From assembly GCA_023489235.1 (NCBI GenBank), contig JAMDDE010000012.1, positions 34,570 through 98,569 of the forward strand: a stretch of DNA of 64,000 nt, in the 5' to 3' direction. Source of the stretch: Actinomycetota bacterium (lineage in GTDB: Bacteria > Actinomycetota > Acidimicrobiia > Acidimicrobiales > JAMDDE01). A model generated the notes under the pieces. It saw nothing but the letters and a program-made list of their open reading frames with translations. It was not told the origin of the DNA and did not search any database. The translations under genes and the position numbers were made by a program. This document shows, in pieces, positions 1 through 64,000 of the stretch (the first letter of the stretch is position 1; the number at the start of each line of letters is the position of its first letter).

Positions 1-2
1 TA

Positions 3-1085
3 GAGTCGGCAGTAATAGGTGAGACGGAAGTATTGGGCCAGGTGAAACAGGCGTTTCGTATAGCAGAGGATAATGGAGCCGCTGGCCCACTCCTCTCCGA
101 ACTATTTAGGCGAGCAATAGAGGTAGGCAAACGGGTACGTACCGAGACGGCTATAGCCAGAGGAACTACCTCTATGTCTCAAGCAGCCGTTGATCTCATC
201 CTGCAACGAAGCGGTTCACTGGATGACAAGCTGGTGGCAGTGGTTGGAGCTGGAGAGATAGCTGCCGGAGTGTTAGATGCTCTGAGAACCAGGATGGGAG
301 GGGAGGTAGCCGGTCTGCCGGTTACTGACCTTGTCGGGAAGTGGAAAGATACGGGTAGTTATCGCCCGATAACTGCGTCAACGGCTCCCAGGGGAACCAA
401 GGAAATTAGGGAAATCAGGGACTTCATGGAATCTGAGGATCGTTCTTCTATTGTGGTGATCAATAGGACCGTTGACAAGGCCAAGGCGCTTGCCGATAAG
501 GTGAATGGCAATCCCCATGCACTGGACAATCTCCCTTGGGTGATATCCCAAGCGGATGTAGTGGTTGCATGTGTTGCAACTTCTAAGCCGATTGTGGATG
601 TAGAAATGGTCCGACAGGCTGTCGAGGGCAGATGGAGTCGTCCATTGCTCATGGTGGATATGGGGGTTCCTCGAAACATTGTTCCTGAGGCTGGAGAGGT
701 GCCTGGAGTAAGCTTGGTCACCTTGAATCAAGTAGCAGAGTTCGTTGAGTCCAACTTGGACAGTCGGCATGCCGAACTTGCTAGAGCTCATGTGATAGTG
801 CAAGAAGAACTCGATCGCTATCGTCGAGATAGCTCAGCCAGGACGGTGGCCCCTGTGGTGGCTGCCTTTCGGGAAAGGGTCGAACGAATCCGCCAAGAAG
901 AGCTGAATGCCTACCGTCGCAAGCTAGCTGATCTCAACGATCAGGAGTGGTCTACGGTGGATGCGTTGACCAAGAGAATTGTCAGAAAACTCATGCACGA
1001 GCCTACCCTGCGGGTCAAAGAGGCAGCTCTGTCGACACACGGTAATTTGCTGATAGAGGCCCTCAAGGAACTTTTTGGCTTGTAA
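3..1085 (+). CDS. hemA: glutamyl-tRNA reductase; 5' end lies outside the window
   Basis: The frame is open from nt 3. ESAVIGETEVLGQVKQAF matches the conserved HemA segment GE.QILGQVK. It has the VVGAGE NADPH-binding motif and a coiled C-terminal dimerisation region, and it heads a hemA-hemC-hemD-hemB-hemL run. The TTG at 33 in the ORF track is internal. Confidence 0.9.
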   Translation, partial: ESAVIGETEVLGQVKQAFRIAEDNGAAGPLLSELFRRAIEVGKRVRTETAIARGTTSMSQAAVDLILQRSGSLDDKLVAVVGAGEIAAGVLDALRTRMGGEVAGLPVTDLVGKWKDTGSYRPITASTAPRGTKEIREIRDFMESEDRSSIVVINRTVDKAKALADKVNGNPHALDNLPWVISQADVVVACVATSKPIVDVEMVRQAVEGRWSRPLLMVDMGVPRNIVPEAGEVPGVSLVTLNQVAEFVESNLDSRHAELARAHVIVQEELDRYRRDSSARTVAPVVAAFRERVERIRQEELNAYRRKLADLNDQEWSTVDALTKRIVRKLMHEPTLRVKEAALSTHGNLLIEALKELFGL

Positions 1086-1166
1086 CGGATGAGCAGTATA
1101 AACCTCCTATATAACGAAATCTATATAACAGCTTAGAGCAACTGATCTAATGCGGAGCAATCTGGA

Positions 1167-2105
1167 TTGAGCAGAACCGAGGCAAAAGGACACTCTCTGA
1201 GGATAGCTACGCGATCCTCCAATCTTGCTATTTGGCAGGCAAACCAAGTCAAGGTGGCACTGGAGAGAGTAAATGCAGATATTCCTGTTGAGGTAGTGCC
1301 ACTTGTAAGCTCTGGGGACTTGATACATGAGAAGCCGATAAGGGCACTTGGCACCCAAGGGGTGTTTACCAAGGAGATCCAAGCTGCTGTTCTGACGGGA
1401 CGAGCAGATATAGCAGTGCATTCTGCGAAAGATCTTCCTACGGTTGCAGTGAGCGGTTTGGAGATGGTGGCCGTACTGAAACGGGGCGAAGTGCGTGATG
1501 CCTTGGTAGGCTGTGCTGTTGCCGATCTTCATGAGGGATCGGTTGTAGCTACTGGATCCCCTCGGAGACGAGCACAACTGTCCTATATCCATCCAGGTAT
1601 AGTTTTTTCCGAGTTGAGAGGCAACATAGAGAGCAGACTGAGGCATTCGACCGAGGTTGATGCCGTAGTTGTCGCCGCAGTAGCTCTGCAACGTTTAGGG
1701 TTGGAGGAGTATGTGACGGATCTCTTGCCTGTGGAACTTATGCTTCCTCAAGTAGGGCAAGGAGCTATAGCAGTTGAATGCAGACAAGAAGATCTCTGGA
1801 TAAAGGACATATTAGGTCGGATAGACGATCATCCTTCTAGGATGGCAGTCCAAGCTGAGCGCGCATTCATGTTCCGGATTGGTCAAGTTGGGAACTATGG
1901 AGGTGCCTGCACCCTTCCGGTGGCTGCTTTGGCTCAGATTGGCCAGGATGGGTCATGGGTCATGAAAGGCATGCTAGCGAGTGAGGATGGTTTGACTATG
2001 TTGAGAGAGGAAGCAAAAGGAAACGATCCTATGACACTAGCTAACGTGATTGCTGATCGCATTCTTGGCGCCAGCGAGGCGAAGAGGATCATTGGGTTGT
2101 CATAA
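1167..2105 (+). CDS. hemC: porphobilinogen deaminase (hydroxymethylbilane synthase)
   Basis: LRIATRSSNLAIWQA N-terminus, AVHSAKDLP motif, RGNIESRL motif and a C-terminal cofactor-Cys region (GGACTLPVAA). Confidence 0.92.
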   Translation: MSRTEAKGHSLRIATRSSNLAIWQANQVKVALERVNADIPVEVVPLVSSGDLIHEKPIRALGTQGVFTKEIQAAVLTGRADIAVHSAKDLPTVAVSGLEMVAVLKRGEVRDALVGCAVADLHEGSVVATGSPRRRAQLSYIHPGIVFSELRGNIESRLRHSTEVDAVVVAAVALQRLGLEEYVTDLLPVELMLPQVGQGAIAVECRQEDLWIKDILGRIDDHPSRMAVQAERAFMFRIGQVGNYGGACTLPVAALAQIGQDGSWVMKGMLASEDGLTMLREEAKGNDPMTLANVIADRILGASEAKRIIGLS

Positions 2106-2163
2106 GGTGACAACTAAGACAACAACCAGGCAACCCATAGGGCGACAACCAGTGCGTAGAAAC

Positions 2164-2201
2164 CAACTACTTGTTGGCGCCCAAGTCCCAACAAGTAGTT
2201 G
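2164..2201 (+). other. perfect 14-bp stem-loop in the hemC-cobA/hemD spacer
   Basis: CAACTACTTGTTGG (2164-2177) pairs with CCAACAAGTAGTTG (2188-2201) around a 10-nt loop. There is no U-tract after it. Confidence 0.6.
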
Positions 2202-2367
2202 CAATTGATCGTCTTACGATTTGCAGTGGTGGTACCGTTGCTTAAGGGGCAGTGGTCAGCACCGTCCTTCCTCTGGTTCTCCCTTTATCAACGCGCCGGA
2301 AACCTCGGCCCTTTAGGGGCGAGAGAGGTCATCTAAGATCAACGGCTTGCGCGCGTAATCTAGTCGT

Positions 2368-3900
2368 ATGTGGAAGGCGAGAGTTTTCTTGGTAGGGGCT
2401 GGTCCAGGCGATCCGCGATTGATTACTGTTAGAGCTGCTGAGCTACTCCGAAAGGCTGATGCAGTAGTCTACGATCGCTTGGTGGACAAAAGAGTGGTCG
2501 ACCTGGCACCTAGCTCAGCTGCGAGATTCGATGTGGGCAAGCATCCTCGCAAGCTGTTATCTCCCGGAGAAGAACCTGAGGTAACGAACGAAGCAGAAGG
2601 CAGCTTCAAGGGTTCTATTGATCAAGCTGCCATCAATGAGCTCTTGATAGAGCTAGCCAGCAAGCACGAGTGTGTAGTGCGTCTGAAGGGTGGGGATCCA
2701 TTTGTATTCGGTCGCGGTGGAGAAGAAGCCTTGGCTCTCCTAGAGGCAGAGGTGCCCTTTGAGGTGGTCCCGGGAATCACTTCAGCAGTGGCGGTGCCCT
2801 GCTACGCTGGCGTTCCTGTAACCCATAGGGGAATTTCCTCGTCCGTGACCATAGTGGCTGGACACCTCGACTCCGGTGGTGGGCAGGTGAAATGGGAGGA
2901 TATAGCTAAGTTCTCTGGTACAATTGTGATCCTCATGGGGGTTGCTCATCGAGCTGAAATTGCAGATCGTTTGATGCTTGGAGGACTTTCTGGGGACACC
3001 CCAGTTGTTGCAGTATCGCAAGGTACTTTACCCTGCCAACGCAGTATACGCACTACACTTCGGTACCTTGGTGAAACAGAGCTCAGTTCTCCGGCGACAA
3101 TCGTGGTTGGAAATGTGGCGGAGTTGAACTTCTCCTGGTTCGAGAGGCTTCCTTTGTTCGGGTGGAAGGTAGTGGTGACCCGTGCATCCGAAAAGGCCTC
3201 TGGAATCGCTACCATGCTGGAGGAGAATGGAGCTATGGTGCTGGAGGTGCCGGTGATCAGTAAGTCTCCCCCTCGTGATGGGGGTGATTCCTTGAGACGG
3301 GCGGTTCAGCGAGTAGGGGAGTATGACTGGGTTGTCTTCACTTCACCTAACTCGGTGGATGAGCTGTTCTCTGCCGTATCCGATCTGCGCCAGTTAGGTG
3401 GAGTTAAGATAGCTGCGATAGGGCAGGGTACTGAAGCTGCCTTGAGGAACTGGCATGTAAGTCCGGATCTTATCCCCCCTGAAGCTGTAGCCGAATCTCT
3501 TGCTGCTGCTTTGATCGACTCTTCTGGTTCCATCGGGCAACGAGCCCTGTTCCCCAAGGCGGCTGGAGCGCGAGAAGTGTTAGGGAATCTCCTCAGGCAG
3601 TCCGGATGGTACGTAGATGAGGTAGAGGCCTACAGGACGGAGGCGGGGGAGGTGGATACTGCCATGATAGAGGCTGTTTCGAAAGCCGATGCAATTACCT
3701 TCACCTCTTCTTCCACCGTGACCAACTTCGTCAAGTTGTTCGGGAAGGAGGCAGTTCCTTCAGTTGTGGCCTGTATAGGTCCAATCACAGCCCAAACAGC
3801 AGTATCTGAAGGATTGCATGTCAATGTAGTAGCCTCTCGTCACTCCGTAGAAGGGCTAGTTGATTCTCTTGTCGAGTATGCTACTGGCGTCTCTTCATGA
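2368..3900 (+). CDS. cobA-hemD: bifunctional uroporphyrinogen-III C-methyltransferase / uroporphyrinogen-III synthase
   Basis: The N-terminal half carries SUMT motifs (VFLVGAGPGDPRLITVRA, KGGDPFVFGRGGEE, PGITSA). The C-terminal ~250 aa looks like a HemD-type two-lobe domain (KVVVTR..., DWVVFTSPNSV, ITFTSSSTV). This fusion is typical of actinobacterial hem clusters. Confidence 0.88.
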   Translation: MWKARVFLVGAGPGDPRLITVRAAELLRKADAVVYDRLVDKRVVDLAPSSAARFDVGKHPRKLLSPGEEPEVTNEAEGSFKGSIDQAAINELLIELASKHECVVRLKGGDPFVFGRGGEEALALLEAEVPFEVVPGITSAVAVPCYAGVPVTHRGISSSVTIVAGHLDSGGGQVKWEDIAKFSGTIVILMGVAHRAEIADRLMLGGLSGDTPVVAVSQGTLPCQRSIRTTLRYLGETELSSPATIVVGNVAELNFSWFERLPLFGWKVVVTRASEKASGIATMLEENGAMVLEVPVISKSPPRDGGDSLRRAVQRVGEYDWVVFTSPNSVDELFSAVSDLRQLGGVKIAAIGQGTEAALRNWHVSPDLIPPEAVAESLAAALIDSSGSIGQRALFPKAAGAREVLGNLLRQSGWYVDEVEAYRTEAGEVDTAMIEAVSKADAITFTSSSTVTNFVKLFGKEAVPSVVACIGPITAQTAVSEGLHVNVVASRHSVEGLVDSLVEYATGVSS

Positions 3901-3921
3901 TCATTGCTATAGGCTCGAATC

Positions 3922-4905
3922 ATGAGCTATCCACAACGACGACCTAGGAGACTTAGAAGGACTGAAGCACTGCGCTCCATGGTGGCGGAGACCAGCTTAG
4001 CTACCAATGACCTTATAGCTCCTTTGTTCGTGAAAGAAGGTATAGATGAGCCGGTACCCATCCCTTCGCTTCCAGGCATCCTGGCACATACCCCTTCTTC
4101 AGTTGTTGCAGAAGCCAAAGAGCTTGCTGCTCTGGGTATTCCCTCGGTCTTGGTGTTCGGTATTACCGATAGGCGTGATCCATTGGGGTCATGCGCATAC
4201 GATCCCAATGGCATAGCCCAGGTTGCCTTGAGGAGGCTGGTTGATACGCTGGGAGACTCCATGGTGATCATGGCAGATCTTTGTATCGATGAATATACAG
4301 ACCACGGGCACTGTGGCATCCTTGATCCCTTGGGCAATGTGGACAACGACGCCACCCTGGCTATCTACTCCCAAGTGGCTGTAGCGCAGGCAGAGGCAGG
4401 CGCACATGTGGTAGCTCCTAGCGGGATGATGGACGGACAGGTGCAAGCCATCCGGAAGGCTTTAGATGAGAGCGGGCATACGGATGTAGCTATTCTTGCT
4501 TACTCTGCTAAATATGCCTCTTCTTTGTACGGTCCCTTCAGGGATGCTGTGTCGGTGAGCATAGTAGGCGGTGGCAATCGTCGTGGTTATCAGCAGGACC
4601 CTCGCAACCTCCGGGAAGCCCTGTTGGAGGTAGCCCTGGATGTCGAGGAGGGCGCTGATATGGTCATGATCAAGCCAGCTCTCGCATATCTGGACGTAAT
4701 AGCTGCTGTGCGAGCTAACGTAGTTGTTCCTGTAGCGGCATATCATGTGAGCGGAGAGTATGCCATGGTAGTTGCTGCTGCCGAGAGAGGTTTAGTGGAC
4801 AGGGAAGCAGTCATCCTGGAGCATGTGGGAGCGATCAAACGAGCTGGGGCTGATATGATCATCACTTATTTTGCCAAGGAACTGGCGAGGATCATCCATG
4901 CCTGA
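3922..4905 (+). CDS. hemB: porphobilinogen synthase (delta-aminolevulinate dehydratase)
   Basis: RPRRLRRTEALRSMVAET N-terminus, active-site Lys contexts (MIKPAL, and SAKYASS...GPFRDA), and ITYFA C-terminus. Confidence 0.93.
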   Translation: MSYPQRRPRRLRRTEALRSMVAETSLATNDLIAPLFVKEGIDEPVPIPSLPGILAHTPSSVVAEAKELAALGIPSVLVFGITDRRDPLGSCAYDPNGIAQVALRRLVDTLGDSMVIMADLCIDEYTDHGHCGILDPLGNVDNDATLAIYSQVAVAQAEAGAHVVAPSGMMDGQVQAIRKALDESGHTDVAILAYSAKYASSLYGPFRDAVSVSIVGGGNRRGYQQDPRNLREALLEVALDVEEGADMVMIKPALAYLDVIAAVRANVVVPVAAYHVSGEYAMVVAAAERGLVDREAVILEHVGAIKRAGADMIITYFAKELARIIHA

Positions 4906-6184
4906 AATCCTCTCCAATAATACTCTATCCAGCAATACGGAACTATTTAGCCGAGCAGTACGGGTGATCCCTGGTGGAGTCAACTCTCCTGTGCGGTCGT
5001 TTGCCTCCGTAGGAGGCATGCCTTACTTCGTAGCCAAAGGTGAGGGTTCACGGATAGTCGATGTGGAAGGTACCTCCTACATAGACTATGTACAATCCTA
5101 TGGAGCCAGTTTGTTAGGCCATGCCCATCCGGTGGTCGTGGAAGCTGTGTCATCTGCTGCTCGTCTAGGGGTGACATTTGGAGCACCAACCTTGGCGGAG
5201 GTGGAGTTAGCCGAGAAGATTTGTTCATCTGTGCCTGGATGTGAGCAGGTGCGCCTTACCTCTAGCGGAACTGAAGCAGCTATGAGCGCTATCAGACTGG
5301 CTAGGGGATTTACGGGTCGAGATCGCATCATAAAGTTTGCTGGGTGTTACCATGGTCATAGTGATGCTCTTTTAGCATCGGCAGGGAGCGGAGTAGCCAC
5401 CCTAGCTCTTCCCGGCTCAGCAGGCGTGCCTGTTTCTGCGGTTGCCGAGACAATGGTGTACCCCTACAACCAAGTACCCCCTATAGATAGCTCTGTAGCC
5501 TGTGTGATCGTCGAACCGGTAGCTGCGAACATGGGGGTTGTACCTCCTAGACCCGGATTCTTGGAAGGTTTGAGAGTGGCATGTGATCGTGCAGGAGCAT
5601 TGTTGATCTTCGACGAGGTGATCACCGGATTTAGGATCGCCAAAGGAGGAGCTGCTCAGCTGTACGGAGTGATCCCTGATCTATGGTGTTTTGGCAAAGT
5701 TATTGGTGGTGGCTTACCCATAGGTGCATATGCAGGTCCTCGTCGGATAATGGAGATGGTCGCACCCGTCGGACCGGTATATCAAGCTGGTACTTTGTCG
5801 GGCAACCCTCTGGCGACGGCAGCAGGCTTGGCCGTATTGTCTCTGGTGGACGATGGCAGTTACAAGGAACTGTCATCGAAGGTGGCGGGATTTGCTGAAG
5901 AGATGAGGATGGCACTGTCCTATGGAGGCCTTGATCCACAAGTACCTACTGCAGGAACCTTGATGGGCTTGTTCTTTGGCAAGGAGGAGGTAGTCGACTA
6001 CGAGGGAGCCAAGGCAAGTGCTTCTACCGGCATTTACAATCGACTGTTCCATGGTCTGTTAGCCAAGGGCATTGCCTTTCCTCCTAGCCCTTATGAAGCT
6101 TTGTTCGTTAGCTTGGCCCATACCGAAGAGGATTTGGAGATCACCGTTGCTGCCGTAGCCGATCTAGCCAAGACACTGACCTGA
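4898..6184 (+). CDS. hemL: glutamate-1-semialdehyde 2,1-aminomutase
   Basis: RVIPGGVNSPVRSF motif, class-III aminotransferase PLP region (FDEVITGFR, CFGKVIGGGLPIGAY). The ATG at 4898 overlaps the hemB stop (ATGCCTGA). The ORF-track start at 4871 lies inside hemB. Confidence 0.92.
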   Translation: MPEILSNNTLSSNTELFSRAVRVIPGGVNSPVRSFASVGGMPYFVAKGEGSRIVDVEGTSYIDYVQSYGASLLGHAHPVVVEAVSSAARLGVTFGAPTLAEVELAEKICSSVPGCEQVRLTSSGTEAAMSAIRLARGFTGRDRIIKFAGCYHGHSDALLASAGSGVATLALPGSAGVPVSAVAETMVYPYNQVPPIDSSVACVIVEPVAANMGVVPPRPGFLEGLRVACDRAGALLIFDEVITGFRIAKGGAAQLYGVIPDLWCFGKVIGGGLPIGAYAGPRRIMEMVAPVGPVYQAGTLSGNPLATAAGLAVLSLVDDGSYKELSSKVAGFAEEMRMALSYGGLDPQVPTAGTLMGLFFGKEEVVDYEGAKASASTGIYNRLFHGLLAKGIAFPPSPYEALFVSLAHTEEDLEITVAAVADLAKTLT

Positions 6185-7509
6185 AGTGATCGAGCCCTTG
6201 GGGCTAGGTACTGTCGTGCATTGGCCAACGAAGCAGCAATTTCAAGCAAGGCTGTCTCTGGCCTTACGAGATCGTCCTTCATCAAATTGGCCATGATGGA
6301 TAGCACCCAGCTCATGAGCGTGGGAGATCGCATGCCGATTCTCACCAGTGTGCTCATCACCATAGGGTTGCTCGCCAGTTCCATGAAGCTTTGTCCCGTT
6401 CGGTAGTAACTGCTGTAATACTCTTCCAAGAGGATGTCGTAGGTCCCCAATGCTGTATCGCCCTCTCCCGAAAGAGCCTCTGCTATGACAGAAGCTGCTA
6501 GTCGTCCGGATTCGTAAGCATAGGCAATACCTTCTCCGTTGAATGGGTTGATGGTAGATGCAGCATCGCCTATCAGTACATGGCGTTTGCCAGCTCGAGG
6601 TAGGATCGATAACCCCATGGGCAATCGTCCTCCGCTCGGAGGGGAGATAGCTTTGGAGTTGTCCAGTTCGAAGCTGGATGGGACCTGCCGTAGGAAGAGA
6701 GACATCAACTCAGAGGTGTTGGTCCCCTTCCACCGCTTGTTAGTGGACAAAAGCCCAACTCCTACGTTGACCACACCGTCACCCATAGGGAAAATCCAGC
6801 CGTAACCAGGCACTATCTTTCCTGAGTTGTCACGAATGTCGAGGTGGGATTCGATCCATTGCTCACGGGAGCGAGGAGATAGGTAGTATCCTCTCATGGC
6901 CATACCCATTGGTTTGGAGCGATCCCTTCTAGCGCCAAGGTATCTCCCTAGGCGCGAGTTGGCTCCATCGGCCACCACTAGGTACCTGGCCTGCACGGAG
7001 AGTGTATGACTATTTATCTCACAGGACTGCTCTCCTATGGTGGCGGATACAACCTCTATGCCTTCCAGGATGGTTGCTCCTGCTTCTCGGGCTCGGTCGG
7101 CAACCATCTTGTCCAACTCAGCTCGTCTTATGACATAGCCGTAGCGAGGAAAGCTTGGATGGTCTGGCCAGCTTAGCTCTAGCTCTCTTCCAAAAGCCAC
7201 CGATCTCAATCCCCAGTACCTATGGTGTCGACTCAGCTTCTCCGATAGTCCCATGTCTTCCAGTTGTCTCACCGATCTGGGGGTGAGTCCGTCTCCACAA
7301 GTCTTGTCCCGAGGAAAGTGCTTTTTTTCCAGGACGATCACGTTGAATCCGGCTTGGGCGAGCCAATAGGCACAGCTGGCTCCAGCTGGACCAGCTCCTA
7401 CTATTGCTACATCGTAGAGGAGGCGGGGACCCTCCTTGGAATTAGGAGATATTTCCATGGCGATCACCATGGTACTCGGATTGCTTATCTGGGTTGCCCT
7501 GGGTTCCAT
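6091..7509 (-). CDS. geranylgeranyl reductase family FAD-dependent oxidoreductase
   Basis: YDVAIVGAGPAGASCAYWLAQAG dinucleotide-binding motif followed by KTCGDGLTPRSV, then GDAASTINPFNGEGI. Its position divergent from nuoA resembles actinobacterial genomes. The true start may be the internal Met at 7470 or 7458. Confidence 0.8.
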   Translation of the reverse strand: MEPRATQISNPSTMVIAMEISPNSKEGPRLLYDVAIVGAGPAGASCAYWLAQAGFNVIVLEKKHFPRDKTCGDGLTPRSVRQLEDMGLSEKLSRHHRYWGLRSVAFGRELELSWPDHPSFPRYGYVIRRAELDKMVADRAREAGATILEGIEVVSATIGEQSCEINSHTLSVQARYLVVADGANSRLGRYLGARRDRSKPMGMAMRGYYLSPRSREQWIESHLDIRDNSGKIVPGYGWIFPMGDGVVNVGVGLLSTNKRWKGTNTSELMSLFLRQVPSSFELDNSKAISPPSGGRLPMGLSILPRAGKRHVLIGDAASTINPFNGEGIAYAYESGRLAASVIAEALSGEGDTALGTYDILLEEYYSSYYRTGQSFMELASNPMVMSTLVRIGMRSPTLMSWVLSIMANLMKDDLVRPETALLEIAASLANARQYLAPRARSLQVSVLARSATAATVISKSSSVWAKLTNKAS

Positions 7510-7734
7510 TGTTTCGGAGAACGCTATCTGGAAACTCTCCGAAGGAGCTATAGAGGCATCTACTGCTCTTTAGGCCAATATGCCAGCAAGCTTTATTAGT
7601 GCTAAAGAATATATGTAAGTGGTTGCACGTAAAGAAATGATGGTTTTTCGAAGCAGAGATCCTATATTGTTGTAGTTTGCTTGAAGAAACGAGGTTGATG
7701 TCTGGTGCTTGATGCGATGCGAGAGGGTTGAGCT

Positions 7735-8187
7735 ATGGATGCCATGATAAACTACCTTCCTATTCTTATTATGATCGTACTTGGTGCAATCTTTGCAGGA
7801 GCGTCATTCCTGGCCTCGGGCATCTTTGCTCCATCCAAGCGACCAACGGCTGCCAAAACAGCTCCTTATGAGTGTGGGATAGTGCCGCGTCGTGAGCCCC
7901 CTGAACGTTTCCCTGTGAGGTTTTATTTGATTGCCATGGTTTTTATAATCTTCGATGTAGAGGTGATCTTCCTATACCCATGGGCGGTAGTGTTTAGAGA
8001 ACTCGGACTGTTCGGCTTGATAGAAGTGGTGGCTTTTGCAGCAGCCGTGTTCATATCGTTCATCTACCTCGTTGCCAATGGAGTGTTGGATTGGGGACCT
8101 GTCAAGCGGCTGCGTCCAGCTGTGTCGGAGCGTACTACGGAGTCAACCATTGCTCGTATAGGTACGACCAAGGAACAAGCTGCTTGA
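7735..8187 (+). CDS. nuoA: NADH-quinone oxidoreductase subunit A
   Basis: ND3-family pattern (three TM helices, APYECG motif). It is the first gene of a collinear nuoA-N series. Confidence 0.9.
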
Positions 8188-8230
8188 TCGATCCAGAGCG
8201 ACTGATCCAGAGAAGAGGAGAGCTTATCAA

Positions 8231-8833
8231 GTGGGATTGGAGAATCTGAGTTACAACTTTTTGACCGGGAGACTTGAGGACCTGGTCAAATGGGCCAGAA
8301 GGAATAGTGTTTGGCCTGCCACGTTCGGATTGGCTTGTTGTGCTATCGAGATGATGTCCTTGGGGGCAGCTGACTTCGATATCTCCAGGTTTGGTATGGA
8401 GGTGTTCAGAGCCTCACCCCGTCAGGCAGATTTGATGGTTGTGGCTGGGCGGGTGTCACAGAAGATGGCTCCTGTACTACGACAGGTCTACGACCAGATG
8501 ATGGAGCCCAAGTGGGTTATCTCGATGGGGGTATGTGCTTCGACTGGAGGCATGTTCAATAATTACGCCATCGTCCAAGGAGTAGATCAAGTGGTTCCAG
8601 TGGATGTGTATGCACCAGGTTGTCCCCCTTCTCCTCAGACTCTTATGCATGCAATCTTGACTTTGCACGAGAAGATTCGCACCGGAGAGATCACTCGACG
8701 ACGTCGCATCAGTTCTGCTTCTTCGTCATCAGCAACAGAGGGGGTGCAAATTGGCGAAGACAAAGGCGCCAACGAGCAAGAAAGCTGGGTCGACAGGGGA
8801 ACGGGGGTCGTGAGCGTAGGTACGCCTAGATGA
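8231..8833 (+). CDS. nuoB: NADH-quinone oxidoreductase subunit B
   Basis: [19 protein letters not shown] and PGCPP cluster-N2 motifs. GTG start with a GAGGAG SD. It has a ~45-aa low-complexity C-terminal tail. Confidence 0.93.
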
Positions 8834-9390
8834 TCGCCGAGCAGTCAAAGCAAGTCGAACAGGGGGCACTTGGCCAAGATGGGAGAGATGATCAGGACAA
8901 AGCGGAGGTAGAGGGTATAGCCCACGCCCCTTCCTCTACTGATACTTCAGCAGTAGAGGTAGTACATGTATCTCGAGCCAAATATCTCGATGTGGTTGCA
9001 GCCTCCAAATCAGAGGGGTTCGAGATGTGCTCCGACCTTTGCGCGGTGGACTATTTGACTTATCCAGCACCTAGGAATTTGCCTGATGGAATCCGGCCGG
9101 AGCGTTTCGAAGTTGTAGTCAATCTTTTGTCGCTTTCGACTGCCAAGAGGAGGCGCATCAGGGTGCAGGTCCCGGAGGAGGATCCGGTTGTACCGTCTCT
9201 GTTCGGTCTCTATCCAGGAGTAGAGGCCATGGAGAGAGAAGCCTACGATTTGATGGGTATAAGTTTTGACGGCCACCCTGATCTGACCCGTATCCTCATG
9301 CCCGAGGATTGGGAGGGTCATCCTCTGCGCAAAGACTATGGTGTTGGACGCGTCCCCGTGCAGTTCAAGGAGGCTCCAGGGCCGCGATGA
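8830..9390 (+). CDS. nuoC: NADH-quinone oxidoreductase subunit C
   Basis: [36 protein letters not shown] 30-kDa subunit signature. ATGA overlap with nuoB. Confidence 0.92.
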
Positions 9391-9442
9391 ACGCTATGAG
9401 ATATTTGGAGGCATTCGAGGAAGTCATTGAGAGGTTATCCGC

Positions 9443-10846
9443 ATGAGTGAACTTTCTGCTGGATCAGATATGGAGTCTTCCCTTACGGAGGAGTTCGAAG
9501 AAGGATCCTCTCGAACTTTGCCAGAACCCAGTCTTATAGCAGAGACCTCTGAGGGTAGGCAAGAGATGTACCCGCGCACCAGTACTGACGAGATCGAGTT
9601 GCGTCGTCAACAAGGTGCAGTGCTGCGCATACCTGAAGCAGCGGCTACTGCAGTAAACGAGGGCGAGGTAGAGGTTTCCGACGACGAGACAATGATCATC
9701 AACATGGGGCCTCAGCATCCCTCCACTCACGGGGTGTTGAGGGTGATGATGGAGTTGGACGGCGAGACGGTGCTGAGAAGCAAGCCGGTCATCGGCTATC
9801 TGCATACTGGCATGGAAAAGACCGGGGAAGAGCTCAGTTATGTCCAGGGAGCTACCAATGTAACTCGCATGGACTATCTCTCACCGTTAAACAATGAGCT
9901 TGTGTACTCCTTGGCAGTGGAGTCTTTGCTAGGAGTGGAGATACCGGAGAGAGCGACTTGGATCCGGATGCTCATGTCCGAGCTCAATCGCATCTCCTCT
10001 CATATCATGTGGTTGGCCACCAACGGTATGGATCTCGGCTCCACCTCGATGATGATCTATGGATTTCGTGAGAGAGAGATGATTCTTGCCTTTTTCGAGA
10101 AGGTTACCGGGCTAAGGATGAATCACAACTACATAAGGCCTGGAGGAGTCGCAGCCGATCTACCCGACGGTTGGGAGGAAGATGTAGAGCTTATTTGTGA
10201 CACGGTTCCCAAGAGATTGGAAGAATACGACGAACTGCTAACTGGCCAGCCTATTTTTAGAGAGCGAACCGAAGGGGTAGGTTATCTCTCTGCAGAGGAG
10301 GCATTGGCTCTTTCGGCTACAGGCCCAATCCTGCGAGCGAGTGGGGTTCCTTGGGACTTGAGGCGTACCATGCCCTATCTCTACTACGACGAAGTGGAGT
10401 TCGATGTGGTGATAGGAACCTACGGAGATTGCTTCGACAGATATGCAGTCAGGATCAACGAAGTACGAGAGTCGGTACGTATAATACGACAAGTACTGGA
10501 GAAGATGCCCCTGGGTGACTACAGGACTCAAGACAAGAAGGTTACCCCGCCCCCTCGAGCTCGTATCGACGAGTCGATGGAAGCTCTGATTCATCACTTC
10601 AAGATATACACGGAAGGATTTAGAGTACCACCTGGAGAAACATACGTTGCCATCGAGTCTCCCCGTGGAGAGCTGGGCTGCTATATGGTATCGGATGGGA
10701 CCTCCAAGCCTTATCGCATGCATATAAGAGGTCCGTCTTTTGTCAACTTGCAGAGCCTTCCCCCTATGCTGCGGGGAGGTCTGGTGGCAGATGCAGTTGC
10801 TGTCATTTCTTCGGTTGATCCGGTCATGGGTGAGGTGGATAGATGA
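9443..10846 (+). CDS. nuoD: NADH-quinone oxidoreductase subunit D
   Basis: NMGPQHPSTHGVLR motif and C-terminal DPVMGEVDR. It has a ~75-aa acidic N-terminal extension. Confidence 0.93.
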   Translation: MSELSAGSDMESSLTEEFEEGSSRTLPEPSLIAETSEGRQEMYPRTSTDEIELRRQQGAVLRIPEAAATAVNEGEVEVSDDETMIINMGPQHPSTHGVLRVMMELDGETVLRSKPVIGYLHTGMEKTGEELSYVQGATNVTRMDYLSPLNNELVYSLAVESLLGVEIPERATWIRMLMSELNRISSHIMWLATNGMDLGSTSMMIYGFREREMILAFFEKVTGLRMNHNYIRPGGVAADLPDGWEEDVELICDTVPKRLEEYDELLTGQPIFRERTEGVGYLSAEEALALSATGPILRASGVPWDLRRTMPYLYYDEVEFDVVIGTYGDCFDRYAVRINEVRESVRIIRQVLEKMPLGDYRTQDKKVTPPPRARIDESMEALIHHFKIYTEGFRVPPGETYVAIESPRGELGCYMVSDGTSKPYRMHIRGPSFVNLQSLPPMLRGGLVADAVAVISSVDPVMGEVDR

Positions 10847-10947
10847 TGGAGAAGTTGGTTGATCGACGGTCTGATCTTACGGGACGACCTGATCATCTGG
10901 GGGGCATTTGGATGGTTCTGATGACAACAGGTGAGGTGAGTTTTTAA

Positions 10948-11586
10948 ATGGGGCATTTCAACTCTGAGGTGTTGCAGAGAGCCAAGGAGCTAATCGCCCT
11001 TTATCCGCATCCTCGATCTGCGCTCATACCTCTATGCCACCTTGCCCAGGAACAGGATGGTTGGCTTACCCCTGAGGCTATTGAGGAGATAGCCCAACTG
11101 CTGGACATCTCTCCTGCCGAAGTAGCAGGTACTGCATCTTTCTATGATATGTTTCATCGCAAGCCGGTAGGACGTTATCTCATTTCGGTCTGCACGAACA
11201 TCGCTTGCATGTTGAGTGGCGGCAGAGAGCTTTTGCAGCATGTGAGTCAGCGGCTCGGTGTCGCTGTAGGCGGCACGACCGCTGATGGCATGTTCACCCT
11301 GGAAGAAGCGGAGTGCTTGGCCGATTGTGGCTCTGCTCCAGTAGTGCAGGTGAATCATAGGTTCTTTTCTGCCATGACCCCAGACAGCGTCGATCAGCTC
11401 GTAGAAGATCTTGCTGCAGGTAAACTCTCTGATGTCGTCCCTCCTCATGGGGTGCTTAACAGAGTCAAGCGTGAAGTAGGGTTACAAGTGCCCGTGGAGG
11501 AGCTAGTTCGACAACGCAGGGAGGCATCGCAGGCTCGGGAGGAAAGAGCTCGACTTGCTCAACAGGGACAAGAGGGGAGATCTTGA
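10948..11586 (+). CDS. nuoE: NADH-quinone oxidoreductase subunit E
   Basis: 24-kDa 2Fe-2S subunit pattern (SVCTNIAC ... ECLADCGSAP). Confidence 0.92.
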   Translation: MGHFNSEVLQRAKELIALYPHPRSALIPLCHLAQEQDGWLTPEAIEEIAQLLDISPAEVAGTASFYDMFHRKPVGRYLISVCTNIACMLSGGRELLQHVSQRLGVAVGGTTADGMFTLEEAECLADCGSAPVVQVNHRFFSAMTPDSVDQLVEDLAAGKLSDVVPPHGVLNRVKREVGLQVPVEELVRQRREASQAREERARLAQQGQEGRS

Positions 11587-12890
11587 TGGCCATCACCGAG
11601 GCTCCGCATATCGTCACTGCAGACATAGATGCCCCCAATTCCCACACCTTGGAGGCCTATCTTGCCGTAGGAGGGTATGAGGGATTGAAGAAAGCCTTGT
11701 CGATGACTCCAGAGGAGGTGGCCAACGAGGTCGACAAAGCGAGCTTGTTGGGCAGGGGGGGAGCTGGGTTCCCTGCAGGGAGGAAGTGGTCCATGCTAGC
11801 TCCTTCCGAGGTTCGCTATCTAGTTGTCAATGGCGACGAAAGCGAACCGGCAACATTCAAGGACCACATGCTCATAGAGAGGATGCCTCATCGTATTATC
11901 GAAGGGGCACTAATTGCTGCATACGCAACTCAAGTCATGGCTGCCTTTATCTATGTGAGAGGCGAGTTTGCGCTTGGGATAGAGCGATTACAGCAAGCTC
12001 TTAATGAGGCTTACGCCTACAATGCAGTGGGACGCAACATCTTCGGGTCCAATTTCTCGGTTGACCTAGTGGTTCACCCAGGTGCAGGAGCCTATATCTG
12101 TGGAGAAGAGACTGCCTTGCTGGAGAGTTTGGAGGGCAAGCGCGGATATCCTCGGATCAAGCCTCCCTACTTTCCTGCAGCTATCGGTCTGTATGGGGCT
12201 CCGACCATCGTCAACAATGTGGAGACGGTGTCCAACTTGCCGTGGATCATTAGTCATGGAGGGGCAGCCTTTAGCGCTCTTGGTGAAGGTCGGTCCACCG
12301 GTACGAGGATATTTGCTTTGTCGGGTCATGTACGTAGGCCTGGGAATTACGAGTTGGAGATGGTGAAGACTACCTTCAGGGATTTGATCTATGCTCCTGT
12401 TCTCGGTGGGGGGATCCGCTCTGGTAGAGAGCTAAAAGCTTTCATACCCGGTGGTGTCTCTGCTCCATGGTTTGGCCCTGACAAGTTGGATTTGCCTCTT
12501 GGTCAGGATGAAGTAGGAGCCAATGGCTCCATGCTTGGTTCCGGTTCTGTTGTGGTCATGGACGATCACACCTGTCCTGTTAGGGCTGCATGGCGTATCA
12601 CTCATTTTTTCTGGCGAGAGTCTTGTGGGCAGTGCACCCCTTGCCGAGAGGGGAGCGGGTGGCTGGAGAAGACCATGCGTAGGATCGAGGAGGGAGCAGG
12701 AAGACCTGCAGACATTGACCTGCTGTTGGATGTATGTGACAATATAGCTCCTGAACTGGGTTGGCCTCCACAGCAAACTACAATTTGCGTGTTGGGCCCA
12801 TCCATACCTTCGTCAATAGTCTCAGCTATCCGTATGTTCGAAGACGAGTTCGCCATGCATGTGAAGGAAGGTGCCTGCCCGTATGAGTGA
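11586..12890 (+). CDS. nuoF: NADH-quinone oxidoreductase subunit F
   Basis: GRGGAGFPAGRKW FMN site, GDESEP motif and ESCGQCTPCREG 4Fe-4S motif. The ATG overlaps the nuoE stop (TGATG). Confidence 0.93.
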   Translation: MAITEAPHIVTADIDAPNSHTLEAYLAVGGYEGLKKALSMTPEEVANEVDKASLLGRGGAGFPAGRKWSMLAPSEVRYLVVNGDESEPATFKDHMLIERMPHRIIEGALIAAYATQVMAAFIYVRGEFALGIERLQQALNEAYAYNAVGRNIFGSNFSVDLVVHPGAGAYICGEETALLESLEGKRGYPRIKPPYFPAAIGLYGAPTIVNNVETVSNLPWIISHGGAAFSALGEGRSTGTRIFALSGHVRRPGNYELEMVKTTFRDLIYAPVLGGGIRSGRELKAFIPGGVSAPWFGPDKLDLPLGQDEVGANGSMLGSGSVVVMDDHTCPVRAAWRITHFFWRESCGQCTPCREGSGWLEKTMRRIEEGAGRPADIDLLLDVCDNIAPELGWPPQQTTICVLGPSIPSSIVSAIRMFEDEFAMHVKEGACPYE

Positions 12891-15609
12891 TAATCCCGTT
12901 GCTCCGTCCGCATCTTCGGTCGAGTTGGTCAGTTTGGTCATCGACGGCATCGAAGTGCAGGCCAAACGAGGTGAGTTAGTTATCGAGGCTGCTGAGAGGG
13001 TGGGTATATACCTGCCGAGGTTTTGCTATCACCCTCGGATGAAGCCTGTGGGCATGTGTCGCGCATGCTTGGCAGAGATCTCTGGACCTCGTGGATTCAG
13101 CCTCCAGCCCACCTGCTTTACGCCGGTGGCCGAGGGTATGGAGGTACGCACCAAGTCGGAGAAGGCCATAAAGGCCCAAGAGGGGGTCTTGGAGTTCTTG
13201 CTCATCAATCATCCCCTTGACTGTCCCGTCTGCGACAAAGGGGGTGAGTGTCCGCTCCAGGACCAAGACATAGCCTATGGACCCGGTGAAAGTCGCTTTG
13301 TAGAAGAGAAACGTCATTGGGCCAAGCCAATAGCCATATCCGATCTGGTTTATCTGGACAGGGAACGGTGTATTCAATGTGGGCGTTGCACCCGCTTCGC
13401 TGCCGAGGTAGCCGGTGATCCATTCATAGATTTCTTTGGTCGCGGCGACCACACCGAAGTCGGTATTGCAGAAGACAGGTTGTTCGACTCTTATTTCAGT
13501 GGGAATACAGTTCAAATATGCCCCGTGGGAGCACTTACTGCCAAGCCTTATCGTTTTCGGGCTCGACCTTGGGATTTGGAGCAGGCAGAGAGCACCTGTA
13601 TGGCTTGTTCTGTTGGCTGTCGAGTTGCCGTTCAGTCGTCGGGAAATCGTTTGGTCAGAGTTGCAGGTATAGATTCCGATCCCGTGAACCACAGCTGGTT
13701 GTGCGATAAGGGAAGGTTCTCATTCGAGGCAGTGAACTCCGAGAACAGGCTTGTCGAACCTTTGATTCGTAGAGAAGGGGTCGAAGAGGTACTGTCCTGG
13801 TCAGCTGCTCTTAGGACTGTAGCGGATAAGATCAATGAGGTACGGTCATCCACGGGTCCTGATGCTATAGCCCTTCTAGGTGGAGCACGAGGGACCAATG
13901 AGGATGCCTATGCCTGGGCCAAGCTAGCCAAGTCGATCATAGGAACAGATGCTGTGGACGCCCAGTTAGCGGATGGCCTGGATGCAGATCTCCTACTGAG
14001 CCTGCCCAGAGCCACAATAGATGAGACAACGGCTGCAAAGGTACTTGTAACCATTTGTCCTGACATCAAAGAAGAGCTTCCTGTTCTCTACCTTCGTCTG
14101 CGGGAAGCAGTCGTTGTCGACAAAGTACCTTTGGTAGAGTTATCCCCCTATCGTACCTCGCTGTCCTCACTGGCCAGGGTTAGGGTAGGGTATTATCCTG
14201 GGTTCTCTTTGTTGGCCGCTAAGGCTATCTCCCTGCCGGAGAAGAGCAGAGAAGAGCTTACCGAATCTGTTTTAGCTGATGGAGGGATAGATGTTAACTC
14301 CATCGAGGCAGCGCGGGCCTTGGTTGCCCAGAACGCTCCAGACGGTGATGGCGAGGGTGTAATTGTCGCAGTAGGAAGACCATCTTTGGCCGAGGACGAG
14401 GCACTCGTGAGAAGCGCAGTCATGGAATTGGCTACTGCCTGGCCCAAGGCACGCTTCTTACCTGTTGTTCGTCGAGGCAATTTGTTCGGTGCATTGGACA
14501 TGGGGTTGGCTCCTGGTCTGTTGCCTGGCAGGGTAGGGCTGGATGGTGCAAGGGAATGGTTCGAGGGTAGTTGGGGTAAGTTACCGGAGAAGAAGGGACC
14601 GGATGCCAGAGGCATACTCGAGCGTGCGGCCAAAGGGGAGCTAGAGCTCTTGATTTTACTTGGGTGTGATCCGTTGACTGATTTTCCTGACAGACGCTTG
14701 GCCGAGCAGGCATTGACCAACACTCCTTTTGTGGTTGCTGTGGACTGTTTTGGTACTGAATCCGCTCGGATGGCCAATCTACAGCTGCCAGCTGCCATGT
14801 TCTCAGAAAAAGAAGGTACTACGACCAACTTGGAAGGTCGGGTCACAAGAGTTGTCGAGAAGATCGTCCCTCCTCGATCGGCGTGGCCTGATTGGATGAT
14901 AGCGGCAGAGCTCGCTGGTTATCTAGGCAGAGATCTAGGATTTTCCTCGACACTTGATGTCACCGAGGAAATTGTCTCTCTTGCACCAGCTTACCGTGGT
15001 CTAGCTAGCGATCTCTCGTCATTCCTGAAGAGTGGAGATGGGGTTGTAGTACCTATACCGACCACATCTCCAGATGGCCCCTTCATCCATCCTGTGGAAC
15101 CGATAGATCCAATGGCCACCCCAGGTATCAGCCAAATCGAACAGCAGGGATCCCCACCTCGGGTGGGGAGCAGCTTCGCGGGAGGGTACCGACCACAAGG
15201 AGGAATCCAGCGAGGCTCCGCCAGAGTCATCCCCAAGCCAATGACGGGATTGGAGATGGACAGATCAGCTCTGCGTGTGCCGCCGCGTGACGGCTATTCT
15301 TTCCGATTGATATCCTCCAGGAAGCTTTACTCCTCTGCGGTAATGGTGAGAGAGTCTCCATCCCTCCAGTCCTTCGTGCCCAAGACGGTTTTGTTGGTCA
15401 ACCGCCATGACCTGGAGGGGCTAGGCCTAGAGTCAGGTTCGTCTGTACGGGTACGCTCTCCTAAGGGCACCTTGACTCTCCCGGCGGTAGTCGATGACTC
15501 GCTTGCCAAAGGAGTAGTGTTCATTTGTTTTGGAACCGATACACAAGGAGCTTCTAGCTTGATTGATGTCAGTTTGCCGGTGAATGACGTAAGACTGGAG
15601 GTACCGTGA
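12883..15609 (+). CDS. nuoG: NADH-quinone oxidoreductase subunit G
   Basis: N-terminal Fe-S motifs (CYHPRM..GMCRAC, HPLDCPVCDKGGECPLQD, CIQCGRCTRF) followed by a molybdopterin-oxidoreductase-like domain. The ATG at 12883 overlaps the nuoF end. Confidence 0.92.
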   Translation: MSDNPVAPSASSVELVSLVIDGIEVQAKRGELVIEAAERVGIYLPRFCYHPRMKPVGMCRACLAEISGPRGFSLQPTCFTPVAEGMEVRTKSEKAIKAQEGVLEFLLINHPLDCPVCDKGGECPLQDQDIAYGPGESRFVEEKRHWAKPIAISDLVYLDRERCIQCGRCTRFAAEVAGDPFIDFFGRGDHTEVGIAEDRLFDSYFSGNTVQICPVGALTAKPYRFRARPWDLEQAESTCMACSVGCRVAVQSSGNRLVRVAGIDSDPVNHSWLCDKGRFSFEAVNSENRLVEPLIRREGVEEVLSWSAALRTVADKINEVRSSTGPDAIALLGGARGTNEDAYAWAKLAKSIIGTDAVDAQLADGLDADLLLSLPRATIDETTAAKVLVTICPDIKEELPVLYLRLREAVVVDKVPLVELSPYRTSLSSLARVRVGYYPGFSLLAAKAISLPEKSREELTESVLADGGIDVNSIEAARALVAQNAPDGDGEGVIVAVGRPSLAEDEALVRSAVMELATAWPKARFLPVVRRGNLFGALDMGLAPGLLPGRVGLDGAREWFEGSWGKLPEKKGPDARGILERAAKGELELLILLGCDPLTDFPDRRLAEQALTNTPFVVAVDCFGTESARMANLQLPAAMFSEKEGTTTNLEGRVTRVVEKIVPPRSAWPDWMIAAELAGYLGRDLGFSSTLDVTEEIVSLAPAYRGLASDLSSFLKSGDGVVVPIPTTSPDGPFIHPVEPIDPMATPGISQIEQQGSPPRVGSSFAGGYRPQGGIQRGSARVIPKPMTGLEMDRSALRVPPRDGYSFRLISSRKLYSSAVMVRESPSLQSFVPKTVLLVNRHDLEGLGLESGSSVRVRSPKGTLTLPAVVDDSLAKGVVFICFGTDTQGASSLIDVSLPVNDVRLEVP

Positions 15610-16847
15610 TGGCAGGAGATCCCCTGTTCTTTCATGGGTTGAATCTCGCGGTATTCCTCATCGTCTTGGTCAGGGTGGTCGCTGCTTTTGCTGTCCTGCT
15701 AGTGGCCGTGATGATGACCATATGGTTCGAAAGGAAGGTGATCTCAGATCTCCAGAATCGCATTGGTCCCAATCGTGCTGGGCCGTATGGGATCATGCAG
15801 ACCCTTGCCGATGGCATCAAGCTGTTCTTCAAGGAGGACCTCCTACCTGATAGAGCAAATCGTTTCGTATTTCGTTTAGCTCCATACCTATCCATCGTGC
15901 CAGCATTCGTGATCTTCACTGTGGTTCCTGTTGGTGGAGAGGTAACCATAGCCGGTCATCCGGTGCTGCTGCAAGTAGCCAATCCACCGATTGGGATACT
16001 GGTGGTGCTGGCCATGTCCTCGATAGGAGTTTATGGAGTTATGCTGGCTGGTTGGTCCTCTGGTTCGAAGTACCCCTTATTGGGTTCGGTAAGAGCTTCT
16101 GCCCAGATGATCTCTTACGAAGCTGCACTCGGTTTGTCCGTCGTAGCGGTGGTACTAGCCTCCGGGTCTTTGTCGACGAGAGGAATAGTTCTCTCTCAAG
16201 CAGCTCACTTCTGGGACTGGAACTTGATTCGCCTAGGGATCATCCCCTTCGTTATCTTCATGATAGCTATTACGGCAGAGACCAACCGTCCTCCCTTCGA
16301 TCTTACTGAGGCAGAACAGGAGCTGGTCGGCGGGTTCAACACCGAGTATTCCTCTATTCGTTTTGCCCTATTCTATCTAGCCGAGTTCATGAACATGATC
16401 ACCATGTCAGCCGTGGTAGTGACTTTATTTCTGGGAGGACCGGACGGGCCGGGTTTCCATGTGGTACGGTGGCTCTGGCCTATTTTGTGGTTCGTAGGGA
16501 AAACTCTTGTATTCCTTTTCTGCTATGTATGGCTGCGAGCAGCATTGCCTAGGCTCAGATACGACCAACTTATGGAGCTTGGTTGGAAACGTCTCATACC
16601 GCTCTCTTTAGCGTGGTTGTTGGTGATTGCTGCTGTGATGATTAGTCCTGCTTGGGGATTTGGGGTGCTTGGGGCCTTGATAGTGGCTTCAGTTTTTCTG
16701 TGGAGAGCTTTGGCTGTGGGGAATAGAAGACGAGTGGAGTTGTCTGTTCTACCTCCACCTAGGCTACTCCCTGATCCAGCTGGTCGAGCAGTTTCTCCAA
16801 TTGGAAGTGGTTCGACAGGGAAGAGTGAGGTGAGAGCTCGTGAATGA
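15606..16847 (+). CDS. nuoH: NADH-quinone oxidoreductase subunit H
   Basis: ND1 family: GPYGIMQTLADGIKLFFKED and AETNRPPFDLTEAEQELV motifs, polytopic membrane protein. Confidence 0.93.
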   Translation: MMAGDPLFFHGLNLAVFLIVLVRVVAAFAVLLVAVMMTIWFERKVISDLQNRIGPNRAGPYGIMQTLADGIKLFFKEDLLPDRANRFVFRLAPYLSIVPAFVIFTVVPVGGEVTIAGHPVLLQVANPPIGILVVLAMSSIGVYGVMLAGWSSGSKYPLLGSVRASAQMISYEAALGLSVVAVVLASGSLSTRGIVLSQAAHFWDWNLIRLGIIPFVIFMIAITAETNRPPFDLTEAEQELVGGFNTEYSSIRFALFYLAEFMNMITMSAVVVTLFLGGPDGPGFHVVRWLWPILWFVGKTLVFLFCYVWLRAALPRLRYDQLMELGWKRLIPLSLAWLLVIAAVMISPAWGFGVLGALIVASVFLWRALAVGNRRRVELSVLPPPRLLPDPAGRAVSPIGSGSTGKSEVRARE

Positions 16848-17571
16848 GGAGAGGGGTTCTGCTGACGCAGTACCGGGATTCTTGAGGTTCTTCGGAGGGT
16901 TCAAGGTCAGTTTGGAACAGGCTTTCCGTCCACGGGTCACTAGGCAGTACCCGGCGGAGAAGCGACCGAAGCCACCTAGGTCGCATGGTCGCCATATCTT
17001 GAACAGATACGAGGATGGCATGGAAAAGTGCATTGGTTGTGAGTTGTGTGCGGGCGTCTGTCCAGCTGACTGTATCTATGTAAGAGGTAAGGACAATCCA
17101 CCAGATGCTCCTGTTTCTCCGGGAGAGCGTTACGGGTATGTGTACGAGATAAACTTTCTCCGCTGTATTCACTGTGACATGTGCGTGGAAGCTTGCCCAA
17201 CCGGCGCCATAACCGAGTCCAAGATGTTCGAGTTCTCCTTCACTAATCGTGCAGATGCTATCTATACCAAGAAAGAGCTCTTGGTGGGAGACGATGGCAA
17301 ACCGAAGAGACTTCCCTTCGAGGACTGGAGGGAAGGGGAGGATGAGCACTCCTCGGCTTGGATGAGGGCCACTTCTCCAGGTGGTTCTGCCGCGTACGAA
17401 GGAAAGATACAGTGGTCGGGCGAGTTGGGCTACGGAGTTAGAGCACCCGAAGGAGGCCAGAGCGGTAAACGGGATGACAAGGCTACGGGGAACCTCTCTT
17501 TGGAGGAAATCCTCCCGGAGCACTTCTTCGATGCCAACCGAAAAGGTAAGTCAACGAGGCGCGCGGGGTAA
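16840..17571 (+). CDS. nuoI: NADH-quinone oxidoreductase subunit I
   Basis: Two 4Fe-4S ferredoxin motifs, CIGCELCAGVCP and CIHCDMCVEACP. It has a long hydrophilic C-terminal tail. Confidence 0.92.
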   Translation: MNEERGSADAVPGFLRFFGGFKVSLEQAFRPRVTRQYPAEKRPKPPRSHGRHILNRYEDGMEKCIGCELCAGVCPADCIYVRGKDNPPDAPVSPGERYGYVYEINFLRCIHCDMCVEACPTGAITESKMFEFSFTNRADAIYTKKELLVGDDGKPKRLPFEDWREGEDEHSSAWMRATSPGGSAAYEGKIQWSGELGYGVRAPEGGQSGKRDDKATGNLSLEEILPEHFFDANRKGKSTRRAG

Positions 17572-17573
17572 GT

Positions 17574-18329
17574 ATGCACCTACCGTCTCCTCTGGTTGCA
17601 GCCACTGTGCCTGATGCTCTTACCTTTGCCATAGCTGCTCTCATCGTCTTGGCTGGTGGCATTGGTGTAGTGGTATCCAAGAATCCGGTGCACTCAGCTT
17701 TGTCCCTGGTCATGTGCCTTTTCGGCATAGCAGTACTCTTCATTGCTCAGGATGCCGATTTCCTCGCCGCCGTGCAGATAATTGTGTATGCCGGAGCAAT
17801 CGTCGTGCTCTTCTTGTTCGTCATCATGCTCCTAGGGGTGGACAAACTCGAGCGAATTCGACATGATCCACTACGTGGCCAACGACCATTGGGAGCCTTG
17901 CTCGCCATCCTTTCCTTGGCAGGGCTGCTGTTCATGGGGGCTACAGCGAAGTGGGCAGTTGGAGCTCGATCAGTTTCTGGCAGGGCTTATTCTCATACCT
18001 CTTCCGAGGTCGTGTTGCTAGGTCGTTCTATCTTCACTACCTTCCTGCTTCCCTTCGAGGCGACGGCAGCCCTCCTGGTTATAGCTGTCATAGGCGCAGT
18101 AGTCCTAGTGCGGACTCCATCAAGATCCAAAGGGGACGAGGGTGCCGATGACGGTGCACTTGCTTCCCCGCCTGAACCATCCGGTGAACAGATGGAGGAT
18201 AGGTTGTCAGAGAGTCCATCAGTTTCTTCACGCCAGAAAATCGTCTCAGGATCGGAGGAGATCGGAGCAGATCCTGTAGGGGCAGGCGTAGGTGGTATGG
18301 ACGATCCGACGAGGGAGGGTGCTCGATGA
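17574..18329 (+). CDS. nuoJ: NADH-quinone oxidoreductase subunit J
   Basis: ND6-like membrane protein in the conserved position. It has a ~70-aa acidic C-terminal tail. Confidence 0.85.
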
Positions 18330-18631
18330 CGATTGGAGGAGGTTGGTACCTCTCGTTGGCTGCAGTACTCTTCTCCATTGGTGTATTAGGTCTTCTGGTC
18401 AGGAGAAACATCATAGTGATGTTCATGTGCGTTGAGCTGATGCTGAATGCAGCCAACTTGACCTTTGTAACTTTTGCCAGGATGCTCAATGATATAGGGG
18501 GGCAAGCTGCCGTGTTCTTCATCCTGGTTGTGGCGGCAGCAGAAGTAGTAGTTGGCTTGGCCATAATAGTGGCTTTGTTCCGTAGGTCAGCCAGCACCAC
18601 GGCGGACGACTTCCATATCTTGAAAGGTTAA
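18326..18631 (+). CDS. nuoK: NADH-quinone oxidoreductase subunit K
   Basis: 101-aa ND4L-like protein with three TM helices ([12 protein letters not shown]). ATGA overlap with nuoJ. Confidence 0.9.
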
Positions 18632-18648
18632 GAAGGGCTAATCGATCG

Positions 18649-20532
18649 ATGCTACATATCGCTTACCTGATACCTTTGTTGCCCCTCGCTGGGTTCTTGT
18701 TCTTGGTGGCCTTCGGTCATCGATTGGGCAAGCCTAAGGCAGGCTGGATTGCCACGACGGCTGTCGCTCTGTCGTTCGTGACTACCGCCATAGTGTTTGC
18801 CGGTCTTTTCTTACGGCAGCCATCGGATAGATCATTCACTCAGACACTGTTCACCTGGATGCCAGTGGGTCCCCTCCATGTCAATTTCACTGTACTGATC
18901 GACCCTCTCTCCATCACCATGGCTGCCTTCGTAACCGGAGTGAGCACTCTCATCCATATGTACTCGATCTGGTACATGGATCACGACGAACAATTCTCCA
19001 AGTTCTTCATTTACTTGAATTTGTTCGTCTTTTCTATGCTGGTGCTGGTATTGTCGGGGAATTTATTGTTCACCTTCCTTGGTTGGGAAGGGGTTGGTCT
19101 CTGCTCCTATCTGCTCATTGCTTTCTGGTTCGACAGGGACACTGCGGCTACAGCAGGAAAGAAGGCCTTTGTGTTCAACAGGATAGGAGACTCAGGCTTT
19201 CTCCTGGCTATGTTCCTCATCTTCTCCAAGGTAGGCACTCTCTCTTATCACGGCATATTTGCTCGTTTGCATCGCTTCAGCCCTGAAGAGATAACCGCCA
19301 TAGTTCTGCTCTTGTTCCTTGGAGCTGTAGGCAAGTCAGCCCAAATTCCTTTGTTCACCTGGCTTCCTGATGCCATGGAGGGTCCTACGCCAGTTTCCGC
19401 TCTTATCCATGCTGCTACCATGGTGACTGCGGGAGTTTACTTGATGGCGAGGGTTAATCCCTTGCTTCATCTCTCTCCCGATGCTGGCGAAGTGATAGCC
19501 ATCATCGGAGTGGTTACCGCTTTCGTAGCCGCCACTATTGCATGTACCCAGAACGACATCAAGAAGGTTCTTGCTTACTCGACCGTTTCTCAGCTTGGGT
19601 ACATGTTCTTGGCTATCGGAACTGGTGCTTATGTGGCTGCCATATTCTTGATGATCGCTCATGCATTCTTCAAAGCCCTACTGTTCCTCTCTGCCGGATC
19701 GGTCATCCATGCTGTCGAGGATGACCAGGATATGAAGCAGATGGGAGGATTGCGTCGCTTCCTGCCGGTAACCTACATAACCTTCATCGTTGCTTGGCTA
19801 TCCATAGCAGGAGTCCCACCCTTCTCCGGGTTCTGGGCCAAAGGAGATATCCTAGTCAATGCCTTTTCCAGATATCCCGGTTTGTGGGTGATAGGTGTCG
19901 TCACTGCAGCGTTGACCGCTTACTACATGGCTAGACAGTTCTTCCTCGTGTTTACTGGTTCTTCCAGATGGGAATCGGCTCACCCTGCTGGATTCGAGCC
20001 TCACGAGGGAGGATGGATCATGCGGTTTCCTTTGGTAGTCCTGGCAGTGCTGGCTGGATTTGGAGGTTTCGTCAACCTTCCCTTTCACCCACAGTGGAAT
20101 TTTCTAGGACGCTTCTTGGCTCCGGTGTTCCAAGGCACCATCTACCATCAAAGTGTAGGTGTTGGGGGAGAGTGGGGACTGGCCTTGACGGATGTAGTGA
20201 TGGCTGCGGTGGGAATTGGCATTGCCTGGAGAATATGGTATCCACAATGGAGCCATCCATCACTTGAACCCGCCTTCCTTCAGCGTTCTTGGATGGTGGA
20301 TGATCTGTACGATGCAGTAATAGGCCGCCCAGGTGCGGCGCTAGCCTCATTTGCTGCAGTGGTGGTTGATAACAAGATCATAGATGGAGCAGTTGTCGGA
20401 GTTGGAAAGTTCAGTGAACTCACTGGGCTGGTGTTGAGAAAGCTGCAGACCGGTTTTGTCAGGAATTACGCGTTGGGCATAACCATTGGCTTGGTTCTCC
20501 TCCTTGCGTGGATGGCTTCGAGGGTAGGGTAG
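18649..20532 (+). CDS. nuoL: NADH-quinone oxidoreductase subunit L
   Basis: ND5/antiporter-like family (GWEGVGLCSYLLI, GKSAQIPLFTWLPDAMEGPTPVSALIHAATMV). Confidence 0.93.
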   Translation: MLHIAYLIPLLPLAGFLFLVAFGHRLGKPKAGWIATTAVALSFVTTAIVFAGLFLRQPSDRSFTQTLFTWMPVGPLHVNFTVLIDPLSITMAAFVTGVSTLIHMYSIWYMDHDEQFSKFFIYLNLFVFSMLVLVLSGNLLFTFLGWEGVGLCSYLLIAFWFDRDTAATAGKKAFVFNRIGDSGFLLAMFLIFSKVGTLSYHGIFARLHRFSPEEITAIVLLLFLGAVGKSAQIPLFTWLPDAMEGPTPVSALIHAATMVTAGVYLMARVNPLLHLSPDAGEVIAIIGVVTAFVAATIACTQNDIKKVLAYSTVSQLGYMFLAIGTGAYVAAIFLMIAHAFFKALLFLSAGSVIHAVEDDQDMKQMGGLRRFLPVTYITFIVAWLSIAGVPPFSGFWAKGDILVNAFSRYPGLWVIGVVTAALTAYYMARQFFLVFTGSSRWESAHPAGFEPHEGGWIMRFPLVVLAVLAGFGGFVNLPFHPQWNFLGRFLAPVFQGTIYHQSVGVGGEWGLALTDVVMAAVGIGIAWRIWYPQWSHPSLEPAFLQRSWMVDDLYDAVIGRPGAALASFAAVVVDNKIIDGAVVGVGKFSELTGLVLRKLQTGFVRNYALGITIGLVLLLAWMASRVG

Positions 20533-20534
20533 AC

Positions 20535-22151
20535 ATGAACACACAACCATTCCCTTATCTCACCACGTTGGTACTTCTACCTGCTGGAGCAGCGGTAGTC
20601 ATTGCCGCTTTGCCGAGCAACGCAAAGAGGTTGATTCAGTGGCTAGGGGTACTGGCTTCAGTGGCTGTCTTGGCCCTTGCCGTCACCGTAGCTGTAGAGT
20701 TTCGGGTTGGTTACGCTGCCTATCAGATGATATCCAACCACTCTTGGATATCGACGTATGGGATTTCCTGGGACCTTGGCATAGATGGCATCTCGCTGTT
20801 CCTGGTTCTTTTGGTAGCCGTGGTGTTTCCTCTGGCACTTAGTGGGGCACAAGTCAAGGAGAACTCCAAGTCGTACGTGGCCTGGATGCTACTACTGGAG
20901 GCGGCTTGTTTGGGGAGCTTCCTCTCTCTTGACCTACTGTTGTTCTTTTTGTTCTTTGAGCTCACCTTAGTGCCGACTTATTTCATCATTGGGCGTTGGG
21001 GGCATGAACGACGCTCTTATGCGGCCGTCAAGTTCTTCATATACACCTTTGCAGGATCGGCCTTCTTGTTGGTGGGCATTGTCACCTTAGTATTCATCCA
21101 TCAACACCAGACCGGGGTTCTCACCTTCAACCTTACCCAACTCATATCCACCCGGCTTGACCTCGGCACCCAGATCCTTTTGTTCTTGGCCTTCACCTCG
21201 GCCTTTGCAGTCAAGGCTCCCGTATTTCCTTTGCACACCTGGTCACCGGATGCTTACAGGGAAGCACCTGCTGGAGGATCGGTGGTACTGGCAGCGATCA
21301 TGGCCAAGCTGGGTACTTATGGGATCATTCGCTTCGATCTCAACCTCTTTCCCAGGGCCTCGGTCGATTTGGCTCCATTGCTTCTCACCTTGGCGGTCAT
21401 TGGCATCATCTATGGGGCGATCGTAGCAGCAGCTCAATCCGACCTTAAGCGATTGGTGGCTTACTCCTCACTTGCATCTCTGGGTTTTATTGTCCTCGGA
21501 ACCTTCGCTTTCAGCAGTGAGGGGCTAGCTGGGGGCGTAATCCAAATGGTCAACCACGGTCTCATAACCGCTGCTCTATTCCTGCTCATTGGTATGATCT
21601 ATGAGCGTAGGGGAACGTGGTCGATACCCAAGCTAGGAGGTCTGCAAAAACCCGCTCCAGTATTAGCAGCAGTCTTCACAGTGGTGATGCTTGCCTCGAT
21701 CGGTCTACCCGGTCTAGCTGGCTTCGTAGGTGAATTCCTCATCTTGACGGGTACTTTCATCACCCATCGCTGGTGGGCAGTGGTTGCCACCAGCGGAGTC
21801 ATCTTTGCTGCTTTGTATTTACTCTGGGCTTATCAGCGAGCGTTCCATGGCCGTCCGAATGCGGAGAACTCCAAAGTAGCCGACCTCAGCTGGAAGGAAG
21901 GGCTGGTAATGTTGCCCCTTGTTGTCTTGATCGTCTTTATCGGTATTTATCCAAAACCTGTACTGGATCGCATTACCCCTTCAGTGGATCGTCTGATCGC
22001 TCAGGTTGATCGTGAGGCTCACACCAAGCCACCACAGTTTGCTATCCCAGCAAAACAACTCCCCAAGCCTACTGATCCCACCATATCTACTAGCTCTATA
22101 CGATCAATTCCTTCGTCAAGGCAGGGAGCGTTCAATGGAGGATCGAGATGA
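20535..22151 (+). CDS. nuoM: NADH-quinone oxidoreductase subunit M
   Basis: ND4 family (FFELTLVPTYFII, KAPVFPLHTWSPDAYREAP). The ATG at 20535 lies just after the nuoL stop. The ORF-track start at 20508 would overlap nuoL. Confidence 0.92.
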   Translation: MNTQPFPYLTTLVLLPAGAAVVIAALPSNAKRLIQWLGVLASVAVLALAVTVAVEFRVGYAAYQMISNHSWISTYGISWDLGIDGISLFLVLLVAVVFPLALSGAQVKENSKSYVAWMLLLEAACLGSFLSLDLLLFFLFFELTLVPTYFIIGRWGHERRSYAAVKFFIYTFAGSAFLLVGIVTLVFIHQHQTGVLTFNLTQLISTRLDLGTQILLFLAFTSAFAVKAPVFPLHTWSPDAYREAPAGGSVVLAAIMAKLGTYGIIRFDLNLFPRASVDLAPLLLTLAVIGIIYGAIVAAAQSDLKRLVAYSSLASLGFIVLGTFAFSSEGLAGGVIQMVNHGLITAALFLLIGMIYERRGTWSIPKLGGLQKPAPVLAAVFTVVMLASIGLPGLAGFVGEFLILTGTFITHRWWAVVATSGVIFAALYLLWAYQRAFHGRPNAENSKVADLSWKEGLVMLPLVVLIVFIGIYPKPVLDRITPSVDRLIAQVDREAHTKPPQFAIPAKQLPKPTDPTISTSSIRSIPSSRQGAFNGGSR

Positions 22152-23686
22152 CACTGCATAGCACTGGCCTATTGGCCACGTTGGCACCTGTTCATATTCC
22201 CCCACTGGCGTACTCAGCGGTATTACCTCCAGTGATCATGATAGGGATGGCGCTGTTCCTACTGCTGCTCTCTGCCATGTTCAAGCGTCAACCCAACACG
22301 GGAGTGTACACGGCTCTGACTGCAGCAGCGTCCCTGGGAGCCATAGCCGCATCCTTGGTCCTCTGGCACTACATATCGGTTCGGCATGGACCGTACACCG
22401 CCATGGAGGGGGCTATCTCGGTTGACGGTTTCAGTGTATTGGTTATGGTTCTAGTGAGCTGTGCCCTGTTCCTTACTGCTCTGTCTAGTGATGGATATCT
22501 TCGTCGGGAGGGAGTGCAAGGGCCGGAGTACCACGCCTTGATGTTACTATCCACTTCAGGAGCTATGCTCATGGGGGCAGCGGGAGATCTCATCGTGATC
22601 TTCCTAGGACTGGAGATCATGTCCATAGCACTGTACGTGCTTGCTGGCATGGACAGCAAGCGTCGTGAGTCAGGCGAGGCTGCTATCAAGTACTTTATTT
22701 TGGGTGCATTCTCCTCGGCTGTGTTTGTCTACGGAATAGCGTTGACCTATGGAGCTACTGGATCGCTCAACCTTGCGCAGATAGCCAATTACTTGAGCAA
22801 GAACGTGCTCATCTCCAATGGGTTGCTCTTGGTCGGGTTGGCTTTATTGGTCGTAGGCTTTGCCTTCAAGATAGCTGCAGTGCCATTTCACATGTGGACC
22901 CCCGATGTTTACGAAGGGTCACCCACGCCAGTGACGGGGTTCATGGCGTCTGTCGCCAAGGCGGGCGGGTTTGCAGCCTTGCTCAGAGTTCTTCTAACTG
23001 CCGGAGATGTGTTGCGCTTGGATTGGCAACCCATGATTTGGGTTTTGGCCATCCTAACCCTTCTGGGTGGAGCGATTTTAGCCTTGGTGCAGACTAATGT
23101 GAAGCGAATGCTTGCTTACTCCTCCATAAACCATGCTGGATTTGTGCTGGTCGGAGTTGAAGCAGCAACTCGCCAAGGGGTTGATGCAGCCTTGTACTAC
23201 TTGTTTACCTATACTTTCGTGGTAATTGGCAGTTTTGCTGTAGTTTCTGTAGTAGGTGGCAAAGGAGACAAAGCTCACAATTTAGAGGAGTACAAAGGTC
23301 TTTCTGCCACTCAGCCCTTGTTGGCGGCCATGCTGGCGTTGTTCTTGCTCGCTCAGGCTGGTATTCCCTTCACAACCGGCTTTCTTGCCAAGTTCACCGT
23401 CATTGCTGCCGCTGCGGACAGCCACTCCTATGCGCTGGCCATTATTGCCATGCTCTCTGCGGCCATTGCAGCATTCTTCTACCTGAGAGTTGTCTTCTAT
23501 ATGTACAGCTCCTCTCCGGAGACATCGACTGCTGGTAGCATGGGAGTGCTTAGAGCGCAAGCAGCTCTGAAAGTACCTGCAACCATGGCTATAGCGCTTG
23601 GCCTTGCAGCAGCTTTCACATTGTTTTTCGGTATTGTTCCTGCACCTGTGATCGACTTTGCCCATAAGGCTACTCTGTTGTTCTGA
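22148..23686 (+). CDS. nuoN: NADH-quinone oxidoreductase subunit N
   Basis: ND2 family (LGLEIMSIALYVL, KIAAVPFHMWTPDVYEGSPTPV). ATGA overlap with nuoM. It is the last gene of the operon. Confidence 0.92.
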   Translation: MTLHSTGLLATLAPVHIPPLAYSAVLPPVIMIGMALFLLLLSAMFKRQPNTGVYTALTAAASLGAIAASLVLWHYISVRHGPYTAMEGAISVDGFSVLVMVLVSCALFLTALSSDGYLRREGVQGPEYHALMLLSTSGAMLMGAAGDLIVIFLGLEIMSIALYVLAGMDSKRRESGEAAIKYFILGAFSSAVFVYGIALTYGATGSLNLAQIANYLSKNVLISNGLLLVGLALLVVGFAFKIAAVPFHMWTPDVYEGSPTPVTGFMASVAKAGGFAALLRVLLTAGDVLRLDWQPMIWVLAILTLLGGAILALVQTNVKRMLAYSSINHAGFVLVGVEAATRQGVDAALYYLFTYTFVVIGSFAVVSVVGGKGDKAHNLEEYKGLSATQPLLAAMLALFLLAQAGIPFTTGFLAKFTVIAAAADSHSYALAIIAMLSAAIAAFFYLRVVFYMYSSSPETSTAGSMGVLRAQAALKVPATMAIALGLAAAFTLFFGIVPAPVIDFAHKATLLF

Positions 23687-23690
23687 GCTA

Positions 23691-23721
23691 GCCTGAGATT
23701 AGTACACTCGGCAATTTTTTT
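23691..23721 (+). terminator. candidate intrinsic terminator after nuoN
   Basis: GCCtGAG (23691-23697) pairs with CTCGGC (23707-23712) around a 9-nt loop, followed by AATTTTTTT. Confidence 0.5.
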
Positions 23722-23729
23722 CCCTTCAC

Positions 23730-23763
23730 TCTTGGTTGATCGCGAATTTTGGTTAATCGCGAA
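23730..23763. repeat. 17-bp tandem direct repeat upstream of flgN
   Basis: TCTTGGTTGATCGCGAA then TTTTGGTTAATCGCGAA (15/17 identical). A third TTTTGGTTG lies at 23818-23826. TTTCCC(C)TTCACT also occurs twice (23719 and 23805). Confidence 0.8.
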
Positions 23764-23831
23764 GTAAGTGTCTTTGCTCTCGTAGCCGGCTAAGCCTCGG
23801 TAACTTTCCCCTTCACTTTTTGGTTGTTTTT

Positions 23832-23839
23832 ACCGATAT
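23832..23839 (+). promoter_or_regulatory. sigma-28-like -10 element (ACCGATAT) 7 nt upstream of the flgN ATG
   Basis: ACCGATAT-acaggca-ATG. There is no SD in between and no convincing TAAA -35. Confidence 0.4.
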
Positions 23840-23846
23840 ACAGGCA

Positions 23847-24332
23847 ATGGGATACGAGCGCGTCTCGAATCAGCTCTGGCAGGAACGGAAGATACTGGAG
23901 TTGCTTGTGTTCAAGTTGGAAGAGGAGCATCTCATCTTGGTTTCTGGTCGTCATGCGTGGTTGAAGCATGCAACGACCGAAGTTGAGCATGTGGTCGATG
24001 CTCTTCGGGCTGCTGAAGCTGTGAGAGCAGAGGCAGTGGCTGAACTTGGTGAAGAGTTGGGTATTGGATCAACTCCAAGCATCCTGGATATAGCCGAGGC
24101 CGCAGGAGATCCGTGGTCGGAAATCTTCATCCAGCATCAAGAGGAGCTGCTCAAGATCTTGAACAAGATCAACTCCATTGCCACTGCTAATCGGGAGATC
24201 CTAGCTCAGAACATAGTGGCAACCACTGATGCTCTGTCGCTTCTCGGAGAGAGTCCTGTTGCTGCCTATGACTCCAATGCACAGGCTGTTTCAGAAGCGC
24301 CAAGTGCTCGACTGATGAACGCGTCTCTATGA
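23847..24332 (+). CDS. flgN: FlgN-family flagellar export chaperone (putative)
   Basis: All-helical ~160-aa protein (LWQERKILELLVFKLEEEHLIL...) directly upstream of flgK-flgL, as in Firmicutes and Actinobacteria. The start is placed at the first ATG (23847); the ORF-track TTG at 23820 is less likely. Confidence 0.6.
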   Translation: MGYERVSNQLWQERKILELLVFKLEEEHLILVSGRHAWLKHATTEVEHVVDALRAAEAVRAEAVAELGEELGIGSTPSILDIAEAAGDPWSEIFIQHQEELLKILNKINSIATANREILAQNIVATTDALSLLGESPVAAYDSNAQAVSEAPSARLMNASL

Positions 24333-24345
24333 AAAAGGTGGGACA

Positions 24346-26010
24346 GTGGGCGATCTAGGAATGTACATAGCAGCATCTGGTTTGGACGCTGCCCGAACAG
24401 CCATGGATGCTGTGGCAGAGAATTTGGCCAATGCCGATACAGCTTCTTATGTGCGCGAACGAGTGAATCTTGCTGCTTCTCCATCATTGGACATAAATGG
24501 AGTTGGCAGTGGGGTAGAGGTGGCAAGCATAAGCCAAGTAGCCAATGCCGTTTTGGCTGCAACTGCATTGGCTGGCCAGTCATCACTAGCTTATGCCAGT
24601 ACCTCTCAGCAGATTGCCCAGAGCATCCAGGGGATATTTCCTGAGCCAAATGGATCTTCCGGGATATCGACTCAACTATCCAACTTCTGGAACTCCTGGG
24701 ATCAGATAGCGGCAGACCCTACAGCACTGGCTCCAAGAACGGAGGTGGTAGCACAAGCACAATCCTTGACAACGAGCTTAAACTTGGCTGCTACCGATCT
24801 ATCTCAGCTTGCTGTGTCCACGACCTCGCAGCTTCAGCAGGTAGTAAATCAGGTGAACACCTATGACACCCAAGTGGCTCAGTTGAACAGTCAAATAATC
24901 CAAGCCAAAGCAACTGGCGCTGATGCCAACTCCCTCATTGATCAGCGTAATCAAATCATCACCGATCTGGGTAAGTACATAGGGGTTACTTCCAGAGAGA
25001 GCCAGAACGGCAGCGTTAGTTTGAGTGTAGGTGGCGTGATGCTGGTGCAAGACACCTCGGTCACGCAGCTGGCTTTGAATACTGCATCTGGGGTTACTTC
25101 AGTTGTGGCCAAGAACGCAGGAGTTGCCCTTCCGGTTACCTCTGGATCAGCTGCTGCTTATTTGAAAGCCTTGAACACTACTATTCCTACCTATCAAAGC
25201 TATCTAGACGGTGTGGCCAATGATCTCGCCAATACAGTCAACAACCAGTTGAGCCAAGGAGTAGCTTGGTATCCTGCTATTACAGGAGCTGTCGATCCCT
25301 CTACTTCGTCTACTACAGGGGGCAGCTTGTCTGTCAGCTTTGACGGGAACACCTACAACTATTCAATCTCTGCTTGGAGCAGCATAACCCAACTGGAGCA
25401 GAACATAGCTACTGCATCAGGAGGGCAGTTAACCGCCACTACGAACTCCTCTGGTCAGCTGGTCATTGATGCGACCAATCCTGAGCAAGCTTCCACTCTA
25501 GAGATCACTGGTGGCTCAGTACTTGCTGCACTTGGTTTGACACAGGCGGTTCCTGCTTCTGCGGTTCAAACCCAGCTCCCAGCTCCCAATCAGCCCATGT
25601 TCGAGGTATCTACGTCGACTACACCTGGTGCAGCAGCCTCTTCTATCTCTGTCAATCCGGCAGTTGTGAATAATCCTTATCTCATTGCTGCAGCCTCTCC
25701 AGGGGGCGGTCCATCGGACGGCTCCAATGCTCAGGCAATGGCCAATCTGTACAACTCTTCTAATGGCCCGGATCAAGCTTATGCAACTATGATTGGTGAA
25801 CTTGGGGCATATGTCCAGACGGCAAATGAACAAGCTCAAGCGGCCACGAGCCTTTCCACCTCTGCCACAGCAGTGAATCAAGCAGTGTCTGGGGTGAATA
25901 TAGATCAGGAGATGGTGGACATGCTCAATTATCAGCAGGCCTACCAAGCTTCAGCAAAGGTAATTTCTACAGTAAATACTATGATAACCTCTTTGATGCA
26001 GGCTGTATAG
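24346..26010 (+). CDS. flgK: flagellar hook-associated protein 1
   Basis: N-terminal rod/hook motif (ASGLDAARTAMDAVAENLANADTASYVRE) and the C-terminal conserved segment (NIDQEMVDMLNYQQAYQASAKVIS). Confidence 0.9.
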   Translation: MGDLGMYIAASGLDAARTAMDAVAENLANADTASYVRERVNLAASPSLDINGVGSGVEVASISQVANAVLAATALAGQSSLAYASTSQQIAQSIQGIFPEPNGSSGISTQLSNFWNSWDQIAADPTALAPRTEVVAQAQSLTTSLNLAATDLSQLAVSTTSQLQQVVNQVNTYDTQVAQLNSQIIQAKATGADANSLIDQRNQIITDLGKYIGVTSRESQNGSVSLSVGGVMLVQDTSVTQLALNTASGVTSVVAKNAGVALPVTSGSAAAYLKALNTTIPTYQSYLDGVANDLANTVNNQLSQGVAWYPAITGAVDPSTSSTTGGSLSVSFDGNTYNYSISAWSSITQLEQNIATASGGQLTATTNSSGQLVIDATNPEQASTLEITGGSVLAALGLTQAVPASAVQTQLPAPNQPMFEVSTSTTPGAAASSISVNPAVVNNPYLIAAASPGGGPSDGSNAQAMANLYNSSNGPDQAYATMIGELGAYVQTANEQAQAATSLSTSATAVNQAVSGVNIDQEMVDMLNYQQAYQASAKVISTVNTMITSLMQAV

Positions 26011-26064
26011 GACTATGACTTTATGACCCATGAGATGCGTGCTGAATGATAGGAGTGTTGAACA

Positions 26065-27015
26065 GTGAGTGAGTTAGGAGCAACCCCAATCTTGTTCACT
26101 CCAACTGTTGCTGCCGACCAGGTGGTGAACAACCTTACCAATGATCAAGTAACTCTTGCCAAGCTGGAGAACCAACTTTCTACTGGCCACAGCATAAACC
26201 AACCCTCTGATAATCCTGCTCAGACAGTAAACATATTGAACTTGAAGGCGTCCGTAGCCAGGGCCAGCCAGTACGAAGCCAATGCCTCTGATGGTGAGGC
26301 ATGGCTCCAGACGGCCAATAGTGTCATGAACCAGATATTGAGTACCCTTCAGAATGTCCAGCAAGTAGTGCTCAGTGCTGATGCTCCCAATACCGTCAAC
26401 CAGGCATCGCTCGATGGCATGGCTTCGCAGGTCGGTGCAGCAAGACAGGCATTGTTGAACTTGGCTAATACGACCTATGGTGGTCAAGCAATTTTTGCAG
26501 GAACTGGTAGTCCCAGCCAGATCAACTCTGCCGGTGCCTATGATGCTGGCATAGCCTACGACTCGACTGGCAGGTATGTTGGAGGATCAAGTGTTCCAAC
26601 CAGGACAGTTGCTCCAGGAATATCCGTTCCTATAGCAGTAACTGGACCATCGGTGTTCGGTTCTGGAAGCTCAGGTTTGCTAGGCCCCAGTGGCATCTTG
26701 GCAACCATAGAAAGCGATCTCCGATCCGGTAATGTAAGCGCTGTTACCACCACAGATCTGTCCAACCTCAAGGCAGCTATCAACATGGTTCAAGATCAAG
26801 CAGCAATAGTCGGTGCCCAGTATCAGCGGATACAGACCTTGTCCGCTCAGGCTACCCAAACCAAACAGGCCTTGCAGACCGAACTTTCTGCAGTCAATGA
26901 CGTGAACCTTCCCAAAGCAGCCACAGAACTCCAGCAGCAGCAGAACTCTTATCAAGCAGCTTTATGGGCGGCTTCCCAGCTCGTTCCCATGTCATTAGTG
27001 GACTTTCTGTCATGA
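26065..27015 (+). CDS. flgL: flagellar hook-associated protein 3 (hook-filament junction)
   Basis: Flagellin-like N-terminus (LENQLSTGHSINQPSDNPAQ) and C-terminus (NLPKAATELQQQQNSYQAALWAASQL). It follows flgK. Confidence 0.88.
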   Translation: MSELGATPILFTPTVAADQVVNNLTNDQVTLAKLENQLSTGHSINQPSDNPAQTVNILNLKASVARASQYEANASDGEAWLQTANSVMNQILSTLQNVQQVVLSADAPNTVNQASLDGMASQVGAARQALLNLANTTYGGQAIFAGTGSPSQINSAGAYDAGIAYDSTGRYVGGSSVPTRTVAPGISVPIAVTGPSVFGSGSSGLLGPSGILATIESDLRSGNVSAVTTTDLSNLKAAINMVQDQAAIVGAQYQRIQTLSAQATQTKQALQTELSAVNDVNLPKAATELQQQQNSYQAALWAASQLVPMSLVDFLS

Positions 27016-27509
27016 GCCCGCTGCATCTATCTATCGTTGATGTCCGAGCCGAGGAGCTGGAAGCCAATAATTCGGAGAACAAGGGTGGTTCTTGGGCTGG
27101 AGAGAATGGACCTGTACTGCACTTTGTCGAAGGGATACCCGGTTTCCCTTCGGCGCGCCACTTTGTCGTAGTACCGCTTCCACCAGATCTTGAACCTTTT
27201 TGTCGTATTCGTTGTCTGGACGTGTCTGGCTTGGAGTTCGTGGTTGTTCCTCCTGGGCTATTGTTCGACAATTACAAAGTCGAGGTAGAGGATGAGGAGG
27301 TAGAACGGTTGGGCTTGACGACAGAAGAGGATGCAGTGGTGCTCGTCATTGTCACTCTAGCCCGATTACCCGCTGTGCCTACGGTGAATCTCTTGGGACC
27401 GTTGGTAATTAACAAGCGTACTATGACTGCTGCTCAGGTCATCCAACACACTTCAGGCTACGGTGTATCCGTGCCCATCCCTATGAGCTCGGTGGAGTCT
27501 GCGCTGTAG
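27012..27509 (+). CDS. fliW: flagellar assembly factor FliW
   Basis: FliW pattern: FVEGIPGFPSARHFVVVPL, PFCRIRCLD..GLEFVVVPP, VNLLGPLVINKRTMTAAQVI. The ATG at 27012 overlaps the flgL stop (ATGA). Confidence 0.85.
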   Translation: MSPLHLSIVDVRAEELEANNSENKGGSWAGENGPVLHFVEGIPGFPSARHFVVVPLPPDLEPFCRIRCLDVSGLEFVVVPPGLLFDNYKVEVEDEEVERLGLTTEEDAVVLVIVTLARLPAVPTVNLLGPLVINKRTMTAAQVIQHTSGYGVSVPIPMSSVESAL

Positions 27510-27523
27510 CTTGTTTGACCAGC

Positions 27524-27880
27524 TCAACTTTGAGGTTGAGGAGGTTGGCTACCTCCCCTGTCCACTACTACTTCGACTACATCGTCTTCGGCTGTACTCA
27601 GAGGAGATGGTTCAGGATGCTTGATTCTTGTCGTTCCTGAAGACCCGGAACGCTTCTCACCGAGGAACTCACCCAGACTGGAAAGATCACCGCCACTCGA
27701 TGATGCCGCCAAACGATTTGCTTGTTGTATGGCTTCATATACCTCCTGACGATGCACCTCTACATCACGCGGTGCCTCTATCCCCAGTCGTACATGGTCG
27801 CGATGAACCTCCAGCACGGTAACCACCACGTCGGCTCCTATGCGTATGCTCTCGTTTGATCGTCGACTCAGTACCAGCAC
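27524..27880 (-). CDS. csrA: carbon storage regulator CsrA with a long C-terminal extension
   Basis: (V)LVLSRRSNESIRIGADVVVTVLEVHRDHVRLGIEAPRDVEVHRQEVY aligns with the CsrA core. The GTG at 27880 is preceded by AAGGAGGAGG. About 55 extra low-complexity residues follow the core. The longer ORF-track N-terminus has no homology. Confidence 0.88.
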   Translation of the reverse strand: MLVLSRRSNESIRIGADVVVTVLEVHRDHVRLGIEAPRDVEVHRQEVYEAIQQANRLAASSSGGDLSSLGEFLGEKRSGSSGTTRIKHPEPSPLSTAEDDVVEVVVDRGGSQPPQPQS

Positions 27881-27974
27881 GGGCCTCCTCCTTGATGGCC
27901 ACGGTAAGGCAACGCTCGAAGCCACAGTGACGACGAGGTCATCTAAGTACCATTTAAGCAAGATAAATTATATC

Positions 27975-28002
27975 GTGTTATTCGGCACGATAGCGTTATT
28001 CG
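27975..28002. repeat. copy 1 of a 28-bp direct repeat containing two GTTATTCG half-sites
   Basis: GTGTTATTCGGCAcgatAGCGTTATTCG. The half-sites are 18 nt apart. It lies upstream of csrA, next to a TATAAT on the minus strand (27967-27972). Confidence 0.75.
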
Positions 28003-28107
28003 TAATGTAGTGCGCCCTGCATATGCCTGAAACCGTATTCAAAGCTGCAGCTGCCAAAGGATGTTGTGCACATTGCAGCGCTTCATCCCTCTCTCTAGTG
28101 ATCTGGT

Positions 28108-28135
28108 GCGTTATTCGGCAGGGACAGCGTTATCG
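28108..28135. repeat. copy 2 of the 28-bp direct repeat
   Basis: GCGTTATTCGGCAgggacAGCGTTATCG. It overlaps the stop codon and 3' end of the 127-aa membrane-protein gene. Confidence 0.75.
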
Positions 28136-28494
28136 CTGCTGGACGAAGAGGAAGAAGTGGCCGTTGAAGAAGGCGTGTTGGAGTGCTGAGCTATGGCGGA
28201 CTGCTCCTTCGGTAGAGCAGATGTAGGCATATCTGCAGGTTGAGTGGTGCTGTAGAGATTCTCGGCTTGGTTGATCCCTTTACTGCGCTCACTGCTCGCT
28301 TGGCGTTCCTTGCTGGCTGCATAATCCCTTATGACCTTGGATACGAGGGCTCCTCCTGCCCAGCAGAAGAGCAGCGCTATCAGAAAGCGAATCAGTGCAG
28401 TTTCGGTGGAGATGGAGCCACTCAACACCCCTGGGATCATTGGAGACGAAATAAGCACTGCTGCAGCTAGAACTAGCTCAGGGTGGCGAATCAC
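28111..28494 (-). CDS. hypothetical small membrane protein (two predicted TM helices, Ser-rich tail)
   Basis: GTG start preceded by GGGGGAAGGGAGA. Hydrophobic segments LVLAAAVLISSPMIPGVL and LIRFLIALLFCWAGGALV. It sits directly downstream of the FlhF-like gene on the same strand. I recognise no family. Confidence 0.5.
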   Translation of the reverse strand: MIRHPELVLAAAVLISSPMIPGVLSGSISTETALIRFLIALLFCWAGGALVSKVIRDYAASKERQASSERSKGINQAENLYSTTQPADMPTSALPKEQSAIAQHSNTPSSTATSSSSSSSDNAVPAE

Positions 28495-28556
28495 TCTCCC
28501 TTCCCCCAGTCCTTTATATACGTTCCCTCTGTCTCCTTGTCACACCACATATCTGA

Positions 28557-30221
28557 TCAGACGCTGATGCTTTCCTCCACGATCTCGCTATCTAAGGATA
28601 ATCTGGCGGCTATGAGAGCAGCCCACATCTCTGGGGTAGCCGGTTTGTTGTCGATCATGGCTACGGGTATACCCAACTCTAATATCTCCGCTGGCGAAGT
28701 TGTTGAATCAGTACCTGTGAGCACTAAAGCATCCAATGGCCCTAGATCGTTGGCCCAGTCGGCAATATCAGCCGTTTTGGTGGTGGCATCAACTATTCCC
28801 CATGTACTGGTTGCTTCGAGGGCATTCAGGACGTGGCGGGCCCATGAACGGTAGGGGCTGTTCACTGCCGCGGTCACTGCTACGATGATTGGGCTGCGAC
28901 GGCGCTTCCAAGATGCACGGCGTTCTATCGCAGCAGCAGCGGAGCGAATATACAACTGGGATGGTCCTTGCCAATCTTGATTTGGAGGTACTGCCAACTG
29001 GATTTCAGCGGGATCCAAGCCGAGCTTGTTCGCCAATAGAGTGGACAAGTGTTTAGCATGCTCGAAATGTCCCACCACAGCTAAAATAGCCTTTCCTGTG
29101 CGGGGTAAAGCTGGTGGAGGTGGTAGGTGGGCTGCCAAGGACTTGATCAACGCTGTGGATATATCAGTGGAGGTAGTGGCAGCAGAAAGCTCTGGAGTAG
29201 CAGATATGAGCTCTTGGGGTAATCCAATACGTGACAATTGGTCGAATAGGTGAGCAGATGGCGATGAGTCTTCTTTGCTCAGGTGGCTTTCTTCGTTTGG
29301 CTCATGCAGGAGCAGGAGAGATGCTTTGTCCTCTGGGGTGGAGTCCTCTGGGGTGGAGTCCTCTGGGGTGGTAGTTGGGAGCAATTCCTGCTCTGGATGA
29401 GCCTCCTCTATGTAGTCGGTAGCTACGCTGCTCCTGTTGTTGGAGGTGCCGTTGGTTGAGTCGCTGGTCTCCTTGACTGCTTCAAGGAGACCAGCCGATA
29501 TCTTGGAAGCCTCGGTGTCGTTTAGTTCATTGGATGCATTTACCGAGATGGAAGAGTCCTTGGCGAGCTGGCGCATGATCTCCTTGAATGGATGCTTTTC
29601 CGTGGAGATCTCCAGGTGATCATTGGTGTTCTCTGCCATGGCAGCGAGCATCTCTGCTGGGTTTGAATGGCCAATTTCTCGAGGAGCAGAATCATTTGGC
29701 TGAGCAGGATACGCTTGGTAGATATGGGCAGCTTTGGAGGAAGCGATAGCGTCGTAGCTATCCATACCCTTTTGAATTTGAACTGCTTCTTTTGCAGTTT
29801 CAGCTTTGGTTATTGAAGCCTTTGGAGGCTTGTTGTTGTTCTTCGCAACCTCCGCTGATCCGTCGAGGTCTTTGCTCCGTTCGGTTATCGTGTTGTTCTT
29901 CGCAACCTCCGCTGATCCAAGCTGTTTTTTTGGACGAGGTGAGTTCATTCGAGAAGTAAGTGAACGATTTCGTGAAGCACCACTCTCTGCATTCTTTGTG
30001 CTAGTACTCTTTTCCCCTTGATCTTTCCCGAGATCATTTGCGTTGTCGTCTGGAAGGCTTACTACCAGTTCGAATCTTTCCTTGGCAAAGAATCCTGCTA
30101 TGCCACCCTTGCGAACTCTGCCAGCATGAATGATACGAGCATCTTTACCGAGCTCTTTCCAGATACGATCGAACAGTTTCTCTAACGAAGGGCCCTCATA
30201 CAGGAGCTGTCTCGTCGACAT
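28557..30221 (-). CDS. FlhF-like protein with degenerate SRP-type GTPase motifs
   Basis: The N-terminus (LEKLFDRIWKELGKDARIIHAGRVRKGGIAGFFAKERFELVV) resembles the FlhF B-domain. The C-terminal ~190 aa align in order with the FlhF NG fold, but G1 is VVGHFEHAKHL (not GPTGVGKTT), G3 is IIVAVTAA (not DTAGR) and G4 is LTGTDST (not TKLDET). It lies immediately downstream of flhA. Confidence 0.6.
   Translation of the reverse strand: MSTRQLLYEGPSLEKLFDRIWKELGKDARIIHAGRVRKGGIAGFFAKERFELVVSLPDDNANDLGKDQGEKSTSTKNAESGASRNRSLTSRMNSPRPKKQLGSAEVAKNNTITERSKDLDGSAEVAKNNNKPPKASITKAETAKEAVQIQKGMDSYDAIASSKAAHIYQAYPAQPNDSAPREIGHSNPAEMLAAMAENTNDHLEISTEKHPFKEIMRQLAKDSSISVNASNELNDTEASKISAGLLEAVKETSDSTNGTSNNRSSVATDYIEEAHPEQELLPTTTPEDSTPEDSTPEDKASLLLLHEPNEESHLSKEDSSPSAHLFDQLSRIGLPQELISATPELSAATTSTDISTALIKSLAAHLPPPPALPRTGKAILAVVGHFEHAKHLSTLLANKLGLDPAEIQLAVPPNQDWQGPSQLYIRSAAAAIERRASWKRRRSPIIVAVTAAVNSPYRSWARHVLNALEATSTWGIVDATTKTADIADWANDLGPLDALVLTGTDSTTSPAEILELGIPVAMIDNKPATPEMWAALIAARLSLDSEIVEESISV
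29330..29371. repeat. 15-bp tandem repeat, 2.8 copies, in frame inside the FlhF-like gene
   Basis: CCTCTGGGGTGGAGT repeated; it encodes TPEDSTPEDSTPED on the minus strand. Confidence 0.9.
29834..29918. repeat. 28-bp direct repeat with 57-bp period inside the FlhF-like gene
   Basis: TGTTGTTCTTCGCAACCTCCGCTGATCC occurs at 29834-29861 and 29891-29918. It encodes the duplicated GSAEVAKNN segment. Confidence 0.9.
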
Positions 30222-32244
30222 CGCTCACCATTCCTACTCTTTCTATCCGTACTTGTGGACCAATCTCGTCAACAGACATTATCGCTACTCTTGGAACTGC
30301 AACTTTGAGCATCCTACGCAACGGGGGGCGCAGCTTTGGAGAGCATAAGAGGACTGGTTGGAAACCACGCTGCTCTGCTTGTTCGGCTAGTGTGCTTATT
30401 TCTCTTGCTAACTGTTCGGTGTGCGGTGCGTCAAGCACCAACACGCTTCCTTGTTCCGTGGGACGCACTGCCTCTAGCAAGCGCTGCTCCAAGGTGGCTT
30501 CCATGGTTATGACACGTAGTATGCCATTACTTGAATATCGCGCGGTGATTGCTGGTCCCAGAGCTCTTCGGGCCGCTTCGAGCAGAAGCTCAGGGTCTTT
30601 GCTAGAGCGAGCTTGATTGGTCACGGCCTCTACGATTCGCACGAAGTCTCGGATAGGGACACCTTCGTCGAGAAGCCCCGCCAACACCTTATGAAGTTCG
30701 GTCAAACTTACAGGAATCGCTGCCATCTCCTCTACTATGGCGGGATCACTTTGTTTTGCTGCATCGAGCAGTTGACGAACTTGTTGGATGGATAGGAGGC
30801 TCGCAGCGTACTCATTGATGATCTCACTCAGGTGAGTAGTGATCACCGATGAACGGTCCACCACGGTAGCACCTTGTACAATTGCCTGTTGACGCAGGTC
30901 AACAGGAACCCACTTTGCACTGAGACCGAATACAGGCTCTACGGTTGGTTCTCCAGGTAGGTAATCCAAGCCGTCTCCAATAGCAAGCACCCTTCCTGGT
31001 GGAGCACTACCGCGAGCTACTTCTACACCATGCACTTTGATCAAGTAGGTTCCCGGATCCAAGTTTACGTTGTCTCTAGTTCTCACTGAAGGGAGTATGA
31101 ATCCTTTGTCTACAGCTACCTTGCGTCTGAGCCCCTTCACCCTCTCCAGCAGGTCGCCTCCTCGAGCAGAATCGACTAGATCTATCAAGTCTATGGCCAG
31201 TTCCAGCTCTATCGCTTCCAGTTTCATCTCTCCTGCCAACACCTCTGGGGCATCTATTGCTGGAGGTGGAGGTGGCTCTGGTGCAGGAGGTTGAGCGTTC
31301 TGGAGCGAACGACTTGCCCTGTAGCCTACGATGAGCGCAATTGCCCCAACTACCAAGAAGGCCAGGTGAGGCAGGCCAGGGAGGAAGGCTAGCAACGCCA
31401 TCACGATACCAGCTACGCGTAGTGCTCGGTGCTGATTACGAAACTGTCCGATGAGGTCGGTACCGAAGTCTTCCTCTTCAGCGGCTGCTCTGGTTACCAC
31501 GATTCCAGTGGATATGGAGAGCAGCAAGGCTGGAATCTGGGAGACTAGGCCATCACCAATGGAGAGCAGGCTATAGGTATGAACTGCCTGTGACAAGCTC
31601 ATGTGTTTTTCGATGACACCAATGGCGAAACCGCCTATCAAATTGATGGCCACGATGACTACTGCTGCAATGGCATCGCCCCTTACGAACTTGGATGCCC
31701 CATCCATTGCTCCATAGAAGTCGGCTTCATCGGAGATCTCCTGTCTCCTCCTCTTCGCCTCGGCTTCATCGATCAAGCCAGCGTTCAGGTCGGCATCTAT
31801 TGACATCTGCTTCCCTGGCATGGCATCCAAAGTAAAACGAGCAGCTACCTCGGCTACTCGTCCAGATCCGTTGGTGACCACTACGAACTGGATGACTATC
31901 AGGATGAGAAAGACGACCAATCCGACTACCAGCGATCCGCCTACGACGAAATGGCCGAAGCTTTCGATTACTGTACCGGCGTAAGCATGTAGCAGTATCA
32001 ATCGAGTAGCACTTACGTTCAAGGCTAGGCGGAACATAGTAGCAACCAACAGCAAGGTCGGGAAAGCAGAGAAATCGAGCGGTCGCTTGACATGCATGGT
32101 GGTCAACAGGACCACTACTGTAAAAGTGATATTGCTGCTTATCAGCACGTCCAGCAGGACGGTGGGCATGGGGATGATAAGCATCACTACGATGGAGACC
32201 ACCGCAGCGGGTACCCCTATTATACCTATCTTGCTAGAAGACAT
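30196..32244 (-). CDS. flhA: flagellar type III export apparatus protein FlhA
   Basis: FHIPEP family: ISSNITFTVVVLLTT, FPTLLLVATMFRLALNVSATRLIL, GSGRVAEVAARFTLDAMPGKQMSIDADL, and a C-terminal cytoplasmic domain. Confidence 0.93.
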   Translation of the reverse strand: MSSSKIGIIGVPAAVVSIVVMLIIPMPTVLLDVLISSNITFTVVVLLTTMHVKRPLDFSAFPTLLLVATMFRLALNVSATRLILLHAYAGTVIESFGHFVVGGSLVVGLVVFLILIVIQFVVVTNGSGRVAEVAARFTLDAMPGKQMSIDADLNAGLIDEAEAKRRRQEISDEADFYGAMDGASKFVRGDAIAAVVIVAINLIGGFAIGVIEKHMSLSQAVHTYSLLSIGDGLVSQIPALLLSISTGIVVTRAAAEEEDFGTDLIGQFRNQHRALRVAGIVMALLAFLPGLPHLAFLVVGAIALIVGYRASRSLQNAQPPAPEPPPPPAIDAPEVLAGEMKLEAIELELAIDLIDLVDSARGGDLLERVKGLRRKVAVDKGFILPSVRTRDNVNLDPGTYLIKVHGVEVARGSAPPGRVLAIGDGLDYLPGEPTVEPVFGLSAKWVPVDLRQQAIVQGATVVDRSSVITTHLSEIINEYAASLLSIQQVRQLLDAAKQSDPAIVEEMAAIPVSLTELHKVLAGLLDEGVPIRDFVRIVEAVTNQARSSKDPELLLEAARRALGPAITARYSSNGILRVITMEATLEQRLLEAVRPTEQGSVLVLDAPHTEQLAREISTLAEQAEQRGFQPVLLCSPKLRPPLRRMLKVAVPRVAIMSVDEIGPQVRIERVGMVSDVDETAPV

Positions 32245-32381
32245 AGCACCTTTTGATGGCTCTTTACTCTCGGTCTACGGTAAGGCCTAGCTACAACTGA
32301 GTTACCCAGAATGACAGTTGAACTATGCCCGAATCCATCCGTGGCCTAATGCTATTAGCGCCATCCTGGCACTTTAAGTAC

Positions 32382-32409
32382 TTATCGACCAGTGGGGGCA
32401 GATGCTTTA
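32382..32409 (-). promoter_or_regulatory. sigma-28-type promoter candidate upstream of flhA
   Basis: The minus strand reads TAAA-N16-GTCGATAA (consensus TAAA-N15-GCCGATAA), ~130 nt upstream of the flhA ATG. Confidence 0.5.
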
Positions 32410-32491
32410 GCATCTTATTTCCAGTTCAACCCACTGCTTCTCCCTGGCTTCTTAAGTGTCCAGGAGAAGGTGTTGACCTTCTCTTTGCTCC

Positions 32492-34876
32492 TCAGGTCTT
32501 CAAGGAGGATTGCCTGGTGCTTAGAGGAGGGTAGTAATTGGCTTCCAGCAGCTTCGAGTTGAAATCAGGCCACAGTATACCGATGCTCGCTTCCACCGAT
32601 ACTCTTTCCGTCTCGTCGATGAGTCGCAATGCCTCCGCCAGCAGTTGGATCGCAGATTCATCACCGAAGGACCCTACTATAGTGGCTGCACACACAGCTC
32701 GTTCGACTGGATGACGCCTTGTGTCAACTGCCATGGCAGTAAGCGGACAGGACTGTACCAACCCGTATGCACGAAGTCGTGAAGACCAAACCAGTGCACG
32801 AGCTATCGGTAGCTCAGGTGCAATTCGTGCAGCTGTGGCCAGAATGGACAGCATCTCTGGCCACTTGGCGTACAGTGCTTCCAGTAATATGTCTGCTCGC
32901 TGGGGGTGAATGGTAACGAGTTGAGCCAGGAAGGGTACGAGGTTCTTCTTGGGGAGCACCTCCACCATCTCGGTTATGTCTCTCCTAGCCGCTATGAGCA
33001 GCTCTATTAGATCGTTCAGGCTAGTATCCAGGATTCCTTCCTTTGCCAGTAGGGACAATAGTACATTGGCAGCTTCATCGGGTCTTCCGATCATGGCTAG
33101 AGCCTTTGAGCGCAGAGCAGTGGTAGAGTCAGCGAGGTACTCAAAACCGTCCTCATCTATAATTTTTTCAGGTAGCCTATCCAAGAGGGAGAGAGCTTCT
33201 TCGGGGCGACCCAAGTTGATCAGCACCCTAGCCTCCAAGGCATCCGTATAGGCTGGCGTGGAAGTGGACTCTCGAAGCCTTTTTATCCAAGAAAGAGCAT
33301 CCTCCGAACGATTGGAGAGGATGCAGGCCTCTATTCCTGCCCTGAGCGCTACTCTGATGACGATGGGGTAGTCCTTTATGAGGGCTATCCCTTCCTCCAG
33401 GATCGTTGTTGCCTCTCTCAACCCCTCTTCGGTGCCCACCCCTACGATGGTACGACCCAAGTTAACCAAAGCAATACCACGCTCTGCGGGGGTCCTTGCT
33501 CTTTCCACTGCAGCCTTGGCTATGGCAAGGTTGCGTTCTAGTTTGTTGCGAGTAGCAAGCATGTGGTTCAGATAGCCGTAGTGAGTTATGCGTAGCTCAG
33601 AGGTCATAGCTACTCCGAGGGCACGTTTGTTACCCTTGGCCATGAGGTACTCATGTAGGGTGCCCACCCATTCACCAGCTTGAGCTCGGAACAAGCGACA
33701 GGCTGTGTGCACTGACTTGGAGTTGGCTCCCGTTCCCGTGAGGTTGTCTATAGCGACTATGAAACCTTCCACCTCTCTAGGTTGTAGAGCAAGAGAGTGC
33801 CTCAATGAAGTCTTGTCAGGGCATTCCAAGGTCTCGTCGGCATCCATCCAGAGGATCCACTCTCCCCGGCAATGTTTCAATGCTTCGTTCCTTGCTCGTG
33901 CGAAATCATCGTCCCAGTACCCTTCTATGACCTTTGCACCTTGTGAACGAGCTATCTCTTTGGTGGAGTCGGATGAGCCCGTATCGTAGAGAACGATCTC
34001 GTCAACGAAATCATCCATGGATGCTATACAGTCAGGCAAGGACCTCTCTTCATCTTTGGCAATGAGACAAGCGGAGACTAAAGGTGCAGGAGAATGGGGG
34101 GGTGGGGTTCCATGGGAGCTCCGGTAACTAAGCATGCTCTCTTGTTGAGCAGTAAACCAGTCGATGCCATTGGCTTGAAAACTGCTATGCCCCTCGTGGT
34201 ATATGAAGACATCCTCTGTCACTACCAAGTTCCACCCTTTGAGAGCAAGCTCAGATGACAAAATTTCATATTCGAATCCATACCTGCCTGGCTCTCCAAC
34301 GAAACCCCCTACAGCTTCGAAAGCACTTCTTCGTACGGCAATACACGGTTCAGCCAGGTATTCCACTCCCCTGAGGGAGGCGTGGTGCAAGCGGGCCCAA
34401 GCAGTACTGGCTTCGCGTAACTGAGCCAGATCTCCTGCAAGGCAAGAGACTCCTCGTGCAAGTTGCATTGTAGAGGAGGTGTAGTTGGACATTCCTCCTG
34501 TTGCAGCAACATCTGCATCTGCAAAGGGAGCGATCAGTCGATCCAGCCATCGAGGGGGCACCAGGGTGTCGTTATGCAAGAAGACGACTATCTCGGATGA
34601 GCTTACCTCTATGGCTTGGTTGCAAGCGGCAGCAAATCCAAGATTGTTGTCATTGGACACGACCTTGACCCAAGGGTAGAAATGGAGGCGCTTTCCTGTC
34701 TCGTCACCTGATCCGTTGTCCACGACTACCACCTCGTCATCGGGGGATATGGTGGCACGTAATGAGTCCAGGCATGCCTGGGTAGCTTTCCAAGCGTTCC
34801 AGACAGGGATGACTATGGTTGCCCTCTTAGGTCTGTGTCCACTACTTGCTCGAGCGCGCCTCTGCTTGTCCACCAA
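32492..34876 (-). CDS. three-module glycosyltransferase: GT2 + GT2 + TPR-like helical repeats
   Basis: Module 1: TIVIPVWNAWKATQACLDSL...VVVVDNGSGDETG...NLGFAAACN. Module 2: SACLIAKDEERSLPDCIASM...VLYDTGSSDST...WILWMDADE. The C-terminal ~330 aa are helical repeats of TPR type. Confidence 0.8.
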   Translation of the reverse strand: MVDKQRRARASSGHRPKRATIVIPVWNAWKATQACLDSLRATISPDDEVVVVDNGSGDETGKRLHFYPWVKVVSNDNNLGFAAACNQAIEVSSSEIVVFLHNDTLVPPRWLDRLIAPFADADVAATGGMSNYTSSTMQLARGVSCLAGDLAQLREASTAWARLHHASLRGVEYLAEPCIAVRRSAFEAVGGFVGEPGRYGFEYEILSSELALKGWNLVVTEDVFIYHEGHSSFQANGIDWFTAQQESMLSYRSSHGTPPPHSPAPLVSACLIAKDEERSLPDCIASMDDFVDEIVLYDTGSSDSTKEIARSQGAKVIEGYWDDDFARARNEALKHCRGEWILWMDADETLECPDKTSLRHSLALQPREVEGFIVAIDNLTGTGANSKSVHTACRLFRAQAGEWVGTLHEYLMAKGNKRALGVAMTSELRITHYGYLNHMLATRNKLERNLAIAKAAVERARTPAERGIALVNLGRTIVGVGTEEGLREATTILEEGIALIKDYPIVIRVALRAGIEACILSNRSEDALSWIKRLRESTSTPAYTDALEARVLINLGRPEEALSLLDRLPEKIIDEDGFEYLADSTTALRSKALAMIGRPDEAANVLLSLLAKEGILDTSLNDLIELLIAARRDITEMVEVLPKKNLVPFLAQLVTIHPQRADILLEALYAKWPEMLSILATAARIAPELPIARALVWSSRLRAYGLVQSCPLTAMAVDTRRHPVERAVCAATIVGSFGDESAIQLLAEALRLIDETERVSVEASIGILWPDFNSKLLEANYYPPLSTRQSSLKT

Positions 34877-34881
34877 TGTAT

Positions 34882-34889
34882 CTATCGGT
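34882..34889 (-). promoter_or_regulatory. CCGATA-type -10 element close to the glycosyltransferase start codon
   Basis: The minus strand reads ACCGATAG-ataca-TTG-GTG. It is 5 nt from the TTG or 8 nt from the GTG candidate start. There is no SD and no clear -35. Confidence 0.3.
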
Positions 34890-34913
34890 GTGACAGAACC
34901 ATCACTATAGCTT

Positions 34914-34940
34914 TAAGTTACCCGCTTCCCCGACCGATAA
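34914..34940 (+). promoter_or_regulatory. sigma-28-type promoter candidate for the chemotaxis operon
   Basis: TAAG-N15-ACCGATAA, ~100 nt upstream of the REC-CheX-like start. Confidence 0.55.
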
Positions 34941-35039
34941 ATAACATGAACCACCGGAGAGTGAGATCACTCACCTCCTTTGGAAGTGGCAACCCTCCAG
35001 CACAGGACAGGATGTCGGTGGACGAAGATCTAGGTAGGT

Positions 35040-35900
35040 GTGATGCGTGTACTTGTAGTCGATGACAGTAGGGCAATGAGGATGATCATAAAGCGAGAGC
35101 TGCGTGCCGTGGAAGGGCTCGATGATGTCTTGGAGGCCGATAGTGCTGAAGCAGCAATCAACGTCCTCACCGAAGAGGCGGTCGATCTCGTACTGAGCGA
35201 TTGGAACATGCCAGGTATGAGTGGATTCGAGTTCTTGAAGTTGATTCGAGATGCTGGTTGGAATGGGCACTTTGGTTTCATAACCTCAGAGGCAGCAGAG
35301 TCTACCCGTATACAGGCTTTGGAGGCAGGTGCAGCGTTCCTTCTCACCAAGCCTTTTACGGGAGCAGATCTAGCGCATAACATCTCGTTGCTTTCTACTG
35401 GAGGCAGTAGCTCATATGACGAAGCAACTTCCAGTACGAGTGAGGAGGGCCCCTCCGTATCCTCGGTTCTGGAAGGGCTGCTCCACCGTGGGGTTACAGT
35501 AACCAAAGCAGATCCACCTCGGAGAGAGATGGCTAGGGCTCTGGCGCGATATGTCAATACCGCAGGTGAGTTCAAAGCTGCCTGCATGGCAGAGATCACC
35601 TTTGCCGCTTCGGCAGGAGCTGCTCTCTCGATGGTGCCTCCAGCAACTGCTTCGGAGTGGGCACGATCCGGTGCTCTTACGGAGATGATTGCTCAGAACT
35701 TCTACGAGGTTGCCAATGTCTTGGCTCCGGTGGTCAGCTTGGGAGGTCCTCATGTCCGATTGTCGGATGTGATCATGCTAGCCGATTTCGAGAAGCCACC
35801 TGATGCAGAGAGGATCACCAACCCGGCCAAGCAAGTCAACTTTAACGTGACCATCGAGGGGTACGAATCGGGCAGGATTGCTTTGATCAGCCTTTCTTGA
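35040..35900 (+). CDS. response-regulator receiver fused to a CheX/CheC-like domain
   Basis: REC domain: VVDDSRAMR, LVLSDWNMPGMSG, ITSE, LLTKPF. The C-terminal ~150 aa align with the CheX encoded at 41362 (FAASAGAALSMV... vs LAAAKHAASIMF...; YEVANVLA vs GELVNIVG, sharing the E-x2-N motif). Confidence 0.6.
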   Translation: MMRVLVVDDSRAMRMIIKRELRAVEGLDDVLEADSAEAAINVLTEEAVDLVLSDWNMPGMSGFEFLKLIRDAGWNGHFGFITSEAAESTRIQALEAGAAFLLTKPFTGADLAHNISLLSTGGSSSYDEATSSTSEEGPSVSSVLEGLLHRGVTVTKADPPRREMARALARYVNTAGEFKAACMAEITFAASAGAALSMVPPATASEWARSGALTEMIAQNFYEVANVLAPVVSLGGPHVRLSDVIMLADFEKPPDAERITNPAKQVNFNVTIEGYESGRIALISLS

Positions 35901-35999
35901 GTAAGTGAGTACGGCTTTCTTGGATTGAAGTGGAGTTGAGAGGTTGTTGGTGGTGCAGCAGGGATTGATGAGGAAGCGACAAGAGGCAAAGGACGAGAC

Positions 36000-38423
36000 A
36001 TGGACGAGATAATTGAGGAGTTTCTAACTGAAACCAATGAGAACCTTGATCAACTGGATCAGGATCTAGTTGCCTTGGAACAGGATCCGACCTCAGTTGA
36101 GCTCCTGGGAAGCATATTCCGTACTATGCACACGTTGAAAGGCACGAGCGGTTTTCTTGGTTTCAACAAGTTGGAGGAACTTGCCCATGCTGCCGAGAGT
36201 TTGTTGAGCAAGCTACGGGACGGCATTCTCTTCCTCACTCCTCAACGCGTAGACGTGCTACTGGCTGTAGTGGATGAAGTAAGGGGTTTGCTAGCTTCGA
36301 TAGAGGCTAATGAGTGCGAGGACGATCGAGACCTTGCAGGTCTGCTCCTCCGACTAGAGGAGCTCCAGTCGGATGACGCAGCTGCTCCACCATCGTCGCC
36401 TGCTGATGTCCCTCAGCCGTCATCAGATGCAGATCTACCAGTTGTTGTCTCATCGGAAGGCTCTATTGAGTCCCAGTCGGAGGAGAGTCCTTTCCCGGGG
36501 CGCGGTATTGAGCCGGAGGCCCAGTCTTCAGAGGTACAGGTCAACCTCCTTGCACAAGAACAGCACCTCGATATAGAAGGCGAGCAACAAGACGAGGTCC
36601 AGTTCGGACAGCACCTAGAGGGTGAAGGTGGGCAACGCGACGATACAGAAGGTGAGCAACAAGACGAACAGGATCGCTCCAACGAGCCCCATCGTAGTGT
36701 CACTGATCGTAGTATCAGGGTGGATGTAGATCTCCTGGATGCCCTCATGAGACAGGTGGGCGAATTGGTCCTAGCCCGTAACCAGCTCATGTCCCATCCC
36801 GGAATCTCTGCTGACCAAGCATTTTATCAAACTGTGCAACGGCTCAGCTTGATCGTGAGCGAGCTGCAGGAAGGGGTCATGAAAACCAGGATGCAGCCGG
36901 TGGAACAGCTCTGGTCCAAGCTCCCCAGGATAGTGCGGGACCTCTGCAAGCAAAGCGGTAAAGAGGTCATCCTGGAGTTGGATGGTGGGGATACCGAGCT
37001 GGATCGCTCCTTGCTAGAGGCCATGAAGGATCCCTTCTTGCACTTGGTGAGGAACGCCGTTGATCATGGTATCGAGTCTCCCCAAGAAAGAGCCGAGCGA
37101 GGAAAACCTCGAGCAGGCACTCTGTCTGTCAAAGCATCCCATGAAGGGGGGCAGGTGGTCATCGAGGTTAGCGATGACGGTGCTGGGATAACCCCCTCCA
37201 AATTAGCGGCAGTAGCCGTGAAGCGGGGAGTAGTTTCCCAGGAGGAATTGGTCAGGATGTCTGAGAGGGAGATCATAGACTTGATCTTCCGACCTGGCTT
37301 CTCCACTGCCGAGAAGGTTACCAATGTCTCCGGACGTGGCGTGGGCATGGATGTGGTGAGAACGAACATAGAGCATATAGGCGGTTCCATAGACGTGAAC
37401 AGCACGCCAGGAGAAGGTACCACATTCCGTCTGAAGATACCTCTTACCTTGGCGATAATTCCGGCGTTGCTGGTTGGTTCTTCAGGTCATCGGTTTGCTA
37501 TTCCTCAAGCTAGCTTGTTGGAGATGGTCAGATTGGAGGGTAGCGAGGCACGTGCCCAAATCGAACTCATCGGCCAGTCCTCCATCTACCGTCTGCGAGG
37601 ACGGTTGCTGCCTCTCGTTCGTCTTGACGAGGTGCTCAAGCTGGATGACAAAGGATCCACGGGTCAGTCGGTAAACATAGTTGTACTACAAACTGATGAG
37701 GTCTCCTTCGGTCTGGTAGTGGATGAGGTATTCGATACCCAGGAGATAGTAGTCAAGCCATTGGGCCGTCACGTGAAGCATCTTCCCCTCTTTGCTGGAG
37801 CAACCATCCTAGGGGATGGCACTGTAGCCTTGATCTTGGACGTACCTGGCATGGCCAACTTGGTTGAGGTTGCCGAAGGAGCCTCTGTTGCCTCATCCTT
37901 GGCAGGAATGGAAGCAGACCATGCAGGTCGGGTTGGTGAACTAGCTAGTCCATTGCTTGTATTACGCGTCGGCACCAACAGGAAAGTAGCTGTGAACTTG
38001 GCTGACGTTGCTCGCCTGGAAGAAGTTTCCTCTGCTCAGATAGAACATGCAGGAGGGCGCGAAGTGGTTCAATACAGGGGTCAGCTCCTCTCATTGGTAC
38101 GTCTCGAGGATGTCTTGGAGCTGAGCCCCAAGGAGCGGGTGCAGGATATGGATACCTTGCCAGTAGTGGTGTTTTCGACCGATGCGGGTCTCTATGGTTT
38201 GGTTGCCTCCGAGATCTTGGACATAGTTACCTCCAAGGTGGAGATCGAGCACCTAGGCGACTCGCCAGGAATCACCGGTTCCATGATCATATCCGGGATG
38301 GCCATAGACATGCTGGATGTCGATGCAGCAATAGCTTTCGTCAACAGAGGACATTCATCCAACGGCAGTAAGGAGTTGGGTGATTCTCTTGTAGAGCTGG
38401 AGGTAGCGACCAGTGCCTCATGA
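36000..38423 (+). CDS. cheA: chemotaxis histidine kinase CheA
   Basis: Hpt domain (FRTMHTLKGTSGFLGF), dimerisation and HATPase domains (HLVRNAVDHGIE, DDGAGI, GRGVGMDVV, GEGTTFRL), and a C-terminal double CheW-like domain. An acidic repeat-containing linker spans ~36370-36700. Confidence 0.93.
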   Translation: MDEIIEEFLTETNENLDQLDQDLVALEQDPTSVELLGSIFRTMHTLKGTSGFLGFNKLEELAHAAESLLSKLRDGILFLTPQRVDVLLAVVDEVRGLLASIEANECEDDRDLAGLLLRLEELQSDDAAAPPSSPADVPQPSSDADLPVVVSSEGSIESQSEESPFPGRGIEPEAQSSEVQVNLLAQEQHLDIEGEQQDEVQFGQHLEGEGGQRDDTEGEQQDEQDRSNEPHRSVTDRSIRVDVDLLDALMRQVGELVLARNQLMSHPGISADQAFYQTVQRLSLIVSELQEGVMKTRMQPVEQLWSKLPRIVRDLCKQSGKEVILELDGGDTELDRSLLEAMKDPFLHLVRNAVDHGIESPQERAERGKPRAGTLSVKASHEGGQVVIEVSDDGAGITPSKLAAVAVKRGVVSQEELVRMSEREIIDLIFRPGFSTAEKVTNVSGRGVGMDVVRTNIEHIGGSIDVNSTPGEGTTFRLKIPLTLAIIPALLVGSSGHRFAIPQASLLEMVRLEGSEARAQIELIGQSSIYRLRGRLLPLVRLDEVLKLDDKGSTGQSVNIVVLQTDEVSFGLVVDEVFDTQEIVVKPLGRHVKHLPLFAGATILGDGTVALILDVPGMANLVEVAEGASVASSLAGMEADHAGRVGELASPLLVLRVGTNRKVAVNLADVARLEEVSSAQIEHAGGREVVQYRGQLLSLVRLEDVLELSPKERVQDMDTLPVVVFSTDAGLYGLVASEILDIVTSKVEIEHLGDSPGITGSMIISGMAIDMLDVDAAIAFVNRGHSSNGSKELGDSLVELEVATSAS

Positions 38424-38919
38424 CAACCGTGCAACTTCGAGAAGCAAGAAAACTACTCAGTTGTGCACATTCAGGGTGGGCAACATCTTGGTAGGCATCG
38501 AGGTGGATAGGGTACAGGAGATAAACCGTGATCAAGCAATGACCACCGTTCCCTTGGCTGCGCCGGAGATCAAGGGACTCATCAATCTTCGTGGTCAAAT
38601 CGTTACCGCTATCGACCTTCGGTATCGACTCGGATTTCCTGAACGAGGAGAGGGGGAGAAGGTCATGAATGCCGTTGTGCATAGCGGCGAGGAAATCGTC
38701 AGTTTGCTCGTGGACGAGGCAGGGGATGTCGTCGAGGTAGAGGAGGACGACTATGAACCCGTACCACCGAATGTATCCCCTGTGATTCGCAGGTTTGCCT
38801 CCGGTACCTACAAGCTGGATAACGAGCTGTTGTTGATGCTGGATGCCGATGAGGTAATCGACGGTGATTTCAGTGAGCAAGGCTTCACTAACGGCTATGG
38901 AGGAAAGAGGCTTCAGTGA
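38413..38919 (+). CDS. cheW: chemotaxis coupling protein CheW
   Basis: LCTFRVGNILVGIEVDRVQEI...PLAAPEIKGLINLRGQIVTAIDLR. The GTG start overlaps the end of cheA. Confidence 0.9.
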   Translation: MPHDNRATSRSKKTTQLCTFRVGNILVGIEVDRVQEINRDQAMTTVPLAAPEIKGLINLRGQIVTAIDLRYRLGFPERGEGEKVMNAVVHSGEEIVSLLVDEAGDVVEVEEDDYEPVPPNVSPVIRRFASGTYKLDNELLLMLDADEVIDGDFSEQGFTNGYGGKRLQ

Positions 38920-39000
38920 TGGTTGAGCTAGAAGCCTTGGACGACGGAAATGCCCATTGCTGCTTGCAGCATTGGTGGTATGACAAATTTTAGGAGCTCG

Positions 39001-40125
39001 ATGGGTCTTTCTTCTCCGATTCGCGTTCTTTTAGTGGATGACTCTGCGGTCATGCGCCGTCTGCTCATGGGGGTATTCGAGACCGAGGCTGACATCGAAA
39101 TCGTGGGGACGGCTAACAATGGGCGCATGGCCTTGGAACGGTTGGAAGCCTTGAAGCCGGATATCATGGTCCTGGATGTGGAGATGCCCGTTCTCGATGG
39201 CCTGGGCACCCTCAAGGAACTGCGTCCTCATTGGCCACGCCTCCCAGTCATCATGTTCAGTAGTTTGACCGAGAAGGGAGCAGCGGCCACCCTTGATGCT
39301 TTGGCCTTGGGCGCTACTGACTATGTGACCAAGCCCAGTCATGTTAGCAATCGGGAAGAGGCTGAAGCAGTGGTGCGAGTCCAACTGGTTCCCTTGATCA
39401 GATCCTGGGGAGCCATCTCTCGTACGCGAAGAGATGGCGCAGTCCCTTCGCGAAATGCTGCTCCCCTTGCACCAACAAGCACAGAGGTGGTTCAACCGCC
39501 AATCCAGCTGAAGCCACCCAGAGAAGCAATCCCGCCCAAAGCAGTAGTGATAGGTTCCTCTACAGGTGGTCCCAATGCTTTGAGCGAGCTGATTCCCATA
39601 CTGCCAGGTGGGTTGCAAGTCCCCATCTTCATCGTTCAGCACATGCCTCCCCTTTTCACCAAGTTGTTGGCTGAACGACTAGATCAACGCTCCTCGCTCT
39701 CCGTTGTAGAAGCCCAGCCAGGCATGACTGCTAGAGCCGGTCAAGTTTATGTCGCTCCTGGCGGCGTCCATCTAGTGGTTCGCTCTCGTGCTGGAGAGGT
39801 GATCGTGGACAGCGATGATGGTCCTCCGGAGAATTCGGTGAAGCCATCGGTGGATGTGCTGTTCCGCAGTGCAGTAGAGGTGTGGGGAGGCGCACTTTTA
39901 GGGGTGGTGCTTACTGGCATGGGCCAGGATGGATTGCTTGGAGCAAGAAAGATTGTCAGTGCAGGGGGGAGAGTAGTAGTGCAGGACGAAGCTACCTCAG
40001 TGGTGTGGGGCATGCCTGGAGCTATCGCCAAGGAGAACATCGCTACCGAAGTGCTTCCCTTGCAAGAGATTGGCCTAGCTATTACCCGTTATGTTGGTCA
40101 ACCAGTACTAGGAAGGCATTCATGA
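39001..40125 (+). CDS. cheB: protein-glutamate methylesterase CheB
   Basis: REC domain (VLLVDDSAVMRR, IMVLDVEMPVLDG) plus the esterase domain (IGSSTGGPNAL, IVQHMPPLFT, GMGQDG). The ATG at 39001 has an AGGAG SD. The ORF-track start at 38950 is upstream. Confidence 0.9.
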   Translation: MGLSSPIRVLLVDDSAVMRRLLMGVFETEADIEIVGTANNGRMALERLEALKPDIMVLDVEMPVLDGLGTLKELRPHWPRLPVIMFSSLTEKGAAATLDALALGATDYVTKPSHVSNREEAEAVVRVQLVPLIRSWGAISRTRRDGAVPSRNAAPLAPTSTEVVQPPIQLKPPREAIPPKAVVIGSSTGGPNALSELIPILPGGLQVPIFIVQHMPPLFTKLLAERLDQRSSLSVVEAQPGMTARAGQVYVAPGGVHLVVRSRAGEVIVDSDDGPPENSVKPSVDVLFRSAVEVWGGALLGVVLTGMGQDGLLGARKIVSAGGRVVVQDEATSVVWGMPGAIAKENIATEVLPLQEIGLAITRYVGQPVLGRHS

Positions 40126-40952
40126 CCTTAGCCCCCAAAGACGTATCTTATGTGCGCGAGCTTGTATTCGATCGCTCAGCAATAGTATTGGGAGAGGACA
40201 AGCAGTACCTAGTGGAGTCCCGCATTACCATGTTGGCTAGAGATCTAGGCCTTGGCTCCGCAGAGGAGGTGATAGCCCGACTCAAGCGCGATGGAGATCG
40301 CACCTTGGAGGAGAGGGTCATAGAGGCCATGACCACCAATGAGACCTCTTGGTTCAGGGACGTCCATCCCTTCAATGCCTTGAAATCGGTTATCATACCC
40401 GAGGCTATGGAGCGCAATGCAGCCAAGAGATCCCTTGCCATTTGGAGCGCCGCTTGCTCTACCGGACAGGAACTCTATTCAGTGGCTATGATGCTGGACT
40501 CTGACTTTCCCGAGTTGTCCAGCTGGAAGCTTGACCTGGTTGGTACCGACATATCTCGCAAAGCAGTGGAGAAGGCACAGTCGGGGTTGTTCACGGGACT
40601 GGAGATCAATAGGGGATTGCCAGCAACGATGCTTGTCCGCTATTTCGTAAGGGATGGATCCGGATATCGCATTCGAGATGACATCAGGAACAAGGTGCGT
40701 TTTGGGGTGCTCAATTTGATAGAACCATGGCCACCCATGCCTTTGTTCGACGTTATACTTCTGCGAAATGTGCTCATATACTTTGATATGGATACCAGAC
40801 GTCGTATACTTGGTCTGGCGAAGCAGCAATTAGTGCAGGGAGGGGTGCTTATCCTTGGTGGGGCAGAGAGCGTCCTTTCCTTGGTTGATGGGTTCGTTCC
40901 TGTGACTATTGGAACGACCACGGTATACCACAAGGACAAGGAGAACGTATGA
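40122..40952 (+). CDS. cheR: chemotaxis protein methyltransferase CheR
   Basis: MTTNETSWFRD, IWSAACSTGQELYS, and LLRNVLIYFD SAM-MTase motifs. The ATG at 40122 overlaps the cheB stop (ATGA). The longer ORF-track reading (from 39882) runs inside cheB. Confidence 0.9.
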   Translation: MTLAPKDVSYVRELVFDRSAIVLGEDKQYLVESRITMLARDLGLGSAEEVIARLKRDGDRTLEERVIEAMTTNETSWFRDVHPFNALKSVIIPEAMERNAAKRSLAIWSAACSTGQELYSVAMMLDSDFPELSSWKLDLVGTDISRKAVEKAQSGLFTGLEINRGLPATMLVRYFVRDGSGYRIRDDIRNKVRFGVLNLIEPWPPMPLFDVILLRNVLIYFDMDTRRRILGLAKQQLVQGGVLILGGAESVLSLVDGFVPVTIGTTTVYHKDKENV

Positions 40953-41362
40953 CTCGTGCTCTGGTGGTTGACGATTCACGAGCGATGCGCTCTATCCTGA
41001 CCAGGATCCTGTCCAGCTTGGGTATGGAGGTGGTCGAAGCTGAGGATGGTCAATCCGCCTTGGCAAAGCTCCAACAGTTTCCTCCCTTTGACGTTGCTTT
41101 GGTGGATTGGCACATGCCAGGGATGACCGGCCTTGAGCTGATCTCCGACATGCACCGGCAGCCAAAGTGGAGATCGATGGCCATCATGATGGTCACCACT
41201 GAAAGCGACCAGTCACAGATCGTACGAGCACTCAATGCAGGTGCACACGAGTATCTAGTCAAGCCGTTCACTGCAGATGCAGTTGCAGAGAAGCTGTTGC
41301 TCCTGGGAGTCAAGTTCTCCAAGGGTAATGGATCAGAGTCGACCATGGGAGGTAATAATTGA
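40949..41362 (+). CDS. cheY: chemotaxis response regulator CheY
   Basis: Single REC domain: VVDDSRAMR, ALVDWHMPGMTG, MVTTES, YLVKPF. ATGA overlap with cheR. Confidence 0.9.
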   Translation: MTRALVVDDSRAMRSILTRILSSLGMEVVEAEDGQSALAKLQQFPPFDVALVDWHMPGMTGLELISDMHRQPKWRSMAIMMVTTESDQSQIVRALNAGAHEYLVKPFTADAVAEKLLLLGVKFSKGNGSESTMGGNN

Positions 41363-41838
41363 TGGCTACTTTATTGACCGCGGATATGATATCCGAGATA
41401 ACCTTGGAGACCTGGGAGGCCATTCTTGCTGAAGCAGGGTCCAGGCTTTCCCCCAAAGCCTCTCGTCCAGGTGAGGAAATTACCGGCTACGTGGACATAG
41501 CCGGTGCTTGGAGAGGCAATATAGGGCTTACTTGTTCGTTGGCTGCAGCCAAGCATGCTGCGTCCATCATGTTCGACATGGATGAATCCGAGTTAGGCCA
41601 ATCCGAGATCAACGATGCAATTGGCGAACTGGTCAATATCGTTGGCGGGAACATCAAGGCCTTGCTTCCTGCTCCTGCAGAGATGTCCATACCCCATGTC
41701 ATCGAAGGTAGTCCTGTTGACGACCCGGATCGTCCTCCACCGTTGAGAGAGGTGCGCTTTGAGTGGCTTGATGAATTGGTCATTGTCCGGGTATGGATGA
41801 TGCCTACCGATGAGGAGAGCTCGGACGAGGATGCTTGA
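41362..41838 (+). CDS. cheX: CheY-P phosphatase CheX
   Basis: CheX/CheC-type pattern: ITGYVDIAGAWRGNIGLTCS...AIGELVNIVGGNIKA. The ATG overlaps the cheY stop (TGATG). Confidence 0.8.
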   Translation: MATLLTADMISEITLETWEAILAEAGSRLSPKASRPGEEITGYVDIAGAWRGNIGLTCSLAAAKHAASIMFDMDESELGQSEINDAIGELVNIVGGNIKALLPAPAEMSIPHVIEGSPVDDPDRPPPLREVRFEWLDELVIVRVWMMPTDEESSDEDA

Positions 41839-41870
41839 CTCCTTGGAAACGAGCTAGTGAAGGAGGGAAG

Positions 41871-42719
41871 ATGGCCGGGGTCACCTCTAGTGGAATAGCG
41901 AACTTGAACAGGACTAGTCCCATAGATGAGCTGAGATCGAGGGCTCTGAATGCTGGTCGTGCCTTCCTGGGGGTCAACACGGTTGCAGCGAGGAGCAGGG
42001 TCATGACCTTGAACGCACAACTGGCTGCTTCCAAGCTGGGGACCCGGGGTGCTGCCTTCAATGTCGTGGCACAGGCTTTGGATGAGGTTGTGGGCAGGCT
42101 TACTGAACTGGTTGGAGCGGTAGAGAGGGGAAGGGCCACTGTCATAGGGGGAGTGGCCCGGTTCACTCAGATGGAGAACCAGCTCAAGCTTTATGGACGT
42201 GCCTTGGGCAGGGTATCCGAGCAGGGATCTGCTGTTGGAGTCTCCCTGGAGGATGCTTTGGATCCAACTAGCGGCAATCGATGGAAGGAGGCATTGGGGA
42301 AGTCTTCGGATCGATCCATAGAGGCTTTTCTATGGGGAGCCTTGCTGAGCTTGCGTGAAGAGATGTTGAATACTTTGGGCGATATCCGAAGCGCCACCAA
42401 GTCACTGGTTCATTTGATAGAACAGGTGGAGGTGTTGGCCGCCTCGCACGGATTCTTCATTGGTATCAATGGGGTGATCGAGGCTGCCTATGTGCGCCAG
42501 GAAGAGCTGGTGCAGTTGGCCAAGGATCTTCGTTCGTTGACGGACGAGATAAACCAAGCTGTGGCATCGGCGAGCCAGGAAACCAAGATGTTGAAGAGAC
42601 TTGCTGATGCTGCTGGTGGAGTACTTCATATAGAGAGCAGTACGAGCTATGTGGGTCGTACGGAAAGAGCTGTTGATGGTATCAATCAGCTATCGGAGAC
42701 AGGGAGGATCAGTCGATGA
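41871..42719 (+). CDS. soluble protein with divergent MCP-signalling-tip-like motifs (mini-receptor candidate)
   Basis: RSRVMTLNAQLAASKLGTRGAAFNVVAQALDEV keeps the spacing of the MCP hairpin tip [31 protein letters not shown] second, weaker copy is IGINGVIEAAYV...LAKDLRSL. There is no TM segment. The ATG at 41871 has an AAGGAGGG SD. Confidence 0.45.
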   Translation: MAGVTSSGIANLNRTSPIDELRSRALNAGRAFLGVNTVAARSRVMTLNAQLAASKLGTRGAAFNVVAQALDEVVGRLTELVGAVERGRATVIGGVARFTQMENQLKLYGRALGRVSEQGSAVGVSLEDALDPTSGNRWKEALGKSSDRSIEAFLWGALLSLREEMLNTLGDIRSATKSLVHLIEQVEVLAASHGFFIGINGVIEAAYVRQEELVQLAKDLRSLTDEINQAVASASQETKMLKRLADAAGGVLHIESSTSYVGRTERAVDGINQLSETGRISR

Positions 42720-43456
42720 TCAACGAGGTCTTGTTCGATAACGGGGTCAGGCGTTGGCAGTTCATAGGTAGGGATGCCGATAGACCCAGTGAACTGATTG
42801 ATACCAACGAGTACTTGGTTACCAACAACGGTAAAGGGCTGATACCTGATCCGGGGGGTATGGAGATATTTCCCGCTGTGGTAACAGCTATATCCGAGGA
42901 GTTCGCCGTTGACAATGTAGAGGTGCTGTTCGCCTCTCATCAGGACCCAGACGTATTCTCTTCCTTGGGACTATGGGTCAAGGTTTGTCCTGGAGCAGCA
43001 GTGTGGCTCTCCCGGATATGGGAGAAGTTCATGAGTCATTTCAGCTTTGGCACCAAGTTTCACTTGATCCCCGACGAAGGAGGGGTTTTGCCTTTGGGCG
43101 GAAGCAATGATTTACAGATCATCCCTGCTCACTACCTTCACTCATCCGGCAACTTTTCCATCTACGACCCTCAAGCCAAGATCCTGTGGAGCGGAGACAT
43201 AGGAGCTGCTCTCCTCCCACCAGATCACAGCGGGGTGTTCGTGAGTGATTTCTATGAGCATACCAAGTACATGGAGGGGTTCCATCGTCGCTGGATGCCC
43301 TCCCCTCAAGCACGAGATGCTTGGATAGCGCGAGTGAGCAGACTGGAGATAGACATGATCTGCCCACAGCACGGTGCCATCATTCGTGGCGAAGATGTAC
43401 ACCGGTTCTTTCAGTGGTTCTCCGAGCTGGAGTTGGCCAGCGCATTGCATATATGA
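42716..43456 (+). CDS. metallo-beta-lactamase-fold protein resembling the flavodiiron core / ODP family
   Basis: Ordered motifs of the MBL/di-iron fold: ASHQDPD (position of HxExDH), PAHYLHSSG, LWSGDIG, CPQHGAII. It has no flavodoxin domain. The ATG overlaps the stop of the preceding gene (ATGA). Confidence 0.55.
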   Translation: MINEVLFDNGVRRWQFIGRDADRPSELIDTNEYLVTNNGKGLIPDPGGMEIFPAVVTAISEEFAVDNVEVLFASHQDPDVFSSLGLWVKVCPGAAVWLSRIWEKFMSHFSFGTKFHLIPDEGGVLPLGGSNDLQIIPAHYLHSSGNFSIYDPQAKILWSGDIGAALLPPDHSGVFVSDFYEHTKYMEGFHRRWMPSPQARDAWIARVSRLEIDMICPQHGAIIRGEDVHRFFQWFSELELASALHI

Positions 43457-43462
43457 CTTGAC

Positions 43463-43502
43463 TGGTACGCGCCTTGTAAGCCATAAGCCAGGGCACGTAC
43501 CA
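43463..43502 (+). terminator. long imperfect hairpin after the last che-operon gene
   Basis: TGGTACG/CGTACCA outer stem plus 6 further inner pairs (including one G-U wobble) and a 12-nt loop, starting 7 nt after the stop codon. There is no U-tract. Confidence 0.4.
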
Positions 43503-43577
43503 TCAGGGTGCGCCTATGGGCAGTACAGCATATGCACGCTCCTTACGAGCAATGCCTTCTTCCCTGGAGAGGACCTC

Positions 43578-43625
43578 TGAAGGTTGTGTAAAGCATGGTT
43601 GTGAAGGTTGTGTAAAGCATGGTTG
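43578..43625. repeat. perfect 24-bp tandem duplication
   Basis: TGAAGGTTGTGTAAAGCATGGTTG x2, located between two convergent genes. Confidence 0.95.
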
Positions 43626-43633
43626 AGGTGGGA

Positions 43634-45502
43634 TCAGTAAGAGAAGAAAGCGAGCAGCTCCTGTAACTCAGCTGCCATTCGAGACAGGTCTCCAGCCGCC
43701 TTGGCCACCTCACCAGCACTTTGAGAGGTAGACCCAGCTACCTCTGCGACCGAGGTGATGTTCTGAGTAATCTCCGCACCTCCCTGTGCTGCTCCAGCCA
43801 TATTTCTGGCGATCTCGTTGGTGGTAGCCATCTGCTCCTCTACGGCAGATGCCACTGTAGCTTGGATGTCGTTGATCTTGGCAATGATAGAGGAGATCTG
43901 CCCTATCGCATCCACTGCACTTGCAGTGTTGGCTTGTATCGCCTCTATCTTGGTCGATATGTCTTCGGTGGCCGTTGCAGCCTCTCTAGCCAGGTCTTTC
44001 ACCTCTGCGGCCACAACAGCGAATCCCTTACCAGCTTCGCCAGCCCTAGCTGCTTCGATAGTAGCATTCAAGGCCAAGAGGTTGGTCTGCTCGGCTACCG
44101 AGGAGATGAGCTTGACTATGTCGCCAATTTCTGCAGAGGACTTGCCCAAGTTGGAGATGGTAGCGTTAGTAGAGTTAGCCATCTCTGCAGCCTCGGTGGC
44201 TATCATCGCCGCTTCCGAGGAACTCTTGGCTATCTCCCGGATGGAAGCGGTCAGCTCCTCGGCTGCTGCTGCGACAGTTTGGATGTTGCCACTCACCACG
44301 CTGGACGTTTCCGAGACGAGCCGTGCCTGGGCAGAGGTCTCGTCCGAGCCGGCCGACATTTGCACGGAGGTAGCAGTAAGTTCCTCGGCTGCTCCCGCTA
44401 GGCTCTCGATGCTCGAGTCGATGACCTTCACCCGTGAGCGCAGCTCGGTTATGTGCTGGCGGAGCTCTGCACCTAGTTTCCCGATCTCGTCTTCGGAGGA
44501 GATCGGTACATCCACCCGGAGATCCCCCGCGCTTACCGATCCCAGCGCCTTGCTGAAGGAAGCCAGCGGTCGAGTGATCGAACGGTTCATCAGCCACAGC
44601 CCGAAGAGCAAAGCGAACAAGGAGATAATGGGCAACAGTATATAGGTGTCTTCCAGCGTGGAGGAGATGGTGCCCAGTACGCCATGGGTAACCTTTGTGT
44701 CATTGGCCTGCAAGAGGCTGTTGATGTTGGTGAGATCGGCAACTAGCTTGTTGGAGATGTCATGGTTGGCAACGGTCTGGATCTGTTGGGCTTTGGTGAT
44801 GTCACTGTTGGCTACGGCAGTACGCAGCTCGTTGGTGAAGTTGTTGTAGGTGGCCAGGTCAGCCAAGGCGGCGCGGGCAAGGGAGCGAACCTTGGCAGTA
44901 GGGGCGGTGTGGGCAAGGCTGGTCAGCTCGGACACTGCCAGCTCGTGATCCTTGGCAATGGCCCGCCACTTGGAGCTCATGACACCGATGTTCGATACAG
45001 TCATTGGCATGGCGGCCCTAATCACCTCGGCGTTCGAGGTACCGTTGTCGGCAAGGTAGGCATTGTAAGCTGCGTTGGCCTCGCTGGAGGCTGCATAGGT
45101 TGCCGAGAGTTGATTGGTAGCCGACTTGGCCGACTCCATGCCCGCTATCATCATGGCAAACACGGCCAGCCAGACTACCCCTACTACCCCTCCTGTAGCT
45201 ATCAACTTGCTCTTCACGCTCAGGTTGGCCAGCCGTCTCCCTATGCCTCTACGCCGTCCGCCCTTGGCGAGGGGGGTTGGCTTCCCTTGTTTGGATGGAT
45301 CGCTTTGAGTATTGGAGAGCTTTCTCCCATTGGAGCCTGGCAGGGGAGGGACAAACGGAGCAGAGGCACTTTCACTGCTTTCAAAAGAGCGAGGGGAGGC
45401 TGAGCTTTCCGAAAGGCCATTGCCTGAGTGCCCCTCTAAGGCAATGGCAGAGATGCCATCCTCGTTTTCGCTGTTGGTTCTCACTTGCACAGCTTCCTCC
45501 AA
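43634..45502 (-). CDS. transmembrane methyl-accepting chemotaxis protein
   Basis: Two TM segments flank a ~190-aa extracytoplasmic domain, followed by a HAMP domain ([20 protein letters not shown]) and the signalling tip [33 protein letters not shown]. Confidence 0.92.
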
Positions 45503-45559
45503 GGTCTAGATGGTGTACAGATACACGAAGATATGCTTTGGATACCCGCTCGAAGGTAA

Positions 45560-45586
45560 TTATCGGTTTGTTGGATGGTCAACTTG
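45560..45586 (-). promoter_or_regulatory. sigma-28-type promoter candidate upstream of the transmembrane MCP gene
   Basis: The minus strand reads CAAG-N15-ACCGATAA, ~57 nt upstream of the ATG at 45502. Confidence 0.45.
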
Positions 45587-45701
45587 AGCTGTTGAGTTGG
45601 CCATCCAACAGGCAATTGGGTCGAAGTACCTACCTCGTTGGCCTCCCCCATGGATACAAGCCAGGGAATGCAACCAAGATCGAAGGGGCCGATGGTCAAA
45701 G

Positions 45702-46967
45702 TCAGTGGCGTATCTTGGCCAGCAGCGATCCCTTTTGACGGTGGTTGCTCTCTTCTTCCTCTATTACCTCGTTGAGTCGCCCTGCCCATTCCTCCAGTGC
45801 CTCCTTGAGCTGCCTCCCGAGGTCCAACCACTCCCGTATCAGGTTGGTGTCACGCTGTACGCCGTTCACTGCTGTCTCGGCCAGATTTTGGGTGAGACGA
45901 TGAAAGTACTGGTGGTCGCTGTTGACCTCTGCATAGTACCTCTGATCGTGCTGCGACTCGGGTAGGTTGTCCAATGTCTGGCCTAGTCTGCAAGCATGGA
46001 AGTCACCTGCCACCTGCACGTCTATGCTTCCCTCACCAAGGAGTGCCCTATAGACACGGAACCTCCAGAGCAGATGGTCGGTGGCGGAGAGCAGGAGTTT
46101 GGTGGCTAGAGAGGCAGGGGGGTACTGAGCCAAGAGAAGCTTGCGTTGCTCCTCGGCGGAGTCCACGCTCTTGGCCAGGAATCTCGATGCTTGAGTAAAG
46201 GAGTCCGCGCTGGTGTGAAAGGCTGTCTGGAGACCCACGACATCACGAGTAACCATCTCCAGTGCAGTGCGTTGTTCAGCCACTGCCTGGAGGCTGCTTG
46301 CTGCCTTCGGTAATAGCGCGGAGAGGCGTTGACTGAACTCGGTGACCTGTTCCAACGCCTCCGATGACTGGGCTTGGTTGGAGATGAGGCGTTGTTGAGC
46401 CTGATGGAGGGCGGCCTGCACTTGATCGGCAGAACCAGTCACATCTGCTAGTACGGTTAAAGCCTCTCCTGTAGCTGCTTTGGTTCGTTGCGCCAATTCA
46501 CGAACCTCGTCAGCTACGACAGCGAATCCACGTCCTGCCTCACCGGCTCTAGCCGCTTCGATAGTGGCATTTAAAGCAAGCAGGTTGGTAGCATCGGCTA
46601 CATCCGTCACTACCTTCACCATGCCGGCAACTCTTTGGACCTGTGAGGTGAACTGGGTCACGCTGTCTACTACATGTGACATCTCCTCTGCGCCTGCAGC
46701 GGTATCCCTGGCCACAGCGGCAGAGGACTGCTGCCAGCTGACCAACTGGTCACGTGCACCAGCCAGGTCAGCTTGAAGGGCGTCACTTTGAGTGGCAATG
46801 GTTTCCACAGTAGCCGATAACTCCTCTGCAGCCGCCGCGACGCTGTCCAGTCGTTCCAGCCCGCTCTCCATGCTCCAGCGGGCCTCAGCCATGGCTTCGT
46901 ATGCATTGATGGCATCCTCTATCTGCATGCTCCAGTTGAGTGCTGGATGGGTCGTCGTAGTCATATC
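45702..46967 (-). CDS. soluble methyl-accepting chemotaxis protein with a C-terminal CZB (zinc-binding) domain
   Basis: Signalling tip [33 protein letters not shown], no TM segment. C-terminal CZB pattern DHLLW...[10 protein letters not shown]...DHQYFH (3His/1Cys). The start at 46967 has a GAGAGGAG SD. The ORF-track ATG at 47015 has none. Confidence 0.85.
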
Positions 46968-47013
46968 AGCAACTCCTCTCACCTCTGACCCCTTTTCTTT
47001 CTCTTTGATTGTC

Positions 47014-47123
47014 ATACTATTGATCGTTTGGATTGCTTACCTTGTTCTCTTTGTGTCCTGTACCAAGTAGTCGAAGTCGTATGGCTATACTATTGATCGT
47101 TTGGATTGCTCATCCTGTTCTCT
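47014..47123. repeat. two copies of a 37-bp direct repeat (period 73 bp)
   Basis: ATACTATTGATCGTTTGGATTGCTTACCTTGTTCTCT (47014-47050) and ATACTATTGATCGTTTGGATTGCTCATCCTGTTCTCT (47087-47123), with 3 mismatches. They lie in the leader/promoter region of the CZB-MCP gene. Confidence 0.95.
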
Positions 47124-47153
47124 CTACCCCTTTTTGGTCTATTTGGCAAGCGC

Positions 47154-49745
47154 CTACTTGGTCATGGCAAGCACGGACAAGCGTCGGTAGGCTATCTCGG
47201 CCGCGTGCTTCCAGGTGAACTCCGAGGTGATGGTTTCTCTGGCTCTAGCGCCAATCTCTCTTGCCTCCTCAGGATATGCAATCACATGCTGCAGTGTTGC
47301 CTTGAGTTCTCTACGATCCGGTTCGTACCAGCGATAGCCACCCAGAGTGGATGGAGGAAAATCACTGATGGAGGTGGGTCGCTCGAAGGCAGGGATAAGA
47401 TAGGCGTTGTCTTCCCTGCAGAAGTCCATAGCCCCTCCCTTTCCAGTGGCGATCACCGGCAATCCTGACGACATCGCCTCAGCTATGGGCAGTCCGAAAC
47501 CTTCCCCCCGATAGGGGGATACGAGCACGTCACAGCTTCTATACAGGCTGGCCAACTCCTCCTCTCCGAGGTCTTGGTCGATGAGCTCGATTTCAGGGAG
47601 GGTAGGGTCCTTGGATGCTTGGTACAGCATCTTGGCGAAGTTGCCTCGTCGGTAGAGTGTATCCACACCGAATGCCTTTATCACCAGGCAGACATCGCTT
47701 GCAGGAGCGAAAGTGGCCACATAGGCATCCAGCAGCACGTCAATTCCTTTGCGCGCAATTGGACCACCTACGAACAAGAATTTGTATGACCTCTTGGTGG
47801 AGAGGGGGTACGAGCTTCCCTCTGGTTTGAACAGCTCTGTATCGACCCCATTTGGCACTACGTAGACCTTCGATTCATCCACGCCGGATCGTACGTATTG
47901 TTCCTTGACCCAGCTCGATGGGCACCACACCTCATCGGAGTAGGTGTTCAACCCTCTCACCCAAGCTTCGGGTACCCCAATGAACTCCCACGGCTGAATG
48001 GTGACCAATCGTCCATTCCTAGGAGGCGAGAAGTACGGAGGGAATCGATGGCGTACCTCTATGTTCGCTTGGCCGGGATCTCCAAAAGAATAGTGGATTG
48101 CCTGATCCGTCCCATCCCCCTCTCCATCCCTGTGGTTCGTCTCTGGCCTCCCCCTCTGTTCATGGCTTACTTCTAGCCGATGATCGTCTCGGGTTGGAAA
48201 GTCTTTCGTATTCGAGGGAGTTGGTGATTCCTTCGTAGCGTGATGGACGGCCACTCCAAGTTTGACAAGGGCTTTGCCCAGTTCACGGTTGACCCGAGCC
48301 AAACTGTGATGAGCATACACGTCACCAACCCATTTGACGGCTATCGGTGGAGTCGAGCTGGTCCAGGACGGCTCTGTCATTGAAGCTCTTGTTGATACAG
48401 CAGTTCTTCTGCCGTGGAGTTCTTTGGAGATCTCTTTCAGACGAGATTTGGCTAAGTTGGATACAGCCTCCCAGGTGAAGTTGGTTTCTATGTCTTTTCT
48501 GGCCTGTTTGGAGATGGAGTTGAGCCACTTCGGCCTCTTGGCGGTGAAACGGAACAACTCCACCAGGTGATCCTTGGAGGGCTTGGCCCAGCGCTGACCG
48601 TAGTATTGCTCCATGTCCATGCGATCTTCAACTTGGACTAGCCCCTCCGTATCGAGCAACAATGAGTTGTGGTCATTCATGTACTCCAAGTTGCCGCTCC
48701 ATCGGGTGGCTATTACTGGCAGTCCACAGGCCATGGCCTCCATCTGTGGTCGGCCATAGCCCTCTCCCCTGGAAGGAGCTACGTATATGTCAGCAGTTGC
48801 CATCAAACGGACGAGTTCATGAGGGGAGAGAGATCGATGTATTAAAATGATCGGGGCTACCGAGGCGCGTTCCAAGTTCATCCGCTTCAGCTCAGCTGCA
48901 ATGGCAGCTTCAATTTGTTTTGCCGCGTCAGCTGAGGACTTCCAGTTTCGTGGATAGCAGTGCAGGAGCAGGCAGACGTCGTCACTTGGCTTGAATGCTT
49001 CTGCCCAGGCTTCCAGCAGCACGTCGTATCCTTTGCGCAAGCTCCATTGGAAGACGGAGAGGTAAACAGTGCTTCGTAGCCCTGGGATGGGCAAAGGGGG
49101 GCGTCCTGGCCTGAAACGGTTGGTGTCCACTCCTCCTGGAACTACGTAGATTGGCACCTCGACGCCTGAGCGCTTGAAGGTCTCTTGGTTGAAGTGAGAG
49201 GGAACCCACACCTCGTCTACCGAGTTGAGCGTTACTATCCATGGCTCAGGCAGTCCGTCGGTCTCGAACATGGTTCTTGCCACCACGTACTCGAGGCCCC
49301 ATGCGTCCTCATAGGCTACATGCACATCAGGGGGCGCATGTACGATAGCGACAGGAGAGGGTTGGTCTCCCTGACTCACTGATTCGATGAGGAGCTTGGC
49401 CGACCCAGGATCGTCACGTTGGAGAGCGATGCTCATTCCCTCCAGTTCTTTGGTGAATGATCGTGCTCTCAGTGGGTAGCCAACTCTACGAAGTCCAGTT
49501 ACAAACCCCCTGGCCTCTTCGGAGTATCCGCTCCAATCCCATAGAGGACCTATCCAAACAGCCTCCTCCAACCGTTCTCTGGTCTTTGCGTTGCTGAGGT
49601 TTGTGGATGCTTTAGGTAGCCGTTTCTCCAGCCGTTCCATGCCCCTTGTGTTGCTGACCGAGGTGCGACTTCTTGGGTTCTTGGGTGACAAGGCTGGCTC
49701 GGTCATCTCTTGTTCCTCGGTCATCTCTTGTTCGGTCTCGGACAT
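47154..49745 (-). CDS. double GT-B (family 1/4-like) glycosyltransferase
   Basis: It has two complete 'glycosyl transferase group 1' signatures: SRGEGYGRPQMEAMACGLPVIAT and YRGEGFGLPIAEAMSSGLPVIAT. Confidence 0.85.
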   Translation of the reverse strand: MSETEQEMTEEQEMTEPALSPKNPRSRTSVSNTRGMERLEKRLPKASTNLSNAKTRERLEEAVWIGPLWDWSGYSEEARGFVTGLRRVGYPLRARSFTKELEGMSIALQRDDPGSAKLLIESVSQGDQPSPVAIVHAPPDVHVAYEDAWGLEYVVARTMFETDGLPEPWIVTLNSVDEVWVPSHFNQETFKRSGVEVPIYVVPGGVDTNRFRPGRPPLPIPGLRSTVYLSVFQWSLRKGYDVLLEAWAEAFKPSDDVCLLLHCYPRNWKSSADAAKQIEAAIAAELKRMNLERASVAPIILIHRSLSPHELVRLMATADIYVAPSRGEGYGRPQMEAMACGLPVIATRWSGNLEYMNDHNSLLLDTEGLVQVEDRMDMEQYYGQRWAKPSKDHLVELFRFTAKRPKWLNSISKQARKDIETNFTWEAVSNLAKSRLKEISKELHGRRTAVSTRASMTEPSWTSSTPPIAVKWVGDVYAHHSLARVNRELGKALVKLGVAVHHATKESPTPSNTKDFPTRDDHRLEVSHEQRGRPETNHRDGEGDGTDQAIHYSFGDPGQANIEVRHRFPPYFSPPRNGRLVTIQPWEFIGVPEAWVRGLNTYSDEVWCPSSWVKEQYVRSGVDESKVYVVPNGVDTELFKPEGSSYPLSTKRSYKFLFVGGPIARKGIDVLLDAYVATFAPASDVCLVIKAFGVDTLYRRGNFAKMLYQASKDPTLPEIELIDQDLGEEELASLYRSCDVLVSPYRGEGFGLPIAEAMSSGLPVIATGKGGAMDFCREDNAYLIPAFERPTSISDFPPSTLGGYRWYEPDRRELKATLQHVIAYPEEAREIGARARETITSEFTWKHAAEIAYRRLSVLAMTK
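49698..49733. repeat. perfect 18-bp tandem duplication at the 5' end of the GT-B gene
   Basis: CTCGGTCATCTCTTGTTC x2; it encodes the duplicated EQEMTE. Confidence 0.95.
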
Positions 49746-49748
49746 CTC

Positions 49749-51389
49749 TCAGTCATCCTCTATGACCTCGGCTTTGCTGTAGGCATCCATGAAGTTCATC
49801 AGCGTACTCGTAGCAGGTGCATTCGAGGCAAATGAATTGAACAGGGCGGTATTCTCCGGAGAAGGCAGTCGAGAGAGGAGGGTCTGTAGTTCTTCGAGGA
49901 TGGAGTCAGTGATGGATGTAAGTTCTTTGCCGGCAACGGCCAAGAAGGATGGACCAGGTTCATCTGGGACAGGTCTGGGTGACCGAGCTCCGGTTGCTCT
50001 CTCGGGTAAGATGATACCCTCTTCCCAGTGCGTTGTTCTCCTTGCCAGCGCTTCCAGCTGCTTTTTGGTGAATCTCCAACCCGGATCGACGAAGCAGAGC
50101 CATTGACCGAGCGCTAGTACAACTGCAGTGACGATTGCAGCTGGTGTGCCGAGAGGATAACGGTTGCGAATGGCCAACACGTCACCGGACAAGTTGTCTA
50201 ACAGGTATTGAGTGGCATCATTGGAAGCATCGTCCACTATGAGTACTTCGAAATCAAGTTCGCTAGGCAGTACATTTGCTAGAGACTCCAATGAGCCGAG
50301 CAGCGAAGGAGCTTGGTTCCTGGAGACGAGGACAAATGAGATGCGCACCTCTTCTAGCTCATATTCCACCGATGGATTGGCACCATTCATTGCTTCGACG
50401 GTCGTTTTCGATGCAGAGAGGTAGTCGGGTTCGACCGGGTATGGAGATATACCACTTGGCACACGGTGATCGTGGTTTGGTGCTGCTCGATCGTGACCGA
50501 GAGTAGTTCTCGACAGAGCAGCTTCGCCTATCCCCAGTTGGTCCACGAGCGTTCGGAGCTCTTTCTTCAAGGCTTTTTGCTTTTCCCTGTTCATCGAGGG
50601 ATAAAGGGATTGCAGCGCAGTCATACTCCGTAAATCGCCAAGTGCAGTGCTGGCCAAGAGAGCGGCCATAGTGCGTTCACTGGTCTTCGTGCTCGGGTTC
50701 CCAGCCTTGGCCAGAAGTGGGCTCTCGTTGTAGAAGCCTTCCCCATGGAGCCTGATCGACCAGGTGAAGGTCCTCTGGAGAGGAAGTCGGCTGGCCAGCT
50801 TGGCAGCTGCAGCCAGTACGGTCAGGCGGTTGGGGAAGGTGTTGAAGCAAGCTTCCAGGAAGCGGTCGCCTCTCTCTGGTTGCATATGGAGCACCTGAGA
50901 TAGTATCGTCTTTTGCTTGCTCCAAGGAATTAGGTTCACCACCTCCTCGTAGCTCCTATTGGAGTTATCGAGGGATTCAAGTGCTAGTTCGAGGCAATCG
51001 AATGCTCCTTCCCTGTCGAAACGCTCGATCAAGGCATCTGCTGCTTCGGAATAACGGCCCACTTCTACTAGAGCCTTCGCCCTAGAACAAGCCAGCAACA
51101 GTTTTGGGTCGTAGGAGAATCCTTCGTCGTCCAGAGCATTTTCCGGCAGCTCCTCCATGAACTCGAGGGCTTCCTCGAAGTGCAAGGAGGTGACGAGAGC
51201 CCAGCAGTACAGCAGGTCAGCTGTTATTTGTTCATTGCTCATCTCCCTGAGTCGACTGATCCATTTGATTGCCTCCCGCCCGAGCCCTAGCTGGAGGAAC
51301 CGTTGGACGAGGGCGACAACGAGCTGACGCTGCTTGGCAACCTCCTTGGTCCTGGCCAGACGCTCGAGGTAGGAATCTACTTGGTACAT
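49749..51389 (-). CDS. TPR-repeat protein fused to a C-terminal GT2 glycosyltransferase domain
   Basis: The N-terminal ~330 aa are TPR-like helical repeats. The C-terminal part reads ISFVLVSRNQAPSLLGSLESL...FEVLIVDDASNDAT. It ends 3 nt before the start codon of the downstream GT-B gene (47154-49745). Confidence 0.8.
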   Translation of the reverse strand: MYQVDSYLERLARTKEVAKQRQLVVALVQRFLQLGLGREAIKWISRLREMSNEQITADLLYCWALVTSLHFEEALEFMEELPENALDDEGFSYDPKLLLACSRAKALVEVGRYSEAADALIERFDREGAFDCLELALESLDNSNRSYEEVVNLIPWSKQKTILSQVLHMQPERGDRFLEACFNTFPNRLTVLAAAAKLASRLPLQRTFTWSIRLHGEGFYNESPLLAKAGNPSTKTSERTMAALLASTALGDLRSMTALQSLYPSMNREKQKALKKELRTLVDQLGIGEAALSRTTLGHDRAAPNHDHRVPSGISPYPVEPDYLSASKTTVEAMNGANPSVEYELEEVRISFVLVSRNQAPSLLGSLESLANVLPSELDFEVLIVDDASNDATQYLLDNLSGDVLAIRNRYPLGTPAAIVTAVVLALGQWLCFVDPGWRFTKKQLEALARRTTHWEEGIILPERATGARSPRPVPDEPGPSFLAVAGKELTSITDSILEELQTLLSRLPSPENTALFNSFASNAPATSTLMNFMDAYSKAEVIEDD

Positions 51390-51396
51390 GAGGTTG

Positions 51397-51404
51397 TTAT
51401 CGGT
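51397..51404 (-). promoter_or_regulatory. ACCGATAA -10 element 7 nt upstream of the TPR-GT2 ATG
   Basis: The minus strand reads ACCGATAA-caacctc-ATG, with no SD. The -35 is poor (TTAG). Confidence 0.4.
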
Positions 51405-51420
51405 TGTAGAAGAAGATGGC

Positions 51421-51448
51421 TAAAGCACTAGGGGTAGTCAACCGATAT
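51421..51448 (+). promoter_or_regulatory. sigma-28 (FliA/SigD)-type promoter of the flagellin gene
   Basis: TAAA-N16-ACCGATAT, close to the consensus TAAA-N15/16-GCCGATAA/T. It lies ~215 nt upstream of the fliC ATG. Confidence 0.65.
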
Positions 51449-51467
51449 AGATATGTGGTATAACAAC

Positions 51468-51499
51468 AAGTGAGCTATTCATGAAGTGAGCTATTCATG
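51468..51499. repeat. perfect 16-bp tandem duplication in the fliC leader
   Basis: AAGTGAGCTATTCATG x2. Confidence 0.95.
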
Positions 51500-51621
51500 G
51501 AGTCTATTTCCCTCTAGCAACTAACGGCAGAGGAAGGAAACTCTGGGATGCTCGAGGCGGCAAAGCAGTATGCATTGTCGTCAAGGACAAACAAAGCAAT
51601 GATGAAGCAGGACAAGAGATA

Positions 51622-51642
51622 CAGCTCGAAGGAGTCGAGCTG
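51622..51642 (+). promoter_or_regulatory. candidate CsrA binding site 1: GGA in the loop of an 8-bp hairpin
   Basis: CAGCTCGA-AGGAG-TCGAGCTG. The arms are perfectly complementary and the loop presents A-GGA-G. Confidence 0.55.
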
Positions 51643-51650
51643 ATGAGATC

Positions 51651-51658
51651 AAGGAGGA
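51651..51658 (+). promoter_or_regulatory. fliC Shine-Dalgarno / candidate CsrA binding site 2
   Basis: AAGGAGGA lies 7 nt upstream of the ATG at 51666 and ~20 nt downstream of site 1. Confidence 0.55.
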
Positions 51659-51665
51659 AGACAAC

Positions 51666-52505
51666 ATGTCATCTCTTGTAGTAAATACCAATATCTCGGC
51701 TATTCAGGCCTATGACAACCTGAATGCCACCAATAGTGCGCTGTCCACAGCCATATCCAGGCTCTCGTCTGGTCTGCAGATACAGACCGCTGCCGACAAT
51801 CCGGCCGGTTATGTGGTGTCACAACAACTGCTGGCAGAGTCCAACGGTTACGGTGTGGACATCCAGAACGCCCAAAACGGCATCTCGATGATACAGACCG
51901 CCGACGGAGCGCTCGGCCAGATAACCAGCATCTTACAGACCATGAATCAGCTGGCACTCCAGGCGGCCAATGGTACCACCAGTCCATCAGCTGACGCAGC
52001 TGACCAGGCCGAGTTCGTACAGTTACAGAACGAGATCGACCAGATTGCCAACTCGACGAACTTCGCCGGCCAGCAACTCCTCAATCTCAGTGGTGCTTCG
52101 GCGACGATCACCTTCCAGGTAGGAACCGGCAACAATGGTGTGAGCCAAGTAGGTGTCACGTTCTCCTCTGCCACGACCACTGCATTGGGCGTTGCATCTA
52201 CATCCGTATCCATCAGTGGGGTTGCTTCCGCTCAAGCTGCCATCAGTGCTATTGCCTCGGCACTGGCTAGTGTCAACTCGATTGAGGGTAGCCTTGGTGC
52301 CTATCAGAACGAGTTCCAGGCGATCATCGCCAACCTGACTGTAGGTCAGCAGAACATGACCGCTTCCTACAGCCGGATAGTCGATGTGAACATGGCTCAG
52401 GAGATGACCCAGTTCACCACCGACCAGATCCTTATGCAATCCGGTGTGGCCATGCTCTCCCAGGCACAGCAGGAGCCATCGCTCGTGCTGAAGCTCCTTA
52501 CCTGA
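51666..52505 (+). CDS. fliC: flagellin (short, D0/D1-only type)
   Basis: N-terminus: LVVNTNISAIQAYDNLNATNSALSTAISRLSSGLQIQTAADNPAG. C-terminus: RIVDVNMAQEMTQFTTDQILMQSGVAMLSQAQQ. The central segment is Ser/Thr-rich. Confidence 0.93.
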   Translation: MSSLVVNTNISAIQAYDNLNATNSALSTAISRLSSGLQIQTAADNPAGYVVSQQLLAESNGYGVDIQNAQNGISMIQTADGALGQITSILQTMNQLALQAANGTTSPSADAADQAEFVQLQNEIDQIANSTNFAGQQLLNLSGASATITFQVGTGNNGVSQVGVTFSSATTTALGVASTSVSISGVASAQAAISAIASALASVNSIEGSLGAYQNEFQAIIANLTVGQQNMTASYSRIVDVNMAQEMTQFTTDQILMQSGVAMLSQAQQEPSLVLKLLT

Positions 52506-52544
52506 GCAAGGTGATGTAGCCATAGTTCAGTCATAGTTACGGTG

Positions 52545-52576
52545 CTCTGTGGGCTGGATCTGTCCGGCCCACAGAG
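52545..52576 (+). terminator. 13-bp stem hairpin after fliC
   Basis: CTCTGTGGGCTGG (52545-52557), loop ATCTGT, CCGGCCCACAGAG (52564-52576), with one G-U pair. It begins 40 nt after the fliC stop. The downstream tract is weakly T-rich. Confidence 0.6.
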
Positions 52577-52661
52577 TGTCTGTAGGCAAGAGAGGTGTTG
52601 AGTACTTGGCTCAGCTGGAGCGGTTCAGCTAGAGCAACTTACAGGAGGTGCAGTTGGCAGT

Positions 52662-55187
52662 ATGTCATTATCCAACGTAAGTGGAGGTACCTCTACCAGC
52701 CCTGCTCTGGTGGTTAATGGTTTGATATCGGGGCTCAATACCCAAGAGATCATCCAAGCACTTCTGGAGAGCTACATGGCTCCAGAGACTGACCTGAAAG
52801 ATCAGCAGTCCACCATCAACTCCGAGGTATCCGACTATCAAACCATCAACAAGGATCTTCAAACGCTTCAAACTGCAGCAAACGCGTTGAGCTTGCCGGC
52901 CACCAACGCACAGTCGGCGTGGGCTTCTATGCAAGCAACTTCGTCCAATACCTCGGTAGCTACGGCCAGTGCTGCTCAAGGCGCACAGGCCGGTCAGGTC
53001 TCCTTTGACGTTACCCAACTGGCTCAGGCAAATATCCTGCAATCCGCTGGGGTGGTGTCCTCCAGCTCCGATGTGGTGACTAGCTTGCCCGATTTTCTTC
53101 TCTCTCAGGCTATGCCGATTGGCTTTTCCAGTTTGACCGCCTCCTCCGGTCTTGCGCTCGGGACTCATACTATCGAGGTCACTCAGGCATCCCAGGCGGC
53201 TACCGACACAGGCACGACGGCCTTTTCCCAGAGCGCATCGATAACAATAGGATCCTCCAACAACACTGTAGATGTCACAGCCGATGGTACTGCTTATACT
53301 CTCACCATTGCCTCAGGCACCTATACTCCTGCCCAGTTGGTGAGCGCTATCGACTCTGCAGCGAGCTCAGCAGGAGCTCCAGTTGCAGCAGCATTGACGA
53401 ATACCGATAGCGGTTACCTGGTGCTAGGCACTACCAACCAAGGAAGCACTGCTAGCATCGAGGTAACTGGAGGAACTGCTCTTTCCACTTTAGGGCTCCC
53501 GACCCAGTCCAGCTTGGTCAATGGGGTTGATGGAGTGGTAAGTGTGGACGGTTACTCGCAGAGCTTCAGCAACTTATCTGCCGGTGGAACTCTCACTTTA
53601 TATGCTGGCAGCTCTACTGGCCCCACGATCACTGCTACGGTAGCAGCTTCGAGCAACGGCCCAGCTTCATCCCTACTTCAATCCGGTTCGATCACTGCTA
53701 CAAATGTGAGCACGGGAAGTGGTTCTTTGGCAGATGTGGTTGCCAATATCAATGCCGCGTCTGCTGGCGTTACCGCATCGGCGATCGAGAACAGTTCAGG
53801 CAATTACTTGTTGCAGTTGACCTCTGCCAATACCGGTGTGAATGGAGACCTGACAGTTGATACCCAGGCTTTCAACTCCTCGGCTCTCGGAGATCTGAGC
53901 ACAGTGCAAGCAGGGCAGGATGCAGAGGTGACCCTTGCCGGTGGTCAAAGCTTGAGTTCGCAGTCGAACTCGTTCACTGACTTGTTGCCCGGTCTTACCG
54001 TGACAGCAGTAGGCACGGGATCAGCTACGGTTACTGTCTCCCCTGATGCTCAAGCAGCAGCCTCTGCTGTGCAGGCACTGGTCAATGATGCCAACACCGT
54101 GCTCTCCGACATCAGCAAGTACGCATCTTACGACCAAACAACCAATACTGCCGGCCCCCTGTTCGGCTCTGCCGTACTGACCTCGATCAGGAATCAGGTG
54201 CTGAGTATCTTTGCCGGTGATGGTCCATCCGGTCTAGGAACCTCCAACCTGGCCGGTACTTTGGCTGTGGGTATAACGGTCAATAGCAATGGGACTTTGA
54301 GCTTCAATCAGTCTGCTTTCGAGTCTGCATTTCAGTCCAACCCCTCTCAAGTGGAGGCCATGTTCACCCAAGGAGGGAGCTTCTCTGTCGCCTCGTCGTC
54401 TACGCCGTATGATGGACAAGTCAGCTTGAGCTATGCTAGTCAGACTACCCAGGCCGGTTCTTATACGGTTGATATCACTCAATCTGCCACCCAGGCTCAA
54501 GCCACAAGCACGAAGGTCACCTCTTCGTCCACGCTGGCCGGTGCAGAGACCTTCTCCTTCAACCAAGGTGGAGTAGTCGCCTCCTACTCAGCTTCAGCAG
54601 GAGAGTCTGGTCAGGAGATCGCCAATGGCCTCAATCAAGCCTTCGCCTCCTCTGGCATCAACCTACAAGCTGGCTTCAACTCCTCCGGATATTTGACGGT
54701 TACCGCTAGCGTCTACGGAGGACCTGGGGATTTTACAGTATCCACCTCCGGTACTACCGGTCAGACGGGACTCAGCGGCTCCTACTCTGGACTCAACGTT
54801 GCAGGTACGATCGATGGGGTGACAGCTACGGGCGTGGGACAGGTGCTCTCTGCTCCAGCGGACAATCCTACTCTAGCTGGCCTGTCCCTCTTGGTCACGG
54901 GTACAGGGACAGGGACAGGGACGTACACCTATGCCCCCGGTATCGCTCAACAGATGTCCTCTGCCGCCTATGATGCCTCCAATCCCATCAATGGAACGGT
55001 GACTACCACCATCCAGAATCTCCAAACTCAGTCCAGCGATCTCAACCCTCAGATAAGCTTCTACGCCTCCTTGGTGGCGCAGGAGAAAAAGCTCTTGGAA
55101 CAGGAGTTTGCTCAACTGGAGGCCACACTGGGATCGCTCAAGAATCAAGGTGCCATGCTCTCGGCCTCCATAGCTCAACTGCCATGA
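52662..55187 (+). CDS. fliD: flagellar filament cap protein FliD (unusually long, 841 aa)
   Basis: N-terminus: GLISGLNTQEIIQALLESYMAPETDLKDQQSTINSEVSDYQTINKDL. C-terminal coiled segment: ISFYASLVAQEKKLLEQEFAQLEATLGSLKNQ. The middle is very long and Ser/Thr/Gly/Ala-rich. Confidence 0.88.
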   Translation: MSLSNVSGGTSTSPALVVNGLISGLNTQEIIQALLESYMAPETDLKDQQSTINSEVSDYQTINKDLQTLQTAANALSLPATNAQSAWASMQATSSNTSVATASAAQGAQAGQVSFDVTQLAQANILQSAGVVSSSSDVVTSLPDFLLSQAMPIGFSSLTASSGLALGTHTIEVTQASQAATDTGTTAFSQSASITIGSSNNTVDVTADGTAYTLTIASGTYTPAQLVSAIDSAASSAGAPVAAALTNTDSGYLVLGTTNQGSTASIEVTGGTALSTLGLPTQSSLVNGVDGVVSVDGYSQSFSNLSAGGTLTLYAGSSTGPTITATVAASSNGPASSLLQSGSITATNVSTGSGSLADVVANINAASAGVTASAIENSSGNYLLQLTSANTGVNGDLTVDTQAFNSSALGDLSTVQAGQDAEVTLAGGQSLSSQSNSFTDLLPGLTVTAVGTGSATVTVSPDAQAAASAVQALVNDANTVLSDISKYASYDQTTNTAGPLFGSAVLTSIRNQVLSIFAGDGPSGLGTSNLAGTLAVGITVNSNGTLSFNQSAFESAFQSNPSQVEAMFTQGGSFSVASSSTPYDGQVSLSYASQTTQAGSYTVDITQSATQAQATSTKVTSSSTLAGAETFSFNQGGVVASYSASAGESGQEIANGLNQAFASSGINLQAGFNSSGYLTVTASVYGGPGDFTVSTSGTTGQTGLSGSYSGLNVAGTIDGVTATGVGQVLSAPADNPTLAGLSLLVTGTGTGTGTYTYAPGIAQQMSSAAYDASNPINGTVTTTIQNLQTQSSDLNPQISFYASLVAQEKKLLEQEFAQLEATLGSLKNQGAMLSASIAQLP

Positions 55188-55307
55188 TGGACTTGCTGTG
55201 TTGCCCAAGGAAGAGGACCGCTTACTATAGCCTCGACGTTTATGCCCCTGCAGCCATGTCTTCCGTACAATCCTTTTTGGAGCGGAACTGAATACGAGGT
55301 CATCGAG

Positions 55308-55706
55308 GTGGTATTCGAAGGACATCCCAATGCACAATCCTTACGGGAGAGGTATCTAGCTGACTCGATCACTACTGCCAGCCCTAATCAACTGGTAACC
55401 ATGTTGTACGATGCCTTGATCTTGGACATGCAGCGAGCAGAGAGTGGCTTTGCCTCCAATGACCTTGTGGCAATCAACGATTCACTCGTCCACGCCCAGC
55501 AGATCATAAGAGCATTACGCTCCTCTCTCAGGTTGGATGCCTGGGAAGGAGCGGAACGTCTGGCATCTCTGTACGATTACTTGTACATGGAGCTCATTCA
55601 AGCCAACGTGGCGAAGGATCGTGTCAGAGCCAGGACATGCGCCTCCATGATCTCTGCCTTAGCCGATGCTTGGCACAAGGCTGCAGAGACAGTGCAGTCT
55701 ACTTGA
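55308..55706 (+). CDS. fliS: flagellin-specific chaperone FliS
   Basis: ITTASPNQLVTMLYDALILDM... matches the FliS N-terminal helix pattern. The GTG at 55308 has a GAGG SD and gives a typical 132-aa product. The ORF-track ATG at 55242 would add 22 non-conserved residues. Confidence 0.8.
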   Translation: MVFEGHPNAQSLRERYLADSITTASPNQLVTMLYDALILDMQRAESGFASNDLVAINDSLVHAQQIIRALRSSLRLDAWEGAERLASLYDYLYMELIQANVAKDRVRARTCASMISALADAWHKAAETVQST

Positions 55707-55751
55707 GGAAGATTGGTTCAAACTCGAGTGATCTCGTAGAGAGGGAACGAA

Positions 55752-56036
55752 GTGGGATGGGAAGAGGTACTGGAAGAGATGAGCAGTTGGGTCGAATCGT
55801 GCCAGGCTGCTCTGGCTAGCCACACAGGTTATCCACTGCCGTACCTACCTCCCTCTCCAGATGCCCTCGGCAAGTTACCCGAGGAGCTGCGAGAAAAGGC
55901 AAGCCGTTTGCTCTCTTCTATCCAAGTACTGGAGAGACAGGTTGTTGAACGAAGAGGAGCAGTAGTGGAAACCCTGGCAGCTCTTTCCCGACAACGGGAT
56001 AATTCACTCCCTCTTTACCTGGACGAACACACCTGA
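55752..56036 (+). CDS. hypothetical helical protein downstream of fliS
   Basis: 94-aa ORF with a GTG start preceded by GAGAGGGA. It is predicted helical (LEEMSSWVESCQAAL..., LRELREKASRLLSSIQVLERQVVERR...). I recognise no family. Its position resembles fliT or other small flagellar chaperone genes. Confidence 0.45.
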   Translation: MGWEEVLEEMSSWVESCQAALASHTGYPLPYLPPSPDALGKLPEELREKASRLLSSIQVLERQVVERRGAVVETLAALSRQRDNSLPLYLDEHT

Positions 56037-56094
56037 GGAGAGCTAGAGCTGGGAGGTACTGATTGGGTCGAGGTGGAATCTCTGCAAGCTACCT

Positions 56095-57000
56095 TCATGG
56101 CTTACGAGCGAGTACTACTACCTGAGCATTGGACTGGAACTGTTCTCCAGGCTGCTCCAAGGTAATGATCTCCATGCAGGTGTCGAAGTCCTGTTGGCTC
56201 ATCAATCCAGCTTCGAGGATATCCTCTCTGGCAGCTCGCAAGCGTTCCAAAGTGAATAGTCGACTGGAGTCATTGCGTTCCGTGGTCACATGTTGCGCCT
56301 GGGGAAGTATCAAAGTCATCTGAATGTCGAACCCGCCTTGGCTTAGGTAGCTAGAGAGCTTGCGTCCAACATAACGATCCCCTCCGTTGGCCTCCTGCAA
56401 GGCAGTGAACGCCTCGTGCAGCTTGGAATACGCATCAGAGGGTTCTGGGTAGGTGATGGACATCTGGTCATCGATGTCGATGACCATGCAATAACCTCCT
56501 TGCCGTACTACCTCCGCCAACGATGCCGTTGCTCTGTGCGGGTCAGAGAGGTGTTGGTAGACGAAGCGCACGATGGCGAAGTCATAGTTGGCCTCCCCCG
56601 GGGGAAGCGCATAGATGTCCCCAGCCTCGAAGCTGACCTTTGATCCCCCAGCGAAATATCCTTTGTTCTCCAGAGAGCCGGCTATGTATTCACCAACCTG
56701 CAGGTAGCGAACGTTCTCGTCCACAGCAGTGATTTCGAGGGACATTTGGCCGGCGAGTGCCAGTGCCAGGGCTCCGTACCCACAGCCAGCATCAAGTATA
56801 TGCCACCTCTCTTCCAAATTGACCATCCCGAACAGTGCTTTCCAGGTAGGGCTAGTCAGTAGGGCTTGAAGGATCATCCACCGATCCGGGGTGTCCTGGT
56901 GAGTGGCCAGATACTCGGTGAACTCTCGGTCACAAGCTGCCCATTTGTCTTCATCGATGCGCATTGGCACAAGGATAGCCAGTTTTTGTATGTGAAGCAC
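56095..57000 (-). CDS. class I SAM-dependent methyltransferase
   Basis: Motif I is ILDAGCGYGALALALA, with a following acidic loop (ITAVDEN). The start may be the internal ATG 36 nt downstream of the GTG at 57000. Confidence 0.75.
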   Translation of the reverse strand: MLHIQKLAILVPMRIDEDKWAACDREFTEYLATHQDTPDRWMILQALLTSPTWKALFGMVNLEERWHILDAGCGYGALALALAGQMSLEITAVDENVRYLQVGEYIAGSLENKGYFAGGSKVSFEAGDIYALPPGEANYDFAIVRFVYQHLSDPHRATASLAEVVRQGGYCMVIDIDDQMSITYPEPSDAYSKLHEAFTALQEANGGDRYVGRKLSSYLSQGGFDIQMTLILPQAQHVTTERNDSSRLFTLERLRAAREDILEAGLMSQQDFDTCMEIITLEQPGEQFQSNAQVVVLARKP

Positions 57001-57037
57001 GTATCAACAAGTTTCGGGAATGATCTTGCAAAAAGCT

Positions 57038-57064
57038 TAAGGTGCATCTGTCTCATGCCGATGA
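57038..57064 (+). promoter_or_regulatory. sigma-28-type promoter candidate upstream of flgB
   Basis: TAAG-N15-GCCGATGA, ~150 nt upstream of the flgB GTG. Confidence 0.5.
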
Positions 57065-57215
57065 TGAGAAATGAAGGAGCACGGATCGCTCTGATCGCAT
57101 AGTGCCCAGGATGGGCAGACAAGGTGAATCTGCTACAGAGATGCCATGTAGACGACAAAGTATTGTGTCGGGCTTCTCGTGAGGCAGGTTAAAAGTGAGC
57201 GTGAAGAGGTGAGAT

Positions 57216-57557
57216 GTGCAAGACGCGACCATTCGTGTCCTTACATTTGCAGTGGATAGCTTATCCCTACGTCAACAGGTCATTGCTGACAACATCGCCA
57301 ACAACCAGACTCCGGGGTACACAGCAGAACAAGTGAGCTTCGAGAAGAGCTTGGAGCAAGCCATTTCTTCCCCTGGGACGAGTTCGGCTCATGCTAGCGT
57401 CTCCTACTCCACTCTCGCCCCAGGTACGGATGGCAACAATGTGAGCCTAAGTCAGCAGATGGTCGATGCGGAGAAGACGAGCCTTGGTTATCAGACGATG
57501 ATCTCTCTTCTCACCTCCAAGTTCAATCAGATCAGGGATGCCTCTCAGGCGGGATGA
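57216..57557 (+). CDS. flgB: flagellar basal-body rod protein FlgB
   Basis: LSLRQQVIADNIANNQTPGYTA rod-protein N-terminal motif. GTG start with a GAGGTGAG SD. Confidence 0.88.
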   Translation: MQDATIRVLTFAVDSLSLRQQVIADNIANNQTPGYTAEQVSFEKSLEQAISSPGTSSAHASVSYSTLAPGTDGNNVSLSQQMVDAEKTSLGYQTMISLLTSKFNQIRDASQAG

Positions 57558-57638
57558 CAGCAAGGAACAAAGGTTTGATTTGATGCTTCGCTTGCAGGCA
57601 GTAGCGGGCGGAGGAGCGAAGGAAAGGGGAGTGTTTGA

Positions 57639-58043
57639 ATGGGGATATTTGGAGCGATCTCAATTGCGGGGACAGGGGTCGATGTATCCCAGACTTGGCT
57701 TGATACGGTGGCAGGAAATATTGCCAACATGAATGATGTCACTACTCCCGGTTCGACTGTCTACAGGGAGGAGTCGGTGGTGGCCACTCCTTTACCGCCG
57801 ACCAATCCTGCTGGACCAGGGCGAGGAGTAGGTGTAGTGGGCATTGCCCTTGGCAGCGCCAAGGGAAGGTTTGCCTATGACCCTTCCAGTCCCTTGGCCA
57901 ATGCGCAAGGATATGTGGAGTACCCGGCGGTCAATTTGGGTCAACAGATGGTGGACATGGTCATGGCCCAAACCTCTTACCAGGCAAACGTAGCCGTCAT
58001 CAACCATGCTCGTTCCGCTTACAAAGACGCTTTGACCCTATGA
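57639..58043 (+). CDS. flgC: flagellar basal-body rod protein FlgC
   Basis: SIAGTGVDVSQTWLDTVAGNIANMN N-terminus and VNLGQQMVDMVMAQTSYQANVAVI C-terminus. Confidence 0.9.
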   Translation: MGIFGAISIAGTGVDVSQTWLDTVAGNIANMNDVTTPGSTVYREESVVATPLPPTNPAGPGRGVGVVGIALGSAKGRFAYDPSSPLANAQGYVEYPAVNLGQQMVDMVMAQTSYQANVAVINHARSAYKDALTL

Positions 58044-58342
58044 TACCTGCCATACCTCCAATCAAAGGAGCTCCGACCCCTGTATCGCCTGCCACTTCCT
58101 CTTCTGGCGCAGGAAGTTCAGGAGGGTCTACCTTCTCCCAGACGGTAGGCCATTTGATCGACCAGTTGCAGCAGATGGATACCGCTGCCAACACGGCAGA
58201 GGTGAAAGCCGCGGCTGGCCAGGGAAATGTGGCCGATGCAATGATTGCAGCCACCAAGGCCTCCTTGGCCACGCAAGTGACCGTAGCCCTGACCGAGAAG
58301 GCCGTATTGGCGTTCACTGAGATAGTGAACATGCAGATCTGA
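58040..58342 (+). CDS. fliE: flagellar hook-basal body complex protein FliE
   Basis: 100 aa, with C-terminal ADAMIAATKASLATQVTVALTEKAVLAFTEIVNMQI. ATGA overlap with flgC. Confidence 0.88.
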   Translation: MIPAIPPIKGAPTPVSPATSSSGAGSSGGSTFSQTVGHLIDQLQQMDTAANTAEVKAAAGQGNVADAMIAATKASLATQVTVALTEKAVLAFTEIVNMQI

Positions 58343-58368
58343 ATGGTAGTTGGAGGGTGTGCTGATCC

Positions 58369-59982
58369 ATGGCAGTGATAGGGCAGAAGGATGTGGATCG
58401 CTTCAAGGAGAGTCTGAAGCGCTTTGCCAATGGGTTCACCCCTGGGCAGAAGGCTGTTACCCTCGTAGCTTTGGTGGCATTCGTAGTTGGTGCAGTTGTC
58501 TTCATGCGTTACGCTTCGACCCCTAGCTATGCACCTTTGTTCACCAATTTGCAGCCATCCGATGCTGCCGCCATCACAGCTAAGCTCGCTCAAGCCAAGG
58601 TGCCTTACAAGTTGGCCGATGGTGGCTCTACCATCATGGTGCCCCAAGGCCAAGTCGATCAAGAACGAGTCACCCTGGCCGAAGCTGGCCTGCCCGCATC
58701 TGGACCAGTAGGTCTTTCCTCATTGAACAAGGTGGGCATCACCACCTCTCAACTTACCCAGCAAGCCGACCTGCAAAGGGCACTGCAAGGACAGTTGGAG
58801 CGTACCATCGACTCCATCCACGGCGTAACAGGTTCTCAAGTGAACCTGGCTATTCCACCGAACAATCCCTTTGCCCTTGGCACGGCTGAGGCTACCGGTG
58901 CTTCAGTCATGGTCGACCTAGCTCCTGGCCAGTCGCTCTCCACCTCTGAGGTGGATGCTATCGTACACTTGGTTGCCTCGAGCACTCCTGGGTTGAAGCC
59001 AGGTGATGTCACGGTTGCGGACTCCAATGGCGAGCTACTGGCGGGTCCAGGTGTTTCCGAGAGCGTGGCTGCACAAGGGAGCCAAACTCAGCAGTTCGAT
59101 GCAGCTGAACAAGCCAAGGTAGAGGATCTGTTGAACAACATAGTTGGAGTAGGCAACTATGCAGTCCAGGTCAACTCTACGCTCGACTTCTCCAAAACCA
59201 CAACTACTTCCCGTTCCATCCAGACCAATCCTAAAGGCACACCCATCTCTGCTCCAACCTCTACCAGTACGAGTACCCAGACCTTCACCAACACAGGAGG
59301 ATCTCCTGGGGCTGGAGTCCTGGGAGGGGTGACCAATTTACCTGTTACTGCTGCAGGTGGAAACACCAAATACAGCAAGACATCGGGTTCTACTCAGTAC
59401 CAGACCGGTACCACCACTACCGTTACTCATTCCGCCCCTGGAAGCGTTGCTAGACAATCAGTGGCAGTAGTAGTCAACTCCAAGGCATTGCCAGCCGGTA
59501 CTAGTCTGTCTGCTCTGCGCAGCGAGGTTGCTGCTGCAGCAGGGATAGTGCCCACTCGGGATACCTTCAGCTTCAACGCTATGCCTTTTTCTACTGCCGC
59601 ATCGAAGGCGGCAGCGGCGGCAGCGGCGGCAGCGGCAGCAGCAGCGCATAGAGCAGCCCTCTTCTCCGATATTCGTGATGCGATAGTATTCCTGGTCATT
59701 GCTGTAGTCCTCTTCTTGCTTTGGCGATCGGCTCGGAGGGCATCCATCAGACGAGAGAGGGTATACATCCCACCTGAGGCTATGCCGCAATATGCTCTGG
59801 AGCCACCCCCGCCTCCAGCCGTAACTGCTCAAGTCCCAGCAGTGACCCCCAGCCTTGCTGCAGTGCAAGAAAAAGCACCAATTGCTGCGGAGATTGCCCA
59901 GTTCATCGAACAGCAGCCCGAGGATGTGGCCATGCTCTTGCGTTCCTGGATGAACGAGGAGCAGAGAGGGAAAGAGGTATAG
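58369..59982 (+). CDS. fliF: flagellar MS-ring protein FliF
   Basis: YAPLFTNLQPSDAAAITAKLAQAKVPYKLADGGSTIMVP motif, an N-terminal TM helix, and a C-terminal TM helix followed by a FliG-binding tail. It contains a 13-Ala run. Confidence 0.92.
   Translation: MAVIGQKDVDRFKESLKRFANGFTPGQKAVTLVALVAFVVGAVVFMRYASTPSYAPLFTNLQPSDAAAITAKLAQAKVPYKLADGGSTIMVPQGQVDQERVTLAEAGLPASGPVGLSSLNKVGITTSQLTQQADLQRALQGQLERTIDSIHGVTGSQVNLAIPPNNPFALGTAEATGASVMVDLAPGQSLSTSEVDAIVHLVASSTPGLKPGDVTVADSNGELLAGPGVSESVAAQGSQTQQFDAAEQAKVEDLLNNIVGVGNYAVQVNSTLDFSKTTTTSRSIQTNPKGTPISAPTSTSTSTQTFTNTGGSPGAGVLGGVTNLPVTAAGGNTKYSKTSGSTQYQTGTTTTVTHSAPGSVARQSVAVVVNSKALPAGTSLSALRSEVAAAAGIVPTRDTFSFNAMPFSTAASKAAAAAAAAAAAAAHRAALFSDIRDAIVFLVIAVVLFLLWRSARRASIRRERVYIPPEAMPQYALEPPPPPAVTAQVPAVTPSLAAVQEKAPIAAEIAQFIEQQPEDVAMLLRSWMNEEQRGKEV
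59608..59646. repeat. GCN trinucleotide repeat encoding 13 consecutive alanines in FliF
   Basis: GCGGCAGCGGCGGCAGCGGCGGCAGCGGCAGCAGCAGCG. Confidence 0.9.
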
Positions 59983-59998
59983 AGGTGGAGGCGAGGTC

Positions 59999-61000
59999 AT
60001 GAAGCTGACAGGACCTCAGAAGGCAGCTGCCATGTTGGCCCAGATGGGCATGTACGAAGCGGCCAAAGTACTCAAGTCGATGACCGAGAACGAGGTTGTC
60101 GACTTGATGGCCGAAATGGCCAAGTTGCCTCCTCTCTCACCGGAGACGGTGAAGAGCGTGGTGCGCGAGTTCGTGGAGAGAGCTACGGCAAGAGCGATGG
60201 TAGGCCAAGGGGGAGTGGATGCAGCTAGGAAGCTGTTGGTGGAGAGACTTGGTCCCGCAAAGGCGAACGAGGTATTGGAGCAGTTCGCGGTAGCCGATGT
60301 AGCTCGCCCCCTCTCCTTCCTGCAGCGTTTGGATCCGGTGCAGGTGGCTAGCTTCTTGTTGGACGAGCATCCTCAGACCATAGCAGTGGTGTTAGCGCAT
60401 CTTCCTCCGGAGCATACTGCTCAGATCCTGAAGGAGCTGGGCGAGGAGTTGAGGGTAGAGGTGGTGCGACGGATAGGGATGATGAACAGAGTATCACCTC
60501 AAGTGGTAGAGAACATTGCCGAGGTGCTCTCGAGGAAGCTCTCCACTCTAGTACGAGCGGGAGGCGTGGGATTTGCCGTTGGCGGGGTCCCTGCCTTGGT
60601 AAGCATCTTCAACAATATCGACCGTTCTTCCGAGCGCCAGATCCTCTCCGATCTGGAGGAGAGGGATCCCGAGCTAGCCGATGAAGTTCGCAGCCAGCTG
60701 TTCGTCTTCGACGACGTGGTCAAGCTGGATGATCGTACTTTGCAACGAGTCCTGCGGAACGTCGTCATCAAGGATCTAGCAGTGGCCTTGAAGGGGGTCG
60801 AACCGGAGGTACGAGAGAAGTTCATGCGAAACATGTCGGAACGGGCAGCAGCGGATCTAGCTGAGGAGATAGAGCTTCTAGGGCCTACTCGTATCTCAGC
60901 TGTGGAGGCTGCCCAAGCTGGCATAGGCAAGCTGGTACGGGAGATGGAGGCAGCAGGCGAGATCGTCATAGCAAGGGGAGAAGATGAGCTGGTGGTCTGA
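59999..61000 (+). CDS. fliG: flagellar motor switch protein FliG
   Basis: TGPQKAAAMLAQMG...AAKVLKSM N-terminus, EHPQTIAVVLAHL motif, and C-terminal MSERAAADLAEEIE...GPTRISAVEAAQ. Confidence 0.93.
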   Translation: MKLTGPQKAAAMLAQMGMYEAAKVLKSMTENEVVDLMAEMAKLPPLSPETVKSVVREFVERATARAMVGQGGVDAARKLLVERLGPAKANEVLEQFAVADVARPLSFLQRLDPVQVASFLLDEHPQTIAVVLAHLPPEHTAQILKELGEELRVEVVRRIGMMNRVSPQVVENIAEVLSRKLSTLVRAGGVGFAVGGVPALVSIFNNIDRSSERQILSDLEERDPELADEVRSQLFVFDDVVKLDDRTLQRVLRNVVIKDLAVALKGVEPEVREKFMRNMSERAAADLAEEIELLGPTRISAVEAAQAGIGKLVREMEAAGEIVIARGEDELVV

Positions 61001-61685
61001 GTTCTCTCGCTCCAGCGGTCGCCACATGGGGCGAGTAATGCATGCGGATAGCAAGATGAACGTGAGAACGGTGACCCTCAACGGTTCCGGCCTTGATGGT
61101 CATGGAACAGCTGTCGCTCATAGATCTCCCAAACAGGACAAGGTCAGGTCCGTTCAAGAGGATATCCAGAAGGCGTTCAAAGAGGGTTATGATTCTGGCT
61201 GGGCAGCTGCTATGAAGTCGTTGGAGGCCTCCAAACTGGAAGCAAGGGAGCGGATCGCTACTGCCATAGAGGGTGCTGCGAGGGAATTAGCGCGGTCACA
61301 TGCAGCCATGGTCGAAGAGGCCCGACGCGAAGTGGCAGAAGTCGCCTTCGAGTTGGCTCGTCTTATCATCGATAGGGAGTTGACCATAGCAGAGAACCCT
61401 GGTGTCGATGCCGTAGCTAGAGCTCTTGATCTGGTAGAGGAGGGAGAACGGCTCACCATCCGTATGAACCCAGATGAACTGCTTGATCCTTCCGATATAC
61501 CAGTTCCAGTTGCAGGCTGTGAGGTGACGGTGGTAGCAGACCAATCGATATCCCGAGGGAGCTGCATCATAGAGGGGGAGGCTTTCCATATAGATGCATC
61601 CATTGACAGCGCTCTCGAGCGTGTGAGGACCGTTCTACTCGAAGAGGACGTGGAGGACGTAGGGGTCGGTGGGGACGTTCATTGA
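60984..61685 (+). CDS. fliH: flagellar export ATPase regulator FliH
   Basis: FliH/YscL-type central helix (AFKEGYDSGWAAAMKS...EARREVAEVAFELARLII) and C-terminal domain (RMNPDELLD...IDASIDSALERV). The exact start among several Met codons (60984-61056) is uncertain. Confidence 0.8.
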   Translation: MSWWSEFSRSSGRHMGRVMHADSKMNVRTVTLNGSGLDGHGTAVAHRSPKQDKVRSVQEDIQKAFKEGYDSGWAAAMKSLEASKLEARERIATAIEGAARELARSHAAMVEEARREVAEVAFELARLIIDRELTIAENPGVDAVARALDLVEEGERLTIRMNPDELLDPSDIPVPVAGCEVTVVADQSISRGSCIIEGEAFHIDASIDSALERVRTVLLEEDVEDVGVGGDVH

Positions 61686-63078
61686 CGATCGTTTGCTGGA
61701 GAGAGCTTCGCTGGCTGCCAAGCCTTGTCGTTTTGGCAGGGTGAAGGGGCTTGTCGGCCTTAGATTGGAGGTGGAAGGCATCACAGCTGCCGTTGGCGAA
61801 GGGGTGCGAGTTTGGAAGGACGGGAGTCCTTTGGAAACCGAGGTGGTGGCGCTTGGGCCCAAGAAGCTCTACTGCATGCCTTATGGAGACATAAAGGGAG
61901 TTCGGTTGGGGACTCCTGCTCAAGCCTTGGGTAGGTCTTTGTCGATCAGGGTTGGTAGGGAGCTCTTGGGGAGAGTTCTGGATGGGCTGGGCAGGCCGCT
62001 GGATGACGGGCCTTCTCTAGCCCATCTTCAACAGGTACCTCTGGATACCTCGGCCCCTCATCCTTTGGAGAGGACTCTAGTGACCGAACAATTGTCCCTG
62101 GGGGTACGGGCGATAGACACTTTGATCCCCTGTGGCAAGGGCCAGCGTCTGGGTATCTTTGCCGGTTCTGGAGTGGGGAAGTCGAGCCTTTTGTCCATGA
62201 TAGCCAGGGGAACCGATGCCGACGTGTCCGTAGTGGCCTTGGTTGGAGAACGTGGTCGAGAGGTGAACGAGTTCCTCTACCACGACCTGGGTGATGAAGG
62301 AATGTCTCGATCAGTTGTCGTGGTGGCCACCTCTGATGAACCAGCCCTGGTGCGCTTGAGGGCGGCTTTTACTGCTACGCGCATAGCGGAGTGGTTCCGA
62401 GATCAAGGGGCCCATGTCGTGCTGATGATGGACAGTCTTACTCGGTTTGCAATGGCTCAGCGCGAGGTGGGACTGTCAGCTGGTGAACCACCGGCGAGCA
62501 GGGGATATCCTCCATCGGTTTTCTCTCTCATGCCGAAGCTGTTGGAGCGGGCAGGATCAGGTTCCACGGGAAGCATTACCGGTCTATATACCGTCTTGGT
62601 GGAAGGTGATGACATGAACGAGCCAGTTGCTGATGCTTCGAGGGCCATTCTAGACGGTCATATCGTCTTGCAGCGCTCTCTGGCTACAGCTGGGCACTTC
62701 CCATCTATAGACGTGCTCGAATCCATATCAAGACTGGAGCCAGCTATTTGCTCGAATGAACAGATCGCCTGGGCTCGGGAGATTCGCCGTCTCTTGGCTG
62801 CTTATCGGGATGCCAAGGACTTGATCGAGATAGGCGCTTACAACCAGGGGGCCAATGATTTGACCGATCGAGCCATTGCCATGCGAGAGCCGATCGAGGC
62901 GTTCCTGTGCCAAGGACTTTACGAGCGAGCTACCTTGGACGACTCCTGGCAGCGCCTTCGTGCTCTAGCAGAGAGCTCCAAGGAGCTATCTGCCTCTCGA
63001 GCATCCAGTAGAGCAGGTCATCCAGCAGGAGGGGTTCTCTCGCTGCAAGAACCTAGTCCTACCGCCAGGAGTGCCTGA
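61669..63078 (+). CDS. fliI: flagellum-specific ATPase FliI
   Basis: Walker A GIFAGSGVGKSSLL, Walker B HVVLMMDSLTRFA, and the F1/T3SS-ATPase fold pattern. The GTG start overlaps the fliH end. Confidence 0.93.
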   Translation: MGTFIDDRLLERASLAAKPCRFGRVKGLVGLRLEVEGITAAVGEGVRVWKDGSPLETEVVALGPKKLYCMPYGDIKGVRLGTPAQALGRSLSIRVGRELLGRVLDGLGRPLDDGPSLAHLQQVPLDTSAPHPLERTLVTEQLSLGVRAIDTLIPCGKGQRLGIFAGSGVGKSSLLSMIARGTDADVSVVALVGERGREVNEFLYHDLGDEGMSRSVVVVATSDEPALVRLRAAFTATRIAEWFRDQGAHVVLMMDSLTRFAMAQREVGLSAGEPPASRGYPPSVFSLMPKLLERAGSGSTGSITGLYTVLVEGDDMNEPVADASRAILDGHIVLQRSLATAGHFPSIDVLESISRLEPAICSNEQIAWAREIRRLLAAYRDAKDLIEIGAYNQGANDLTDRAIAMREPIEAFLCQGLYERATLDDSWQRLRALAESSKELSASRASSRAGHPAGGVLSLQEPSPTARSA

Positions 63079-63162
63079 GGTGAGAGTAGTGGATACCCGT
63101 TTCTTCCAGTTAATGCCCTTTGTTGCCTTTGTTGCAAGAACCTCGTATCAGGAGCACCTGAG

Positions 63163-63636
63163 GTGAAGCGGTATCGGTTCCGTCTAGAGCAACTTCTTGC
63201 TCTTCGTCATGCCTTCGAGCAAGCAGCTAGAGCCGAGCTGGCATCAGCTCTAGCAGAAGAGAGGGAGAGAGAAGGTAACTACACCGCTGCTTTGGCATCA
63301 TACAGGAGAGTACGGGAGATGCTGGCTGCTTCCAGTGATGTGGCTACCTTCTGCAAACAGGAGAGCTGGTTGTCCATGGCCGCAGCCAGCTTGTCCAATG
63401 CTCGGTCCAAGTTGGCTGTGGCAACAGAGCGGAGAGAGCAGGCACGCATTGCTTGGATGAGACGTTCTAGGGAGGTAGAGGCTTTGGAACGTCTCAAGGA
63501 GCGGTATCGCATCCGACATGAACAGGAAAGCATGAGACAAGAGGCAATCGAGGTGGATAGCATCGTGAGCGCTCGTTTCCGAGCTGAGGCCATCCAAGCT
63601 GCCGTAACATCAAGCGCAGGAGGCGAGGATGACTGA
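63163..63636 (+). CDS. fliJ: flagellar export protein FliJ
   Basis: 157-aa coiled-coil protein (YRFRLEQLLALRHAFEQAARAELASAL...) directly after fliI. Confidence 0.75.
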   Translation: MKRYRFRLEQLLALRHAFEQAARAELASALAEEREREGNYTAALASYRRVREMLAASSDVATFCKQESWLSMAAASLSNARSKLAVATERREQARIAWMRRSREVEALERLKERYRIRHEQESMRQEAIEVDSIVSARFRAEAIQAAVTSSAGGEDD

Positions 63637-64000
63637 TCCAGCAGCATCTCTCGTATCCACGGTACAGGCGCGTATTGCCGCTATCGACCAGGTATTTTCC
63701 TCCCTTGGCACTAGCCTTGGAGCGGCTGTCTTGAGCGGAGATTTCGAAGCGGTGCTTTCATCGGTTCAAGCGCTTGCTGAACCACTTTCCTCCCCTGATG
63801 CTTCTTCTGGCTCTAGTGGCTTTGGTGGCTCCAGTAACTCCGTCGGTGGAGAGGGGAACAGCTATGGATCGATCTCCGCTGATCCTATTGCTTACTTGCC
63901 CATTGGCGAGCTGGGAGCTGTGTCTCGGGGAGGTGGGAGCGCTTCATATGCATCGTCGTCTCCAGGGTATGGGTATGGGATCGGTAGTGCCGGAGGCGAA
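63629..64000 (+). CDS. hypothetical Ser/Gly-rich protein; 3' end lies outside the window
   Basis: The ATG at 63629 overlaps the fliJ stop, and the frame stays open to the window end (MTDPAASLVSTVQARIAAIDQVFSS...GSSGFGGSSNSVGGEGNSYG...). This ORF is not in the supplied track because it is unterminated. I recognise no family. Confidence 0.45.
   Translation, partial: MTDPAASLVSTVQARIAAIDQVFSSLGTSLGAAVLSGDFEAVLSSVQALAEPLSSPDASSGSSGFGGSSNSVGGEGNSYGSISADPIAYLPIGELGAVSRGGGSASYASSSPGYGYGIGSAGGE

Follow-up and report, generated by a model that had tools for sequence, protein, structure and literature searches.

In the 64,000-nt stretch of actinobacterial DNA analysed here (the window), the gene directly downstream of flhA codes for a descendant of FlhF which, judged by its sequence and modelled structure, has kept the FliG-binding head and the GTPase-shaped body of that protein and lost its GTP-binding motifs G1, G3 and G4. 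FlhF and FlhG constitute the textbook switch for flagellar site and number, and current models rest on GTP-driven FlhF dimerisation and FlhG-stimulated hydrolysis. Pseudo-GTPases, i.e., GTPase folds without nucleotide motifs, have been described mainly for eukaryotic Ras-like domains. The gene found here, termed flhF*, shows the trait of this class, namely a GTPase fold that is kept under selection and the loss of the nucleotide-binding motifs. A first-pass annotation of the window had proposed a candidate pseudo-GTPase which is FlhF-like, has degenerate motifs and lacks a FlhG partner; the present data support this reading on all points.

The flhF* gene (positions 28557–30221 of the window, minus strand, stop codon at 28557–28559) was defined by its open reading frame and translation (554 aa) and by hhalign comparison with canonical FlhF. 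As had been noted before, it directly follows flhA, which codes for the flagellar type III export gate (30196–32244, minus strand; PF00771, E 1.8e-250); reading of the junction sequence placed the flhF* start 26 nt ahead of the flhA stop, corresponding to a 26-nt overlap. A gene for a small two-pass membrane protein of 127 aa without a Pfam family (28111–28494, minus strand) lies 62 nt 3' of flhF* and is a conserved neighbour of the family, and csrA (27524–27961, minus strand; PF02599, E 2.7e-23) is the end gene of this string. The fliG gene, coding for the predicted target of the FlhF* head, is located at 59999–61000 on the plus strand (PF01706, E 1.1e-39 at window positions 60650–60970). In the window, flhA-flhF* is separate from the main flagellar operon, flhB being found on this contig at a distance of about 45 kb.

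Domain structure of the flhF* product

The protein is composed of three parts, an N-terminal FliG-interacting domain (FID), a long, repeat-variable linker modelled as disordered, and an NG fold. The FID (residues 1–55; 30057–30221, minus strand) was recognised by matches to the NCBIfam model of FlhF, TIGR03499, and to the solved FlhF FID, PDB 9EN1. Alignment to TIGR03499 covered only residues 8–150 (E 1.8e-10), with a score of 41.3 bits that is below the curated cut-off of 174.15; the family profile matched 9EN1 with E 0.013, and hhalign aligned residues 3–55 with FlhF at high confidence. A B-domain with its FID is hence present, in agreement with the FlhF-like character ascribed earlier to the N-terminal 55 aa. 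The FID is the best-conserved part across all variants, and its residues G25, R37, G39, G40, G43, F44 and F45 are conserved in at least 90% of the family. PDB sequence and profile searches with FlhF* retrieved the FID only, the NG kinship becoming visible by profile-profile and fold comparison; AlphaFold prediction from the single sequence (pLDDT 42) gave no confident model of the FID. Binding of the FID to FliG was demonstrated for Shewanella FlhF (PMC11236974). By extrapolation from Shewanella and Pseudomonas, we infer that the FID of FlhF* likewise binds FliG.

Residues 56–320 (29262–30056, minus strand) form an acidic low-complexity linker (pI 4.85; 71% S/T/P/A/N/E/D/K; 46 D+E vs. 29 K+R), modelled as disordered with pLDDT values of about 40–65. 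One conserved helix is located around F212, a residue conserved in at least 90% of the members. The segment GSAEVAKNN is duplicated (residues 102–110 and 121–129; 29835–29918, minus strand), as read from the sequence and by comparison with the otherwise identical protein P0005, from which one copy is absent. Tandem Repeats Finder detected a 15-nt unit in 2.9 copies at 29328–29371 on the minus strand (100% matches, score 88), which encodes TPEDS repeats; here, too, P0005 is one copy short. The acidic, internally duplicated, low-complexity middle region of the first-pass annotation is thus confirmed.

The C-terminal part (residues 321–554; 28560–29261, minus strand) was identified by AlphaFold2, Foldseek and hhalign as an SRP-type NG-like domain without nucleotide motifs, i.e., a pseudo-GTPase domain. 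AlphaFold2 with an alignment of 86 sequences yielded pLDDT >90 over residues 320–554, and the best PDB match of the C-domain in Foldseek was FlhF 8R9R (E 1.8e-9, probability 1.0, target TM 0.63), ahead of the NG domains of Ffh and FtsY, which substantiates the SRP-type architecture previously assigned to the C-terminus. Since the Foldseek TM-scores are moderate (0.57–0.63, rmsd 4.5–5 Å), the NG domain must have been remodelled. Comparison of the family with canonical actinobacterial FlhF by hhalign resulted in a probability of 98.4% (E 1e-14) for the full-length protein and 90.4% (E 1.4e-6) for residues 320–554 alone. When the C-domain profile was aligned with single sequences, FlhFs scored E 0.004–0.06 and the genome's own Ffh and FtsY 0.1–0.4, values that are weak and serve for ranking only. 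Pfam did not match the C-terminus, PF00448 being absent from the protein and from this site of the genome.

The degenerate motifs proposed in the first pass, with GxxGxGKT replaced by GHFEHAKH, DTAGR by VTAA and TKxD by TGTD, were placed at these same positions by profile-profile alignment. The G1 remnant GHFEHAKH (residues 384–391; 29049–29072, minus strand) aligns onto GPTGxGKT. At the G3 remnant VTAA (residues 449–452; 28866–28877, minus strand) the family consensus is V[DE]AP, with DxxG in no member, and at the G4 remnant TGTD (residues 502–505; 28707–28718, minus strand) the specificity lysine is lost, with [NT]KxD in no member. In the hhalign alignment of the family with canonical FlhF, VVGHFEHAKH is paired with GPTGxGKT, VAVTAAVNSP with IDTAGRSP, and LVLTGTDSTTSP with IFTKLDETTTPG; the G2/insertion-box segment carries a deletion of 13 residues. 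Within the former P-loop, family members share only G384, positions 385–391 being variable. Two sets of 115 and 86 family members contain no GK[ST] at the G1 site, and none of these 201 aligned sequences has a G1, G3 or G4 motif. A hidden P-loop elsewhere in FlhF* was rejected, as GK[ST] does not occur anywhere in the protein; likewise, no intact G1–G4 motif was found outside the degenerate sites. What has been retained is a FlhF-type TTKxxD block after beta-4, with K482 and D485 nearly invariant, and strong conservation extends to W438, R440, W460, W474, W489, P510 and W533. From its sequence, FlhF* is predicted to form no GTP-dependent homodimer and to hydrolyse no GTP.

Compared with FlhF, the third SRP-type GTPase (TIGR03499; PF00448 NG; structures 2PX0/2PX3 of B. 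subtilis, 8R9R NG domain of S. putrefaciens, 9EN1 FID), FlhF* shares the place after flhA, the FID sequence pattern, a long, probably disordered linker, the C-terminal NG fold and the TTKxxD block. It differs from FlhF by the absence of G1, G3 and G4 from the family, by the shortened G2/insertion box, by the lack of FlhG, and by new invariant tryptophans, an SWRRR motif and the adjacent small two-pass membrane gene.

Ancestry, distribution and neighbouring genes

In a phylogenetic tree, the degenerate family formed one clade (SH-aLRT 99) with a stem of 2.23 substitutions per site. This clade is nested in the FlhF clade, with the canonical actinobacterial FlhFs as its sister sequences, and the FlhF clade is set apart from Ffh and FtsY (SH-aLRT 99). 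The family comprises at least 1,427 clusters at 50% identity (E ≤1e-3), 251 of them at E ≤1e-30, and all named genomes that contain it belong to the Actinomycetota; across classes, the C-domains share 35–47% identity and many invariant residues. Among 121 genomes of the same class, family matches occurred only in FlhA-positive genomes, and only beside flhA. The degenerate form has a single origin followed by vertical descent and is a trait of the clade rather than a quirk of one genome; among later-branching Actinomycetota with flagella, degenerate FlhF is the norm. Five FlhA-positive relatives, of which two belong to the same order, have a gene after flhA that retains the FID and whose C-terminal part goes undetected by the family C-domain model; therefore, the pseudo-NG domain is not indispensable everywhere.

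Related loci were retrieved with an alignment of five sequences sharing GG[IV]AGFFAKE, which yielded 80 degenerate loci; a search with the single FlhF* protein as query found none. flhF* is located directly 3' of flhA in 71 of the 80, and the remaining nine are truncated by a contig end or lie very close to one, or their flhA/flhF* region is split or interrupted. An overlap of 20–26 nt with flhA is present in about 65 of the loci. Homologues of csrA occur in six, mostly within about 1 kb downstream and in one case at about 3.6 kb.

FlhG was found within 8 kb in none of the 80 degenerate loci. PF00448 matched two proteins of this 93%-complete genome, Ffh and FtsY, and FlhG was not found in it either, its deviant-Walker-A ATPases lacking an N-terminal DQAxxLR; these findings bear out the absence of a FlhG partner stated earlier. 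The ATPases resemble ParA, Mrp, two ArsA-like pairs (assigned by size, order and Pfam matches only) and one MinD/CooC-like protein. The MinD-like ATPase, encoded on contig C65, was rejected as FlhG candidate, as the CO-dehydrogenase gene beside it points to a function like that of CooC. In canonical actinobacterial FlhF loci, FlhG (KGGVGK[ST] and DQAxxLR) is encoded directly downstream in 14 of 14 cases. The canonical FlhF-FlhG pair of basal Actinomycetota (loci L097–L110) is from the same phylum and has the FID and the post-flhA place in common with FlhF*; these FlhFs keep GPTGxGKT, DTAGR and TKLD, and FlhG overlaps their 3' end. The small membrane gene was not found within about 1.5 kb on either side of them. 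In one genome (G131), a PilZ gene comes after an intact FlhF, and this genome is a candidate intermediate.

An HMM built from 13 of the small-membrane ORFs matched 77 of the 80 degenerate loci, always just downstream of flhF*, with no match among the other 12,848 frames of these loci. Most members have two predicted hydrophobic helices. The small membrane protein, a candidate that the first-pass annotation had not included, is likely a partner of FlhF* and its candidate membrane anchor, a link drawn from gene order only. FipA of gamma-proteobacteria has one N-terminal transmembrane helix and a cytoplasmic DUF2802 (PMC11620751). The actinobacterial protein resembles FipA in being encoded near flhF and occurring only together with it, but differs by its two predicted helices and the lack of DUF2802 and of detectable sequence similarity; moreover, FipA co-occurs with FlhG, whereas the actinobacterial protein occurs in its stead. 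As Pfam shows no DUF2802, an assignment as FipA homologue was rejected.

Proposed role and alternative readings

We consider it probable that FlhF* is a vertically inherited FlhF descendant with a pseudo-GTPase NG domain which acts as a switch-less tether early in flagellar assembly, its likely function being to tether FliG to the membrane independently of nucleotide. The FID would hold FliG so that FliG could capture FliF, and the pseudo-NG domain would serve as a nucleotide-independent docking module that fixes the complex at the membrane. Docking might most plausibly occur via the small membrane protein, as a functional analogue of FipA/HubP docking. The NG domain of FlhF binds HubP irrespective of nucleotide (PMC11236974), and FipA, a small membrane protein, recruits FlhF (PMC11620751). 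For P. aeruginosa, the FlhF-FliG interaction was reported to be regulated by GTP binding (PMC12713375); FliG binding by a protein free of nucleotide might therefore be different or constitutive. Without GTP switch and FlhG, release of FliG and flagellar number would have to be controlled from elsewhere; candidates are competition by FliM/FliN, the amount of the protein, and the CsrA-FliW and PilZ regulators encoded nearby. Independence of nucleotide and a different placement logic are what we infer for FlhF* from these considerations.

An unlikely alternative is that the FID and the NG shell were kept and that the protein took on a new task as assembly factor or chaperone of the FlhA export gate and has no part in placement or FliG tethering; the pseudo-NG domain would then dock on FlhA or on the export apparatus as it forms. 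The overlap with flhA at nearly every locus, the position of flhA-flhF* apart from the main flagellar operon and from flhB, and an SRP-family ancestry, which would suit membrane-protein insertion, are compatible with such a function. However, the flhA-flhF order is ancestral and shared with canonical FlhF, so that synteny says nothing specific on FlhA, and the best-conserved part of the protein is the FID, whose sole known ligand is FliG (PMC11236974).

Binding of nucleotide or another small ligand by a non-canonical pocket of the C-domain, which would leave the protein an unusual switch, appears very improbable. Some eukaryotic pseudo-GTPases retain nucleotide binding, and the family is invariant at G384, where the former P-loop begins, and nearly so at K482, D485 and D497. 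On the other hand, none of the 201 aligned members has a Walker A lysine or threonine, the seven positions after G384 vary in charge and size, the G4 motif has lost its lysine and the G3 motif its glycine, the G2/insertion box is shortened, and the partner GTPase activator FlhG has been lost. That flhF* is a decaying, functionless relic of flhF, kept only through the flhA overlap, as the loss of all catalytic motifs, the long stem branch, the gain and loss of linker repeats and the FID-only relatives might suggest, is hardly credible, and a pseudogene reading was rejected on conservation, given reading frames that are intact in 80 of 80 loci, the many clusters with their cross-class C-domain identity and invariant residues, a fold predicted at high confidence from co-variation, and a tree congruent with taxonomy, which is what vertical descent and purifying selection would produce.

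The reading of FlhF* as a switch-less tether resembles known pseudo-GTPases in a fold under purifying selection, lost motifs and a presumed scaffold role; FlhF* differs from them in being bacterial and of the SRP/SIMIBI class. It may even be, although we put this forward tentatively, that the flagella of later-branching Actinomycetota are built and placed by a nucleotide-free FlhF, the first SRP/SIMIBI-class pseudo-GTPase, together with a dedicated two-pass membrane protein that replaces the FlhF-GTP/FlhG-ATP switch; this would represent a second, switch-less solution of one origin in hundreds of species. The lineage would provide a natural separation-of-function experiment on which parts of FlhF are workable without a nucleotide cycle.

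Literature searches on FlhF with pseudo-GTPase, SIMIBI, Actinoplanes and other motile actinomycete genera turned up no account of the family, and no paper joining 'pseudoGTPase' with SIMIBI or with FlhF was found among the papers searched. A survey published in mBio in 2023 scored FlhF as absent in these later actinobacterial classes (PMC10746217), an inventory of flagellar genes which is corrected by the present data. Databases label the flhF* family "hypothetical protein"; with flhF* and the small membrane gene, two "hypothetical" genes can now be named as flagellar candidates.

Domain organization and fold of the flhF-derived protein

The flhF-derived gene (28557–30221, minus strand; ORF of 554 residues) lies directly after flhA (30196–32244, minus strand; PF00771, E 1.8e-250), as the first-pass annotation had stated, its ATG being located 26 nt ahead of the flhA stop codon. 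No Pfam model matched its product. The NCBIfam FlhF model TIGR03499 matched residues 8–150 only (E 1.8e-10; 41 bits versus a cut-off of 174), and comparison of the family profile with solved chains gave a single match, the 53-residue FliG-interacting domain (FID) of Shewanella FlhF (9EN1), supporting the earlier assignment of the N-terminus as FlhF B-domain-like. Residues 56–320 form the acidic (pI 4.85), low-complexity region with duplications described before, containing two internal repeats. These in-frame repeats, at 29328–29371 and 29835–29918, differ in copy number from P0005, a homologous protein of another assembly which is otherwise 100% identical and has exactly one copy fewer of each; either population polymorphism or assembly collapse would account for the difference.

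Alignment of the family with 15 canonical FlhFs from basal Actinomycetota by hhalign yielded a probability of 98.4% (E 1e-14) over the full length, and of 90.4% (E 1.4e-6) for the C-domain (the last 235 residues) alone. VVGHFEHAKH was placed on GPTGxGKT, VAVTAAVNSP on IDTAGRSP, LVLTGTDSTTSP on IFTKLDETTTPG, and VDATTKTAD on the FlhF block LSxTTKxSD, with a 13-residue gap at the expected G2/insertion-box helix. The degenerate P-loop, DTAGR and TKxD remnants recognized in the first pass thus occupy the canonical motif positions. AlphaFold2, run with an 86-sequence alignment, modeled residues 320–554 with pLDDT above 90. The top Foldseek match of this region in the PDB was the NG domain (SRP-type GTPase fold) of S. 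putrefaciens FlhF (8R9R; E 1.8e-9, probability 1.0, target TM 0.63), followed by the NG domains of SRP54, Ffh and FtsY; B. subtilis FlhF (2PX0) was also listed. Together, hhalign, AlphaFold2 and Foldseek confirm the predicted SRP-type C-terminal domain and exclude both intact motifs elsewhere in the protein and a C-domain of a different fold.

Distribution, conservation and descent of the family

In an exhaustive HMMER search covering 1.84 billion cluster representatives, 1,427 proteins reached E ≤ 1e-3 and 251 of them E ≤ 1e-30. GxxGxGK[ST] is missing from all of the best 150, and family members are named "hypothetical protein" throughout. Scanning one genome per species gave matches in 239 genomes, and among the best 80 of these, which were retained, all named genomes are Actinomycetota, including Actinoplanes, Couchioplanes, Krasilnikovia, Spirilliplanes, Planobispora, Planomonospora, Geodermatophilus, Blastococcus, Modestobacter, Motilibacter, Pengzhenrongella, Egibacteraceae and Acidimicrobiales. 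GK[ST] at G1, DxxG at G3 and [NT]KxD at G4 are absent from every member in two alignments, one of 115 representatives and one of 86 sequences, mostly locus ORFs. G384 is invariant, whereas the next seven positions vary freely. Nearly invariant residues are G25, R37, G39, G40, G43, F44 and F45 in the FID, F212 in the linker, and W438, R440, W460, W474, K482, D485, W489, G494, D497, T507, P510, P519 and W533 in the C-domain, as would be expected if purifying selection maintained a fold without catalytic activity. The Geodermatophilaceae proteins (Geodermatophilus, Blastococcus, Modestobacter, Goekera) comprise 700–1,659 aa, complete copies of the other sampled families 413–590 aa; the long copies (loci L022, L036, L052, L054, L076, L077, L087, L090 and L094–L096) were aligned over their last 280 codons only.

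The gene is directly preceded by flhA in 71 of the 80 loci, with an overlap of 20–23 nt in about 65; the remaining loci are at or near a contig end, or have a split or interrupted flhA/flhF region. FlhA was detected in 17 of 121 genomes of the class Acidimicrobiia. In this sample the family matched in 15 genomes, all FlhA-positive, both FID and C-domain being covered in 12 of these matches. The gene adjoins flhA in all but one genome (G401); there, it is split between two contigs, with its N-terminal half alone next to flhA. In five FlhA-positive relatives, the gene following flhA encodes an unambiguous FID (E 1e-11 to 1e-20) and a shorter C-terminal part that the C-domain model of the family does not recognize (L130, 2033–2971, +; L131, 2961–4058, –; L132, 2068–3204, +; L133, 2081–3154, +; L134, 2061–2963, +). 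Two of the five belong to the same taxonomic order as the window. L132–L134 and the homologous protein P0010 have the common ending ...LGYGTVD...VDVALAIRxLVGRR, and judging from sequence the C-terminal domain of this group looks further derived or replaced. Since the FID is kept where the pseudo-NG domain is not recognized, it is the former that is constant, while the latter is widespread but not universal.

Canonical FlhF above the TIGR03499 cut-off occurred in 14 of 401 sampled actinobacterial genomes; in all 14, the 3' end of its gene is overlapped by that of FlhG (KGGVGK[ST] and DQAxxLR). In contrast, no ORF with the deviant Walker A motif KGGxGK[ST] was found within 8 kb in any of the 80 loci of the degenerate family; hence, loss of the motifs and loss of FlhG go together. 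In the present assembly (2.17 Mb, 93% complete), PF00448 matched two proteins, Ffh and FtsY, and canonical FlhF was not found. None of its five KGGxGK[ST] proteins has the FlhG-defining N-terminal DQAxxLR helix, in agreement with the missing FlhG partner reported earlier. Judged by size, gene order and Pfam matches, one of them resembles ParA, another is Mrp-like, and two more each appear to belong to a different ArsA-like tandem pair. The last, a MinD/CooC-like ATPase, was rejected as FlhG because it is encoded beside a CO-dehydrogenase gene.

In a maximum-likelihood tree of the NG region (37 degenerate and 15 canonical sequences, with Ffh and FtsY of this genome as outgroup), FlhF-type sequences group together (SH-aLRT 99), and the degenerate sequences form one clade (SH-aLRT 99; stem of 2.23 substitutions per site) within which branching follows taxonomy. 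This fits a single loss event and subsequent vertical descent, the exact sister group being unsure because of the long branches. One genome (G131; locus L127, 9465–10826, +) encodes after flhB-flhA an FlhF with intact GQSGVGKT, DTAGR and TKLD (PF00448, E 8.9e-23) and a family-like FID (GGIGGFFGR); the next gene codes for a PilZ-domain protein, not FlhG. This FlhF may be a transitional form linking canonical and motif-less FlhF.

Linked membrane protein gene and predicted mode of action

Downstream of the flhF-derived gene, a 127-aa protein with two hydrophobic helices is encoded on the same strand (28111–28494, minus strand). Most loci contain such an ORF of 72–127 aa, starting a few bases from the preceding stop codon. 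An HMM constructed from 13 of these ORFs, that of the window among them, gave a match in 77 of the 80 loci, invariably just downstream of the flhF-derived gene and on its strand; of the 12,848 other six-frame frames in these loci, none was matched. The distance is ≤60 nt in 61 loci; in 15, an intervening gene is present, which Pfam analysis of three loci (L050, 9296–9958; L078, 9269–9940; L043, 9463–10113) showed to code there for a PilZ/YcgR-like protein of about 220 aa. This insertion occurs in Streptosporangiaceae, Motilibacteraceae and some MAGs. The membrane protein gene was found neither within about 1.5 kb on each side of canonical flhF genes nor elsewhere in this genome. FipA, a small membrane protein, recruits FlhF in gamma-proteobacteria (PMC11620751); the actinobacterial protein lacks DUF2802 and was discarded as a FipA candidate.

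In canonical FlhF, residues 1 to 44–60 bind FliG, which can then capture FliF, and the cycle is reset when FlhG stimulates hydrolysis (PMC11236974). The simplest interpretation is probably that the flhF-derived protein acts as a tether without a switch. Its FID would still bind FliG, the NG shell would serve as a docking module with nucleotide binding and switching given up, and the two-pass protein, to which it may dock, would supply the membrane anchor; the protein would have a role in flagellar placement or number. Homology, fold, loss of motifs, phyletic pattern and gene linkage are established by the present analysis, the further steps of this scheme being inferred. Caution is advised, as GTP binding has been reported to regulate the FlhF-FliG interaction in P. 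aeruginosa (PMC12713375). The protein has its descent and predicted mode of action in common with FlhF, but lacks the motifs, the above-cut-off model scores and the FlhG partner which define the FlhF GTPase family. According to a survey of actinobacterial flagella, later classes are devoid of FlhF (PMC10746217), and a 2025 review on FlhF-FlhG diversification mentions neither Actinobacteria nor degenerate forms. Literature joining FlhF with pseudo-GTPases, SIMIBI or motile actinomycete genera was not found.

Flagellar gene surroundings

The same strand carries, further downstream, csrA (27524–27961, minus strand), whose 145-aa product has its CsrA domain at residues 29–80, followed by a long Ser/Gly/Pro-rich tail. 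The gene of its partner, fliW (26964–27509, plus strand), is convergent with csrA, as are flgN, flgK and a flagellin-like flgL on the opposite strand. A chemotaxis cluster and a fliF-fliG-fliH-fliI operon are located further along the window, and flhB, the last gene of the main flagellar operon, near the end of the same contig (C26:109122–110135). flhA and the flhF-derived gene form a separate short operon about 45 kb from flhB; the intervening chemotaxis genes include that of an ODP di-iron protein (42716–43456). The flagellar and chemotaxis region also contains large glycosyltransferase genes, coding for a GT2 plus TPR protein directly upstream of flhA (32492–34876, minus strand) and for GT4 and GT2 proteins further on (47154–49745 and 49749–51389, both minus strand), which are candidates for flagellin glycosylation.

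Follow-up and report, generated by a model that had tools for sequence, protein, structure and literature searches.

The last gene of a complete chemotaxis operon in a flagellated actinobacterial MAG, odp, encodes a stand-alone MBL-fold protein that belongs to the ODP (oxygen-binding di-iron protein) family. Directly upstream lies the gene of a cytoplasmic MCP-type protein without a sensor module, and the genetic coupling of the two is conserved among relatives. ODP has been described as a sensor for O2 and iron that is coupled to receptors without sensor modules of their own (PMC7666581, PMC6978683, PMC7319448), and we consider it probable that odp is such a sensor, produced together with a dedicated sensor-less transducer and providing an aerotaxis or iron-taxis input to the che operon. 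All positions refer to the window, i.e. the whole stretch of 64,000 nucleotides that was analyzed. By itself, odp is an ordinary member of an already described family; its partner is less ordinary, as the transducer differs from both characterized types of ODP receptor, each of which has a single canonical tip.

Family, fold and predicted metal site of the ODP protein

The odp reading frame specifies a product of 246 amino acids, and the features relevant to its assignment are the following:

42716-43456, + strand: odp, ODP-family di-iron MBL-fold protein, predicted sensor (Pfam PF19583, PDB matches to ODPs, AF2 and Foldseek)
42938-42952, + strand: codons of H75-Q-D77-P-D79, the ODP form of MBL motif 2, predicted ligand cluster, invariant
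43130-43141, + strand: codons of H139-Y-L-H142, the motif 3 histidines, both invariant
43196-43198, + strand: codon of D161, motif 4, predicted bridging aspartate, invariant column
43367-43372, + strand: codons of Q218-H219, motif 5, invariant columns

The Pfam profile of the ODP family, PF19583, matches the product with an E-value of 1.8e-69 and 234 bits, its cut-off being 27.2, and this match is full-length, with profile positions 1-194 of 194 aligned to residues 28-220 of 246. A second Pfam domain, or a flavodoxin or rubredoxin module, was not found by the Pfam search of the product, and as the ODP profile alone matches, the first-pass annotation was right to describe a protein devoid of a flavodoxin domain. 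In a sequence search of the PDB, the product retrieved the ODPs of T. maritima (6qrq, E 5.5e-70) and T. denticola (6qnm, E 1.5e-59). The AF2 model has a pLDDT of 93.2, and its MBL alpha-beta/beta-alpha fold is superposable on the solved ODPs. As evidenced by Foldseek, the model matches the Zn-reconstituted T. maritima ODP 6qwo with TM scores of 0.94/0.91 and an rmsd of 1.6 Å, and the T. denticola ODPs with TM scores of 0.85-0.92, the peroxo di-iron structure 6r9n scoring 0.87/0.92. The T. maritima protein (6qrq, 6qwo) is thus the closest solved structure, and the T. denticola ODP (TDE2498; 6qnm, 6r9n), about 40% identical, shares Pfam family, fold and ligand columns with the protein from the window. 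The family is large, with 3,402 homolog clusters at E<=1e-10, and in public annotation the relatives of odp go by 'MBL fold metallo-hydrolase', 'flavorubredoxin' or 'FprA family'.

The sequence carries the motifs ASHQDPD (residues 73-79), AHYLHSSG (138-145), WSGD (158-161) and CPQHG (216-220) exactly as they had been read at first pass, and the corresponding site is built from the predicted ligands His75/Asp77/Asp79, His139/His142, Asp161 and Gln218/His219. All eight residues are invariant in alignments of 23 and of 42 sequences, both of which include the two solved ODPs. The complete ODP ligand set, an H-x-D-x-D motif without the histidine at its sixth position, the motif 3 histidines, the motif 4 aspartate and the motif 5 Gln-His pair, is therefore present in the product. 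His142 and Asp161 are spaced by 19 residues, the same His-to-Asp spacing as in flavodiiron proteins. Gln218 stands in for the missing histidine of motif 2, a hallmark of ODPs, and this substitution by glutamine has been described for the T. maritima protein (PMC7785958). The first-pass annotation had regarded H-x-D-x-D as a deviant motif that might entail a different metal. This idea has to be given up, as HQDPD is retained in 42 of 42 ODP homologs and in both solved di-iron ODPs, and a motif invariant in the family gives no ground to expect another metal in odp. The ODP-like di-iron MBL-fold identity proposed at the same time is upheld by the profile, the solved structures and the invariant ligand columns.

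The che operon and the conserved gene pair

Nine genes on the + strand form the operon, in the order RR-cheA-cheW-cheB-cheR-cheY-cheX-transducer-odp. Those upstream of odp, and the junction in front of it, are:

35043-35900, + strand: first gene, CheY-like receiver followed by a C-terminal part of about 170 amino acids of unknown type (Pfam Response_reg only)
36000-38423, + strand: cheA (Hpt, H-kinase_dim, HATPase_c and CheW domains)
38413-38919, + strand: cheW (PF01584)
39001-40125, + strand: cheB (Response_reg and CheB_methylest)
40122-40952, + strand: cheR (CheR_N and CheR)
40949-41362, + strand: cheY (Response_reg)
41362-41838, + strand: cheX, CheY-P phosphatase (PF13690, E 2.2e-18)
41871-42719, + strand: tandem-hairpin (single-chain) MCP-like transducer of 282 amino acids, predicted ODP partner (hhalign, AF2, family profile)
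42702-42719, + strand: Shine-Dalgarno-like GGGAGGA (42702-42708) and ATGA start/stop overlap (42716-42719), read from the sequence

The che operon is complete, and its genes are separated by short gaps or overlap. G+C content is uniform throughout, so that there is no sign of a recent insertion of the transducer/odp pair. The gene order from cheA to odp corresponds to that given in the first-pass annotation, to which the response regulator in front has to be added; no PDB sequence match was found for the C-terminal region of this protein. A scan of the operon for promoters and terminators remained at chance level and yielded no operon boundaries. At the final junction, the ATG of odp (42716-42718) overlaps the TGA of the preceding frame (42717-42719; ...TCG ATG A TC...), which bears out the ATGA overlap noted before, and GGGAGGA ends 7 nt ahead of this ATG. 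The window also encodes FlgK, FlhA and FliD, a receptor with a CZB domain is adjacent, and the organism carries genes for complex I and heme biosynthesis.

We located further genomic loci with the ODP alignment and searched their flanks with a purpose-built HMM for the tandem-tip gene. In about 70 of 80 loci, from many phyla, this gene lies immediately upstream of ODP on the same strand, and the two usually overlap or stand no more than 33 nt apart; Magnetospirillum, Azovibrio, Zoogloea and Vibrio relatives are among the carriers of the pair. The distance matrices of ODP and transducer are correlated with a Mantel r of 0.846, a value reached in none of 2000 permutations. A transducer homolog followed by ODP, or by a gene in the ODP position, with the same 4-nt overlap is found in loci L007, L008 and L009-L011. 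The overlap is kept in L007, L008, L009 and L013, with receptors that are only 51-53% identical, and for a fourth close transducer homolog, P0206, the contig ends just past the receptor gene. This conserved pairing substantiates the earlier proposal that the MBL-fold gene is coupled to a sensor-less, receptor-like gene feeding into chemotaxis.

Within the clade of the window, the pair is always part of a che operon, and this location strengthens the link of ODP to CheA signaling. Elsewhere, che genes are absent within 7-9 kb of most pairs of tandem transducer and ODP (about 60 of 80 loci) and likewise of L012 and L013, the closest relatives of odp, so that in general the genomic context does not prove the output partner.

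The arrangement is related to, but distinct from, those already described. According to the TREND paper (PMC7319448), which refers to Muok et al. 2019 for this point, ODP occurs in an operon with an MCP gene in two gene orders. The window represents the MCP-then-ODP order of this class, the same order as in the roughly 70 of 80 loci above; in the accessible parts of the published descriptions of ODP operons the partner is simply an 'MCP', and its tandem-hairpin nature goes unmentioned. In T. denticola, ODP is genetically coupled to the soluble receptor TDE2496, which lacks sensor and transmembrane modules. In loci of that type, however, ODP comes first and the receptor second, no che genes are found within 5 kb, and the receptor, of about 285 amino acids, is a classical hairpin whose only tip is central and canonical (GILAINASIEAARAGKVGSGFRIIANEVRSLA). 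The receptor gene of the window precedes odp, shares 4 nt with it and encodes tandem tips, and a che operon ends with this pair. The analogy to T. denticola drawn at first pass thus holds for the coupling of ODP to a soluble receptor, but not for its supposed location inside a che operon, and with its different gene order and single-tip receptor the T. denticola system is an analog of the one in the window rather than a template that was copied.

Architecture of the upstream transducer

The most likely start of the transducer is ATG 41871, resulting in 282 amino acids; GAAGGAGGG stands in front of it, and on six public contigs gene callers have chosen the same start. The translation contains no long hydrophobic stretch and has no Pfam match above cut-off, MCPsignal (PF00015) reaching only 14.5 bits of the required 34.6 (E 0.032). 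Nevertheless, 34 of 49 family members match MCPsignal at E<=0.01, the family profile reaches MCPs, and in hhalign each half of the chain aligns with canonical MCP tips at probabilities of 97.7 and 97.8%, respectively. We therefore regard the transducer as a divergent homolog, not as a member at the profile level. The N-terminal and C-terminal halves also align with each other (91.9% probability, E 7e-7). Its two tips are:

42003-42080, + strand: tip 1, residues 45-70, MTLNAQLAASKLGTRGAAFNVVAQAL, retains the Asn, the Gly-x-x-Gly of the turn and the Phe of the canonical tip
42456-42539, + strand: tip 2, residues 196-223, FIGINGVIEAAYVRQEELVQLAKDLRSL, keeps the canonical Glu of IEAA(R), with the Gly turn and the Phe lost

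Judged by its sequence and its model, the transducer consists of the tip hairpin of a chemoreceptor, duplicated in tandem. The first-pass term 'mini-receptor' was apt insofar as the protein is a homolog of the MCP tip, but it implied a single tip motif where there are tandem tip hairpins, and a chance resemblance of the second tip is rejected by the profile-profile alignment of each half with canonical tips. The AF2 model (pLDDT 91.1, pTM 0.83) consists of helices 17-55, 57-115, 150-208 and 211-281, with predicted turns at residue 56 and residues 209-210. MCP signaling domains contribute one hairpin per chain and form their four-helix bundle as homodimers, and this chain has two tip-centered hairpins in one soluble polypeptide, as natural single-chain MCPs do. 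In the simplest interpretation, the predicted fold is a four-helix bundle formed by one chain, in imitation of the tip of a receptor dimer. The pTM and the folds retrieved by Foldseek suggest side-by-side packing of the hairpins; Foldseek returned nothing at E<=1e-3, its best matches being de novo designed single-chain four-helix bundles, and this result serves as support for the topology only.

The divergence of the two tips is complementary. Across the family, tip 1 conserves N48 (100%), A49 (94%), G57 (100%), G60 (90%) and F63 (86%), and tip 2 conserves E204 (98%), with R or Y at 207 and L213 at 78%. In hhalign, Asn48, Gly57 and Glu204 coincide with the conserved Asn, turn Gly and Glu of the canonical MCP tip, positions that mediate trimer and CheW/CheA contacts. 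In the alignment of 49 transducer sequences there is no conserved stretch of 7-10 columns. A protein search with the transducer profile returned mainly ordinary MCPs and few family members.

In the PDB, the sequence most similar to the transducer tip is that of TM14 from T. maritima (3g67), at an E-value of only 0.25-1. TM14, a chain of 213 residues whose structure is a homodimeric hairpin, has only one tip, located around residue 105, and the transducer has two. Two tip hairpins per soluble chain are also present in natural single-chain MCPs and in the engineered scTsr and Tar/Tm14 'foldon' dyads. Binding of CheA and CheW and control of the kinase are established for the engineered dyads (2 x 71 residues), whose two tips are identical, unlike the diverged tips of the transducer. 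When we searched the literature for natural MCPs with tandem or double hairpins, the sole result was a brief mention of natural single-chain soluble MCPs, with an example from R. centenum; the function of these natural proteins was stated to be unknown (Mowery 2015, PMC4692393).

Proposed signaling, alternative readings and implications

From the homology to the T. denticola and T. maritima proteins we infer metal content, O2 binding, a contact between ODP and transducer, and an effect on CheA. In such a scheme, odp and the upstream transducer would be made together as the last genes of one operon, and Fe(II)-loaded ODP would reversibly bind O2 as a peroxo-diferric species. The metal or O2 state would change the conformation or the oligomeric state of ODP, which might then act on the complex of transducer, CheW and CheA and alter CheA-P, hence also CheY-P and flagellar switching, with CheX resetting CheY-P. 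The outcome would be an aerotaxis and/or iron-taxis input for a flagellated actinobacterium that possesses complex I. Note that the characterized ODP systems have a single-tip receptor, so that this extrapolation of the mechanism has to bridge two different receptor architectures.

With the same fold and the same partner, the signal might be something other than O2, such as Fe(II) availability, NO, H2O2 or general redox state, or the site might be loaded with another metal in this organism. Members of the ODP family reportedly mediate iron as well as oxygen responses, the Zn-reconstituted structure implies that the site accepts other metals, and the neighboring CZB-domain receptor hints at a wider metal- or oxidant-sensing neighborhood. 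Complex I and the heme genes may furthermore mean that O2 is constantly present, a situation that would favor a sensor for iron or hypoxia. Against this, odp shares its full ligand set with the two ODPs whose structures were solved in di-iron/peroxo form, its first motif is the norm of the family and no feature of its sequence indicates an altered specificity. We hold this reading to be unlikely, although it is the likeliest of the alternatives.

It is also improbable that ODP is the sensor but the transducer a decoy, a tether between ODP and CheA/CheW, or, in the many genomes without che genes close by, an input to a process other than chemotaxis, instead of a kinase-controlling array receptor. 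The most constrained tip residues are precisely those that match conserved positions of the canonical tip, single-chain dyads of similar size do control the kinase, and the pair in the window clade never leaves the che operon. This holds in spite of the unusual degeneracy of the tips in the window, evident from the low MCPsignal score, by which binding to CheW and CheA is not assured. The helices of about 55 residues without an obvious adaptation region and the missing che genes around most pairs elsewhere likewise fit such a role, and T. denticola arrays showed no fixed position for ODP, yet deletion of ODP changed the ordering of CheA.

Returning to ODP as a chemotaxis sensor, the assignment has to be set against flavodiiron proteins (FprA, ROO, flavorubredoxin), which share the MBL-type di-iron core fold. 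A catalytic O2/NO reductase core working with a separate flavodoxin or rubredoxin would point to detoxification instead of sensing, and this reading has in its favor the labels 'flavorubredoxin' and 'FprA family' on some relatives and a distant likeness to flavodiiron cores (E of about 7e-4 in the PDB, a TM score of about 0.79, 26.8 bits with the NCBIfam flavorubredoxin profile). Yet the sequence similarity is marginal, and 26.8 bits fall far short of the cut-off of that profile, 635. Flavodiiron proteins have H-x-E-x-D-H and a C-terminal flavodoxin; the odp product has H-x-D-x-D, as H-Q-D-P-D-V, with the additional Gln, and no flavodoxin, and the che operon contains no gene for flavodoxin or rubredoxin. 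In addition, the near-universal pairing and co-divergence with an MCP-like gene, and the placement as last gene of a che operon, are at odds with an enzyme. Profile scores, PDB matches and fold comparison together lead us to reject this reading as highly improbable. A hydrolytic MBL-fold enzyme (lactamase, lactonase or phosphodiesterase) placed beside che genes by chance is very unlikely indeed and likewise rejected: in spite of the public 'metallo-hydrolase' labels and a weak match to generic Lactamase_B (44.6 bits, E 2.1e-11), the ODP profile is ahead by about 190 bits, H-Q-D-P-D-V replaces the zinc motif H-x-H-x-D-H, true beta-lactamases (GIM/VIM) superpose only at a TM score of about 0.6 with an rmsd above 6 Å, and the gene pairing is conserved.

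The profile searches recommended in the first-pass annotation (Lactamase_B, flavodiiron, ODP) thus put ODP far ahead, and the structure prediction recommended alongside gave a model that superposes on solved ODPs. Neither a grouping with hydrolase-type MBLs nor an absence of co-occurrence in relatives was seen, nor was a failure of the ligands to converge on a binuclear site, the third observation that it had named as speaking against the proposal.

The ODP family, its fold and ligand set and its role in O2/Fe(II) chemotaxis were published in 2019 and a Pfam entry exists, so that odp alone matters little. What the window adds is a clean example of ODP from an uncultured, flagellated actinobacterium in which the sensor pair is wired into the che operon. 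A modestly novel side result concerns the receptors upstream of ODP, which in most genomes are predicted to be tandem-hairpin, single-chain mimics of a dimer tip. Tentatively, and at somewhat less than even chances, these may constitute a natural class of single-chain 'pseudo-dimer' chemoreceptors, the numerically dominant, dedicated ODP transducer across many phyla and distinct from the TM14 and T. denticola types, in which the canonical motif is divided over the two tips: its Asn, Gly-x-x-Gly and Phe would be left to tip 1, its IEAAR Glu/Arg to tip 2. If true, this would provide a function for the natural single-chain MCPs noted in 2015 as being of unknown function, and a natural asymmetric dimer in which to ask which subunit contacts CheW/CheA and which faces the trimer axis. 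The tandem-tip transducers would thereby offer a testable function for natural single-chain MCPs, and a natural system for the study of subunit asymmetry in chemoreceptor arrays.

The che-odp operon and its surroundings

The odp gene is the last of nine genes that lie head to tail with short gaps or overlaps, from a response regulator through odp, and the G+C content is flat over the whole operon (0.51-0.56).

Genes of the che-odp operon
35043-35900 (+), gene 1, response regulator with a CheY-like receiver
36000-38423 (+), gene 2, cheA
38413-38919 (+), gene 3, cheW
39001-40125 (+), gene 4, cheB
40122-40952 (+), gene 5, cheR
40949-41362 (+), gene 6, cheY
41362-41838 (+), gene 7, cheX
41871-42719 (+), gene 8, receptor-like (transducer) gene
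42716-43456 (+), gene 9, odp

An identical locus is present on six public contigs, and public copies carry an Actinobacteria/Actinomycetota MAG label (e.g. GCA_023381455.1). The start of the transducer gene is most likely ATG 41871, giving 282 aa, because GAAGGAGGG precedes this codon and the gene calls on the six public contigs use it. As the first-pass annotation had stated, the odp ATG and the stop codon of the upstream ORF overlap (TCG-ATG-A at 42716-42719); a Shine-Dalgarno-like GGGAGGA lies 7 nt before the odp start codon, and odp is probably translationally coupled to the transducer gene. In the product of gene 1, ~170 residues after the receiver are without Pfam or PDB sequence match; in the related locus L007 a 287-aa response regulator (3969-4832) stands between odp, which directly precedes it, and fliG.

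The window also holds flgK, flhA, fliD, a nuo (complex I) cluster and heme-biosynthesis genes (2368-6184, 9443-23686, 24346-26010, 30196-32244, 52662-55187), a gene content that suggests a flagellated and respiratory lifestyle for this actinobacterial MAG. The heme genes encode a methylase/HemD fusion, HemB and a HemL-like aminotransferase. Two canonical chemoreceptors, at 45702-47015 (-) and 43634-45502 (-), are encoded convergently to the end of the operon: a soluble MCP of 437 aa that has a CZB (chemoreceptor zinc-binding) domain at its C-terminus, and a HAMP-MCP of ~620 aa. Between odp and the convergent MCP gene, a gap of 177 nt contains two identical copies of a 24-bp direct repeat (TGAAGGTTGTGTAAAGCATGGTTG, 43578-43625), with an imperfect inverted repeat GGTACG...CGTACC just upstream (~43463-43503). 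No Pfam family was found for 28557-30221 (-; 554 aa), which adjoins flhA, or for 47154-49745 (-; 863 aa), which adjoins glycosyltransferase genes.

Two tips in one transducer chain

Taken alone, the transducer, a hypothetical protein in public annotation, gave no Pfam match above the cut-off (MCPsignal E 0.032), and its best PDB sequence matches were fragments of the soluble receptor TM14 with E 0.25-1. Only four close homologue clusters emerged from a word-indexed search of 5.8 billion clusters, while a profile search over all 1.84 billion representatives yielded 83 proteins (E<=1e-3), mostly 240-290 aa long and aligned end to end. MCPsignal matches at E<=0.01 in 34 of 49 aligned members, and the retrieval of ordinary MCPs by the family profile with E down to 4e-15, mark the family as a divergent branch of the chemoreceptor signalling domain.

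Tip-like motifs occur near residue 57 (MTLNAQLAASKLGTRGAAFNVVAQAL) and near residue 208 (FIGINGVIEAAYVRQEELVQLAKDL). In profile-profile comparison the N-terminal half (12-118) matched the C-terminal half (148-262) with 91.9% probability (E 7e-7) and the tips in register, and against a profile of 57 canonical MCP tips the halves reached 97.7% (E 2.4e-12) and 97.8% (E 1.2e-12), the hairpin turn again being in register for each. The proposed 'mini-receptor' is indeed an MCP-tip homologue, but its tip is duplicated rather than single. An AlphaFold2 model from a 49-sequence alignment (pLDDT 91.1, pTM 0.83) predicts four long helices (17-55, 57-115, 150-208 and 211-281) with turns exactly at both tip motifs, the two hairpins being joined by a linker of ~35 residues. 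Foldseek returned no solved homologue of this model at E<=1e-3; the best matches were de novo single-chain up-down-up-down four-helix bundles (~235 columns, rmsd 7.7-10 Å), and the canonical long receptor hairpin 3zx6 gave an rmsd of 50 Å. From these results we infer that the two hairpins may lie next to each other, their tips at the same end, which would make a single-chain mimic of the receptor dimer tip.

The two tips show complementary degeneration throughout the family. Tip 1 conserves Asn48 (100%), Ala49 (94%), Gly57 (100%), Gly60 (90%) and Phe63 (86%) and has lost the canonical Glu, whereas tip 2 keeps Glu204 (98%) and usually an Arg at 207 and has lost the Gly turn and the Phe. Both convergent MCPs, in contrast, carry the classical tip ending (K/R)GFAVVA.

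Conservation of the transducer-ODP pair

In the relatives' loci L007, L008 and L009-L011, cheX is followed by a receptor homologue with 51-80% identity to the window's and then, here too overlapping by 4 nt, by an ODP gene or a gene in the ODP position; another close homologue, P0206, sits behind cheR-cheY-cheX, the contig ending just past its gene. Scanning one genome per species with the ODP alignment gave at least 596 matching loci, and the best 80 of these (from Proteobacteria, Nitrospirota, Planctomycetota, Leptospirales, Myxococcota, Fibrobacteria, Sericytochromatia, Bacteroidota and Solirubrobacterales) were examined. About 70 of these best 80 have a tandem-tip family gene (185-285 aa) directly upstream on the same strand, so the two genes that the first-pass annotation had linked do co-occur in relatives. 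The genes overlap or abut in an estimated 48 of 81 pairs, and nearly all are within 33 nt. For 74 pairs, the distance matrices of partner and ODP correlate with a Mantel r of 0.846, reached by none of 2000 permutations, and the partner evolves much faster (mean identity 25% versus 58% for ODP). This shows that both are inherited as a unit, co-divergence not being proof of physical contact. In the locus L130 (3-1251) the tandem-tip member P0176 lies downstream of the ODP gene, followed by a convergent sigma-54 response regulator, and both gene orders therefore exist in the tandem class.

Che genes were found within 7 kb in only ~20 of the 80 best ODP loci. Outside the window clade, the nearest ODP relatives (63-68% identity) retain the pair, with no che gene within 9 kb of it:

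L012, 8221-9741, tandem-receptor/ODP pair
L013, 8189-9741, tandem-receptor/ODP pair
L014, 5332-6884, tandem-receptor/ODP pair

It is unlikely, though its degenerate tips and the many pair loci without che genes nearby would suit such a role, that the transducer merely tethers ODP or acts as a decoy instead of controlling the kinase as a receptor. The mycofactocin genes mftA, mftB and mftC lie a few kb from the pair in L013 and L014. In the Solirubrobacterales MAG locus L031 (4476-6980), longest-ORF calling places an 834-aa product upstream of ODP, of which only the C-terminal ~250 aa resemble the tandem receptor; the long stretch before them probably arose from the ORF calling. The C-terminal part is nearly identical to a Magnetospirillum protein (L040), which across phyla hints at contamination or recent transfer.

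The ODP and its proposed role in signalling

The ORF at 42716-43456 (+) is real, and its 246-aa translation contains all four motifs ascribed to it (ASHQDPD at 73-79, AHYLHSSG at 138-145, WSGD at 158-161, CPQHG at 216-220). It is a full-length ODP family member. As anticipated, PF19583 ('ODP family beta lactamase'; E 1.8e-69, 234 bits, whole profile covered) lies far above the generic Lactamase_B profile at 44.6 bits. The best two matches among all PDB sequences are ODPs (E 5.5e-70 and 1.5e-59), with flavodiiron proteins next at ~1e-3, and the NCBIfam flavorubredoxin model scored 26.8 bits against a cut-off of 635. An AlphaFold2 model built from 42 homologues (pLDDT 93.2, pTM 0.92) likewise superposes best on solved ODPs.

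Foldseek comparison of the odp model with solved structures
T. maritima ODP (6qwo, 6qrq): TM 0.94/0.91, rmsd 1.6-2.0 Å
T. denticola ODP, including peroxo di-iron 6r9n: TM 0.85-0.92, rmsd 1.8-2.8 Å
Flavodiiron cores: TM ~0.79
Genuine beta-lactamases: TM ~0.6, rmsd >6 Å

Residues H75, Q76, D77, P78, D79, H139, H142, D161, Q218 and H219 are invariant in alignments of 23 and 42 sequences, the former taking in both solved ODPs. The first motif, H-x-D-x-D, had been read as deviant; because HQDPD is invariant in homologues and both solved ODPs, it is instead the canonical family signature. V80 and Q218 agree with the description of T. maritima ODP, Gln substitution included (PMC7785958). The family is known and well populated (3,402 clusters at E<=1e-10), and the window gene adds one member. 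That the physiological ligand is Fe(II), NO, peroxide or another metal instead of oxygen seems unlikely. A catalytic flavodiiron-type enzyme is highly improbable and a hydrolase even more so, as both roles conflict with the motif, the domains present, the profile scores, the order of the fold matches and the conserved gene pair.

In T. denticola the ODP TDE2498 is the oxygen sensor of chemotaxis, genetically coupled to TDE2496, an MCP homologue without transmembrane and sensing modules that modulates CheA, and ODP deletion alters CheA ordering in arrays (PMC7666581). As an auxiliary sensory subunit, ODP binds iron and oxygen, and its interaction with its receptors depends on conformation (PMC6978683). 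ODP genes share operons with MCP genes, in either of two orders, or with other signalling genes, and some are fusions with signalling domains (PMC7319448). We scanned metagenomes with the T. denticola ODP sequence to find the partner of the characterised ODP. In the loci recovered (relatives 56-98% identical), the order is ODP then receptor, the receptor being ~285 aa with one canonical central tip, GILAINASIEAARAGKVGSGFRIIANEVRSLA, near residue 140. The T. denticola pair had been placed within a che operon, but no cheA, cheW, cheR or cheX was found within 5 kb of these loci. The window has the opposite gene order and another receptor type, and its pair does sit inside a che operon; TM14 of T. 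maritima, too, has only one tip, near residue 105 of its 213, where the window transducer has two. The window system would accordingly function as the published ODP systems do, with a receptor of different architecture. The roles of natural single-chain MCPs are described as unknown (PMC4692393), and CheA/CheW binding together with kinase control has been obtained with engineered single-chain receptors and with tip dyads of 2 x 71 residues. No paper linking tandem-tip receptors to ODP was found in the literature searched, which excluded key primary sources.

An ODP with an intact ligand set and a tandem-hairpin MCP-tip protein are encoded together as the last genes of a complete che operon, and the bacterium is flagellated. 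The evidence supports the first-pass interpretation of a receptor-coupled, ODP-type chemotaxis input once three points are corrected: the first motif, the T. denticola arrangement and the number of tips in the receptor. By homology, Fe(II)-ODP would bind O2 as a peroxo-diferric species, the metal/O2 state would change its engagement with the transducer-CheW-CheA complex, this would shift CheA-P and CheY-P, and CheX would reset the signal. Muok et al. 2019 reportedly described a stable mu-peroxo adduct of ODP and destabilisation of CheA-P by iron-peroxo ODP. More speculatively, the single-chain transducer might turn one tip towards the trimer axis and use the other for CheW/CheA-P5, and this would account for the different residues that each tip conserves. 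It is the tandem-hairpin partner class, apparently dedicated to ODP, that merits follow-up.
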